Source: Podarcis filfolensis | Lineage: Eukaryota | DNA length: 64,000 bases | NCBI GenBank assembly: GCA_964270895.1 | Contig: OZ185436.1 | Direction: 5' to 3' (one strand) | In this document: piece by piece, positions 1 to 64,000 of the stretch | How positions within the stretch are numbered: position 1 is the first letter of the stretch | How the letters are laid out: every line of letters begins with the position of its first letter | Notes under the pieces: generated by a model | Told to the model about the DNA's origin: nothing | What the model saw: only the letters and a program-made list of their open reading frames with translations | Databases searched by the model: none | Translations under genes and position numbers: made by a program

Positions 1-300
1 GCGTAAATGTCGCCACAGTGTAATAGTTGCACCCTCCCTTTTTAAAAGAAATATCGGCATAAAAATGTGGCCATTATGTCGTGAAATACGGTAGTTAAGT
101 ACATCCAAGGTAGAATTCAACATTTGACTACCACAGGATAAACCTCTTACCAACTTTTCTATACCAAAGCAAGATGCAATTCCTGAACTTCGATTCATCT
201 CATCACAGACATCTCAACTAGTATGTAGGAAAGGCCCTTTATCTACAGGTCTTTTCTGGGGTGTATCCAGAAAAGTGTATCCAATTAAAGAATCTAAAAG

Positions 301-662
301 GTAGAAGTAAAGGTATAGGACCCATGGATGGTTAAGTCCAGCCAAAGGTGACTATGGGTGCAGCGCTCATCTTGCTTAAGGCTGAGGGAGTTTGTCCACA
401 AACAGCTTTCCGGGACACGTAGCCAGCATGACTAAACCACTTCTGGTGCAATGGAACACCGTGACGGAAGCCAGGGCGCACGGAAATGCCGTTTAACTTC
501 CCGTCACAGTGGTACCTATTTATCTATTTTGGTGTGCTTTCGAACTGCTAGGTTGGCAGAAGCTGGGACAGAGCAATGGGAGCTCACCCATTCGAACCAC
601 TAGCCTTCCTATCAGGAAGACCAAGAGGCTCAGTGGTTTTGATGACAGCACCACCTGCTCCC
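301..662 (-). mobile_element. Sauria SINE (diverged)
   Basis: Aligns by eye with the other copies, including the gtacctatttatcta core, the ttcgaacc B-box and the aaaggt tail. Confidence 0.8.
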
Positions 663-679
663 TTTTTTAAACCATCTAT

Positions 680-835
680 AGCCTTTTAAATGGGGTGGGG
701 GAATTTTGTTTTTGTTTTTTACTATGGTATTTTTATATTGTAAACCACCCTGCGATCTTCAGGTGAAGGGAGGTAGAGAAACTTAATAAATAAAAATAAA
801 ATAGAAATAAAATAACAATAACAATAACAATAATT
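680..835 (+). mobile_element. L2-like LINE 3' tail
   Basis: ttgtaaaccaccctg...gaagggaggta...aataaataaa followed by an A-rich/AAC tail; similar minus-strand tails near 36970-37140, 62900-62990 and 63080-63160. Confidence 0.5.
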
Positions 836-1511
836 TATCAGCTTTGGCTCTATGGAGAACAAGTTAGAAAAGACCTATAGACCTATACAGCTGCGTCAAT
901 ATGTGTTTAACCATACTTAACTTTTAAAGTGCGCAAATTATTTAAATTATACTAAGTTTTTAAGTCAGACTTCTATAACAAGTAAGCAGCAGTTTAAAGG
1001 GGAGAGATAATTCTCCTAAAAACTCTTCCAAAGAGAACCCCTGATAGAAAACTAAGTTCTAATATTCAAGTTTTTATTTTTAAAAAACTCAAAAAACTAG
1101 TTCAAAGCAGTTGTCTTTTTCAGGTTGCCAATGCCTTATAGATATACTTTGTAATTTAGTTTCATTGGTTTCTACACTTATCACAGTTCAATTGAGGCAT
1201 ACAGAACCAAGAATAAGGACAGCAGCATTTAAAAAGAATTAAGAATTGATTCAAGCTATGAGCGGATGCAGACAAAAGTTCTCTAATCATCCATCACAAA
1301 TGAATAAACTGGAAGCAACTACATATAGAATGAACTACTGACCCAAATAAGTAATTGTCACAACTTGCAATTTCCAGAGTTATCAAATACTACTCCGAAT
1401 GTCCTCCTCTCTACTAGCATAAATGACAGACTGCTTCACTAAAACTTGTTCAAATGTTGTGATATACAGATACCAAGATAGGGTCTTCAGAGACGCATCT
1501 ATGATGTAAAT

Positions 1512-1645
1512 CAAGCATCCCCAGACTCAGCCCTCCAGCTGTTTGGGACTATCCCTAGCTAACCATCCCTAGCTAACAGGACAGGTCAGGGATGATGGGA
1601 ATTGTGGTCCAAAAACAGCTGGAGGGCTGCGTTTGGGGGTGCCAG
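1512..1645. mobile_element. hAT-type hairpin MITE
   Basis: Near-palindromic body; exact 8-bp TSD atgtaaat. Confidence 0.85.
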
Positions 1646-3372
1646 ATGTAAATGATCAAAATCTTATTATTAAAACTTCTTCTTGACAACAGTTTTACTG
1701 ATAAATGCAATGGGGGAAAAAATGTTCTTGAACTAAATGAAGATGCTATTTCAGACCAGCAGTTTGGGGCTTTTCCAAAATGCCTCTTTCCATACTAGCA
1801 CAAAATAGGTGGTCTTCATTTCCATGTGAGTTTTTAGGGGAGAACTCACTTAAAATTACTCTCATAGGAACCTCAATCTTTAGTGAGGCTAGTGCACTAA
1901 TATATGGCAGACTGGAATACGAGACCCTGCATATTTATCATCTGCAATACATTCCTTCATTTCTGATAATTTTCACTAACAAGAGTGTTTTGAAGCAATA
2001 TGCATTAGCAATTTTGGATAATGTGAGGCACCCAATTCTGGAGATGAAAACACCCCTTCCCAACCATTTCTGAAAGAGTATGACCCAGTGGCAAAAGGCA
2101 GGTGAATGAAAAAACATGGACTTGTTTTCCACACACCCTCTTCCATGGCAATAAACCTTCTGAAGCTCGTTTGCAAAGTTTGCATCTCTGCTGAGGAGGG
2201 TGCTGAAAAGGGATGTTACCAGGCAAGGAATAAGGCTGTGGAAGCCAAGCTGCTTCAGTTGCAAGTGGAGTACTATGGGCCAAGTTAGACATGGCAATTA
2301 ATAATTGAATGAATAGTGTAGGTTTTTATTGTTTTATATTTTGTAGAGGAAGTAGCAGGCCGGGGGCTCCTCATTAGAATCAACTTTGTCTACTTCTCTG
2401 GTCCCAGTCCAGACCAGGGACCGACATCACCTATCTGCACTGGAATAAAAGTTCCCACCAGAGCTAAATTTTCCTGTCCAGCACCAGCATCCTGACACAA
2501 AAGCATCACTAGTTGTAAGTAGTAATATTCATGAGTAGCACCATACTTAAGGCCCAACTCCTCCTTCCCTTTTCAACAACTAAAGTAATTTTAGAGCAAG
2601 CTAAGAAGTTAAAACTCTTAAATTGCACAACACCCAGGGCTTACAGTGTAGCTTTGGAAACTAAATAACATCCATTTGAAGTAGATGTTAATGCTAGCCC
2701 AAGAAGAAGCATCATCAAAAGATAATCCATTTTACTTACTGTATTTTCAAAACTTAGGTCTCTAAAGAAGTGGAATAAGGTTCAGCCTTAAAAAGCAAAT
2801 GAAAAAGCTGCTTAAGACACCTTGTGCCCATTTTCTGGGATATAGCAAAGCTTTAAAAAATACAAAACTACCAGTGATCTATGATCAAATAATTCTGTTT
2901 AAATGTACCACTGGCAACAAGATGATCCTTGTCCCTTATTCTACATTTGAATAAACCATCAGAGCTACTAATACACAAGGAAGAAGTAGAGTTTGTCTTG
3001 AATGTTTCCAGACCCGAAATTCATTTTTTCCAAACAAACATCATGCTGTCAATGAACGGGATAAGAGGCCTCCTACATCCAGATACAGACCATGTACATT
3101 TAAGCAGGCATATGCGATTCCCTCACAGCACATCCTCCTTGCTGCTGCATTTTTGAACACAGGGCTATTTCTCAAGAACAAGAACATTAGAGTAGTTAAG
3201 TGATACTTAACTTTGTTCACATTTTAACAGACAGCAAAAGAACCTTATAGTTTAAACAAGCGCCACAAGGAAAACGTCTTAGTAATGTTACATGTTTGCC
3301 AAGTATGTCTGAATAATATGCCAACAAAAGGTGCTTTTTGCAAGTCTACATGTTTTCCGAAACAAAACAAAA

Positions 3373-3576
3373 NNNNNNNNNNNNNNNNNNNNNNNNNNNN
3401 NNNNNNNNNNNNNNNNNNNNNNNNNNNNNNNNNNNNNNNNNNNNNNNNNNNNNNNNNNNNNNNNNNNNNNNNNNNNNNNNNNNNNNNNNNNNNNNNNNNN
3501 NNNNNNNNNNNNNNNNNNNNNNNNNNNNNNNNNNNNNNNNNNNNNNNNNNNNNNNNNNNNNNNNNNNNNNNNNNNN
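3373..3576. other. Assembly gap (204 N) in CSNK1A1 intron 4
   Basis: Run of N bases. Confidence 1.
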
Positions 3577-5724
3577 GGCAACACCGAGGCGTTAGAGAAA
3601 GAATAGGGTAGCCAAATGCCATCCTTCTTCCACCAAGCACTATAGTTTTCCAGAAGAGATAATGTTATCAGGAAAAATTTAGAAGATGTGGCAAGTTAAA
3701 TTTTGAGCATGAGCCACTTCAAAATGACACTGCCTTGAATAAGGGATAGCAATGGCAACATTTGGCTTTTATAAGAAGGAAATTTGGATATCATGTACAA
3801 AAGTATCCTTTGACTCCACAAACTGCCCTTCCCCCAAATGACATGTAGGAAGTAAATCTTCAGTAAGGAAGAGGTAGAAGGCATTTAGTCACCTTAAGTT
3901 CACTATCATAAAGCATGCAGGGCTTATTCTAGCACAGCTCAGAGATGATCTTATGCTAGAAGTGAAATCACGCCTAAATATGTAATTAAGAACAAATTTG
4001 AGAAATGCAGCATTCCAATTTTAATCACTACATTTTAAATTCATTTATAATGAAAAAAATCTACTGGAACAAGATTACCATAACAAGCTATCCTACGGCA
4101 ACTGGTGTGTTTTGAAAGAATTCATGAAAGACACAAAATGTTTACCTCCATTTTTGCTACAGGAAGAAAACTGCATACTATATCTAAAACCAAATTTCAA
4201 AAGAGAAAGAGAGAGCGCGCTGCTATTTACACAGACCTAAAGCAAAATTTTATTTAAATTCTGCTTAGATTAAACCAAGGGATTTAGACTCCTATGTCCA
4301 GCATTATTTGAAATGTTAAATAGTGGGCATCTGCTTTCCATTTAAGTATTTGTTACAGACTCCAAGTGCCTCCCTGGGAATGAGAAACGGGATGCGGTTT
4401 ACATCTTCCAATATGATCCTAACAAACTCACCTAATAAAAGCACAACAGCATTTTCCAGGCTATTCTTTCACTTTAAAGAAAAACAAGGAGCTACAATGC
4501 CAGCCCACTACAACTGTCAAGAGTGTGGAGAAAGGGACTCAGAAGAAGAAAAATTGCATTAACTGGTTTAATTGTTCTTGCTATATTTCCAGTTCTTGCC
4601 AGAAAGTTAAAGAATTGGATTGCATTAGGGAAATAGAATGTTAAGAGTGCAAAATTTAGAGATAAATGAAATTTAACAGAAATAGGATTACAGGAAGGCA
4701 TTTTACCTTACTTTTGAGTGCTGCTGTTTTTTCTCACCCCATCTCCCCAATGTTCCTAACTGGTGTACTGTAACTCCTCTAAAACAGAATTCAACAGTGA
4801 TGGTGGTTGTTTTGTTTTTTGGTTCTAAAGTAATGGTCCCAAGTTGGCATCCATACAGGCAAACAAAGGTAACATTTTATAGCTAGTAGTATCTGAAGAG
4901 TCAACACTGAAGGCCTATGAAGAACCAGGTGGGTATCTTGCTCCCAATAAAATAATCAATCACATACATTTGTCCTGCACTTAAGAATTTCTATCCAACA
5001 GCATGCTTAATGCACTGCCAATGCTGCCTGTCTGTCCAAGCTCAATGTAGTTTAATGAATTTTAATCCCACAGTCTAGTCAAGAAAAAAATCCAACAAAG
5101 ACATGCATCTCCAGCTAAATTAATAAATCATCCCCTTCTAGTAAAAAAAAAAAGTTACAGTACTTTAAGTCTGTGACTGTTATTCTATATCTACACTAAC
5201 TGCACTTTGAACTTTCACAGGCTTGTGAAAGCAAAGGAAGCAGTTAAGTCAACAGGCTTGTGTTACTATTAGAAGTCAATGGTTTCTCTATAGATTGGTT
5301 ACAGCCAATTTTAATATCTAGGTAGCTGGTAGTAAAGGCTTCACCATGCTGGCCTAAATGCAGTTGAGAAAAAGAAATCGCAGTTTATGGTAAGCGGTGC
5401 TATTGCAACTCGTGGTTTCTGAATAATCATCAGTATCACTGAACAGAGTGAACTTGCATACTCAATTATGAGTCAATTAGACAACATATTTATTTATATC
5501 CTTAAATTCCATAATTAAAATATGGCCAAAGGTTGGGGCCACAGCTCACTTCTGCATTTAGCACTATGATTGAAATTCCTATCTGTTGCCAAATAATTGA
5601 CAGATGTCAGCAAATAATTGACATGTTTAGCAATGACAAGCAATTAATTCAAGCTGCACAGCATTTCCATGAACTGCCATTTCAGCATCCTCCATTCTTT
5701 CATGCAAAAAAGTATTAGACTAAC

Positions 5725-5823
5725 CTTATTACAGTGACGCCCGATACCCATTAGGAAGTTATCTGGTTTAATGTCTCTGTGTATAAAATTCTTTGTATGC
5801 ACATATTCAATTCTACTGATCAT
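5725..5823 (-). CDS. CSNK1A1: Casein kinase 1 alpha, coding exon 4 (99 nt)
   Basis: CAG|ATG acceptor; encodes [33 protein letters not shown] (catalytic loop HRDIKPDN); AAG|GTTAGT donor. Confidence 0.98.
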
Positions 5824-7482
5824 CTGTGAACAAAAGGAAAATGACCAAGATTACAAAGCTTTTCAAGCAACAATATCTTAGGCATGAATCTAAGCATGTT
5901 TTGGCAATTACCTGCATTGTTGCTAATCTTTATGAACCCAAAGACTGCATGTTGGTGGCCAAGAGTTGGTGTGACCACACAACACCACACACACTCTCAC
6001 CCTCTTGTGCACATAAACACACACCACACATGGTTTGTCCTCAGCTAATCCATGCAAACCAGATGAGATTTGTGGGGGTTTTTTTGGGGGGGAGGGTGTT
6101 ATTGCCTCTTCCTGTTCATCAAACGATTGGGGAAAATGTAAAATGCACTGCCATCAAGGTACTGGGGTGTGCAAAGGGGTTGAAACTTTTCCAACTATCC
6201 CAGCACTTTGTTTTCTTTTTCTGCTGCCATAATTGTTGGAGGGTCCAAAAAAAACTGCTTGGGTAACAAGAGCAGGCCCATGGGCTTCGAGAGGGATGGT
6301 TAGTTATCCTGACCTACAACATACAAATCAAACCAGACAGTAAGACTACTAGTTTAGTAATGCTTTTGAATGTTAGCAAGCGTAAAACCACCAACAAACA
6401 AACAAAAACCCCTGCTGACTCATCTACTCTACAGAGATTGGATATTGAGTTTCTTCCTAACAGTCTAAAAAGGTTTAAAAGGCTTCGTCATGTATGGATG
6501 GCATTCATGCTGATGACTTAGAAGAAAAACAATAGACATTTAATCATGCAATTTAAATGTATACTAAAATAACAGATTTAGAATCACAGTAATACTTGTA
6601 AAGCATGTCTCCATACAAATGAGCACCTGTCTACTAAACCCAGTATGTCCATATTTCCTGAATAGGAGTAATCCATAAGAACACTTAACTTTAGCAGTGG
6701 AATACTTCACTTGCTCTGTTCAGCATGGATGAAGCTACTATGGATCCAAACTACTTCTCCCATTGTATGTTGCAAACTACTTCTTCCAAGCAGTTATTGA
6801 ACAAATGACACTGTTAAAATGTCAACTCTGGAGTATTTGAGCGTTTCTTGTGTTAGTTTTGATATTAAATGGCTAGTGCTCACTGGCCCTCCAGATGACT
6901 CAGTTCAAGCTATTCTAGAAACAAATTGCTATCCAATAGCCATTTTACTCTAAATGTAAGAATCTATGCCTTTGCAAATCTCTGCATTATATGCCCATGC
7001 TGCAGATCTGTTGATTCTAATGAATCTTATTGAAGCGTTCTGTGAATGTTGGCTTTACTATTTCCTATTTCATTCAGCTTCTGTTTACCATCAATTAATT
7101 GAGAAATATAGCTACAATAGGCTCTTGGCCTGAGAAATGTGAACTACTGCACTATTTTGGATGATCTTCCTAGCCAAAGATGCATGCATAACTTCAGTCT
7201 TATGAAATTAATATGAAGACTGCAAGTAAAGATATGAGGCAAAACTCTCAATATAGTTGCTTGTATGGCTCCATTAAACAGTTTCTAGAATTCTAATATT
7301 GTGTTATATACATTAAATAATCTGCTATCACTATTCCTTTTTCTTTCTATCATTTTTGTTTCTATATTCATTCGAGTACATGTAATAACAAGTCATACAG
7401 TCTGACCTACTTGAAAGAATGAAACGAACAGCATTTTAAGGCACTGTAATACCCATTGTGTATTGTTTGCAGATTTACATAC

Positions 7483-7609
7483 CTGGTCTGCTAACATAAG
7501 TACTGTTTTCATTGTGAACCTTCGAGAACAAAAGTTGAAGAGATCCTCAAGGCTGGGTCCAAGAAGATCCATGACTAGAACATTATAATCTTTCTCTTGA
7601 CCATACCAC
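7483..7609 (-). CDS. CSNK1A1: Casein kinase 1 alpha, coding exon 3 (127 nt)
   Basis: TAG|G acceptor completes the Arg codon from exon 2; encodes [42 protein letters not shown]; CAG|GTATGT donor. Absent from the ORF track and read manually. Confidence 0.98.
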
Positions 7610-9709
7610 CTATAAAGAAGCAGAAATGGTTAGGATAGATTGAATGTAACCAAACATAATGTTCATAGCTTGTTTCAGAAAATACTTGTTTTCTGAATAT
7701 TGTTTTCTTAATATTTCATGAATCCCACTTTTGTAGATTTATTTTTCTGTACAACATTTTAAAATCTGACAGTTGGTTATGGTTTACAAAGCACACACAA
7801 TGCCACATAATGCAGTCAAGGATCAGCATTGCTGGGTAATTTGCCAATCCCTGGATTCTCCTGGCCCTGTTCCTCCTCCTCACTAGCACAGCAGAAGCTA
7901 GACCATAAGGATTTATATGCTGGCTTTGGGAGCATAGACCTCATAAGGCAGCAAAAAAAGTCAAGGTGAACTAAGATATGTAAAAGAATACAGATTCTTA
8001 ACTATAAGGTCTCAGTGGCATTAAAAACATTGTTAAAAAGCCAGACTGGATGAAATAAATCCTCAAGGTATGTTTGAAGGCCTGTACTGAAAGCTCCCTT
8101 TCCCATTCATAGGCAGCTCTGCTAACCGCAGGGCCACAATCAAGAAGGCTTTATCCCTTGTGCCTACCATCTTAATGTCTGGGCAGTCACAGGGGTCTCC
8201 ACAGTTGATCTTAAACAAGAATGATTGTTTAGGTGAAGGCAGTCCTTTAGATAAGGGACCCCTAAACTGATTTTAAAGGTTAAACCCAGCAATGAGACAA
8301 TGAAAAGGAGCAGTAGCTTTGCACACCTTGACCTCCCTCTCCCACACCCCCCTCTGGAAAATGGTGCTGACTAAGCCCAGAGAAGCAAGTGAATGGGCAT
8401 CAACAATAGGAGTAAGGAGGACCCACTGTGAGCATCTCTCCTTAAGGACCCTCTAAAATCTAGAATTATCATGGAAATGTAGTTAGATTGCATCTAGTGG
8501 TTTTGGTTTAACCAAATCAAAACACTGATCCTTTCAACTGCTGCAGAAAGCAACAACATATGCACAGTGAAATCACTTTCAGGAAGCGCCCTAGATGCAT
8601 ATGTAACAATATTCAGGCATTTTATCTTTCTCCAACACTCTCTAGAATTGAGAAACTACCATGACAGCAACATTTGGTATACCAGAAAGGTCACACTGTA
8701 GAGTCACTTAGAAATGGGAACAGACAATTGATAGTCTAAAAATCTGTGTACAAAATAGTTTCAATCATTTCTTTTTTAAAACTGAGGAGTCTAACTACTT
8801 GGAGAGCGTAAATTGCACACAGCTGGGAACACACCACAGCAAAGACCACAATACAATACCAATCTGAAATGCAATGCTGAATTCTATGAAAGAGTAAAAT
8901 AGTGTCTGAACGCAGGGAGGCACACCAATGTAGACTTTATGAATGGGTAAAAAATAAAAGCAAGGTCAACATTTCTGAAATCACTATCTCAACTTGCCCT
9001 CTACAGACAGAAAGAGCAACAAATCAAGATGGGCATAATAAAATTATTGGCACCAGCAGAAGACAACATATACTAAGGTTAGTTGAAGGAAAATACGTAA
9101 GTGAAGGCTGCATGTTTGAAAACTGGCAAGATACAGCCAGTCAACTGACTTTTAAGTTAGCCTTCACAAGCAGCTGGCACTTGAGGAACCAAGAGGCTCT
9201 TTGTCTTGTGGGAATGAAGACACTCAACCCTAGATGCTCCTTAGATGCTCATGTATCTAGAGAAGCAGAGGGGGAAATTACCTTTGAGATTCATACAGGT
9301 ATTACTATTAATTCCTTCTAGCAATGATTCAAAACTTCCTATACGTACTCAGTATCATGCGAAATTGCATGAGGGATTAACATATTACGTATACTACAGA
9401 AATATATATATATAATTTTTCTTTTTAAGTCCAGTAGCACCTTAGAGACCAAATTTGTTCTTGGTATGAGCTTTCGTGTGCATGCACACTTCTTCAGATG
9501 CTACAGATAGATATTGGTCTAAAATTTACAGATGCTCAGAAACTCTTCAGGAAAAAACCTTAAGAGGAGAAACTCCCCCTCCCACAACTGCATAAGACCA
9601 CTATGGCACAAGATGTTGAGACAGAATTGGGGGAAGGGAGAACAGGCAATTGGGTGGGAGGGGGAAATGGAGTGACTGAAAAGAAAGGTGAGAGGTAGAG
9701 ACACTAAAG

Positions 9710-9959
9710 CAGGGGTAGGCAACCTAAGGCCCGGGGGCCGGATTCGGCCCAAGCGCATTCTCAGTCTGGCCTGCGGATGGTCCAGGAATCAGCGTGTTTT
9801 CACATGAGTAGAATGTGTGCTTTTATTTAAATTGATCTCTGGGTTATTTATGGGACATAGGAATTTGTTCATATATTTTTTTCAAAATATAGTCCGGCCC
9901 ACCACATGGTCTGAGGGACGGTGGACCGGCCCATGGCTGGAAAAGGTTGCTGACCCCTG
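9710..9959. mobile_element. hAT-type MITE
   Basis: TIRs CAGGGGTAGGCAAC ... GTTGCTGACCCCTG; exact 8-bp TSD cactaaag. Confidence 0.9.
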
Positions 9960-10718
9960 CACTAAAGTATACAAAGGTTAGACGAACCATCACATTCTCT
10001 GGGTAGGTCACTTCCAGGTTAACAAGAATAAACTATTTAAGTGTCTCAAGAGATGGAATTGAGAGCTGTCTGTAGACATCAATTGATAAATCAGTTCTAG
10101 GTTTGGGCATGAGTCAATCTTTCCACAAACAAAAAACTACAATGGGGTGGGCTGTCCCAGAGCAGCCCAGTGAGGACTAAATGAAGTCAGTGGGTATAGA
10201 AGATCAACTCAGGATTCAAGGCAATGTTTAAAACATCTTAAACATTTACATTTGTGGCATGTGTTATTAAGAAGATAGATTTGCCAACCTTTGGCCATAT
10301 TTTAATTATGGAATTTGTGGAATTTAAAGATATAAATCAATGTTGTCTAATGGGCTCATAATTATTTGGCAACAGATAGGAATTTCAATCATAGTGCTAA
10401 ATGCAGAAGTGAGCTATGCATCCCATATATGGGATAAGGGAAATAATATGCAGAGTAAGTTTTAACTTACACAATACTCACATCTTAAATGCATCTCTAG
10501 CAACTTTCAGACAGGCAGAAACTGTGACTGACAATAGTGATTTCACCATGGGTTTATATTTAAAATGCATCAATTACATATACTTCATGTTTACCTAAAT
10601 AAAACACTGAAAGGGCTAGTCAAAGTAAAATGTACCCAACTGAGACCATAAATTAACACTGAATTTTTTGCAACTATTGTGATTATCCAGATACAGTGGT
10701 ACCTGTAGTTACGGACTC

Positions 10719-12841
10719 TTTTTTTTTTTAAATGATATTTATTCAAAATTTCAGAAATACATATATAAAAAAAACAGAAAAACAAAAAGATAAAACAAAA
10801 AAGAAAAGAAAAAGAAAACACAATTCTCAAATTACATCTTTTCATCTGCTTGTTTCTTGACCTCCTCACACCTCCCTTTTTGTATTCTAACTTAATTCAT
10901 TGTTTCAGCAAATTCTTCCCATGTTTCTCAATTCTTATTTAAATATTTTGTCTTAACAATCTGTCTTATTTAATTAACTCAACAAATCCTTTCCATCATT
11001 TACCATGTTCTGTTATTCAGTTTACCTTAATTTGTTTAACTTTATCTTACCTTAAAAACTTTAAAATTCAAAATTTAAACCATCTTTATACATAACTCCT
11101 TAAATCCTTTTTACTAAAGCCAAGTAATTCCTTTCCGACATTTTCCCTAATATTTCATTAGTATTACACTAATTCCAAAAATAAAAAGAAATTCCCTTTT
11201 TATAAACTTCCCCCCCCCCCCTAGTTTTTGTCCAACGTCCCTTCTTCCTGGTCTCGGGTTATGTCAGTCCTTTCTGTCCATATCCAGTCCATCAACCTGG
11301 TGACCTTATGTACGAGGCCCTTAAGTCTCTTCTATGCCCCTTCTGCAGATTTTCTTCTTCTTGTTTGTAGTTACACTCTTCCTTGCCCTTTGTTGTTTTC
11401 TTTCTTAATTTCTTCCCTTTTTCCTTGAGGAGTAGGTCTCTGGGGAGTTCCAGCTGGTAATAATCTCCATTTTCCTTCATCAAACTAGCCCATTCCCCAC
11501 AGTCCCACTCCCCATCATCGTCGTTATAATCCAAAAGGTAGTCATCCAAAAAATAATTATCAACATGTTTCATAGTCCCACCAGATTTAGGAGCCTCCTT
11601 AACTCCAGACACTTCCAAGCCCACTCCAAGTTCAATCTTCCAATACAGCGGCTTTTGCTCCTGCAGGGCTTCAGCTCTCTCCATTCGTGTTACTTGAGAT
11701 ACGGTCACAGCCTCCTCCATCTTCAACTGCCCTTGGACTTGCCCAGTCGAACCAGTTTCCTGAATTGGTCCCTGTATAATTTCTTTATCCTTGTTTCCCG
11801 TTAATTCATATTCACTGGCTACGGCAGTCATCAAGTCCAACTTCTCATTCATCAGATTTATCATCTCATGCAACTGCTCCAGCATAGCATTTGTCTTGCC
11901 AAGAGCAGACACCAAAACTTCCTCCCGGCTCATTTCTATTCAAGGTCAAGCGGCTGGTCCCACGATCTCAATCTCGCAGCTGTAAGGTCTCCAAATAAAC
12001 GGCAGCAACAAACTGACAAGCTCCCTCTAGGGGACACAATTTCTATTTGTATCCATCTTTAAAACGTATCCAACAAAGGAAAGTTACTTTCGATTTTCGA
12101 ATACTTTGTTTCTTTGAAATGCAGAAAGCAGCGTTGAAGTTAATTTGTTTCTCTTTCTTGACTATCTGTCAAAATGCTCCACTTTCAATCAATGGACGTC
12201 TCCATAAATTTCTGTCCTGACACCCCGTTCCCAGGTTTGGGGCGATGGAAACTTATTTTCCTTTACTCTCTCTCCTGCAGGCTTAAACAGTCAAATTCCC
12301 CCCCCTTTCTCCTGCTTCCAGGGGGGGGGGTTTATTAGTTGTAAATGCAGGAAATTTCAATCTTTAAAACAACTTTCTCGGCTATTAGATTGCAAGGTTT
12401 TTGCTTCAGTCTATTTACAAAAAGCGGAAGGCGGACTTCCTGTTTAGACCTTCCCGCTTCGGTGCCTAATTCAAGAATTTCTTGGTCCAATTTTCCGTTT
12501 TTACTCACGGGTACTTGTCAACTTGTCAACGGGTCCAATTGTCAACAGGAAAAAGTCAGCGCTCTCTGGCGATGGCTGTGCGGCTTCCCTCCGTGAAAGT
12601 AGCAGTCAGTTCGCAGCACCGCGCTGCTCACCCCACTTCGCTCTGGAACCCCAAAATGGGTTTCCCCACGAGTAGGGGAGGCGCTTTTGGTGCTCTGCCG
12701 AACCCCACATTCCCAGGCTCCTCCGCCTGGGATTTCTAGCGGGCCCCTGCCTTCGCCGCGACGGGAAGGCCCAAATTCCACGGAGCCCGTTCCTCCGATC
12801 GGAGGAACTCCGCCATTCGCCGATGGCGCTGACCCGGAAGT
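10719..12841 (-). mobile_element. Non-autonomous L1-like retroelement (about 2.1 kb; one ORF, no RT), HAL1-like architecture
   Basis: Flanked by a 17-bp direct repeat cctgtagttacggactc (10702-10718 and 12842-12858). The minus strand starts (GG)ACTTCCGG with a CpG-rich leader and ends AATAAA (10743-10738) plus ATATCATTT and an A-tail. It carries a single 213-aa ORF. Confidence 0.85.
11292..11933 (-). CDS. 213-aa ORF of the L1-like element, possibly ORF1p-derived
   Basis: Uninterrupted ATG-initiated ORF inside the TSD-flanked element. Heptad-like N-terminus (LEQLHEMINLMNEKLDLMTAV), acidic patch (DDYLLDYNDDDGEWD) and basic patch (KEKGKKLRKKTTKGK). No RT or endonuclease motifs. Confidence 0.5.
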   Translation of the reverse strand: MSREEVLVSALGKTNAMLEQLHEMINLMNEKLDLMTAVASEYELTGNKDKEIIQGPIQETGSTGQVQGQLKMEEAVTVSQVTRMERAEALQEQKPLYWKIELGVGLEVSGVKEAPKSGGTMKHVDNYFLDDYLLDYNDDDGEWDCGEWASLMKENGDYYQLELPRDLLLKEKGKKLRKKTTKGKEECNYKQEEENLQKGHRRDLRASYIRSPG

Positions 12842-13106
12842 CCTGTAGTTACGGACTCAATCCGTTCCGGGATGCCATTTGCACCCCGAAAAGTCCATAA
12901 CTAGAGCACGGCGCAATACAGCACTTCTGTGCATGTGCAAAGCGCGCAGAACGCTTCTGCGCACGTGGCGAAACCCAGAAGTGTGCCGCATTCGCAAGCC
13001 AAAAAGCCAAAACATGAACCTAACACAACACGACTTAATATATATATATAACATTGAAAGCAGAAGAAAATGTGATGTTTACTTGTGTTCAAGTACTACT
13101 TCAAGC

Positions 13107-13450
13107 GGGACGTGGGTGGCGCTGTGGGTTAAACCACAGAGCTTAGGACTTGCTGATCAGAAGGTCGGCAGTTCGAATCCCCATGACAGAGTGAGCTCCC
13201 GTTGCTCAATCCCTGCTCCTGCCAACCTAGCAGTTGGAAAGCACGTCAAAGTGCAAGTAGATAAATAGGTACCGCTCCGGCAGGAAGGTAAACAGTGTTT
13301 CCATGTGCTGCTCTGGTTCGCCAGAAGCGGCTTAGTCATGCTGGCCACATGACCTGGAAGCTGTACGCCGGCTCCCTCAGCCAATAAAGCGAGATGAGCA
13401 CCGCAACCCCAGAGTCAGCCATGACTGGACCTAATGGTCAGTGGTCTCTT
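13107..13450 (+). mobile_element. Sauria SINE, full length
   Basis: tRNA-like head GGGACGTGGGTGGCGCTGTGGG...GTTCGAATCC and typical body; 13-bp TSD tactacttcaagc (13094-13106 and 13451-13463). Confidence 0.92.
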
Positions 13451-14299
13451 TACTACTTCAAGCACTTTTTCTTATACTTTTAACATAACACAAAGTCTAG
13501 ACAGGATAAGTCAGAAGTCAAACACAAAACGCACCCAAACTCTAAGGTGTGACAACTATCCTTTGAAGGTAGTTGCACAATTAAACCACATATTTCAGCA
13601 ATGCAAGCTAGTAAAGCCATACCTCATTTTGCTAAATTCTGCCTTGCAACTAGTCATCTAGCAAGAGGCAATTGTGGGTCAGAATGCATGCACAATAAGA
13701 TATCAGTCATTGACACTGTTGGAAAAAACACAGTAATAAACCAGAGCAGGCTACTGTCTCAATGCATCTACAAACTAGTTCACATGAAACTTCCCTATAC
13801 ATTCCATCAAATGGAGAACTGACTGAAATTCAGAGAAACAATATTAATCATGGCTCTTTAGCCCATAGTTTAACTTGGAAGGAAGGAGTGGTAAAAGGCA
13901 ATGCATTTCCAACCTTTTCTCCCTCCAACACACTGAGCAGCTGCTCTCATTCTGTTAACAAAGGATTTAGCCTTACACAACAGAACTTCCCCCTCCTGCA
14001 CACACACCCTGGGGGAAACTCCAGAACAAATTGGGGGGGGGGGATGAGAGGGGGAAAGTTCCACTGTGAAAACAGAAATCCTTCCACCAACGGAATGACT
14101 GACTTAGCACTACTTTGGATACAAGTCTAAGTCCGGGGACGAGAGGGCATAGTGTGAACACTTGGTGAAACCTTCAGAAGCTAAGTTAATGCTTTGCCAA
14201 AGAAAGCAGGCTTAGGTCTGATCAGCACCTGGAACCAAGTCCTATATTACCTATGTAACCCTATGTATCTACTCCTGAAATTCATGATAGAGAAGAGGA

Positions 14300-14518
14300 G
14301 GAGTTTGGATTTGATATCCCGCTTTATCACTACCCTAAGGAGTCTCAAAGTGGCTAACAATCTCCTTTCCCTTCCGTGAGGTGAGTGAGGCTGAGAGACT
14401 TCAGAGAAGTGTGACTAGCCCAAGGTCACCCAGCAACTGCATGTGGAGGAGTGGGGAATCGAACCCAGTTCACCAGATTACAAGTCCACTGTTCTTAACC
14501 GCTACACCACACTGGCTC
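14300..14518 (-). mobile_element. tRNA-derived CORE/MIR-like SINE
   Basis: Minus strand GAGCCAGTGTGGTGTAGCGGTTAAG (A box) ... GGTTCGATTCCCC (B box), followed by a gcccaaggtcacccagc core; shorter copy at about 23690-23827. Confidence 0.7.
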
Positions 14519-15085
14519 ATCATATATTTAACAAAATAGTCTTCTTCTTTTTAAAAAGGGTAACTCGAGGAAGTTAAACATGATTAATTTGCAAGCATGC
14601 TTCTCTGCTAAGGTGAATCTAGAATAGCAAAAATGCACAGTGTTCAAAACTCCCATTGTTCTAGGCACATTTTGCAACAGGGAATTTCATTAGCATGAGC
14701 CGTTTCTGAGCTCTGGGCGCAGTACTGCACCTAAGATTTCTGATTAAAACTGCATAGTGGAAGGAAAGGAGGAACTTTTGCTGCCTCCCCACTTCCAGCT
14801 ACTCTCTCTGGAGAAGAGACCCTCTTAAAAATATTGGGGGGTGGGCAGGGGAAAGACTAGACCATGTGAAAAGTGAACATAATATTTTAGCTGCAGTTCA
14901 TTCATTTTCAGCTTTGTATTCTTGTTATTAAATAGCGCACCTAGACATTCCGTTGTTGAGCCCATAATCTACGTTTAAGGTGCCATTTAGCTGCTAGCTT
15001 TCATATTCCAGGTTTTAACACCAGAAATGCTCTGTCTCCATCACCTGGGCTGTTTGGGCAATCTATCCCCTTCCCCTAAACAAGA

Positions 15086-15217
15086 CACTAGCTCAGTTTT
15101 TTAGAGTGCTGATAACACCACAGTTGTGGGCTCAATCCCCATATGGGACAGCTGCATATTCCTGCATTGAAGGGCTGGACCAGATGATCCTCAGGGTCCC
15201 TTCCAATTCTATGATTC
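15086..15217 (+). mobile_element. tRNA-head / CR1-tail SINE
   Basis: TAGCTCAGT...CAATCCCC head followed by a GGACCAGATGATCCTCAGGGTCCCTTCCAATTCTATGATTC CR1-type tail. Confidence 0.7.
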
Positions 15218-15343
15218 AATTATTCCTGGAGCCAATTATTCACTTCTGCAAATGGAGATGATGCACTTTTGACCCCTCAATTTATGCATTTCTATGTATT
15301 TCACATTTGTATGACTAGGAACAGAAAAACCTGGGGCACCTAG

Positions 15344-16086
15344 CAGTGTTTGAAATTAGCCAGGTACATTTTGGTAGTGGTGTTGCGACTACGTGGAGAT
15401 TTCTGGGTGCCAGGTTGGTGACCAGAGTTTAAAAACCTCTGCCTTAGTCCATAGTTAATACCACTTCCATTTTCAGTTTGCGCGTTTCTCCTTCTTGTAT
15501 AATGGGACAAGTGAATTGTTGTAAGAACAAGCTACAGTCAAGCAATGTAGTTGAGATCATAGAATTGTAGTCCTGGAAGGGACCCCAAAGTTCATCTAGT
15601 AAAGGCAAAGTAAAGGACCCCTGGACAGTTAAGTCCAGTTGAATTCGACTATGAGGTCCGGCGCTCATCTCTGCTTTCAGGCCGAGGGAGCTGGCATTTA
15701 TCCATGGACAACTTTTCCAGGTCATGTGGCCAGCATGACTAAACCACTTCTGGAGCACGGAACACCATGACGAGTGCCAGAGCGCATGGAAACGCTGCTT
15801 ATCTTCCCACTGCAGCGGTACCTATTTATCTACTCGCACTGGTATGCTTTTGAACTGCTAGGTTGGCAGGAGCTGAAACAAAGAAGCAGGAGCTCACCCC
15901 ATCACAAGGATTTGAACCACCGACCTTATGATCGGCAAGCCCAAGAGACTCAGTGGTTTACACCACAGCGCCACCAGGGTCATCTAGCCCAACCCCCTAA
16001 CGAAAAGACATTCAGTTGTGATGACAGTAACCTAGATTTAAGGGGCCACTTGGCACCTAGCTTATATATCTGAGTTTCTAACAATG
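15344..16086. mobile_element. hAT-type element hosting a CR1-tail fragment and a Sauria SINE
   Basis: Imperfect TIRs CAGTGTTTGAAA ... TTTCTAACAATG; exact 8-bp flank gcacctag (15336-15343 and 16087-16094). Confidence 0.6.
15600..15975 (-). mobile_element. Sauria SINE inserted in a CR1-tail fragment
   Basis: Same body as the other copies; tcatctag is duplicated at 15592-15599 and 15980-15987. Confidence 0.85.
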
Positions 16087-16514
16087 GCACCTAGTCCTCA
16101 AGCCACCTAAAAAATTGCCACTGGCACTTAAGAAATGTTTAAGAACTAGTTCACGGTCAATGAATTTGAAACATTTCATTCATGTTGTCCTTATGACAAT
16201 TTTCCAAAATTATATGGACATATGAGATTTAGAACCAATCCCACCAATGTTTTTTTTCTTTTTTTTACAAACCTATTTTAAGAGAAAAGACACTATTTGA
16301 TAGCCTTCATTCAACAGCCATAAGCAAAGGTACACAGACAGTTTTTGTAATGAAAATGCATCTTAAGCCAAACCAATCAAAAGTTAGATGCCATGACTCC
16401 ACCTTTTCAAAATTGTCCGTTTAATGCCTTCCCTCTGGTCAGTTTGAAAGAGTTCTGTACAGTCATACCTCTTCTTGCAAACGCATCATGTTGCTTTTTT
16501 TGGGTTAAGAACAT

Positions 16515-16680
16515 GGCAAACCCGGAAGTGTTTACTTCTGGGTTTTACCGTGCGCGTGTGCGCACAAGCACATACAGAAGCGCACATACACATGCACAGA
16601 AGCCCCACTCTGGTTACAGACTTTTCGGCGTGAAAACGGCACCCCGGAATGGATCGTGTCTGCAACCAGAGGTACCACTG
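16515..16680. mobile_element. Tc1/mariner (Tigger-like) MITE fragment
   Basis: Ends GAGGTACCACTG|TA; internal sequence aligns by eye with the 10694/12859 copy. Confidence 0.7.
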
Positions 16681-18329
16681 TAGTTTTGTTTCTTATGATG
16701 AAGTGGTAGCAAATAGGATAACCATAGAACAGGGCCCAATATTCAAAGGTCGGCTTAAACACACACACAAAATCCCTAAAATGCAAATCCTTATGTTATG
16801 CGGAAGTCAGTTCCTAGAGTTTCCAAAGCAACTTATCAAACAGTGCTAGGAGCAGGTTTCAGAAAGGGATGGGGTGGGGTCATTTCAGAAATCCTTTCAT
16901 ACATACAAAGCATGTTGTGCAGCCTTTTTGACCAGGGCCTGTAACAAGTCTGTATGTAGAAAGAAACTGCCCTGATGCTCCTAAGGACAGAACAAGGGGG
17001 ACCTGCAAAAGGAGTGTTGCTGTATGGAGTGTTCCTGTTCAGGGTTACAGCCAGATATACCCTCTTCCACTATATTCCCCTCCAACTGCCTCCCAAAGAT
17101 GCTCTGTGGCCAGTGAGCATGCTTAGCCGTCACTGCCCTGTTGATATGTGTGTGGACTGTCCCTCTTGTATTCCTTATGGATTGTTTGTACATCTGCAAA
17201 CCCTGTGGTTTCATCATACTGATACCTCCCCTCTTGGTTATCATGGGCCCTGCTTTTGCTAAAGTCCACCAATATTAACCAGCTCAGTTTGCTTTTAGGA
17301 GAGACAAAAGTTTCTAATAGCAAAGTTTAGTGTCTATAATCAAACTAACATGATTTTCATTCTGATATTAGTTCTCTACAGGCACTCTCTTATGTTACAT
17401 AAACACATGACGGGGGATGCAAAGACAAGTATCTTGTTTGACAAGATTTTACTAGACTATGATTTAGACTTTTAAAATTTTTAAAAGTAGCTATAATTTG
17501 TAAAAACAGTATAAAGACATCAGTTAAAACTAAATAAAACTTAACACCACAAAACTACAGAGCTGATTTTAAAATCCATCAAAAGCCAGACAAAGCAAAA
17601 CGGTATTTAGGGTTTGCCTAAAGTTAGGAAAAGATGGTGCCAACCTGACCTCCAAGGAAGGCAAGTTTCACAATTGGGTGCTGGTACAGAAAAGGCCCTG
17701 TCCTGGGTATCCATCAACCTAGCTTCCCTTTGTGGTGGCACATACAATACGGTCACTGATAAAAGACTGTTAATTTTGGACAGGAGGCCATCTTTCAGAT
17801 ATCAAGTATTGGTATTTTTGAAATTGTGTTGTGTTATATTGGGTTGAAACCAGTCTAAGTTAGTTGCATTAGGGTCCTACTGAAAACTGTATGAAATGTT
17901 AGTTAAGACTTAAGTCGCAGTTATTTCACTGGAAACAAAGTGCAACTAAATTTTAATCCAAGCTATCATTCGCCAAACCAGTTAATCATTTGCAAAAATA
18001 ATATAACAAAAAACATACTGGAAAACCTGTTCAGTTTCTCCAACACAAACTATTTGATGCAAGAATAATCTAAGAGTGCATATGCTTTCTTGTGCTTCAT
18101 GTATTTTACATGTGAGGAACAGAGCTGTCTTATTACTGATCTTCTAAGTCACTCTGGGAACTTTTGGCTAAAGAATGGAGTAAAAGTGTTTTGGATAGAT
18201 AATCAATAAAATAAATCAGAAATTACAAAGCAGAGCCATAATGCCAACCAAATCAATGGAGGTAAAAATAAATAAATAAATAAATCACAACTTCATTCAT
18301 CCAGGTGATGTACTTCAATGTTTTTTAAA

Positions 18330-18680
18330 GAAGTGGAATGGACCTCTAAGGCCATCTGGTTCAACCCTAGCTGATGAACACTATAGCATTCCACCACTTT
18401 CCAGGGCAGCCTGTTCCACTGTCAAACTGTGCTAACCAGAGGTGCAGAACTCAAACCATGATCTGAACACCTAGTTGCACGTGCAGTTATTCCTAATGTT
18501 TAGCTGAAATCACCTTTCATGTAATTCAAACCCTTTGGTTCGGGTCCTACTATCTGAAGCAACAGGAAACAGGCTCAATCCAATCATGTGACAGCCCTTG
18601 GAGGTATTTGAAGAGATACATACTGCCTTTTAATTGTCTCTTTTCCAGACTAAACAAACCCAACTCCATTAACCTTCACC
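18330..18680 (-). mobile_element. CR1 LINE 3' fragment (degraded)
   Basis: Reverse complement of a CR1 ORF2 C-terminus/3' UTR (ggcagcctgttccactgtc, tgtttagctgaaatc); boundaries approximate. Confidence 0.65.
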
Positions 18681-21666
18681 ATCCAGTTTGATTTCATTTT
18701 CTAATCTCTCAGAATCATGCAGCTATAGTTTTAACTTCATATTCACAGTGCAGCAGCCTCTGGAGGCAGAGCAACAGTAACTGTCAATTTAGACATCACA
18801 TCACATCCATTAGCACTGGCCATTTGGCCTGCTAGTCTGCCAACCGACTGAAATCATGCTTTTGTCAATTCAGACAATATGCAAAATTACAGTCTTCCTT
18901 TAACCATAGTTTGAACCATCTTCAGCCATTAGCTCTTCCTGCCGGGGGGGGGAGTCTGTTAGACTCCTGGTGACCCTGCTGCTTCACTGGGTCCAGCTAA
19001 ATCATCCTCAACTTCAGTGTCTTCCCCCTCTGACCTGCTGCACCTCTTGGGCCTTACATTAGCTACACATGGGGTGGATAACCTGTTCCCTTTCATTTGT
19101 TGTCAGGCTCCAACTTCCATTACCCACTATAGCCAATGGTCAGGGATGATGTCCAGCAACACCTGGAGAGTCACAGATTAGCAAGCCCTGAATTATGCAA
19201 TGATCACAAGTGCATGCCATGGTAATCAATGTTTGAAATTTGCCAGGAGCACTTTGCACCTGGTTATCGGCCACTTGCAGCCAAATGAAGATGCCCGGGC
19301 ACCAGGATGACACCTGACCAACTGGGGGTGCAAGCCTGGGGATCCTTGGATCTTGACTGTTTTCATACACTAGCAACACATCTAGCATTATTATATTGTA
19401 TTTTATCTGCACAAACATAATGAATTTCAGGAACCAAATAGCTGTATTGAAAAATATAACTTTTGAGGCATCTAGCCCCAAAATTGCAACTAGGCATTCT
19501 GTTTTGGAAACTGTTACCCTGGTTTAAGGAGCCATTTGGTGCCTAGCCATATCTGAGTTTTTAACACTGATGGTAATCCAACAAATCACAGTAAACCAAG
19601 AACATTCCTGGACCTGTCATTGCAGTTTGCTTGGTGCCAATGAATCACAATCCGTGATTCAGATCTAACACTAAGCAGGGGATCATAGTTTGCTTCCACC
19701 CAACACAAGCACAATGGAGAAAATTAGGCACAATTGGCTTGTGCACAGGTAGCCATAGTTTATAGCTTACAATGTGAAAACACAACCAGCATGTGTAGTT
19801 AGCAACATGCAAACAAAGAAGACAACAAAAACTTCAATGATTACTTCTGAGATGAAAGAACAGTTGCCTTGGCAAACATTCCGTATCCTCATAATAATTT
19901 ATCATCACTCAACCAAATCAATTTCCTTTACTGAAAGAAGTCACCAATTACTTCATTATATACATTTATGGAATTGGGTGGCTAAAGTATACTCTGCATT
20001 TCCTAAAAATATACTTCCATTAATGTTTTATTATTTAAAAACAACTGCCGGTTTAATAAAGCAAAAAGTAAAATTTAAACAATTAAACTAAAAAATAGCC
20101 TCACTAACCAACATGTAACTTCCATACAATCCAGTGGTTTTTAAATGACATCTACAGTTCTTCATAACAAAAGACTGGCTTTCAAAGCAAGATCATACAA
20201 TTTTCAACCTTAGCAGTAAAAATTTAAATAATATTATGCTCTGCATCTAAGCACAGGCCTGAATAGAATCTTATCAAAAGTGAAAACTCCATCAACAGAA
20301 TGCAGAACAGCCAAATCTATTACGTAATAAATGCAGCTTTATTCCTACTGTTGCACAATGTAATTAAATCCGGGGGGGGGGGGCAGTTGCTTCATACAAG
20401 TATGTCATTGAATAATTCTGTATCCATTCAGTAAAGGACTTATGTAGGTTACAACATGGCATTGTAGTTTATGTAGTTCACAAACTTCCAGCAGCAGAAG
20501 CCTCTTATGACTAAGACATCAAAATTTCTTACTGGTTCACAATTGCAACCCAGTTTTTAACTACTTAAATTGAATTGGAATATCTACAAGAAGTGCCTTT
20601 ACTAAGTTTATTTTCTGCTTACACATGGTTCACTTTGATTATGAGGTACAAATGCCAGAAGTCACAGTACATCATACAGAAGTGAAATGTAAGAGTTCAG
20701 AATGTCCAGCTATTTCAAAAAAGGTAAGTAGAATAACCATCCTAAATTGAATCCATTTACTGTAGTCTCTCCACTTGCCAAACTTATTACTAACAATATT
20801 CGTAAGCAAAACCCAACCAGATTATTTTTTTCAGATATACAAGGTATTTAACAGTACTGCCTGATGTTTTAGAGCACTAGCAAAGAGCTGCTAAAAGTCT
20901 TGACTCAGAATCTTTTCCTTTGTATAAAGTTTTTTTTAAGTGCTTTTTATGAGTTTCACAATAGAAAAGCAGACTGAGCCGCGACTTTATTTACTCTCCC
21001 ACTAGCTACTAGTTCCCTCCATTACAAGACTGGGGACCTCTCAAGTAGATCTCACAATGAAATTCCATTTTCAAAGGAGAATAAAAGGAAGGAAGGTGAT
21101 TTAGGCAGCAGTGCGTAATTAAGAGCTCAGTGATGCATATGTCGTCAGCAACTGTAAGGGGCTTCCACTTTCTGCACTCTTCCTTCCCTTCCCAGTCCTC
21201 AGAAGCCCCAATCTTTCAAGATACAATACTAATGGTAGAAGGGAATGGGAGCAAGGTGGGAAATTAAAGAAATATATTCCACTTCTTGGGAATGTTTAAG
21301 TACTGACATCCGCCATTTTCTGAGCAGAGGAGGAAGACATGTTGGAACAAAAACACAAAAGGGAGCAGCCATTTCCACTGTTCTATTCCAATCCTCAGAG
21401 TAACCAGTACTCCTGTTTCAACTACTGCCATATTCTCAAGTACTAGATAATTTTGTTGGTGCAGAGATGGGGAAGGGAAACAAGCAGCTGGTAGGGAAGG
21501 ATCCTTCAAGATCTTTTTCTAGATGCAACTTGCTACCACTCATAATAAGGCTTATTTCAGGCAACATATATGTATCACTTCCTCTAGCAGTGAAAAACAA
21601 AATACACTCATCCTTTGGGGAAAAGAGATAATGACTACTTTATCTCCCAAGAGCTATAATTCTTAC

Positions 21667-21773
21667 CGTATGTGAGGGATGCCAACTCCCCCTTGCAGAA
21701 TCTTGTATAGTTTGCTTTCATATAGCAGCTGGGGATGTCTGGCCTTCTGAGACTCCAACTTCACAGCTACTTC
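21667..21773 (-). CDS. CSNK1A1: Casein kinase 1 alpha, coding exon 2 (107 nt)
   Basis: CTGCAG|GAA acceptor; encodes [35 protein letters not shown](R); CG|GTAAGA donor, phase 2. Confidence 0.99.
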
Positions 21774-22419
21774 CTGCAGTGAAGAGGGAATATGGGTCAG
21801 AGATCCTATTGGAGCAAGAGGACTGCATTTCTCCACTACAGCATATTTGAGGGCATGGGAAAGCCTTCCACAGGAATATCCTGGTAAGTGACAAGCTCCG
21901 CAAACGTATTCCACACAGTGCCGACTTCTGTAAATATCCATCCTAGGGATACTAACATTAATCCATTATTCCCAGAAAGTGTTAAAACACTATGATGAAG
22001 GTGCCTTCATTGCCTCTTGAACGAGGTTAATTGTGAATGCAAGAAAAGAGCTTAGGTGCAGTTTCTCTATAGATCACATAAGGATCCCCCCCTCAACAAT
22101 ACAAACGGCCTCTTTATCCATCTATTACCAGGCAGCCTGGCGTTTTATGTACTACAAACACTACTAAGCTAACAATTAAAAGAGTCGGGGCGGGGGGAGA
22201 GAAAATTTTCAAAACTGAACCAAGCATTGCAGACTCATCACTGCAAATACAGGACGGAAACCCTATTACAAAAATACAAATCAAAACCCTACACCGTGAA
22301 GGTGCTTATTATGATTTGTCACGATCGTGTTCTTCCCACCCCCACCCCGCAAAAAGAATCTAAGAAATAAGTTCCAAAATAAAAATGAGGAGGAAAAAGT
22401 CCGACGCTAATATCTATAA

Positions 22420-23480
22420 ACGACTAAAGCGGAGAGGCGGCGAAGGAGAAGTCAGAAACGGCCCTCGACATAAGGGCGAAGTGGGGGCGGCCAGGCTTTG
22501 TGGCAAGAGAGTCCGGGGAGCTTTTCCTGGCGCTTTCCCCCCGAGTTGATGTTCTGCCAGGCGGGGTGGGGGGAAAGGAGCGAGAAGCGAATCTCGGACG
22601 CGACGGGGGAAGAGAGGGGGGGGAGAAGAGGCCCGGGCGCCCGCCGGCCCTTACCTCCCCGTTGGTGATATTGATGGCCAAGTATATGTCCCCGAAGGAG
22701 CCCGAGCCGATCTTCCGCACCAGCTTGTATTTGCCCCCGACGATGAACTCGGCCTTGGAGCCGCTGCTGCTCGCCATGGCGACTGGGGGAGAGCGCGAGC
22801 GGGGAGGGGGGGAGGGGGGCTTGTTCACACGTCGAGAGCCCGACTGCCGAGTTTCTCCTCAAGGAGCCCCCGCTACGAAAAAGCCAGGATTTCGAGGGGT
22901 CTGTCGGTGGGAGGAAGAAGAAGAAGAGGGGGGAAGTGTATGGAGGACGGGGGGAGGGAGGACTCCGGTCCCCGAGGCTCCGTTCGCAACCAGGCCCCTT
23001 TGTAGGAAGCGGACGTCCCCCTCCACACGCTTCCGCGGCTGTCAGCGCTCTCTCTGCCCTCTCAGGAAAGGCAGCCCTGAGGGCTGGGAAGGGAGGGAGA
23101 AGCTCGAGCGGATCCGGCTGCCGCCGCCGCCGCCTGGCGCTTCATTCGGCCGCCGCCGCCATCTTGTCTGTCTCTCTCTTGCTCTCGCTCTCTTTCTCTC
23201 TCTCTTTCGCTGCTGATATCCAGGACACAAAATGCCTCCAGCCCGCGACCGACGCTTCTTCACCGCGCAGAGCACTCTGGGAAACAGGGGAGGAGAAGCG
23301 TCTCTCTGCGCATGCGTTTCCCGGAGGGAGGACAAGCAGGAAGTGTGCGTGATCTTAACGGCTTGGAAGGGATCGGCTGGTTTGGCGCATGCGCAGAAAG
23401 GCGCGGGTTGTGTTTGCCCCCCGCCTTAAGAGTAGACCCGCCCGTTAAGTACCGTAGGCAACTCTTTGAATTACGCAGTT
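22420..23480 (-). promoter_or_regulatory. CpG-island promoter / 5' leader of CSNK1A1
   Basis: GC/CpG-rich block spanning exon 1. NRF1-type sites TGCGCATGCG (23307-23316) and GCGCATGCGCA (23385-23395), ETS site CAGGAAGT (23337-23344), YY1-type AAGATGGCG on the minus strand (23157-23165), and CCCGCC GC boxes near 23418-23444. Confidence 0.9.
22655..22777 (-). CDS. CSNK1A1: Casein kinase 1 alpha, coding exon 1 (123 nt)
   Basis: Translates [41 protein letters not shown], the CK1-alpha N-terminus with the glycine-rich loop. ATG at 22777 has a GCCATGG context; the exon ends GAG|GTAAGG. Confidence 0.99.
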
Positions 23481-23877
23481 TTCATCACGCTACACATGGG
23501 GTTGGGAGGGGCAGGGGGAGATAAGAAAGAAAGAAAGGTTTAATATAGCGTATAGTCCAAGAGAGGCTTCTCGAAGTGACTGAAGCAACCGGTTCAAGCC
23601 CTTATACTGTAACTGGAATGTGCCAGGTGTGCGGGGCTTGATCGTTTGCTTTTTATCGCGTTCATGCTGCATGGAATTCGGGGTGGCGTACGTGTCTCTT
23701 CCGCCTCCTCATGTAATCCCCACAACAACCCTGCGGGGTAGGTTAGTCTGAGCTTCATGGCTGGGTTGGGATTTAAACCCTGGTCTCCCAGGTCTTGGTC
23801 CTACCCTCTTAACCACTACACCACACTTTCCATAGGGTCCACACGTCTAATTATGTTAGATGCCCAAGTGAATCGGC

Positions 23878-23980
23878 ATTGTTGTTTAGTCGTGTCCGAC
23901 TCTTCATGACCCCATGGACCAGAGCACGCCAGGCACTCCTGTCTTCCATGCCTCCCGCAGTTTGAACAAACTCATGTTGG
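23878..23980 (-). mobile_element. RTE-BovB LINE 3' end
   Basis: Minus strand ...GCCTGGCGTGCTCTGGTCCATGGGGTCATGAAGAGTCGGACACGACTAAACAACAA, the characteristic BovB terminus with a (CAA) tail. Confidence 0.85.
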
Positions 23981-24116
23981 GCATACAGGAATACAATCCA
24001 GAAAACCTTTAGAAGAAGCAGGAGGAAAATGCCCAAATTGCAAGGCTAAAATGCAGGTGGAGGGCATCTACACCTATCTGAGTTCCGGGGAAGAAAAGTG
24101 TGGCACACATTATGTA

Positions 24117-24342
24117 CAGTGGTACCTCGGGTTAAGAACTTAATTCAATATGGAGGTCTCTTCTTAACCTGAAACTGTTCTTAACCTGAAGCACCACTTT
24201 AGCTAATGGGGCCTCCTGCTGCCTCTGCGCCGCCGCTGCATGATTTCTGTTCTCATACAGAAGCAAAGTTCTTAATCCAAGGTAATATTTCTGGGTTAGT
24301 GGAGTCTGTAACCTGAAGCGTATGTAACCCGAGGTACCACTG
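24117..24342. mobile_element. Tc1/mariner (Tigger-like) MITE
   Basis: TIRs CAGTGGTACCTCGGGTTA ... TAACCCGAGGTACCACTG with TA on both flanks; same family as 44946-45160. Confidence 0.9.
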
Positions 24343-26452
24343 TATTTATTGCATTGGTCTTCTGAGACACAGCGGTCTCTACACCAATGGTGGGACATTT
24401 ATGGCACACAAGCAGCCCTAATTTGGGCCCCAAGAACGTTATCCTTAGTCCATGTCCATCTATACCACGTGTGACATGAGGGGAGGGCATGTAAAGATGT
24501 GACTCCCAGCCTAAAGCAGAGTTTGAAGTTAGTGGTAGCTTCCAATCCCTGGGCTTTCAAACCAGTTTGGCAAAAGAATTGGGGTTCGCAGGTGCTGGCA
24601 GACATCAACATCTGCAACCCTCATAGAGTCTTTGCCTGTGGCGTTGGATTTCAAACCGCATGGGCAAAGGAAAACATTTCACCACCTGAGAAAATGTTTC
24701 ACCTGTTGTCATTGTGACATCAGATGATTGACAGGTGCACTTTTCAAAATGGGCTGCACGGTTTCTGGAGAGTAGGATTATGTCCCCCAGCTGGAAGCAG
24801 TTCTCCATGCTTGTTCTAGGATCTAGGTGACCTATAATCAAGTTAAAAACGTGCAAAATTGTTTAAAATGTACACCACAATGGAAAATCAATATATAAAA
24901 CTCCGGGTTCCACAGACGGGGTGAGAAATTTATCAGCAACCAAGAGTGGCACTAGCATAAACCCTTCACACAGCTTGATTAAACTGTATTTTGATAGTTC
25001 AAGAAAAGAAAAATCTTAACTTGGTGCTGAAAAGATTTTGGTGTCAGGGCCAAACAGGTTCATGCTAAATAAGAACTGAGTTAGAAAGAGCAGGAATTCA
25101 TATCTGTTTCTATTCTAGGGTGCTCTTTTGAGGGATGGGGTGGAGTGGACACACTGAGGCCCAGCTATATCAAAATTTGATATCTTAATTTGATATTTCT
25201 TAATTTTCTCACTTCCATTCCTGGGAATAATTAAAAAGTCATCCTCAGTGTGAACCAAGAAATGACCTGTCCAGACAATGGTTCATTCTACCATACATAT
25301 GCTTGTCTGTATGTCCTTTTCCAGCCACTCCATTCTAATCCCCCCTCCTACCTGGCTGCCAGGTATTTCAGCTCTCCACTTCTCAGCATTCCATACCATT
25401 GAGTTATTATGGGCTGGCTTGGAGATATATAGAAATATTTCCATATTTCAGAATTGTTGTGCGTCCCTCAGGTTTACCTCAAGTCGGCCAGTGCTTTTCT
25501 CTTGTGCATGGCTGTCTTAAGCACAATACTCATGGGTATTACTGTACAAATATTGGTGCGTGTATTTTTCAATATATGTTGGCATTTGTTCTAATAGTTA
25601 CCTCAGTGAAACTGAACCGTCTCTGAGCATAATCACATAGCTTCCTTCTTACCCTAAGCAACTAACATCTCGTTTTCTCTCATTTAATGTGGCTCTTGAG
25701 TAAGCAAAAACACCTGGCTTTCAAAGTTCTGTCTGCTTGCACTTCCGCTTTTTCTCTCTCATAAGCGTGAGAACACAGGAAACATCTGCCTAATCAAGCA
25801 ATAGATGACTGGTACAATGCACAGTAAACCATAAGTGCAAACGGTATTTTGCATGAATATGCTAACAAGCAAAATCTTGAAACGAATGGTAGGCCTAGTA
25901 CTTGAAGCCAAACTAAATGTCTTAATTTGATCTTGAGAGCTATGTATAACACATAAGCTGTATTTAGCAAGTTTCTGGAGTTAGGTTTTTTTCTTTTTGA
26001 AAAAGCTGCAGTGGGATGCAAATATAATCAGAGGAGCGATAAAGAGAAGAGTCTATCTAACCTTTTCCCTGTTGGATTGCTTTCCCATCTGTTGGTGAAA
26101 GGATTAAGTCTAGGCCAAAATCCTTACCTCCCAGTTTCCCAAAAACATCCCTGCTGAAAATATGGACCAGCTTCCTACTCATTTCTTGGGACAGAAGTAG
26201 TTTCCGCCATTTTGTTTTTGAGGGAGGAGCTGCCCTTATCTTTGTTAACCTCATGAGGAGTCCAAATGTTTTCCACGTTTCTTGCTTTTTTAATAGTGTC
26301 ACAGGGCTCTCAGCACTTTATGCAATGCCTTTGGAGTGATGCAGTGTGACAATGCCGTAGTACAGTTGGTCATGGAACTGACTAGAGGGGTGGCAGCCAT
26401 AGACTTAGTATTAAGTAATGCCCAGGACCTTGTGGAAGATGTAACTAGAATA

Positions 26453-26592
26453 ATATAATTGTAGAGCTGGAAGGGATCATGAGGGTCATCTAGTCCAACC
26501 CCCTGCAATGCAGGAATCTTTTTGCCCAACGTGGGGCTCAAACCCACAACCCTGAGATTAAGAGTCTCATGTTCTACCAATTTACCTATCCG
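26453..26592 (-). mobile_element. tRNA-Lys(CTT)-derived SINE with CR1-type tail
   Basis: Head GGTAGAACATGAGACTCTTAATCTCAGGGTTGTGGGTTTGAGCCCCACGTTGGGC resembles tRNA-Lys-CTT and is fused to a GGACTAGATGACCC...CCCTTCCAGCTCTAC tail. Confidence 0.8.
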
Positions 26593-26834
26593 GTTGCTGA
26601 ACTGATTGGAAACAGTGACCATAGTGTTAGCAAGTATCTATCTAAATGGACAGCTGCAAAGGAAGTCCTAACACATGTTGCTTCCAAATGCCTGTTTATT
26701 GCGCATTCATCCCAATTTGTTTACACAGCGTTTGTGTGAAGGTTATATATCAGCTGCTTATTAAGCATTCATTCTGACTTGTTTGTGTGGAGACTGTACA
26801 ACATCATATCAAGCAATTGTTGATATCCATCACT

Positions 26835-27945
26835 TTCTAGTACATTTGCATCTGTCTTTGCGACCGAAGATGTATGGCAAATATCTGTTCCCGAACAAAT
26901 GTTACAGAGAATGGAGTCCTCGGAACTGAGGCAAGTTGCAGTGACAAGAGACACATTTCTAGGTCTTATTGACAAATTAAAAGCTGACAAATCGCCAGAT
27001 GGCATCCACCTGAGAGCTCTAAAATAACTCAAATGTGAAATTGCTGATAGTCTAACAAAAATATGTAACTTAAGAGCAGGCTCCATACCCAAGGACTGAA
27101 AAATGGCCAAGGTAACACCAATTTTAAAAAAGGAATCCTGGGGGAATCTTAAATATTACATGCCAGTTCACTAAACATCTGTTCTGGTAAAACTGCTATT
27201 AAATATAAAAATACCAAGCACATAGAATAATATGTCTTTCTGAAGCAGAACCAGTATGACTTTTGCAAGAGTCTCTCACTATCTCTCTAACTTTGTACAG
27301 TTCTTTGAGAGTGTCAACAAGTATATAGATAAAGGTGACCCAGCTGACATTGCATACTTGTTCAAAAAGCTTTTTTATAAGAGTCCCTTACCAAAAACTC
27401 CTGAGTATGTTTAGCTGTCGCTGAATAAGAGGAGAGGTCCCATAAATGGACAGTTCTCACAGTGGAGGGGTATAGAAAGTAGAGTCCCCAAAGGAGATGT
27501 GTTGAGACCTGTGCTTTTTAACTTGTTCATAAATGATCTAGAGTTAGTTGTGAGCAGTGAGGTCAATGATACCAAATTGTTTAGGGTGGTTAAGCAAAAA
27601 GGGATCAAGAGGATCTTACCAAATTAGGTGAATGGGCAGTACAATGGTGAATGCAATTCAGCATAAGCAGGTGCAAAGTGATGCAGATTGGCACAAATAT
27701 CTATCATCTATCTATCATCTATCATCTTCTTGATTTCACATGTAAACTAATGAGGCCTGAACTGATGGTGATTCACCAAGAACAAGAACTTGGGGGTATA
27801 GTGGATAGCTCAAAGATGTTGATCCAGTATGTAGCAGCTGTGAAAAAGATGAATTCCACTCAGGTCCTGCTTGTGAACATCTGGTTGGCTACTGTAAGAA
27901 CAGGATGCTGGACTAGATGGGTATTTGGCCTGATTCAGCCAACAC
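26835..27945 (+). mobile_element. CR1 LINE ORF2 (RT) relic, frameshifted
   Basis: Decayed CR1 motifs readable by eye: FASVF, DKSP.DGIH.R.L, W..A.VTPI.KK, GDP.DI.Y..F.KAF, FNLFINDLE...DTKL, QF..S.CKVM.IG. Confidence 0.8.
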
Positions 27946-29956
27946 TTTCTTGTGTTCAAATTGCATTACTCCCTTGGCATTCCAGGAAGTACAGCTGGGT
28001 GGAGGCTGCTGAATGCCTACTGCCACTTCCCACTGGCCTCACTTTCCAGAATGGCTTGGCAGCGATGCAATGTGGCGTCATTCCCATGGCATTTCAGTTA
28101 GTGCGGCAACAGGAAACTGCAGTGTGCACTGCTGTGAGCTGGGCAGGCCTTTTTAAAAGTTTTTTTTAAAAAAACCCCAAGGAAAATAATGGAAAACTCT
28201 TAGCCACCTTGTAAGGTTAACTAAGGTAAGTCACAATGCCTTAGAAATTTTGGGGAAATGTCTTTCCTCCAGTTTAGGACTCATCCACACCATCGCATAA
28301 AATGTCTAAAAATCCACATTTTTCTTATCTGAATTGGTCCATCGTAGTCCAAACCTGATCGCTTTGTACTTTCTTAATACTTGGATCAAACTATCCTCCC
28401 TGTCCATACTTGTAGGTGTGTTTATTTCATGCTTTTCCTATTTGCCTGCCTCTAGCCCACCTCTGCACCCACCACCCCTTTTTCCTTGATCATGAGTACG
28501 CATGAATGAACCTGCATGCGTGTTTCGTTTGTCTGCAAACATCCCTCCTCCCTCCCCTCCCACCACAGAGCTGGCCATCAAACACATTGCCAAGGATTGG
28601 AGGGGGGGGAGGAGGTGAGAGACAGGAGAAGAGTCCCATTCCACTCCCCGCTGGCTGCCTGTCAGAACTTCTGGGGGATATCCTTAAGTACTTGGGGCTG
28701 GAGGCTCAAACCATAAGGGCAGATTGACAGCATGCATTTAAAGGTTCTAGAAACCTTTCACTTTTGTTTGAGTCGGGGTCGTTCACTTTTTGAGAACTTA
28801 CCTCTTCTGACGCCCCTTCCTTTCAATTATTTCTCCGCCCCTGATCTCTACCTGGGCACTCTGAGCTGCTCAGTTGGCAGGAAAAAATCCAGGTTGAGGA
28901 AAGGGAAGGTGTGGGAGGCAGTGAATGGAGGTGAACAACAGAGAACTAATGAAGCTACAGGATGGTTACTAGCCACATTAAATGACAATATGAGCGAGCC
29001 CTTTTGGGGGTGGGGCTGCAGGATTTCCTTTTGTCCCCAACCCAAAGAATGGTTGGAAAAGAGTTCACCAACATGTTTGACTGTGCTCTAGAAAAGATAC
29101 CACTGCCAGTATTGCTTGTATGTGGAGAGATTTTGAGCATAACAGTCCTGGGGCGGGGGGGATTTAGCAGTCCCTTACCTCGCGTTCATCATTTCTCCAA
29201 ACCTTAACATAGCCTTAAATGACTGCTTGCCAATAGATTAATTGATACAAAACTCCTACTTAGCAAACCTGTGTCTGTAGCACTTCAGGCTGCAGGTGGG
29301 GACTCAGGTGACTGAAATGCTCCTCCATACAAAATTTCCCCTCTCTATAAAATACTAGATGTCTGGGAACAGGTTTCCAACCTAGCCTCCTCCCTGACAT
29401 GCTAGTTCTCTATATGTAGGGATTTATTTATCTTGTTATTTTTTACTGTGGAGGATTCCATCATATCAGCTCAACTGCAGTCTGAAGTACTGCAGCACTG
29501 CCCAGACATGGCTTTATTACCTCAGCGAGAATAAATCGAGTTGAAACGAGTGATTCATATTCATGACAGGGTGGCCTACTGATCTCATCATAACTTGGGC
29601 ACTACTAACCTCTGGACTGGAAGCAATAGTTTGCTTAAGTACAGGTAAGTGCAGTTTGGTTTCATGAGCAGATAGTAAAGAGTTCAGCTTCATTGCTGAG
29701 CTAACCAGTTTTTCAAAGCCACTTTCATTTTATTCCGTTTCCATTTTATTTCTCCCCATCCTTTACAACATTGCTGTCTTTATTCTCGCAAGAAAACTGC
29801 AAGATGGATTCTGTGGAGACATATGGGTAGTTCAGATGAGCCACCTTCATGCATATAGCTAACCTCTTGTGTGCTAGTGGCAAGAAGCAAGGCTTTTATT
29901 TACACGAGACAACCTTACAGTAACTTCATCATGCTTCTGACATCACCCACATCCTG

Positions 29957-30147
29957 CAGGGGCGCCAACTTGAATAAAATATTGTGGGGGACCAGGTAAG
30001 CCCCGCCCTGCATAATCGATCAAATGATACTGTACACATACACCATTTGAATGGCAATGTCCATCAACTTTGGGGGGCTCCAGCCCACTCAGATATTTTA
30101 TTGTGGGGGGCCAAAGCCACCACGGCCCCTAGGAGTTGGTTCCTATG
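29957..30147. mobile_element. hAT-type MITE
   Basis: CAGGGGCGCCAACT ... AGTTGGTTCCTATG; 7/8 TSD (a/g)catcctg; second copy at 37195-37380. Confidence 0.75.
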
Positions 30148-31222
30148 GCATCCTGTCAACATCCACAAAGTTCTTCCATATCCTAGTGAAAGGATCTGCT
30201 TATTCCCTCCCACCCTTCTAGAGGTAAGTCCTCATACCTGACAGAATGGTACTCCAAAGGATTCCCCGAAATGCAGGGAAAGCTTATGGCGGGGTGGGAA
30301 ACACAGGGGCTGTGCTAAAGAGCAGTGGCGAAAAAGCTCTCATGCAGAGCCTGGGTATCTCTTTGAATCACAACCTACACTTCTGTTCCTCCTAGGAAAT
30401 TTCAAAACTGCTTACTCAGGGCTGCCCGTGATTTCCAATCTAAGCACTTACCAGGTTCATATCCATAGCTTCCGAGATTCTACAGTGTCAGGTGTTCTCA
30501 GGTCTTTATTTAAGGCACTGCAGCAAATCCAGCTGAACTGGAACACACAGGAGGAAGTAGGTCATGCTTGCCTGGAAGTTCTTCATTTTTCTTTTTTTGG
30601 CACTTTAGCACCAAAATAGAAACAAGAGCAAAGTGGCGGAGGAAAATTCTTCTGGCTCTGCAGAACACGATTGCTTCCCCCAACCCATGATTGTTTCTGC
30701 CTCCCATGTATCTCACTTCATTAGTAACCAGTTTGCATGGAAAGCCTGGTTAGCCAAAGGCTACTCTTAAATATTTGGCTTCAGTTATATCTGCTGGATG
30801 ATAAAACATTTTAAGCCTACCTATAACTGAGAAGCTAACTTTTTATATTTAAAAAAAGAACCACTCATGTTTGCAAATACATAAGTGAGATAATACATAA
30901 TATTATGTATATGTACAGGACACCACAGGGTGTGCGTGATACAGGGTCTCCAAGCTGAGACAGAAAATGCTCCTTTTCCAAGTCTGATTTAAAGCCTGGA
31001 GAAAACTGAAGAGTAATCAAGTACTGCTATAGCCCTTCATATTGCTATGTCTTTTACTGCTTTGGCAGCAGCCCAATTCTTTGCTAGCAGCTCCAACTGG
31101 AATAACTTGTAATTTGCTGTAACCCTGAATGTTGCTGTAACTGAATTTTTATACAGTGCATATCCATGCATGATTGTAGGCCTGTTCCATCATACTCTTG
31201 CAAGGTTATTGTTAGTTCCTGC

Positions 31223-31393
31223 CATGGGTGTAGCCAGGATTTTTGTTGGGGGAAGCAGTACTTTTCTGGGGGGGGCAGAACTTTTATTAGTGGGGGCAGA
31301 ACCGACGTGATTGGTCAGATAGTTATTTCTATTGTTTTACTTGATGGGGGGGGCAGCTGCTCCCTGCTCCCTTCCCCATTGGCTACACCCATG
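31223..31393. mobile_element. hAT-type MITE
   Basis: TIRs CATGGGTGTAGCC ... GGCTACACCCATG; exact 8-bp TSD gttcctgc. Confidence 0.88.
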
Positions 31394-33341
31394 GTTCCTG
31401 CATGCCTTTATTTAAAAAGTAGAAGGTCTTCTATGGATGGCTGCTCCAACTTTTAATATCCTTGTTGTGTCTGATAATCTTAGTCATTTTAATGGGGGCT
31501 GGATGTTTTTAATGTATGAATTTCCACCCCTTGATTTTAATGGGGTTTTTTTTTTTTTTTTGGTGTTTTGTAGGTTGTACTGAGTTGCACTGGCAGGAAA
31601 AAGTAACTAATCAATATATTAAATAATAAAAATATAAAACATCTGTTCATGCATCTGTACTTTTTTTAAAATATCTTTATAAGCTTCCCACTTAAATTTA
31701 GGCTTCCTTCTTCTTTGTACCTTGTCAGGTACATCAAGGAGGCTCAGGCCACAATCCTAGCCACCCTTTCGTTGGAGTAAGAACACTGTGGGACTTACTC
31801 CCAAGTCGACGTGTTATAAAATTGCTTTGTTATAGAGATTAATGTTAAGTGCCCAACTTCAGCTTTTAAAAAATACATTGAGTTATATTTGGCACCTCAG
31901 ATTGCCTGCTATTTTGAGACTGCTTAATTCTCTCCTTGGAGACATAATGGGCTGAACGTGGAGTGGAATGGCGGAGTCCCCACCCCCACCCCTCAATTTC
32001 CTTAATACAGAACCACTTTATATTTCTTCGGCAGGTCTAGACCAATGTACTTTGATGGATCTTCATGTCCTTGATCAGCAACCTGCCTCTCTGGATTGCA
32101 TTGGCAATATGCATGCCATGCAGTTAACTTCTGCAGATGCATTCCTGCTGGGAGTTATCAAATCAGCTGTTCTAATTTAGCACTGCACTGTGATGCTGGT
32201 AAGGATTTTCCAGCCCAACTATCTTGGTTGTCGTTTTTTTATTTGTCCTTGCTTTTGCTCTCATCCTCCAGCAGTTTCTACCCTCCAGAGAACTGCTCGT
32301 TGCTGAGGAGGACTTGATATTTTTCATTTATTTGTACTCCCCCCTGCTTCACATGCGCGCTAACTGTCCCTGATCTCCCAAAAGAAAGCTGGCACAAGAA
32401 TACAGTTTTAAGAGCCACCAAAAATGGCTTTTCATCGATGGTTGTGATATCTCTGGTACATAATCTCCCATGATAGTTTTGTTGCTAAGTGAGGTGCTCT
32501 TTTGTCATAATGCCCTCTTGTTCTTCTTTGGATTGCAATGTGCAAATGGTTTATGGCTGAGAAGCACACAAAAGCACTTCTAGTTTTCTTTTATGGGTGC
32601 TTTTTATGAGAGCTGAGCCGTTTGGAAGCTTGAGTCATGCCTACTTGGAGAATCAGGAAAAACAGGTCTCCACCTAGGTGCCTGCAAGTAGACCATATAT
32701 GGGTATTAAAAAGCAAGCAGTGAACATTCTTGCTCCAGATTTACAATGTTGTATAATGCTGCCACCTAATGGATACCTGCATTATTGTTTGAATGATTTC
32801 TGTTGATACACGGATAAGCAAAGGGATATAATTGCCATGAAACCAACCCTCCTTACCCCAAGTGACTTAAATCCTTATCCGGGGACTGGGACTATAAAGA
32901 AATCACTTCAACTCAACGTTTTTGGAGTCAATGTTGCGATATTAGCGAGGTGAATCTGAGAATGAATTCAAAATCAGGTTGGCAGAATAGTTAAGCATTT
33001 GCGTGTGTGCTTTTCCCCCACGAATCAGCCCAGAGGGCAAAGATCCCACAGAATGTTGCTATGGATTGAGTGAGCACAACATATGTGGGGGAGTCCTTGA
33101 ACCACATTCTTGTTCACACATGGATCACAGTCACCTGGTTCAGCAGTAAAGCAGTATTACGCACGCATAACCTTATATTTACAATACTGAAACACTTCTC
33201 AGGAACTAGCTTCTTTAAAACATTTCCTCCTTCATGTATTCCCAGTACACCTCTGCACGTTCATGCAAACATTTGAAATAGCACTGAGATGATGTGGCCA
33301 TGATTCTGACTTGCTGTGGAAATGTGGATATAAATTATGCT

Positions 33342-33731
33342 CAGACCCTCCAAGTGTCCCTGTTTTCCAGGAACAGTCTCGGATTTACAGAAGTCATCCC
33401 TGTTTCTGATATGATCCTGGAATGTCCCACTTTTCATTAAGATGTCCCTAGTTTGACTGAAGAAATGCTGGAGGGAGTTATGCAACCTCTGATCCAAGGA
33501 GAGAAATAGCGATACAACCTTTAGAAGATATCTGAAGGCAGCTCCTGTATAGGAAAGGGTTTTTTAAATGTTTAATGTTTATTATGTTTCTATATATTTT
33601 GGAAGTCACCCAGGGTGGCTGGGGCAACCCAGTCAGATAGGCAGGGTATAAACATGATGATGATGACCTTGATGATGATGATGATGAAATAGGACATCCC
33701 TATTTTCATCAGAGAAATGTTGGAGGGTAGG
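33342..33731. mobile_element. hAT-type MITE with a nested L2-like 3' tail (about 33545-33685)
   Basis: Termini ACCCTCCAA ... TTGGAGGGT; 7/8 TSD attatg(c/t)t; internal GAT-repeat-tailed LINE end. Confidence 0.65.
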
Positions 33732-36700
33732 ATTATGTTTCCTGAAGTGTTTATCAGTGAGCAGGTGCGTGACCATATTCCTATTTGCAGAATGCCATTG
33801 GGATGCTATACCTTGAGATGTAAGCAACGAAAGAGAAGTTACCATTCACTGATCTCGGCAAAATAACAATAATTGGCTATTACTTCCTACCTGTCTCACA
33901 GTGGATCTCTTTGTGTGTGTGTGTGCATTGTTGCATCCAGTCTGGCATTGCAGCAAACACAGGGCTCCTATGATTTGGTCCACCAACAGCAGAAGGAGTT
34001 GAATGGTGATTTCTCCTGTCTCTTAATTTTGGGGCCATCCTTGATGAGCAATATACAGCCAGGACCTTGCTCCCCCGCCCCCACGACCCACACAAAGAAA
34101 AAGGAAAGGAGCTACAGAAACCGCAAACTGGAGGGATGAGCCTGGAATTCCTGCCCTTGGAGCCTTTCTATGGCTCCCCTTTGGCATCGGTTTCCTATGT
34201 ATGGTGCACACATGTGACCAATGGACCTACCTTCAAGTCATGATTGGCTTCTGACTTGGAGGAGAGTGGTCATATATTGCTCCAGTTGATGCTGACTCCT
34301 GGAACTTTCCCATACAGAACCCCCAAGGAGATTTCCAAAGAACCTTAATGAAACACTGTCACCTCCGTGGGAATATGTTAGAGGTGGTGATGGTGAGGAT
34401 CTGTGTATCCCAAAATATTAGCCTAGAATCTGTCCTCCTAGGTGTTTGTTTTGAATAAAATCAGGAAAGTGATATATGGGTCACCCAATAAAACATCTTT
34501 CTTGCTTCCTTGGGAGCCTCAGTACACTCCCAGCTGCAATTCAATTATTTCTGCCCATTGACTGGGATTTTCCATGCTTTGATCATTCTGTCTATACAGC
34601 CAAATATGTCCAAACCTCTGCTGTATCGCTCAGAGGTCTGAAATGAGCCTAACAGAGCAAGTGGCCTACCATCTTTATAGTACAGCACTGGCAGCAGAAA
34701 AACTCGGAGAAGAGAAACACACAATAATTATGTCTGTTTAGCACCAACAAAAGAAGGGACTTTCAGGTTTGGGCTGGCTCTTTATTTCCTCTCTAGACCA
34801 TGGTGCTGCTTTGCAATGACAGATTCAAATCCCTGCTAAACCCTAAGAGCTGGGTCAATATATGGAATGGGTCCATATAGAATGGTAGAGTTGGAAGGGG
34901 AACCCTAGGGTCATCTAGTCCAACCTCAAAGGATGCAGAGCCATGGAATCTCAAATTGTATTTGTCATTCTCCCTTAAAGCAGCTCAAGTGTAACTAAAG
35001 GAAAAGCGGCATCTGTGTGCTTTCTTCATGTTTGTACAGTTTTGAGCATTTTTAAATAGTTTATTTCACTTCTTCTTCTCAAGGAAAAAAAAAGATTTGG
35101 CATCCAGCGCTGCTGTTCTGCTTGCACAAGAGACTTTCACTTGCACAGCAGAACTTCCCCTCTTCTTCACCGCAGTGTGTGCGCTCCCCGCCCCCAGAAC
35201 CACCAACCCCCTGGAACAGCTTTTGGGGACTTGCAAGGAGAGGAGAGGAAGGGGGAATCCAGTTGCATGAGCAGATCCCTGCTCACACAGCATTGGCTAC
35301 AACCCAGTATTTTTTAGGACAAGTGCCTTTCTGCTGTACAGGGTTGGTGTTCATAAAACCCTTTAAAATGCAGTAATACATCAAAAGTGGGGTGAACCGA
35401 AGCAACTTTGTTGCCTGTGCCCAAGTTAGAATACTTCCTCTCGATGTATGCTTCTGTTTTCTTTCCTGTGAAGGATGTGCATTTCCCATCACACACACAT
35501 CGCTCCTGTGTGTTTTTGTTCAAAGGTGAGAGACAGCTTTCCTCTTGCAGCAAAACCAGGTAGTCTACCTGAACCAACGCTCTTGTGTCCTAGGTTGACT
35601 ACTGTACATTATGTCTGCTCAGTGCTTTTTTTCTTAAAAAATGTTTAGGGGTACACTCATTCCATCTGAGACTCAGGAAACACCATGACAGGAAACGTGG
35701 CTGCCATCGGGGGTAGCAACGGAACTGATGATTCACCATGTTAGAGAAGAAACAAAATTTTAACTTTTTCAGTTTCTTCTCCCATTAGAGTCACAAAATA
35801 TTTAGGGGTATGCGTCCCCCGCAGAAAAAAAAGCATTGCGTCTCCTAGCCCAGCACCAAGAGCCCCCCCAGCTGCTGCCTTGCTATGGCCACCAAATTGT
35901 ACAGCATCTCTGCTTGGATTTCTAAGTTTCACATTTTGGAGCTGGCATAATAGGGTGAGATAATTATCAGTGCCACTGCAGGAACCTTAAAAAACACCAC
36001 CACCATGCACATGCTTTTGCTTGTGGGACCTTGTGTTTCCCATGCTGCTTGCAGCTGAGTAGTTCTCTATAAAATTAGCTCCGGATGACTGGATTCACAG
36101 ACTTTGCAGGATATTGCTTTCAGGACACCCATTCTGTGCCAGCATGCACAAGCAACCTCTCCACTGCCCCCTCCCCCTTGCCATGTCATTATGTCAGCAC
36201 TCTGCCCTTTATACAAGGGCACAGCCCCTGCTAATGGCTTCAATTCTGAAGTAGATCTCTGGCTTTCCTGTGACCTTGGCTGGTGCATTACTACAGGAGA
36301 CAGGAGCTTGTTTATGAGGCTACTTTAGAGCTGCCTGTTGTGCTTTCGGCTGCAGATGAAGAGAAGGGTTTATGCTGTTAGAAGTCAAATGGTACACAGT
36401 GAAATGTAGGGACAGAATTCAGAGATAGCTAAATAGTAAACGATGGACTTCAAAATTTGCAGATCTCCATATTTTTCAATGCAGTCCTGCAATCAACTAA
36501 TCATGTGTACAAAAAGGCAAAAGTTTGCACAATCTCCATATATTAGTGGAAATAAAATTATGTTTAGGGAAATGGCTTTCATCCAAAAATGTGACCATTA
36601 GGAGAAATGCGCACTAGAATGCTGACAAATTTTCATGAGGACATAAAAATAATAATCTCATACTGTTGTGGAAATGTGACAACTGGCTTTAAGATTGGAA

Positions 36701-37194
36701 AAATGAGAAACGGAGAGAATCCAAAACTGTGTTTGAATGTCCTGCCCTCTGGTGATTTCTAGGATTCCCCCATGCCTGTCAGTTGTAGTGCATGTTGTGC
36801 CAGAGATTCCCATTATGCTGTGCCCCAGCCCACAGTTTGGGAGTCACGTCTTAAAGAAAACAGACAAAGAGGCTCAAAACTTTAAAAATGCAGCTCAATA
36901 TAAACAAAAAGCATTACACAGAAATGAAACTGGTAAAAGTTAATATGAAACAGCAAAATCGTTAAGCAGCATCAGTTGTTATTACCTGCCCTTCCCCCAG
37001 CAGGTCCCAGGGTGAGTTACAACAATTTAAAATTCAATATTAAAAAGAGTTGAAACAAATTACAGCCACAGGAATAGGGTGGGAGCTGAAAACACATATC
37101 TCAAGTGTCAGAGGCCAAGGTAAAGCAGTGCATCTTCAGCATAGATAGTTTCCAAACTATATAACAACTGTGCCAGATTCACCTTTGTGGGAAG

Positions 37195-37380
37195 CAGGGG
37201 TGCCAATTTGAACAAACTATTGGGGGGGGGGAAGGTAAGCCCTGCCCCACATAATTAGTCACATGATGGGCCACACCCACACTATTTGAATGGCAATGCC
37301 CATCAACTTGGGGGGTGGCCCCCTCAAATATTTTATGGGGGGGCTGAAGGGACCTTGGCCCCTAGGAGTTGGTTCCTATG
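37195..37380. mobile_element. hAT-type MITE (same family as 29957-30147)
   Basis: Shared internal tttgaatggcaatg and terminal ggcccctaggagttggttcctatg. Confidence 0.75.
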
Positions 37381-38184
37381 GTGCGAGGGGAATTCCATAG
37401 ACCAGGAGCTGTGCAATCAGCTTGAATTTATCCCCAAAGCACCTTGGAATAAGTGCTTTGTAGTGCATATGGTTCAACTAGACCTACTTTCTGCCTCCAG
37501 AAACTACAGATTATATGCAATATATCTACCCCAAATATGCAGAAAGTAGCATGAGATTTTCACCCCTCTCTCATCCCTGCTGATTAGGAATTATTGTTAG
37601 ATCCAAACAGGTAGCTTTTATGACTCTTAGACAAAGTTTCTTTTTCCAATCAATATTGCCACCCCCTTGTTTTGGAAGATCCCAGAGCATAGGTTTGGTC
37701 GCCTAACCATTTGCCCTTGTGATGTTTTACCTTTCTACCCCCGCTTGGATCTTCTGTATCACATTTACACCTGGGTGTTCCTTTTTCAGGATTGCTTCTA
37801 CTCTAGATCGCTTCATGGTGGATCCCATGCAATTACCTTTAAAGCAGGCGGCACTATAGCCATAGCTGGGGGGAAATGGCACTTATCTGAGATGACAAGA
37901 GGAGGGAAGGAGAACATGGTGGCATGCTTGAGAATTAATTGCACGGCACATTCATCTCTCAACAGAAGAGAACAACAAGAACAACAGCAGACTTTGGTAA
38001 ATAAAGGTGCGTGCAGCCAAATATTTTTGAAGATATAACTTTAGTAAAAGGTTTATAAAAACCTGAAGTATATGCCCTCCTGTATATCATAATTCCATAC
38101 AGGAACAGAAAGGATTTTGTTAATTTTATTTTGGCATTGTCATGCTGGCTGGCAATGTGATTCTTTTGTAACTCTAGTTCCCAT

Positions 38185-38190
38185 TTTATT
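38185..38190 (-). terminator. Candidate polyadenylation signal of the TLR gene
   Basis: First AATAAA I found on the minus strand after the TLR stop codon (about 600 nt downstream); a second AATAAA is at 38125-38130. Confidence 0.5.
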
Positions 38191-38377
38191 CTACTTTCAA
38201 TCTTTTGTGAGTATCTGTGGGTGGGTCTCCTTTTAGAACAAAATATGGTCTAGGAACATATGGTACGATGGCAGTTTAGGAGTGTCATTGTTTAGATATT
38301 ATTTACCCACCACCTACAGTCGCCAGACTATTGCTACACATGTCCTTTCCTCGCCTGCCCACCCAGAGAGGTGGAGG

Positions 38378-38530
38378 TTTACTCAGAAGTAAGTCCCACT
38401 GTGTTCATGGGGATTATACTCAGATGCACAGGATTGCAGCCTGTAATCCTATGCAAACTACATGGGAGTAAGACCATTGAACATAGTGGCAATTGCTTCT
38501 AAGTAAGTATGCATAGGATCAGATTGCAAG
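38378..38530. repeat. Two old short hairpin repeats (gtaagtcccatt/ctg family) in the putative TLR 3' UTR
   Basis: ATCCTATGCA (38446-38455) and TGCATAGGAT (38510-38519) inverted arms; related copies at about 31745-31830 and 51600-51670. Confidence 0.55.
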
Positions 38531-38792
38531 TTTGGATTTGCAGGAATCTCGTATCCTGCTCAAACCATCCCCCACCACCACTGAATGCCACGCTCTCCAA
38601 CTATATTTTTCCCACATCTATTATTCCATGAAAGAAAATGTTTCATCCCAACTGGCCCTATGAAACATACCTGATGGGGACAGAATGGTGGCTGTCAGTG
38701 CCAGTGGCTATTGTTGTTATCTCTTTGTAATGCCACTGTATAAATGAGGTATAATATACATGCAAGGCATTTCCCCCCACAGACTACTTCCT

Positions 38793-41660
38793 TTATGGCA
38801 CTTCATCCGAAGCAAATCTAGGCAAAATGGGGTGTTCCTCTTCTTTTCCTTCACCTGTCTTCATAGCCATATTGAGCTTTTGCCAAAACAGTGCAACTTC
38901 CTTCTCATCCTGGGGCCATTTGAGATATGTCTTCTTCCTAATAAGTTTTCTCATTCTATGGTAGGGTGATAAGTACTCGCTGGGAATGTCCTCCAGAAAA
39001 ATGAGAATCAGGACATCCTTGTTTTCATCAAAAAGGCGAAAGCTGGCCACCTGGATCTCCTTGGAGCACCACTCACTTTCCAGGTAGTGGCGACTTATGA
39101 TACAAATGGTTTTCCTGCTCATGTAGATGTTGTTTACAATATTTTCCAGGATGGACCGTCCTGGCTCAAAGTCTCGGTGATGAAGACAGAGCTTCCAATG
39201 ATATTGGTTTTCAAGCACTGGCAGGAGGTCATTTATCACCCACTCTTCATTGTGTGTGTTGTAAGAAAGGAAAGCGTCGTAAGCATAACCCATGGCTCGC
39301 TCCTTCCTTTTTTCCCTCTTGTCAATGAAATATGCAAGTAGTAGGTGGTAACTGTAGATCATGTGCAACCTCCACTGATAAATGAAGCAGATGAGCATCA
39401 GTAAAATTGCTGCAGATGTGTTTGTGATATACAGGATAAACCCATAGTCAATTATGCAAGAAGACGTCTCAAAGGTCCACAATTTCTGCCCCTTTTGTGT
39501 TGAAGGGGAAGCACAGATGTACTGGTAGAAATGGAGCACCTGAGCTTTAGGATCCTTTAGTGACCAGTTGAGGAACATTTCATTACTACAGGAACAGGCA
39601 AACGTATTTTCCCTGAGATCTAGAAAACGAAGGGCAGGCAAAGCTCTTATTTGTTCTTTTGTGATAACGTCTATTTGGTTTTCAGCTCCTCTGAAAAGAG
39701 TTAACTTGGAAAGGTTGCCATGGGAAACAAAGCTGAGTGAATTTAGTCCGTTTTTATTGAGGTGCAGTTCCCTCAGGTTTGGTACAGGCCAGAAGAGCAT
39801 ATTGCTGACATTGTTAAGAGAATTATCACTCAAATCAAGCTCTTCAAGCGTAGGGGTATATTTAAAAGTCTTGGGATCCAATAAAGATATTGCCAAGTTG
39901 CCTGCGTGGATTTGCACAATGGACTCCAGTCCTTGTAAGAAGTTAACTGGAAAGTTTTCAAGTCCGTTATGACGTTGGCTGTTTATATTAAATTTGTTTA
40001 AGGACTTCAACAGTTTAAAGGGAGGATTGACAAGCATTTTGGAGGACTTGTAACTGATATAATTGTTGAAAAGGTCTAGGTCTACTAAAGAACTTAAACC
40101 TTGAAATAGCCCTTCCTGGAAAGTGTCTTTGGTGATCTTGTTGCTACCAAGAACAAGGCTGTGCAGGTTACTCAAACCTTCAAAGGCTCCAGGTTCTATA
40201 GCAGCAATCTGATTGTCTGCCAGGTTAAGAACCAGCAGAGAAGTAAGATTCTTAAAAACGTCTTTTTTTATCGAATCCAGTTTATTTTGCCTTAGTATCA
40301 GGGTTTCCAGATTCTTTAAGCTTCCTGGGAAAGGTTCGTTGATTTCTGTTAAAAGATTTATTTCAAGATTCAGTTCTTGCAAGCTGTGTAGGTCACCGAA
40401 GATATTTGAATGGACATGAGAGATACGGTTTCCAGTGGCATAGAGACTTTTCAAATTATTTAGATGGGCAAAGTCATCTGGAAGAATTCTATAGATCTTG
40501 TTAAAACTAAGATCCAGGCATTCTAATGATGCTATGTTAGAGGTAGCATTTGGCACCATAGTGAACTTGTTGTTTGCCAAAGAAAGAAGTTTCAAAGAAT
40601 GCAAGGACTGAAACAGTGTCATTGGCAGCACTTTCAGCTTGTTAAATGCCATATTCAGATACCTTAGATGTGTGCAGTTTTCAAAGGCTCCTTCATTAAC
40701 ACTTGTGAACGAATTGTGCTGTAAGTTAAGAGTCTCAACATTTCCATGCCTTAGACATACCTGCTCTATAAGTCCATCTGTTTCAGTCAGGTGTAACCAG
40801 TTTAGGTGGATAGCCTCTAGCCAGGTGCAATTGATCATTTGGAGCACCTCTGAGATAGCTGGTGGTTTCATAGCTATACCTCCTAAAAATAATGTCTTTA
40901 AGCCTTTTAGGAAGCAAGGGTCTTGTATCAACCATATAATGGAGATATTAGGGATAGAGAAGGATAAATCAAGTGAAGAAAGGCTTTGTAAAACTGAAGT
41001 TGTAACATCAATGAGAGAAATGGGGTTATGAGATGCATCCAGTTCACGAAGCTGCTCAGGTACACTAATGATCTGTTTGGTTGAGAAATTCTGCAGATCA
41101 TTGTCTTTGATGTGCAGTTCCTCCAAGGATGCCACTTTAAACACAGCATGCATAGCATTCATGGTATACAATCTGTTTGAAGATAAATCAATTACCTTTA
41201 ATTTCTCCAAATGGGCAAAGGCAGAAGGTTCAATCTTGAGTATTTGATTGCTGCCAAGCATCAAGACCGTGAGATTTGTAAGCCCATCAAACATGGAGCT
41301 GGAGAGAAGAGTCAGCCGGTTTGCAGTGAGGTTCAAGAATTCCAGGTAGCTTGTGTGTATGAAAGCACCTCCTTCGATGTGTTCTACTTTGTTCTGAGAA
41401 ATGTTCAGAACTCGAAGGTGACCCAAGTTTCTGAAGTCAGTCCTCCACAGACTTCTGATTTTATTCTCAGACAAGTCCAAAGCATCAACTTTGCCAGGTA
41501 GGTGGGTTGGGACATTTTTCAAGCTCCTGTTGTAGCACAGAACTTTTGTTCTGTTCCCCAAGACTTCATGCACCTCACATTTCTCAAATGAGTAAGGTGT
41601 CACCCTTTGGTCTTGGCTGAAGAAAAGGAGCAGTGTTGATACAAGCCTCAGAGAAAACAT
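38793..41660 (-). CDS. TLR22: Toll-like receptor, TLR11/13/21/22 family, best match TLR22; single coding exon, 955 aa
   Basis: Signal-peptide-like N-terminus, then YSFEKC..C LRRNT, many LxxLxLxxN repeats, LRRCT (NTFACSC...C...C), a hydrophobic TM segment (YGFILYITNTSAAILLMLICFIY) and a TIR domain with YDAFLSY, LCLHHRDFEPG and FW boxes. The TIR segments SYNTH and SRKTICIISRHYLESEWCSKEIQVASFRLFDENKDVLILIFLE resemble fish/amphibian TLR22 as I recall it. Family call is secure; the TLR22 versus TLR13/21 label is from memory, not a phylogeny. Confidence 0.9.
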   Translation of the reverse strand: MFSLRLVSTLLLFFSQDQRVTPYSFEKCEVHEVLGNRTKVLCYNRSLKNVPTHLPGKVDALDLSENKIRSLWRTDFRNLGHLRVLNISQNKVEHIEGGAFIHTSYLEFLNLTANRLTLLSSSMFDGLTNLTVLMLGSNQILKIEPSAFAHLEKLKVIDLSSNRLYTMNAMHAVFKVASLEELHIKDNDLQNFSTKQIISVPEQLRELDASHNPISLIDVTTSVLQSLSSLDLSFSIPNISIIWLIQDPCFLKGLKTLFLGGIAMKPPAISEVLQMINCTWLEAIHLNWLHLTETDGLIEQVCLRHGNVETLNLQHNSFTSVNEGAFENCTHLRYLNMAFNKLKVLPMTLFQSLHSLKLLSLANNKFTMVPNATSNIASLECLDLSFNKIYRILPDDFAHLNNLKSLYATGNRISHVHSNIFGDLHSLQELNLEINLLTEINEPFPGSLKNLETLILRQNKLDSIKKDVFKNLTSLLVLNLADNQIAAIEPGAFEGLSNLHSLVLGSNKITKDTFQEGLFQGLSSLVDLDLFNNYISYKSSKMLVNPPFKLLKSLNKFNINSQRHNGLENFPVNFLQGLESIVQIHAGNLAISLLDPKTFKYTPTLEELDLSDNSLNNVSNMLFWPVPNLRELHLNKNGLNSLSFVSHGNLSKLTLFRGAENQIDVITKEQIRALPALRFLDLRENTFACSCSNEMFLNWSLKDPKAQVLHFYQYICASPSTQKGQKLWTFETSSCIIDYGFILYITNTSAAILLMLICFIYQWRLHMIYSYHLLLAYFIDKREKRKERAMGYAYDAFLSYNTHNEEWVINDLLPVLENQYHWKLCLHHRDFEPGRSILENIVNNIYMSRKTICIISRHYLESEWCSKEIQVASFRLFDENKDVLILIFLEDIPSEYLSPYHRMRKLIRKKTYLKWPQDEKEVALFWQKLNMAMKTGEGKEEEHPILPRFASDEVP

Positions 41661-41896
41661 CCTCCTTGTTGTGTAACTGCTCCCAGTGAATTTGAGAGCA
41701 AAATGGGTAAGTTGACACTGTGAAATATGTGCATTGCTGCATCGGAAATTCAGCTACTTACAAAATGAGAAGAAATGTTTCAAATGCGGAACATGAAAGT
41801 GCTGGCTCACTGGAGATGTGTACAGGAAGAAAACGGAACTGGTATGGCCAACTAGTTTCCAAGCCTTACTATAATTCAATCGAAGCATGTACAACT

Positions 41897-42025
41897 GAAT
41901 CATAGAATCATAGAGTTGGAAGGGACAATGAGGATCATCTAGTCCAACCCCCTGCAGTGCAGGAATCTTTTGCCCAATGTGGGGTTCAAACCACAACCCT
42001 GACATTAAGAGTCTCATGCTCTAAC
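41897..42025 (-). mobile_element. tRNA-Lys(CTT)-derived SINE with CR1-type (ATTCTATG)n tail
   Basis: Same family as 26453-26592; about 240 bp upstream of the TLR ATG. Confidence 0.8.
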
Positions 42026-42416
42026 AATTATTGTTGTTTCCTTGTTTGCCAGAGCAATTTGTTTTACACGTTTCTTAGTTGCTTGATGCTGTCATATGTT
42101 GATGTGTGGTGCGATCCTATGCATGCCTTCTCAAATTCAAGTTCTTGAGTTCAGTGGGGCTTACCTCCAAGCAAGTGTGTATAGCATTCTAACCCAAGCG
42201 AAACATTTGGTTTAAGGTGCACCTTCCCAGCAAGAGCCAATAATTTGTATGTACGGCAGGGACACAGCCTCTTAGGACACACGTAAACATCTTTGAGTTG
42301 CATCAGCACAGGTGAGGGAATGTTTCCAGCAGAGCTTGTGCTCAAACAGGCTCAGCAAGATTTTCTCTCTCTCCTTCATAATGCGTTCTTTGCAAGCCTT
42401 CCATTCCAGACTTTTC

Positions 42417-42426
42417 AGCCAATCAG
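42417..42426 (+). promoter_or_regulatory. CCAAT box (AGCCAATCAG)
   Basis: Full NF-Y-type context, lying between oppositely oriented consensus splice donors upstream of the TLR. Confidence 0.4.
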
Positions 42427-42677
42427 GAAAAACAGAGATCAGATACCGCAAACTGAGAGCGACTCCCAGAGACTGGCGTCTTAGCAAATGTGGAGCAAAA
42501 CATGGATGGTTAAACAGTGGAGATAACAGAAAAGAAGAGCACAGCTAAGGTAAGCATCTGCCTGTATATGTGTTTTCAAAGCTTTGGCTGTAAATAAAAT
42601 GCTCGAAAGGCGCTTCCAGACTGATGCTTTTTTGGGGTGGGATTCAGTCCATAGCTGTAACCCTTCCCTTTTTTTGC

Positions 42678-42687
42678 GGGAAATTCC
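42678..42687 (+). promoter_or_regulatory. Canonical NF-kB site GGGAAATTCC about 1 kb upstream of the TLR start codon
   Basis: Exact match to the GGGRNWYYCC consensus; near-palindromic GGGAAATTCCC. Function is not demonstrated. Confidence 0.55.
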
Positions 42688-44945
42688 CTTATTCCAGTGC
42701 CGTTTCCTGCTGCTTCCCGCTGCTATCCCGGATTGTTAGATATCCCATAGACTGTCCCCGGGACAGGTGAGGCTGCTGATCCCTTAGTTTCGAGACTGCT
42801 GATCCCTTATTTTCAAATCTGAAGTTGACAGCTATGATTCCGTCACATACCAGCAAACTGAGGCTGTGTAGTAAAGTTTGACTGGGAGCTTTTGCACAAC
42901 AAACCTGTTTCCCCCTAAAGATGGGAGTTTTTGCAATAAGGAAAGTGATGGGAAGATGCACTCAAAAGTGTGGGATGGCATCTAACTTCCCTGCAAACCA
43001 ATCAGAATGAATGCTCAATAAGCAGGTTATCTGGAACTGACCCAAATTTGTAACACATAGTGATGGAAATATTGACAGCTGCACAAATTAGAGGTAGGGG
43101 GTGAAATAACGTTTGCCAGGATCCAAGTTGAAAACAGGGATGTTCTATTAGTTCATTGCATTTCTTAAAACTTATATAATCATTGAAGTTTGCCCCAACC
43201 ACATTTTACCTTTTGCGGAATAGTCCTCTACGGTTGATTCAACACCAGTGGTGTATCATCCAGACATAAGGCCATGTTGTGTATTCTGCAAAATGTTCTT
43301 GACACCATTATTGGTGGGTTTGTTCTGCTTCAGTTTGGTCTGTGATACTTTTGTGATGCTATCACACGATTGCTGTGTGAAGCAGCTATTGTACAACAAA
43401 ACTGGGACGAAAATAAGCCAAAACGTTTGTAGTACAGGACTTCAGCAGGAAGTTATGGGATATGTACTGACTGGAAATGAAGCAGTGTGACTTCCCTAAA
43501 ACATTTGCACGTGCAAGTAGTATGGAAAACAGGATTGCCTCATGAATGCACATTAAAAAGGACTCGGGACCATAACAGTTGAGGCAAGGGAGGCAGTCTT
43601 GCTGTGGTGGAAGAATGTATGCTTCAAGCAAAGGATGAGTAGATGCTTCCCGCCCCCGTCCCCCTGGAATCGGGAGTGTGGAGCTGCCAGAACACTTCCC
43701 ACTCGCACATCCTGAATCAAGACCAAAGAAGAGGGGTGTCTCCAGACTATCAAACTTTTGCAGGAGGGATTCAAGTGCATACTGGAACTAGGTTTGCACA
43801 TTTAAAGTGCTCTGTCTCCCTAACGCAACAAATCCACTTTTCAAAAGAGCTGGGGGAAAGTGGAGAGGAAATACATTGAAAAGTGTGCGATGAACTAATG
43901 GCAGATAAGACATGTAAACACCCCACGGCACATGTGAATGAGGACGAATGCAGAATGGATGTTCGTTGTCATATTACCACACTTTAAGCAAATTGGAACG
44001 GATGCTCAATAAAGGCTGGATATAATCTAACCACCACTCCATGTAAGCTTAGTGCAAGTAAATCAGGATGAAGCTCAGTAAATAGGTTGGCTGGTGGTGG
44101 CATTAAAGCAAAATGCTGCTGAAGGAGGGAGCCTAGCCTTCATTTTTAATAGGCTACATGAACATTCACCGTCTTAGGCAGCATGGTGAAGAGCGCATTT
44201 AGTCTCCAAAGACTAAAGATGTTCAACCATCACTTGGGGTGGGGGGAAACCTTTCAACATTAATGAGCACAGCTGGGTAGTTATGCCACCTATTTCTGCC
44301 GATGTCACTACAAAATAAATAGGCAATGAACTGGCCCAGCCACATACCATGCAGCAGTCACTATCCAAACACATCAGCTGGGGAGGGGACAAGACATTGC
44401 CAGTAACAAGATGTTGCCAGTTGAACAATGGGGAAATGTGATATATTTCCAAGAGAAGCATTACTTTCGGGGGCTATCTAATTTTAATGTATAAAATAAT
44501 TACCCGAATCTTTGCAGCAAATGAGAGAGAATGCTTCATGTGCAGGGTAAGCATTAAATTGGCACTGGCCTAGGGAATGGTCTGACGGCACGGGATGCCA
44601 TTCTTCTACCACTGAAACTAAGCTTCAGTGGCAGGCAGGGATGAAACATGACCACACATTTCACAGCAGGGATGATGGTGAAGTTTCCAAGAGTGCTATT
44701 TGCTGATTTCTTGCATATCAAATTACCAACATAGGAAGCTGCCTCCTATCAAGACAGACCATTGGTACATCAGTCACAGTACTTTCTAAACTAGCTGGTG
44801 GAGACTGTCTGCGGTTTCAGGCAGGGTTTTCCCCAGCCCTATCTTGGGACACCAGGGTTTGAACCCAGGACCTTTGTTTGTTTGTTTGTTTGTTTGTTTT
44901 ACAAAGTTGTTATTGTAATTCACCAGATCTTAACCTATTACAGTA

Positions 44946-45160
44946 CAGTGGTACCTCGGGTTAAGAACTTAATTCGTTCTGGAGGTCCGTTCTTAAACTG
45001 AAACTGTTCTTAACCTGAAGCACCACTTTAGGTAATGCGGCCTCCTGCTGCCGCCGCACAATTTCTGTTCTCATCCTGAAGCAAAGTTCTTAACCCGAGG
45101 TACTATTTCTGGGTTAGCAGAGTCTGTAACCTGGAGCGTCTGTAACCCGAGGCACCACTG
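44946..45160. mobile_element. Tc1/mariner (Tigger-like) MITE inserted in an L1 relic
   Basis: TIRs CAGTGGTACCTCGGGTTA ... TAACCCGAGGCACCACTG, TA TSD. Confidence 0.9.
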
Positions 45161-45550
45161 TATTTGTAAGAATGGATTCCAAATATCATTGAATTTGTCC
45201 ATGGCAAGTCTGTGTTTATATGCAAGTTGTTTGTATGTTGTGAGTTTTATAGGTCTTCCATTCAATCGTAGAAGGGAGCCGCATTTTTATTTTTCCAATT
45301 CACCAATTTACCACCCTTTGCTGTGGTAAGGGCATGAAGAGTCCACTCGTATTGTCCTTTTGTAAGGTTCCATGTGCTGGGTATATAATTCAAGAGGATA
45401 CTTTGCTCTGTAAATGTAAGGTTGTTCTGTACAGTTCGGTTATTAGTTTCAGTTACCTTCTGCCAAAAATCTTTCAATATAGGACAATGAAAAAACATAT
45501 GTTTTAGAGAAGCATTATCCCTGTTACATCTCCAGCAGTTAGATACCTTA

Positions 45551-45895
45551 GGTAAAGGTAAAGGTACCCCTGCCCGTACGGGCCAGTCGTGTCCGACTCT
45601 GGGGTTGTGCGCCCATCTCGCTTAAGAGGCCAGCGCTGTGCGAAGACACTTCCGGGTCACGTGGCCAGCGTGACAAGCTGCATCTGGCGAGCCAGCGCAG
45701 CACACAGAAACGCCGTTTACCTTCCCGCTAGTAAGCGGTCCCTATTTATCTACTTGCACCCAGGGGTGCTTTCGAACTGCTAGGTTGGCAGGCGCTGGGA
45801 CCGAGCAACGGGAGCGCACCCCGCCGCGGGGATTCGAACCACCGATCGGCAAGTCCTAGGCGCTGAGGTTTTACCCACAGCGCCACCCGCGTCCC
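45551..45895 (-). mobile_element. Sauria SINE, young CpG-rich copy
   Basis: Full-length, (ACCTTT)n-type tail; 12-bp TSD ttagatacctta (45539-45550 and 45896-45907). Confidence 0.93.
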
Positions 45896-46428
45896 TTAGA
45901 TACCTTAGATAGCCCTTATTTAAACAACCGTAATGGGGTCCAGTATATTCTAAATATTATTTTTTGTTGTATGAGCCTCAATTTAAGGTCCAAAGACACC
46001 CTTGTTATATCAGTTAAAACAGTTTCCCACTGTGTGGTGGAAACTGAGATCTCTAGTTCTTTATTCCAATCCTTTTTTGTGGAATATAAGATTTTCTCAG
46101 AAAGAAACTCACCAGACAAGCTGACCAGAGGAGGAGGAGCTTTCATGAGTGTGCATGGCTAAGTATTACACTGCTGCTTTTGTTTTGAAAAATTCCAAAA
46201 CCCCTTTTATTATGACCATCCAAAAGCAGTGAGCAAGCTTTTGAATACGATATACTGGTAAGTTTTTGAGTTGGGTGTAAATGGTGTAGGGAGGATAGAG
46301 CGGTGAGGGAAAGGTTGCCTTGGTATTGAAGCCATACTGTCTGCCTTGGTCAAAAGTTCATTTTTATTGTATTGTCTTAGAAGAGGCATGACTATGGAGG
46401 TTGTCAGGAAGGATGCCTGCACTTTAGG

Positions 46429-46611
46429 CAGTGGCGTAGCGTGGGTTGTCAGCACCCGGGGCAAGGCAAGTAATTTGCGCCTCCTAACCCGTGGTAGGCT
46501 ACTCTGCCAGGTAGGGGCAGAGAGCTGCGAGTGCGAGCGCGAGCGCGCCCCCCTCCAGATGTTGCGCCCGGTGCGGCAAGCCCCCCCTGCACCCCCCATG
46601 CTACGCTACTG
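46429..46611. mobile_element. hAT-type MITE
   Basis: TIRs CAGTGGCGTAGCGTGGG ... CCCATGCTACGCTACTG; exact 8-bp TSD actttagg. Confidence 0.9.
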
Positions 46612-48211
46612 ACTTTAGGATTTTCTCACAGTGATAGTGCATAAAGGGGAGATCACTTGGGAACCATACTGCTCCTACTGTGAGCACTCTGGAGTCAGAA
46701 CAGAGTATAAATCTAATACTTTTTTATTTTTTAGTGGTAAAGCTATTACAAGTAGAGGAGGAATGTTAGATGCCAGATATGTGGAAATTAATGTTGTTAG
46801 AAAGTTAGTACTTCTTTAAAGAAGTACCAACTTTTGCATAAAGAAACATGGAGTTGGAACACTAATCAGGGGCAGGACTTGGGATAAGGCATGGGCTGCA
46901 CAAGCAATTTGCTGAGCTTCAGCTACCGGTATATACAGTACCATGCAATTGTTTGCTGATGCAGAGTGCAAACATACCTCAACTATTGCGCAAAATGTAA
47001 GGAGTGCTGTTGTAGAGATCAAAGTACAAGGGTGAATGTATGTCAGTTTGGAGATGGCAGCAGATATCATTGAATGATCTATGTACGGTGCTACATTTCC
47101 TTATTTACTTGCAAACAAGTGTCCTGCAAATAAGCCAAGCGGGTTGGATTTGTTCCTTTCTTTACAGTAAATTTGCTTTACCCAACACATCCAAAGTACT
47201 TATACACCAATCTGTGTCTCACATATAGAATAGTGTGTGTCATTCTTTTGAAGATCTCCATAAAAGTATTGAAATAGTTCACATCCTGGGGTATCTTGAT
47301 TCCACCCTACCAGAAAGCACCAACAATCTTCTAGATAATCTGAGTATTTATATCCTATAATCTTTCTTGGATAGCTGAGAAAATTGTTCTCTGCTTTCCT
47401 GATGTCGTTATATATGTTGAGTAATGTGAATGATATTGTGCCATTTGCAATTAAGCATCATTCTTTCTAGCAGTGGCTGGAAGCAAGTGATTCAACAGGC
47501 GTGGTTGTTGGGTAGTGAGTGGGTAGCATAGAAACCCCATTATGCTTTTTTCCTTTGTGCATTCACCACAGAAAGCCGTGGAAAGTGTAGAAAGGAAAAA
47601 AGTGTATTTGGGGTACAAATCAACACACTAGTGGGACAGGAGGTGGGATGGCATGGTGGGGTCTGTGTAAAGCCCCAGATCAAAAAGTAAGGCATTTTAT
47701 TAAATAGACAGGAATCATGTTCACACATTTTAGCTGACAATATCCAACTTGGTACTTAGCATTATTATCCTGGCTTTTAAATATAAAAAAGATCATCACA
47801 TGCAACAAGGAAATGTTGCATGGGTGGAATACTGCAGTGTTGAAATCTGTTCATCGTGTTTATATGACACTGCACTTTGGCTTAGTGGTTAAAGCGTGTC
47901 GCTACACCTAGAGTTAATTGATGGAATATTTGAGTCATCATTTTCCACATGCCCAGCTCTAGCTGTTTTACAGTTTAGAGTGTTTTCATGAACAAAAAGG
48001 AGCAGCGGAATTGTTATTTTGGATGTGCAAAGGATACCTGTTATTACTGCCGTTCTAAGCTGTCAAAGAATGCAAACTCCCAAGTTTTGCAGAAGGAATT
48101 TATCGATCTTTTCTTTTTTGCAAAACTTTATGAAGTTGAGAGAAAGTGGGGGAAAGCTCATTCTCAATAGAATATTATTTCTTCTGTCAAAATATAACCT
48201 GTCTGGATGAC

Positions 48212-48220
48212 CACACACAG

Positions 48221-48259
<39 letters not shown>
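48212..48259. repeat. Compound (CA)n(GA)n microsatellite
   Basis: Direct reading; a (TAC)n tract follows at about 48298-48330. Confidence 0.95.
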
Positions 48260-48334
48260 TATCTACCAATATACTTCAGGGCCTCATTTTTTCCATTTAC
48301 TACTACTACTGCTATTGCTACTACTACTAAAGTT

Positions 48335-48440
48335 GTCAGCAGGTGAGCCTCCCTAGGGAGGGCATTCCGTACACAGGGTACCACAACTGAAAAAGCCCCA
48401 TCTGTAGTCAACGCACACCTAAATTCAAATGGTGAGGGGA
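48335..48440 (-). mobile_element. L2-like LINE fragment
   Basis: Minus-strand AFSVVVPCVRNALPRE resembles the L2 ORF2 RAFSVAAP.LWN.LP motif; a similar piece lies at about 17610-17720. Confidence 0.5.
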
Positions 48441-50147
48441 TCCAGAGGAGAGCCCTCAGATGAATTAAGCCCTCTTCATGAGGAGACCCTCCCCTGAAGA
48501 GGACATCAGTGAGGGCAGAACCCCAAAGAGACCAGAGGCGCAGCAGGACTTTGTTTAGGTTGCTCAGCCTCCCCACCTAACAGCTGGCATGCACGGTAGC
48601 GCAGCAACAGCAGCCATTTTCCCACTTGTCCTCCAGCGTCCAGCTGGCCCCGAGCTTTAATTCTGGTTGTGAATGTTTATGAATACAGTGTTTTGGGCAT
48701 GGATTGAAGAGAGAGTGGCAGAGAGGGTGTTTAGAGGTTGCTCCTCACTTGATGCAATTTCACTTATGTGTGTGGGGCCCCAGAACTTAACGCCTGTATA
48801 TCCAATTCTCCATTTCATGCAGAATGAAAAAAGCAATGTCCTCTATCCAACCAGGTCTGGATTGGAACCAGGGCTGTGAAGATGAAAACCTCTACATCTT
48901 TTTACCACTGTATCTTAACTGTCCAGTCTAGGCATCTTTTAGGGCTTTGTCTGTGGCTTAAAATGATTTCATAATATGAAAGCATGAATTAAAAGAAGGA
49001 ACCCGTTTAACAATAGAAGCACCTGCATCCTTTGCAATGCACAGTTTGTGGTAAGAAGGGGAAGAGAAATAGCTAAGTAATACTTTCATTGTTTAGCATT
49101 TTTAAAAACACATGCTTAAGAGGACGCTGAGAGCTCAGCGGAAGTTGCTAAAGAATAGAATTCTTGCTTAAAATAATGAGAGAGAAGCAAAACTTTCAAA
49201 TGAAAAGGGAAGTGGGGAAAAGATTTATGCTTCCAGGTATTAATCATCAAGCTCTGCCTACAATTCCCAGGCTTTTTGCTCATCATTAATCTCAGACTGG
49301 TTCTAATTTAACTGGACGGGCTGTCTTCCTGCCTAATAATGCAAGGCTCCATGGACCTTTCCAGGTGATCATCATTTTGCAGTGCAATGAATGTGCACTT
49401 GTTACAGCGCATATAAAAATGTCTTTCCCCCAACTAGCACCTGAGTTGTGGGGGAAATCAGGGTTTTCCAGCACTGAAACTGCTTTGCTTAAGAAACAGC
49501 ATTTTTCACCCCAGCAAGTGCATCTACTGTGACAAATGTTACACTGATGTTGAAGACTGCTTGTGCGTGGTGTTTATACCATCACAGACAGTAAGCAGTA
49601 AAATGCCCCTCATCTATGCCTGTCCCATCTTGTTTTCTTTTTCTTTAAAAAAGGGAATTCGAAAAAAACTTTAAATGCCATTTACTATTTCTACTGACAG
49701 TACAATCCTATGCCTTATCTTCACATTTGACTCAGGAGCCAGTCAGAATAAAACACCAAGAACAGATATCTCAGATTTTATATATTAAGAGACATGGAGC
49801 AACACCACTCCCTGTACCCACAGATCTGTGGGCATTCCAATGTATAGGTAGGGCCCTTGGCTGGAGTGGAGAGACTAGCTGTGGATTTTACATGCAGATC
49901 TGCCTACTGGTCTATGGAATAGGCTTGTTTATTCTCACTTGAATGGCACTTCCTCCCTCTCCGCCCCACCCTCCCGCTCTGGATCTGGCTTTGTCAAAGA
50001 GGTTTTCGTCGAATCGATAAAATGTCCAGGAAAAACCAGAGTATGACAAATAGGGTGAGGTGATTTTTTTAAAAGAGAAAAGCTGGTCAACAACTTTGCC
50101 CGGATTTTCACTTTGGGGAATATGGCAACCCTGACTGTGGGAGGGGA

Positions 50148-50306
50148 CAGTGGCGTAGCGTGGGTTGTCAGCACCCGGGGCAAGGCAAGTAATTTGCGCC
50201 CCCTAACCTGTGGATTTGCGCCCCCTAACCCGTGGATTTGCCCTAACCCCCAGGTGTTGCGCCCGGTGCGCCCGGCCCCCCCTGCACCCCCCACGCTACG
50301 CCACTG
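50148..50306. mobile_element. hAT-type MITE (same family as 46429-46611)
   Basis: Same TIRs; exact 8-bp TSD ggagggga. Confidence 0.9.
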
Positions 50307-51962
50307 GGAGGGGAGGGGGTTCAAGCCTCTTTCTATGGGGAGCTCTGGAGCTTGTGGCAGCAAGCATCAGTTGCTGTATTGATACGCACTGAGCCATAGG
50401 AGGATCTGATAGACAAGGTGCCGTGGGCTCTTCAAGGGAGTATGATCACCATGCATTAAGGTTTAGAGGTAATGTTTCCATGATGTCATCATGCATTCCT
50501 GCATCGGTAATTTGGGGGCAGTGTGCAGTGTTGTGATTGGTAGGTAATGGCACAGTTGCCAGGGATGCTGTGGGAGTGACTCTCAGCGTTGCTGCATTAT
50601 CTTATGTTCATACAGTATTGACATTGTTTACTATTTTTGGCTGCGTTAGCCAACATGGTGAGAGGCCTGGATTGTTTTCTATGTACTCCTCCCCCATCCT
50701 TCTAGATGTGAGACTGCTTAAGGATAACCTTGGGGAAATTGCAGGGAGTAAAATAAATGGAAGGCACTGGATTGGGAGAGGAAGCTAATGGAAAACATAA
50801 GAGACGGTGCTCTGTTCAGGAAGCAACAACCCATTGCAGTTACTGGCAACCTTAAGAGATGGTTTCCTATCACCCTGATTAGCTGCATTTAAACTGCTCA
50901 ATTGAGACCCTTCAAAGGATCAAGAGATGAAGGTTAATAGCAACCATTTCTGCCCCAGGAGAGAACAATTAGGTTTTCAGTGAAGATTTTCCATTCTTTT
51001 ATAAAGTTCAAATGGGAGGAGAGAGATGTAGGACAGAGGATGCATTAGGACTAGATCGAATTGTGTGGGTGGTGGTGAAATTAGAGGGAAGGTTGCTTAA
51101 ATTTCTGAAAGATAATGTTCTGCTGAGTGCAAGCCTGATCACCGAAGAGACCTTTATCCTATATTAAATGGGCAGACATCAGAACAGCCAAGCCTATTAC
51201 AGACTCCCAGCCCATAAATACACCTCTTGGAACTAAAATGCTGACATTTAATATGTTCTGCTCACCTCAGGTCCCCTATGCTGATATTCATTGACTTCTT
51301 AATTTTTTTTCTTTTGCTGTTTATGCTGTGACCCACACAATTAAGGTGGTTAGAGAGGCAGTACCACATGATACAGACTTTCCCCTAGACTTTCAGTAAT
51401 TTTTTATCTATGGAATGAGTGATAATTCTTTGCTATAACAGTGATTCTGTGTCTAGAGCCTTTATTGTGCATTAAGTAATATTCATTGAAGCAGAACAGT
51501 TATGTATATTTCTCAGTTAGGGTTCTGTACGCATTCAAAATTCAGAAGCAGGTGTGAAAGTTCATTATGACTAAGTCAATAGATTAACCATTCTGCATCT
51601 CAGGCCATATGCCGGCTTACTCAGGTGTAAGTCCCATTGAGTTCTGAGGTGGTTACTCACAAGTGTGCATAGGGCAGCATTTGAAAGCGGGGAGCCCCCA
51701 GATGTTGTCAGCTCCAGCCAGCATGATCAGGAATAATGGGAGTTGCAGTCCAGACACATCTGGAGAGCCACAGGTTAGTAGCCAAAATTGAAAGCTTTAG
51801 CTAAATAGTAGGTGGAGAACATTTGTTGGGGCTGAAGGTTAAAGGCAAACTTTGCTTCTCAAACTATTTTGGTTTGGGTCTGGCACTGTAACAGGAAAAA
51901 GTAAGATGCCCTTTCCTCCCAATAATGAATGGTAGTGTATGTTTATTAAAATAAGAATAAGA

Positions 51963-52190
51963 AAATTGTAGCGTTGCAGGGGACCCAAGCGTCATCTAGT
52001 CCAACCCCATGCAATGCAGGAATCTCAGCTAAAGCATCCATGACAGATTGTTATCCAGAATCCACCCCACCCCCCGGGAGTCTGTTCCACTGTCAAACAG
52101 TTCTTCCTGATGTTTAGTCAGAATCTGCTTTCTTGTAACTTGAAGCCATTGGTTCGGATCCTAGCCTCTGGAGCAGGAGAAAACAAGGAC
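51963..52190 (-). mobile_element. CR1 LINE 3' fragment
   Basis: gtcatctagtccaacccc tail and tctgttccactgtcaaac/ttgtaacttgaagccattgg body. Confidence 0.7.
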
Positions 52191-52695
52191 CAAGTTACAA
52201 TGAGTCTTGTGGTTTGCCATTAAGTGCAGGATTTTACTTTTAGAAATAGCCAGCACAGATCAGGAGAGGGGAAGATCTGGATCAGGACTGCAGCAGTGAG
52301 CAAAGGGTTAAGATCAGGGTTAAGATCAGGCCTCCATGCTGGGAAATCATGAAAGAAAGATTCTACACTGGGGCATACCCAATTTCACAACAGATTACAC
52401 TTTGCAATACACACTAAACCTTAATATTTACCACTTTCCTTAATATCTCAGAAAAACTCAAAATAAGTTTTGGCTTTCTTGTTTGTTTGTTTGTTTGTTT
52501 GTTTGTTTTTTAAATACCGGTAGTTATTTGATAAATAGAAGGTGACATGCTTAATCAACCAGAAGTTGGTGGACAGCTTTATTTAGAGGTTGATATCAAC
52601 CACTATCTAAATGAACAAGGAATCATAGGGTATTTCAGCTGCAGCTATGTGCCCTTGTTTCATAAGCATGAAATCTTATGGGTTTCATAAGCAGA

Positions 52696-53003
52696 TAAAG
52701 GTAAAGGTAAAGGGACCCCTGACCATTAGGTCCAGTCATGACTGACTCTGGGGTTGCGGCACTCGTCTCGCTTTATTGGCCGAGGGAACTGGCGTACAGC
52801 TTCCGGGTCATGTGGCCAGCATGACTAAGCCGCTTCTGGTGAACCAGAGCAGCGCACGGAAACACTGTTTACCTTCCCGCCGGAGCGGTACCTATTTATC
52901 TACTTGCACTGTGTGCTTTCGAAGTGCTAGGTTGGCTGGAGCTGGGACTGAACAACAGGAGCTCACTTCGTCGTGGGGATTCGAACCAGTGACCTTCTGA
53001 TTG
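52696..53003 (-). mobile_element. Sauria SINE, 5'-truncated
   Basis: ggtaaaggtaaagggacccctgacc tail and conserved body up to the B-box. Confidence 0.88.
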
Positions 53004-55142
53004 TTTCTGCAAATTCCATGGATCAGAAATAAGAAATGATAAATGAAAGGGGTTCTGGACTCAGAATCACTTCTGACAATCAAGTGCTTATGTCCAAAAA
53101 AACCAAAAAGCTTTCTCTTGCAAGTAAAGTAGTCTAGCATTGTAAGCAGTGCAACATAGAAAAAATGGACTTGAATGAAATTGTGACACAAAGTATCACA
53201 TGAATTGGATTTCTGTTTCAACTCACTTGATGAACATACACAATATGTATCACCATTCTTACTAGGTGGTATTAAAACCTGTCTGAAAGTGAAGGGGAAA
53301 TGGAAGTGTTATATCCTGCACCACTTTAATAACTCCACATCTGTGGCAAAAATGACCTGACCATTGGTGTATGTTATAGGCAACTGATTTTTGTCCCTTC
53401 TTCCTGCTTACCTTTTGTTTGTTTTTATTCCTGAATCAGAACATGGGCTTGACAACATATCGAATTTCCAGTCTCATAAAATTTGAGTACATTGGAAACT
53501 GAGTACAGCAAGTGACCAAAGCCCCATGTGGTGGCATGATATTCTATCATTAGGATGATGACACCAAATAAACATTAAATGGAATATCACCTGAGAGATG
53601 TTAAGACCCTACTTACCTTGTCTGGGCACAATGTGCTAATGACCTCACTGCTGTGATTAGTTACTGCTCTTCTATCACACTTCACATGTACTCATCTCTC
53701 TGTGAGGGAGGTCATTTTAAACGACAGTTTCCAGAGCAATCATTTTGCAAGCCAAGCATCTCAAGATCTTGATGTTCTTTCAAATCGTTGGTTATTTTAC
53801 CATTAGATCATGTGCACCGTAACAGTCTGAACAGCATGATTTACTGGAATAGAAGCAATTTAATGGAGACAAACAGATGGAATTGCTAAGATTCGTCCCT
53901 GTAACTTCTTTAAGTACCACGTCTTAAACATTTGCTGAGTTGGGTGTGCATGAAATACTACATGCTCCCCTTGAAGCTTATACGGAAATCGTCTGAAACA
54001 AAACCATTGCTTTGTGCAGAGAGGTAACCTAGTGCTGCAGGACTAAGGAGATCAGTGAGAGATATTAAGAATGTCAGTGCTAGATAAATTTAAAGAAAAA
54101 TAATAAGATGATGTGTTAATGCTTTTGGAAAGCTCAAGACAATCTCAGTAAAACTATAAAGGGAAAATATTCATTTGGTGTTGAGTCCAGTAATGCTGGG
54201 TTGATGAGAAAATGGGACAAAAAGATTGATCACAGAGATGGGCTAGTTGAGGAACATATTAGGGGCAAGGTGACCAGATGGTACAAGCTATGATATTAAA
54301 TGGAAGGCCTGAGAATTCGAAGGAGGATCAATAAATAACTCAACAAAGAGCTTGAGGCCATTGATCTGGCCTCATAATGAGAATGGAGTGTCAAAAGACC
54401 GCAAACATGAGTTTTTATATTTCATTGTGTATTAATAAATGGAAAAGGCAAAGACCAAGAAATATGTAGATTCTTGTGACTAAGGAGGCTTGCAAGTAAA
54501 ATTGGATGGCAAGCAAAAGCCGTGAATATTATGACATTATATGGCTGTTCCTAATGTAATTGCTGGACAGCTGAATAGGATAGATAGTGGTGGGTGGTGA
54601 TTAAAGAGGCAAAAGGTAACTTCAGCTGACCTGGAGGAAAAAGTGACAGTGATAGATTAGGCCTTCTGAGGAAATAGCGCAAGCTTTGTAAGTTGGAAGG
54701 TTTAAAATGAGAGTCTTACCCAGCATACGGCCTGCATAGCCAAGGTCTCTTTTGAGCCCAAGAACATACAATAAGAAAATAGACCTGTGGGGCAACCTAC
54801 ATTCATATCCCGGCTATCCTAACTTACCTGTACTGACTATCCTGAGGTTTTTTGACCCAACTCTAGAGCCTCCTTCAATTGCTGGGCACTGTCAACCTTT
54901 GTAACCCGACCTGCCCTTCTCTTGGTTCTTTTATGTGACAAACAATTCTAGTATCATACCAGAGGTTAAATGACCCAATCACTATATTTTACTATTGCGG
55001 GTTCCTATGTTCAGTTAGATTTGTCCACTGAGCGTTCATTCAAGGATCTGTTGGCTAAAAACAGGTACACTTGGAATCTAATCACCAGTGTGGGAGAGGC
55101 AATGCCTTGGATGGGGAGGGGATGGCTGTACTATTCCTGCAT

Positions 55143-55325
55143 GGAACATGGGAAGCTGCCTTATATTGAGTCAGACCATTGGCTGAGTAGTGTCTATACA
55201 ATGACTGGCAGTGGTCCTCCAGAATTTCAGACAGGGTGTCTTCCACCTAACCCTATCTGGAGATGCCGGGGATTGAACCTGGGACTTCCTGCATGCAAAG
55301 CAGATGCTCTGCTGTGGAGCCACCT
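55143..55325 (-). mobile_element. tRNA(Ala-like)-derived SINE with CR1-like tail
   Basis: Minus strand AGAGCATCTGCTTTGCATGCAGGAAGTCCCAGGTTCAATCCCCGGCATCTCCA head; related truncated copy at about 44730-44873. Confidence 0.65.
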
Positions 55326-58019
55326 ACCCCAGCTGATGAGGGTCATGCCTACAAGCATTTTGCAATCCTGTACGGGCTCGTCCACACTTCTGCTTGTCCC
55401 ATGCCTAGGAAGCATGGATCTGAGCACTTTTCTGCTTGTTCCATGCTTTCTAGGCATGGGTCTGAGCAGTTTGGCCTTTCCCTCACTGCTTTCCCCTGGA
55501 AAGCCTACTCTTTTGTGCTGAATCGGAACAAACAGAATCCAAAGAAAACCTGAGTGTCATTTGTGCCAATTCAGCACTAATGATTGGGTTTTCTGGGGGT
55601 TGGGTGGGCAGTGGGGCAAATGGAGGTGTGGATAAGTCCCATCTTTCTGCTTTTTTAGATGTGGAAGTCATTATGCCATGCTCACAGAGCAGACATTTTA
55701 TGGCTCACACCGACTGATCATTCTCAAAGTTCTATATGTGTCTACTGGTGGGAAACAGTTGGCAATCTCTGCTTTAAAGTATGCCCTCCTGGTTGCCCAG
55801 TCCCCTTTTCAGCCCTTGGCTGTTTTTTTGTGTCCTGTTCACAGTGCTCCAATGTCTCCTTCTGGGCCTGTTTTGGGATTTCCTCAGCAAATCTAATTTT
55901 TAATCTGCCGGCCTCCATTTGCATCATCCCAGTGTAGAAGGCTGCATCTAGTGCTAGAACTTTTAAAAAATCAACATGTTCTTATAAGTTGCCTTTCTGT
56001 AGAAACCTTTGCTTAAAGCAATTCATCAAAATAAAATAAGCAAGCAGAAGTAACAGCACAGCTGAAAACCAACAGCCCCAAAATTAAAACAGCTACCATA
56101 CAATAAAGAATGGTGTCAGGCTAGCAAATCCCACCCCTTTAAAACATGCAAGCTAAGCTTTGTTAAATATTGTTGACAATAGATTTGTTAGCAACAGGAA
56201 GACAAATTTGGGAAGAAGATGCAAGGCAAATATGCTCAAGCCAGTGAATTAGATTCCACTGATCTGACTGGTAGAACTGAGGGATATGCCGTTATGCCAT
56301 TCCTTCTTCTCAACCTTCCCAGGTCACCTTGAGGAAACCTACCTACAGCCACACACACTATCACAAAACCACCAAGAGAGCCAGCTAGGCCACGAGAAAG
56401 CCATGCCATCAAATCTGAGAAGCTTGGCTGGCTGGCTGCTGCTTTTTGGAGTCATCACCTGTGCCGCCCCCGGCATGATTATAAAGATGTGAAATTTAAT
56501 AAACATGAATTAAACATTAAACCTCCCTCCTCCGCTGGTACAATTTGTGCTCCTTCCCAATCAAATCTGTTTTGATTTGGGGCTATTATGGTGCAAAAAC
56601 CTGTAATTACCAAATGCTCAGAAATCAGCCTCTAGGGAGAGCTTATGTCCCCACCTGTCAGGCATAGCGGCAGGAATACAGACCGCAGTTTATATACTTT
56701 CCGGGGCATCTTTTCTTTTGAAAGCAAAGCCTGTTTGCTCATGGCTGTCATAAACCTCCAGACCACGCTTGTTAATAAGAGTAAATGAAGCTGCCCACGG
56801 GACATTGCACTGATGCTAGAACATGCTGAGGGTTTGCCAGTTAGTAAACAGGCTTTGAGGGAGTGCCTTGGAGTGAGAGGTGGCCTACAGCCAAAGCTCA
56901 GTCAGCTGAGTTGCTGTTTGTGGCCTGCACTGCTCTCGGCTCCCCACAGGATTTTCCTATTGTGTGTGAAGGTGTTTCTTTTTTCCTGCAGCTGGCCCCC
57001 CTGCCAGGCCGTAGGGGCCATTCATTTCCATCTAGAAATCTCTACAGCTGGCCTGCTGCCACCCCGGCAGGGGTTGCCTTGGATGCATATTCTCTTGTTT
57101 TGGAGCACTGTGAGCGAATACACTCATCTGACTCCCGCCTGGACTCGCGCATAGCCTGTGTGGCTGCAGTAAACAGAGCAGCGAGAGAATGGCAGCGAGG
57201 GAACGGAGCCCGGCCTGGCTCACAGACACTTACTTGCACACAGCTGAGAGGGCCAGCCAGTCCTCTGCACACATAGACACAAACAAGCCTGTGCTTCTGC
57301 AGCTGGAACGCAGTGGGTTGATCATTAACTCAGAGGCGGCAGTGGCGGCAGCAGCAGCGAGGCAGCTTAAACAAGTCGAGAAGTCCCCGGCTAATTAGCA
57401 GGTAAGAATTAAGAGGCAAAAAAGCCAAGGAGAGCTGACAGCAAGCGCTTTCCTGATGGAGGAGATGTCCTCCGAAAGGGCAGGGGCCAAGTCCTTGGAA
57501 TTGTGTGCGTCTCACAAAATCTCCCGGGCAGCCATTAATCAGGGACGGCTGTCTCTCCCTGCAAGGATGAGTGGGAAGGTTGCATAACCACATTCCAGAT
57601 CCTGCACATTTACTGACTTCTGCGGGGAAGAGCAGGTGCCTGTCACAGGAGGCGGTAAAAGGGAAAGCTGCTTTTTCCATAGTTTTTAGAGAACCAATAT
57701 ATTTGCCACCTTTTTTTTTTTCTTTCTGGCAGCATCCCTGAGCATTTAACAGCTGCATGGCAAGTAGGGATTCTACAGGTGCGGTTGAGTTGTGAGAAGC
57801 ATCATCTGTTTTTAATCTCCCCCTCCCAATTATTAACAGTACAGAAGCCCTGCTTGGGAAAAGGAACAACCTGAACTGGGTGGCAGCAGGACTCCTTCAG
57901 CAGGTACAGAAAGGGACTGTGGATGATGCAAGCTCCTGCCTGCCTGGTTTCTGTGTGGTGTTTGTACATGTTCAGAAAGTCCCTGCTGGGACTGTACCAC
58001 TTCAGAGTGAAGGTGAGGG

Positions 58020-58273
58020 GTGGCATCTTTCCGCAGGGCCTGCAAGACAGAGCTGTTCTGCCTGGCCTCTGGTTTAGACTCAGTCTGACCCTTATGTTTC
58101 CATCCCTTTATGGTTTTGATTTATGGGCTACTATTAAAATGAGGCTGCTTTTTAAATTGTATTTTAACCCGTATTTTAATTAACTCCCCCCCCATTATGT
58201 TTTATTGTAATTTTATTGGTGTTAGCCACCCTGAGCCCAGTTCTGGCCGGGAAGGGCGGGGTATAAATAAAAA

Positions 58274-58323
<50 letters not shown>
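58020..58323 (+). mobile_element. L2-like LINE 3' end with (TAT)n tail
   Basis: FRRACKTELF-like terminal coding remnant, then agccaccctgag...gggcggggtataaataaa and a (TAT)n microsatellite at about 58275-58323. Confidence 0.7.
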
Positions 58324-58326
<3 letters not shown>

Positions 58327-60532
58327 CTTTCCAGCAGCATGGAAAAATAGTATCTGTAAGAGAAGGCTACATTCAGAGACCCAGACACGGTAGAGTTTTG
58401 CAGGCAGGTGAGAGCACTCTGTCATGGAATTCTCTGAAATGGCATGTCCCAAAAGAGTCATACCACATGCTTTTTCTGAAAATGCAGATAGGTTCTTCTA
58501 TTCGGCCCAACACAGAGTACTCAGCTTACTGTCATTATTCAGTGCTGTCACTTGTTTGCATTGGGCCTTCTCTCCCTCATTTTTGCCATATGTTGTTTGG
58601 AAAATTTGGGAGTTCTATAAAGCAGGCTGTCTCTCAGGTATATGTAGGGCCAGTGACTTGCCCAAAATAACAGACCAGTTCAGCAGGAAAGGTAGTATGA
58701 GTTCTTCCCTATTGACTAGCTTTTCATCCGCCTCCAGTACTGTCAAAGTTATGCACTTTCAAGTCCATGTAGAAGCCTTCAGCCAAAGAATGGCCTGGTT
58801 AGTTCAGATCAGTAAGTGAAATTCAGCTTCCCAACATCGTTTTGCCCTTTGCTGCCCTCCCTATAGGGTTGCCATGTCACAATGTTCTGTTTTCACTGTC
58901 AGAGGCAGTATGCCTCTGAATACCAGTTACTGTTGTGCTCATAGCCATCTGGGCCTTTGGCCTGATCCAGCATCACTCTTAGTGCTACAGTGACAGTAGA
59001 AGCCACAGCTGAATGCAACAAGGATGAAGTTCTTTGTGTCCAGATTCTGGACCCAACAGCTCCTGTTTCACTGACCCAGAGTCTACCAGAACCATCATTA
59101 TCTTTTCACTTTCTGTACCTGTTGTCTTTACATCAAATGAGAAATTTTGGCCCCGGCCTACTGTTCTCCTTATCTTCCTTCATTCTTCCTGTCCCATCAC
59201 TTACAGTTTCCTCATGTGTAGGAAAGAGATGTCATTAGCTTCTTGAACCTTCTGTGGAGAGACTGCCATGAATCCTAATGAAAAGAAAAAAACAGTTCTT
59301 CTTACAAACATTTTAAGAGTACAACTCCAGATTCCTACAAAAAAGAAGATCTCATAGTCTCCTCTCCAAAGGCCTCTTTGGCAGTCATCAAAATTACGGT
59401 ATATCAGACATTTATGCAACTTGTAAACAAGCTCAAATTCAGTCACTTAATTCCACAACTAGATAGTTAAAATTCCTGCAGCATGTTCAAAATTTTCACT
59501 GTAATTTTCTTGTTTAGCCCAGAATGCTTTGATTTGCTTGATAACCCCCCTCTGTTCATTCTTCTTCCTCTTCTTCTTCAGCACACATCATGTGGCCTCC
59601 TCAGGCCCAGCATTTGACGATTGCTTCAAAATCAATAGATGTTCCAGGGGAAAACAAACTCTTCCATACTGTGATGAGAGCTGACACAGGTTCAACTGTT
59701 GTTTCTCTTGAAGAACTTCTTCCAAGGGTCTTGCCTTGTGATTCTGGTTGGAACATTTTGTCCGTGCCTCTCTTGCTTTCACTTTGAAACAAGCCTTCTA
59801 GAGAGTTCAGGGAAGAAGCTATCAGTTTCATTTCCTTCAATTTTCTGCCAGCAGGAAAGAAATAAGAGAAAGGGAGGAGGCATGCTTCTTTCAATAAACA
59901 AGTGTTCCCCACTCTTTCTGTAACAAATGGCACATATTTTAAAATCAACCTCTTTCACCCTCAGAAATGTATTTCAGAAGGTCTGCTGCAAAGTTTGTAG
60001 AACTGAAGGAGGGGCAACCCTTGTATACTGGGGTTAAAATCCTTAGTAGCAAAAATATTATATTTTCAGATATTTGGACGCATGAGTCTCTTCAGACAAA
60101 AGGCACAATCAAATTAAGCAATATCAGACTTGTAGATGTGATAATTCCTAACACACTGTGTGCTGGAGGAGTCCATATAGTGGCAGTGTTTGCACACTGC
60201 TTTAAAAAAAGAGTCAAACTTAGGTATGGTTTAAAGGTGACTGTGCAGCATGCTGGTACACAGAGCAGAAACTTGTGGTTGTTCACCCCTCCCCTCCCCT
60301 GCTCCAGCTGCTCTTGTGCTGCCAAGATGGGCTTATTGTTTGTCTCCCCCAAAGAGTGGAACAAACCTAGGTTATGTTCTTGTGTTTTTTTGAGAGACAC
60401 AAGACACAAGCCTAGGTTCAGACAGCACAGCAGGAGCAGGGGAAGAGTGAAGTGATTGTGATTTTCACCCCATGCAGCAGCACGCAGCACATTCACCTTT
60501 CAGTCACAGTTGAGCTTAACTATGGTTTAAAG

Positions 60533-60668
60533 CAGGCATAGGCAAACTCGGCCCTCCAGATGTTTTGGGACTACAATTCCCATCATCCCTGACCACTGGT
60601 CCTGTTAGCTAGGGATGATGGGAGTTGTAGGCCAAAAACATCTAGAGGGCCGAGTTTGCCTATGCCTG
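60533..60668. mobile_element. hAT-type fold-back MITE
   Basis: Long inverted arms CAGGCATAGGCAAACTCGGCCCT ... AGGGCCGAGTTTGCCTATGCCTG; 7/8 TSD (g/c)tttaaag. Confidence 0.9.
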
Positions 60669-60990
60669 CTTTAAAGTGAAGCCAGCATTCCCCAGAAATG
60701 CATCATTATTAATCCTTCCAGCTACAGCTAAACCTCTGCATCAACTATAAGGCAAAAATGGCTGGCATCAAAACAGAAGGAATATTCAAGTGACTTAAAA
60801 AACAACAACCCCAAAAACAATAGGGTGAAAGCCTAGGGTGATAATGGAAAATAAAGGGGACTGTGTTTTGCCATCTGCCTTCATTACTATAGGAATATGT
60901 CTACCAAGTCTGGCACCAACCTGTTTTGAAAGCTGATAGTATTAGTCACATATGTTGTCTTGTCTTATTATAGTGATGAGGATTATGCTA

Positions 60991-61133
60991 CAGCAAATGT
61001 GGGGAACCTCTTGCACTCTAGATATTGCTGAACTTCAACTCCCATCATTCCTGGCCATTGGCCATGCTTGCTGGGGCTGGTGGGAGTTGTATTTCAGCTA
61101 CATCTGAAGTGCCAAAGATTCCCACCTGTGCTG
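60991..61133. mobile_element. Diverged fold-back MITE
   Basis: Imperfect inverted arms around a caactcccatc...gggagttg core like the 60533 family; no clear TSD. Confidence 0.55.
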
Positions 61134-64000
61134 TGGAATGCAACCATTTTTTTCCTAGCAGTTTTATGTTTCTGTAACAACTTCAAGACAGGCAGTAATT
61201 GAATAGGTAAAGTTTCTCATCAACTTTACCTCCTGAACTTCCCTGTTGCACAGCTGTTAAAAGTACACAAATTCTGTCAATGTAGCAAACCTAGTTTATA
61301 CCTAGGGTCTCTATACTTTAAAAGGTACAGAGTTTCCCTTATGAGCCCTGATGAAGGGCACCAGCAATCAGTTGATAGGTAGTTTTGTTGTCCCCATCAC
61401 TAAAATACTGTATAGCAGGACTGCATCTTTGGAACTTTTATCTCCTTCAGAACTTTTAACTGAGACCCTGGACTCAGCTACCTTAGTAAAGAAAAAGCGT
61501 TTTATATGTGTTATAACACTCTGACACCAGATGGTGCTGTGGAGTCCCATGTTTCACCAGAGTGATTTCCCATAACAAAGTTTACAACACGTTTTCCTGA
61601 AACGCTTTTTGGATGTGTCTAGATCCAGCCCCTTTGTAGTCACTGTATAGATTGGGAATTCTCAACTTTTGTGATAGTGGGTTATCTCATTACTTGAGCC
61701 TCCCCAGGAGCCTTTCTTCTGGTCCCAGGCCTGGGAACCCTGGACTGGTTCTCAACTACATTAACCTATTTTAGAAATAGGCAGTCTCAGTCCATCTTTC
61801 TCTTTTTTTTGCTTTTGCTTCTTTATTCCAATATCATCTCTCTAAAATGTCTGTCAGCATAATGGGATACAAACAGAACAAAAGGTTCCAGGCCTGACAA
61901 GTGCGTGCATCTCTTCTCAGGTAAAGCAGCCCCTTTGTGGTTAGAATCTAGGAGGACAGAACAATGATGACCAGGGTTCCAGCTTTCTATTTGCCACCTT
62001 TCTGTTGCATTAATAAATAGTGTTGAATTATTCAAGTGAAAGGAAGCTTCTACATACGAGCCATCTGTGGTTCCCCTTGCTAGATTCAATAGATTTTAAA
62101 GTGTCTTTTGCAATAGCTAGCCTGCAGTGAATACAATTGATCAACAGCAGCAATCAGATAAAAATAACCCAGCACTATGGATGTATAGCACAGACTGGCA
62201 CGCTGTTCAGAATATAATACTGTAGTGTAAAGACACGCTCTTGTGGTGTACAGAAATCTTCTCTATGGTCTGTTTATTTATGTGGACCATTTCCATTCAG
62301 TTCTTAAGTCTTCTGGTTTTACTTTAGGGGTGAGGATGCTACACACACAAAAACGTGCACATTACTAATTGTCAGTAGGATAGCCAGGGATCTTTTCTCA
62401 AGGTATACTGAAATTTTGTCAGCTTACAGAGAATGAATGTTTTGTCAAGTGAGAATATTGTTACACTTTGTTCAAGCAGTGAGAAATTCTAGGAGTACAA
62501 CGCTTATCCAGGTTCGGTTTCTTTTGGAAGGAGATCACTGGAATCTTATGGGGTTCTGTATTGTTCTGTATAATGCTATACTTCTGTGTGATCATTTGGG
62601 AAAGTGCCTTAGTCTAAATCAGTTGCTTCAGATCTACTTGGCTGTATTTGGTTACTTTGCAAATATTTTGGTTCCCTAGAAGGGTGACAGCCTACTGGTT
62701 AGGGAGTTGGGTTTGACTCTGGACTCCTTAACCTTGACAAGTCTTACTATGCTCCTGGTTTAAATCTTCCAAGAGACAGCAAAATCCCAGCCCTCCATCT
62801 GATCTCCAGTCTTAAGAAAGTCCCAGCTCATTGGGTGCAATCAACCAGAAATCGCCTTAAAAAAATTATTTACTTGGCAACTTTTGTCACTGACTTATTA
62901 TTGATAATGATATTATTATTATTAATACCCTGCCCATCTGTCGGGGTCTCCCCAGCCACTCTGGGTGCCTTCTAGCACATATAATATGTTGGCAGTCTTC
63001 TTTTGTGACCCATCTTAGATCAGCCCACGACCCAAGTAGTGGGTCCCGGCCCCCCAGCTGAAGTTCACTGCTTTACAGTATTATTATTACTATTTATTGA
63101 ATTTGTATATGGCCCTTTGTCAGAAGACGATAGGGCAGTTTACAACATACAACGCAAATATAACGTTGTATAGAAGTCCTTAGTAAAAGTCATACAACAT
63201 GGGTGCTTTATGGGTAAGATGACACTTAAGCACTCCAAGAGCGTTTGGGTTGCCACTTTGGGCAACAGGATGTGGACAGCATAGTAAGGGAGTCCCTCAC
63301 AGAACTTCTGGCTCCATTAACCCTCTCCTATCTAAATCTCCCAATTTTACAACAATATGATATTCTCCAAGATAGCGCATCTGTTTTTATTGAGGATAAC
63401 ATGCTGAATCCACCAATTTGTAAACTTTATTTTTGTAGGGTTTCAGAAACTTCTTTGCAAGCTGCACACTCCTCCTGTCCTGAAACACATTTCCACATGC
63501 TAGTGAGTGCTAAGTGGCTTGCGTGGGTGGCGGCAGAACCCAACCATCAAAATATTCTGAAAGGCTATCTCACAACTCCAGGCCAACATCAAAATTTGCT
63601 CTTTAGTGATTTTAAGTATATTATGTAAATATATATTGTAACTTGACTCAAGGATGGAGATGTGTCATTTGGAGCAATGCAGCACAAGCCACTTCAGGGG
63701 CATCTTAGGGGAACGTTATGTGATTCTCACCTCAGGGTACCTGTTGTGTACTCATAAATGCTGCAAGCTGATTTGAGGACTGCAGTCAGAAAGTGGAATA
63801 TAAATCTACTCATTCAATAAATTAAGACACCTAGTAACTTTCAAGGCACAGACAAGATTACAATAAGCAGCTTCCTGGTTCACAACTGAAATGCGATGGC
63901 ATTGCTGCCCTACAGAAGCTCTCTGCCAATGGGTGGAGCAGCTAGCCTCATGGCAGAGCACAGGCAGTAGCTTCTGCCTTAAGACATTTGCAAAATAATA

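Follow-up and report, generated by a model that had tools for sequence, protein, structure and literature searches.

The window analysed here is a stretch of 64,000 nucleotides from the wall lizard Podarcis filfolensis (contig OZ185436.1 of GenBank assembly GCA_964270895.1), and the features located on it are collected in Table 1. On its minus strand, at positions 38793-41660, lies a single open reading frame (ORF) of 955 amino acids with an ATG start, the sole ORF of at least 150 amino acids across 37.5-43 kb of the window. Its translation contains no internal stop over the 955 residues and an in-frame stop is present 31 codons 5' of the ATG. The same start is used by the Lacerta, P. raffonei and Elgaria proteins, which marks this ATG as conserved. 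The protein has the layout of a vertebrate type I Toll-like receptor (TLR), namely an N-terminal LRR ectodomain, a single transmembrane helix and a C-terminal TIR domain. In Pfam, ten stretches matched LRR_8 (1.5e-79) and residues 793-931 matched the TIR domain (6.9e-25), and by motif counts the ectodomain is made up of an LRRNT, ∼26 LRRs, an LRRCT with conserved cysteines and 14 N-glycosylation sequons. The strongest hydrophobic 19-mers were found at residues 739-750. All TIR signature residues are intact, with the boxes YDAFLSY (residues 794-800), LCLHHRDFEPG (824-834) and FW (925-926); P833 and G834 were invariant across a 28-sequence alignment, and W822 and P833 within the TLR22 clade described below. 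The initial annotation had proposed a complete, uninterrupted 955-residue TLR carrying the BB-loop proline (RDFEPG), a description with which the ORF, its translation, the Pfam matches and the box alignment all agree.

Table 1. Features located on the 64,000-nucleotide window of P. filfolensis.
Feature	Position	Strand	Basis
TLR22 coding sequence, single exon, 955 codons + stop	38793..41660	-	ORF, translation, Pfam LRR and TIR, membership of TLR22 clade
Predicted signal peptide, ∼residues 1-21	41598..41660	-	Hydrophobic N-terminus MFSLRLVSTLLLFF; low-confidence short helix 2-14 in model; cleavage site approximate
LRR ectodomain, residues 22-735	39456..41597	-	Pfam, sequence match to 4z0c, motif counts, AF2, Foldseek
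Transmembrane helix, ∼residues 740-762	39375..39443	-	Hydrophobic 19-mers; model helix 739-787
TIR signalling domain, residues 793-931	38868..39284	-	Pfam 6.9e-25, box alignment, dN/dS 0.10 vs Elgaria
TIR Box 1, YDAFLSY	39261-39281	-	Box alignment
BB-loop RDFEPG (Box 2), residues 829-834	39159..39176	-	Proline kept throughout TLR22 clade
TIR Box 3, FW	38883-38888	-	Box alignment
Second conserved non-coding block, downstream of TLR22	36060..36334		blastn; common to Elgaria, Gopherus, Emydura
Conserved non-coding block between TLR22 and CSNK1A1	32538..32793		blastn; same order in Elgaria, Pantherophis, Emydura, Alligator
CSNK1A1 exon 1, coding part	22655..22777	-	41-residue peptide then GT donor; 100% aa identity to alligator exon
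CSNK1A1 exon 2, coding	21666..21773	-	100% aa identity to alligator L003:22348-22455
ARHGEF37-type first coding exon position (MLHVQ + GT donor)	44531..44546	+	Mapped from Lacerta agilis gene model

The TLR had been placed about 16 kb upstream of CSNK1A1 on the same strand, and in that orientation 16,016 bp indeed separate the TLR stop codon from the CSNK1A1 ATG downstream of it. The CSNK1A1 exons were each searched singly as the peptide read from the window, and further kinase exons were located at ∼7.4-7.6 kb and 5.6-5.85 kb. On the other side of the TLR, Lacerta agilis has a divergent ARHGEF37-type gene (RhoGEF, BAR and SH3 domains) 2.9 kb upstream, in a locus (L007:572-10000) that is collinear with positions 41661-51989 of the window at 89-95% DNA identity. 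Pfam analysis of the ten longest ORFs in 27-64 kb of the window gave no match for ARHGEF37 exons, and the 134 plus-strand stop-free stretches of at least 38 amino acids in 44.3-64 kb gave only one chance DUF match. Because the Pfam searches of the window found nothing, the ARHGEF37-type neighbour rests on the Lacerta agilis model in the collinear locus. With this gene so mapped, the lacertid order is a divergently oriented ARHGEF37-like gene, then TLR22, then CSNK1A1 in the same direction as TLR22. Two Rfam tRNA matches were rejected as tRNA genes; ARAGORN found none.

The arrangement extends well beyond lacertids. The alligator has the same order of TLR22 and CSNK1A1, an exon identical in amino acids to CSNK1A1 exon 1 lying downstream of its TLR22, and by blastn the flanks of the wall-lizard gene are collinear with those of Elgaria, Pantherophis, Gopherus and Emydura. 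CSNK1A1 was not found in the 10-kb TLR22 flanks of frog, shark, Elgaria, tortoise, Emydura or snake, and for the last four its adjacency was read from flanks that are collinear with the window or the alligator locus. Comparison with the tilapia locus did not recover synteny with fish TLR22: the tilapia gene has different neighbours, a CNKSR-type gene on the one hand and a further TIR gene on the other. The order upstream of CSNK1A1 held in lacertids and alligator and, through collinear flanks, in Elgaria, the snake and the two turtles, and in frog and shark there was no CSNK1A1 within the 10-kb flanks. A placement peculiar to one lineage, named beforehand as a finding that would count against the assignment, is contradicted by the alligator order and by the collinear flanks of the four genera above. 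TLR22 holds a conserved sauropsid slot between the ARHGEF37-type gene and CSNK1A1.

The AF2 model of the receptor (pLDDT 83 overall, ectodomain mostly >85) consists of an LRR solenoid, a continuous helix at residues 739-787 and an alpha/beta TIR domain, and a regular beta-strand ladder runs unbroken through residues 28-718. Both the model and Foldseek indicate a single-domain LRR ring of ∼25-27 repeats without a Z-loop insertion, as is characteristic of the TLR13 subfamily (TLR13, TLR21, TLR22 and TLR23). The best PDB match of the ectodomain model was the mouse TLR13 ectodomain 4z0c (TM 0.82, rmsd 3.7 Å, 27% identity), which also aligned end-to-end by sequence (1e-60). Mouse TLR13 binds a 13-nt single-stranded RNA segment of bacterial 23S rRNA. 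TLR3, the presumed functional analogue of TLR22 as a double-stranded RNA (dsRNA) sensor, belongs to a different subfamily; it gave weaker matches (TM 0.54-0.63), its horseshoe being more open than the lizard ring, and its BB loop is without the proline (RDFESG in lungfish TLR3). Because the model is nearer to TLR13, a single-stranded RNA binder, than to TLR3, a dsRNA binder, binding of dsRNA cannot be read from the fold. To our knowledge no TLR22 structure exists for comparison.

In two trees the wall-lizard protein fell inside the TLR22 clade with an SH-aLRT support of 100, together with basking-shark TLR22, Salmo TLR22a, Oreochromis TLR22, Aulostomus TLR22 and Boleophthalmus TLR22b. Branching within the clade tracks the species tree, from shark and lungfish through frog and turtles with alligator to squamates (nodes with SH-aLRT 99-100), and this agreement of gene tree and species tree argues for orthology and not for a lineage-specific duplicate. 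Identity of the wall-lizard protein was 40-49% to named TLR22 proteins, whereas elephant TLR13 reached 34% and TLR21 31-32%. An unnamed teleost subclade (P0048-P0057) nests in teleost TLR22, and the wall-lizard protein lies outside all teleost subclades. The tree set held no sequence named TLR23; TLR22 and TLR23 are reported to cluster together, the latter being exclusive to fish (PMC8882821). A fourth sauropsid paralogue, considered on account of two identity tiers in the TLR21 search, was rejected, as the tree assigns the tiers to differences in rate and composition. The teleost TLR22 proteins fall in one orthologous clade with that of the lizard and resemble it in length, in an LRR ectodomain made of a single domain and in TIR boxes that include the BB-loop proline. 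Ectodomain identity, however, is only ∼40% and, unlike the single-exon lizard gene, some teleost TLR22 genes have introns, the tilapia gene spanning 11.7 kb. Teleosts often carry several TLR22 paralogues.

Ten non-teleost orthologues, among them those of shark, frog, alligator, tortoise, Elgaria and four lacertids including the window, were all uninterrupted single-exon ORFs. Against Elgaria the dN/dS was 0.30 overall (dS 0.52), with 0.36 in the ectodomain and 0.10 in the TIR domain; the comparison with tortoise and alligator gave 0.19-0.23, and the four lacertids compared with one another gave 0.25-0.38. The wall-lizard TLR22 is under purifying selection.

The gene was already on record. Liu et al. 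2019 give 11 sequences of TLR22 from reptiles, for which the reference length is 952 amino acids (PMC6946030, Table 1 and Table S2), from Pogona, Python, Protobothrops, Pelodiscus and other turtles, and Gavialis among others, and score TLR22 as absent in Anolis carolinensis and Gekko japonicus. These represent the same gene, and orthologues from those genera or their kin are the nearest neighbours of the wall-lizard protein; the statement that TLR22-like genes had been reported in some reptiles is thereby upheld. Since reptile and squamate TLR22 was already catalogued by these authors, the lizard gene is no discovery. Their listed set includes no lacertid, and the CSNK1A1/ARHGEF37 synteny is absent from the searchable text of that paper; our literature search found no paper naming both "TLR22" and "CSNK1A1". 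The suspicion that such genes are auto-annotated as TLR13 is correct for the five lacertids (of Podarcis, Lacerta and Zootoca) in which the RefSeq name is "toll-like receptor 13", and in squamates and birds TLR21 too has received the automatic name TLR13. Dolby et al. 2020 describe as "TLR21-like" a second gene labelled TLR13, which they report solely from lizards, snakes, turtles and crocodilians; birds, mammals and gecko lack it, and Anolis has an LRR gene model ("LINGO1") at that place (PMC7058155). This gene is most likely TLR22, as indicated by the same taxon spread, the same label and a conserved syntenic slot. The sampling of Dolby et al. comprised tetrapods only, for which reason TLR22 would not have been recognised as such; they regard the gene as a new, sauropsid-only sister of TLR21, whereas here it has orthologues in fish, shark, lungfish and frog.

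The name and the fold might both be taken to indicate a true TLR13 orthologue that senses the bacterial 23S rRNA segment as in mouse, given the RefSeq labels, the end-to-end alignment with 4z0c and the rank of TLR13 as best structural match. However, elephant TLR13 formed a separate clade (SH-aLRT 99-100) with a distinct squamate gene (Sceloporus P0090) and a frog gene, so that squamates have their own TLR13 besides TLR22. Forcing the wall-lizard protein into union with the TLR13 clade was rejected by the AU test (dlnL 142, p-AU 7e-63), its identity to elephant TLR13 is below that to any named TLR22, and the resemblance to 4z0c is that of a shared subfamily. As a statement of orthology this assignment is refuted, and we give it virtually no chance. 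Scarcely more credible is a sauropsid-specific duplicate of TLR21, which would make the Dolby gene a CpG-DNA sensor dating from the reptile stem. The taxon distribution of that gene does match that of the wall-lizard gene, and TLR21 belongs to the same subfamily with a similar length and similar TIR boxes, although L or V often takes the position of the TLR22 proline in its BB loop. Yet the wall-lizard gene is not sauropsid-specific, because frog, lungfish, shark and teleosts all carry orthologues of it. Furthermore, the TLR21 group (teleost, coelacanth, alligator and bird TLR21) excludes the wall-lizard protein and contains squamate, turtle, crocodilian and bird members of its own, which branch in the order of the species tree and include no extra sauropsid paralogue; geckos, Anolis and birds, all lacking TLR22, are represented in it. 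Union with the TLR21 clade was also rejected (dlnL 134, p-AU 3e-20). The TLR22-type identity put forward in the initial annotation is accordingly secure against both of these assignments.

Two further readings accept the orthology and concern the state or the ligand of the receptor. The intact ORF could belong to a gene that is no longer expressed or has begun to decay in this lineage, as a step towards the loss recorded for Anolis carolinensis and Gekko japonicus (PMC6946030). Skinks, a cordylid, Rhineura and Sceloporus gave no TLR22 match though their TLR21 was found, and the first P. muralis RefSeq model is flagged LOW QUALITY. Against this, no stop interrupts the 955 codons in the window or in five other lacertid sequences (P. 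raffonei, P. lilfordi, P. muralis v2, Lacerta agilis and Zootoca), every TIR signature residue is intact, and the dN/dS on the short lacertid branches, like that of the TIR domain, is far from neutral; we regard silencing or decay as very improbable. A shift of the amniote ligand away from dsRNA in an otherwise functional TLR22 deserves more weight, while still being unlikely in our estimation. It is favoured by an ectodomain that evolves faster than the TIR domain, by the low identity to teleost TLR22, by a ring that is TLR13-like and not TLR3-like, and by the ligands of the relatives TLR13 and TLR21, which read single-stranded RNA and CpG DNA respectively. On the other hand, a response to dsRNA or poly(I:C) has been reported for TLR22 of several fish species (PMC6978911), and nothing points positively to another ligand. 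The chicken-type TLR21 is a CpG-DNA sensor.

We conclude that the ORF is very probably the wall-lizard orthologue of TLR22, a complete receptor under purifying selection in a conserved sauropsid slot, for which an antiviral signalling of the fish type is predicted. TLR22 is a member of the TLR13 subfamily (broadly the TLR11 family), originated before the jawed vertebrates diverged and was lost in birds and mammals, a loss stated also in the literature (bioRxiv 10.64898/2026.03.23.713620; PMC12179096). By analogy with the fish orthologues, binding of ligand to the ectodomain would lead to dimerisation of the receptor, the paired TIR domains would recruit an adaptor, and the adaptor would activate IRF3/7 and NF-kB and thereby type I interferon. 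For the lizard receptor we somewhat favour dsRNA as the ligand. The textbook view of TLR22, as a surface receptor for long dsRNA that acts via TICAM-1, is contested among the fish studies: fugu TLR22 was placed at the cell surface with TICAM-1 (Matsuo et al. 2008, as cited in PMC6978911), whereas grass-carp TLR22 was reported as lysosomal, binding only at acidic pH and using MyD88, and the grass-carp paralogues CiTLR22a and CiTLR22b have opposite signalling effects (PMC6978911). The conserved BB-loop proline may fit recruitment of MyD88 slightly better, being compatible with it and not decisive. Reptile TLR22 ligands are stated not to have been characterised (PMC9951749), so the view that the squamate function is largely uncharacterised agrees with the searchable literature.

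The practical value of the lizard gene lies in a tidying up and not in discovery. Three squamate genes (TLR13, TLR21 and TLR22) all bear the RefSeq name "toll-like receptor 13", and TLR repertoire counts made by name therefore mislead. The fish data conflict on compartment and adaptor, and a lizard or turtle TLR22 would for that reason be a useful third data point. No TLR22-clade protein was found for 12 species whose TLR21 turned up in the same protein database. We tentatively suggest, while thinking it rather more apt to prove wrong than right, that besides the losses in birds and mammals there were at least four independent losses in squamates (Gekkota, skinks with cordylids, Rhineura, and pleurodont iguanians), each from the ARHGEF37-CSNK1A1 interval, and that lacertids, anguimorphs, agamids, teiids and snakes may keep TLR22 under constraint. 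The order of the ARHGEF37-type gene, TLR22 and CSNK1A1, together with the two non-coding markers, provides a precise address at which to look for relics in birds, mammals, Anolis and geckos. If true, the multiple losses would amount to a natural knock-out series among squamates, with which to ask what makes TLR22 dispensable.

The initial annotation described a complete, uninterrupted 955-amino-acid TLR with the BB-loop sequence RDFEPG, and the ORF, its translation, the Pfam domains and the TIR boxes all agree. No internal stops occur in the translation, and the ORF is the only one of at least 150 amino acids within 37.5-43 kb. An in-frame stop lies 31 codons 5' of the ATG, and the starting methionine is common to the orthologues. 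The protein has a hydrophobic N-terminus, ten LRR_8 stretches (Pfam, 1.5e-79), ∼26 LRR-consensus motifs, 14 N-glycosylation sequons, a single strongly hydrophobic segment (residues 740-762) and a TIR domain (residues 793-931; Pfam, 6.9e-25) with all three signature boxes (YDAFLSY at 794, LCLHHRDFEPG at 824-834 and FW at 925). An AlphaFold2 model built from 28 orthologues (mean pLDDT 83) folds the LRRs into a regular solenoid, followed by a long TM helix and an alpha/beta TIR domain. The further claim, that CSNK1A1 lies about 16 kb downstream on the same strand, is borne out by exon 1 (see the table), and every element of the original observation is therefore correct. Exon 2 and two more kinase exons were found at lower coordinates, the exons being searched singly. 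A run of 204 N (3373-3576) lies in the CSNK1A1 gene region.

Features located in the window
Feature	Position	Strand	Remarks
CSNK1A1 exon 1	22655-22777	-	MASSSG...NITNGE, then GT donor; 16,016 bp past the TLR stop codon
Weak Rfam tRNA match	26531-26588	-	32.5 bits
Non-coding block 1	32538-32793		between TLR22 and CSNK1A1; same order in Elgaria, colubrid snake, Emydura, alligator
Non-coding block 2	36060-36334		between TLR22 and CSNK1A1; common to Elgaria, Gopherus, Emydura
TLR22 ORF	38793-41660	-	ATG start, 955 aa; ORF listing and translation
Weak Rfam tRNA match	55258-55329	-	39 bits

The identity of the gene was weighed against both TLR13 and TLR21, grouping with either of which would, by the initial annotation, have refuted the reading as TLR22. 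Among solved structures, mouse TLR13 (4z0c) aligned with the ectodomain over its full length (residues 25-723 against 3-699, 1e-60) and the remaining TLRs matched chiefly through the TIR domain, a result that assigns the lizard protein to the TLR13 subfamily. The TLR13 ectodomain was likewise the top PDB match of the model (TM 0.82, normalised to target; rmsd 3.7 Å), with TLR3 ectodomains at TM 0.54-0.63. In a word-index protein search the closest match was Podarcis muralis "LOW QUALITY PROTEIN: toll-like receptor 13" (97% identity), followed by squamate orthologues (64-71%), turtles (61-63%), alligator (62%), lungfish (51%), a basking-shark protein named TLR22 (49%), frog (48%) and teleost proteins named TLR22, including Salmo TLR22a (∼40%); other squamate "TLR13", elephant TLR13 and teleost TLR21 formed a lower tier (29-35%).

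Maximum likelihood analysis of 42 sequences (LG+C20+F+G4) and of 55 sequences (LG+G4; bird, crocodilian, turtle, gecko and Anolis TLR21 added) agreed in uniting the lizard protein with all named TLR22 in one clade (SH-aLRT 100), whose internal order is that of the species tree, with shark and lungfish, then frog, then alligator with turtles, and squamates. Elephant TLR13 fell in both trees in a separate clade with a different squamate gene (from Sceloporus) and a frog gene. TLR21 formed a third, with teleost, coelacanth, shark, alligator and bird members and yet another squamate gene (Elgaria, Lacerta agilis, Gekko, Anolis). AU tests rejected joining the lizard protein's clade with TLR13 (dlnL 142, p 7e-63) or with TLR21 (dlnL 134, p 3e-20), so that the reading as TLR22, grouping with neither, is upheld. 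TLR23 is regarded as fish-only and near TLR22 (PMC8882821); in our set, which held no named TLR23, an unnamed teleost subclade nested inside teleost TLR22, and the lizard protein fell outside all teleost subclades. Every sauropsid group, including geckos, Anolis and birds, is represented in the TLR21 clade, with no extra sauropsid paralogue. Similarity-search tiers had suggested a second TLR21 paralogue; the tree shows none, only long branches and deviant composition. TLR21 of neognath birds, alligator and Pelodiscus has much longer branches than that of palaeognaths, turtles and squamates, and differs from it in amino-acid composition.

Ten non-teleost orthologues were read in codons, from shark, frog, alligator, a tortoise, Elgaria and four lacertids (the window among them). 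Each is a single-exon ORF of 2805-2940 nt with no interruption, and the Emydura and Pantherophis loci translate into full-length proteins. Against Elgaria, Nei-Gojobori dN/dS is 0.30 for the whole gene (dS 0.52, not saturated), 0.36 for the ectodomain and 0.10 for the TIR domain; against tortoise and alligator it is 0.19-0.23. Pairwise values among the window, P. raffonei, Lacerta agilis and Zootoca are 0.25-0.38, thus constraint continues along recent lacertid branches. The gene product is a complete TLR under constraint and belongs to the TLR22 orthology group. The 979-aa RefSeq model of Zootoca vivipara carries a 24-aa N-terminal extension (10001-10072 of its locus); since the matching window codons contain no ATG and the in-frame stop lies upstream, this is probably an annotation artefact or Zootoca-specific. 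The tilapia (Oreochromis niloticus) gene spans 11.7 kb and therefore has introns, unlike the tetrapod and shark genes.

In alligator, CSNK1A1 exons 1 and 2 (100% amino acid identity to the window) share the strand of TLR22 and start 8.9 kb beyond its stop codon. The Elgaria flanks are collinear with window 31.8-49.3 kb, and both turtle loci with the alligator interval until 1.7 kb short of CSNK1A1 exon 1, where the DNA compared ends. On the other side, Lacerta agilis has, on the strand opposite the TLR, a gene of ARHGEF37 architecture (730 aa; RhoGEF, BAR and SH3 domains) whose first coding exon lies 2.9 kb 5' of the TLR ATG. This locus is collinear with window 41.7-52.0 kb (89-95% identical), and the gene's start maps to 44531. 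A direct search detected no RhoGEF exons in the window, so the putative ARHGEF37-type neighbour there rests on the orthologous Lacerta annotation. From these loci and their shared blocks, the sauropsid order is ARHGEF37-type gene (divergent), TLR22, CSNK1A1; the proposed placement of TLR22 beside CSNK1A1 is thus supported in sauropsids by the alligator arrangement and the collinear Elgaria, snake and turtle flanks. No neighbouring gene was found within the 10-kb flanks in frog and shark, and tilapia differs, with a CNKSR-type gene upstream and a second TIR-domain gene following on the same strand. We found no paper mentioning both TLR22 and CSNK1A1.

Block 1 is 67-76% identical over 140-1000 nt among the taxa tabulated. 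Neither block has an Rfam match, and they could be regulatory elements of CSNK1A1 or TLR22. ARAGORN found no tRNA at either tRNA-like match, and these are probably SINE heads. That at 26531 lies inside a dispersed repeat (26432-26582) also present just upstream of Lacerta TLR22; an adjoining repeat in that flank of Lacerta recurs in the window at 13260-13453, 45550-45750 and 52696-52900. Long ORFs of up to 183 aa are numerous on both strands of the region 54970-60500, which has no Pfam match; G+C is somewhat higher (0.49) at 56-58 kb.

The exact protein is absent from the public protein collection. The proteins that cluster with it at 90% come from P. muralis, P. raffonei (98.3% identical), P. 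lilfordi, Lacerta agilis and Zootoca, and each carries the name "TLR13" or "uncharacterized", as expected from the suggestion that TLR22 is often auto-annotated as "TLR13". Three squamate genes, by phylogeny TLR22, TLR21 and TLR13, are all source-named "toll-like receptor 13", and bird TLR21 widely carries "TLR13" too. Reptilian TLR22 had indeed been reported: Liu et al. 2019 (PMC6946030) list 11 sequences (reference length 952 aa), with accessions in Supplementary Table S2 for Pogona, Protobothrops, Python, Pelodiscus and Gavialis and a dash for Anolis carolinensis, Gekko japonicus and Alligator sinensis; a sea-turtle review lists Chelonia TLR22 (PMC9951749). The "new" gene TLR21-like of Dolby et al. 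2020 (PMC7058155) is a second "TLR13"-labelled gene confined to non-avian sauropsids, lacking in gecko and with an LRR gene model in its place in Anolis. The economical conclusion is that TLR21-like would be TLR22, missed because only tetrapods were sampled; "TLR21-like" and the three-way "TLR13" labelling thus appear to be naming artefacts.

TLR22 is stated to be lost in birds and mammals (bioRxiv 10.64898/2026.03.23.713620; PMC12179096), and our protein searches found no TLR22-clade member in either. Nor did they find one in geckos (two Gekko, Paroedura, Heteronotia, Euleptes), skinks (Tiliqua, Lerista), Hemicordylus, Rhineura, two Anolis or Sceloporus, all of which yielded TLR21. This distribution is a hint that squamates lost the gene independently several times; that these losses repeatedly emptied a fixed interval between the ARHGEF37-type gene and CSNK1A1 is a tentative proposal, which we somewhat doubt.

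The ligands of reptilian TLR21 and TLR22 are uncharacterised according to the sea-turtle review (PMC9951749), as the initial annotation held for TLR22. By orthology with fish TLR22, we lean modestly towards dsRNA for the lizard receptor, and no further because its ectodomain is just ∼40% identical to fish TLR22, that ectodomain evolves faster than the TIR domain, and its fold is closer to TLR13 than to TLR3. Ligand binding would dimerise the ectodomains and bring the TIR domains together; an adaptor would be recruited, and interferon would be induced through IRF and NF-kB pathways. Fugu TLR22 is described as acting at the cell surface via TICAM-1, and grass-carp TLR22a and TLR22b as lysosomal, recruiting MyD88 and binding poly(I:C) at pH 5, not pH 7.4 (PMC6978911). 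The grass-carp authors tie the BB-loop proline to MyD88 (PMC6978911); it is kept in all TLR22 examined, and lungfish TLR3 lacks it.

The window observation is confirmed and its reading as TLR22 supported, for a gene already known. To that knowledge the present analysis adds a formal orthology test of TLR22 for a lacertid and the sauropsid arrangement of ARHGEF37-type gene, TLR22 and CSNK1A1, with two non-coding markers.
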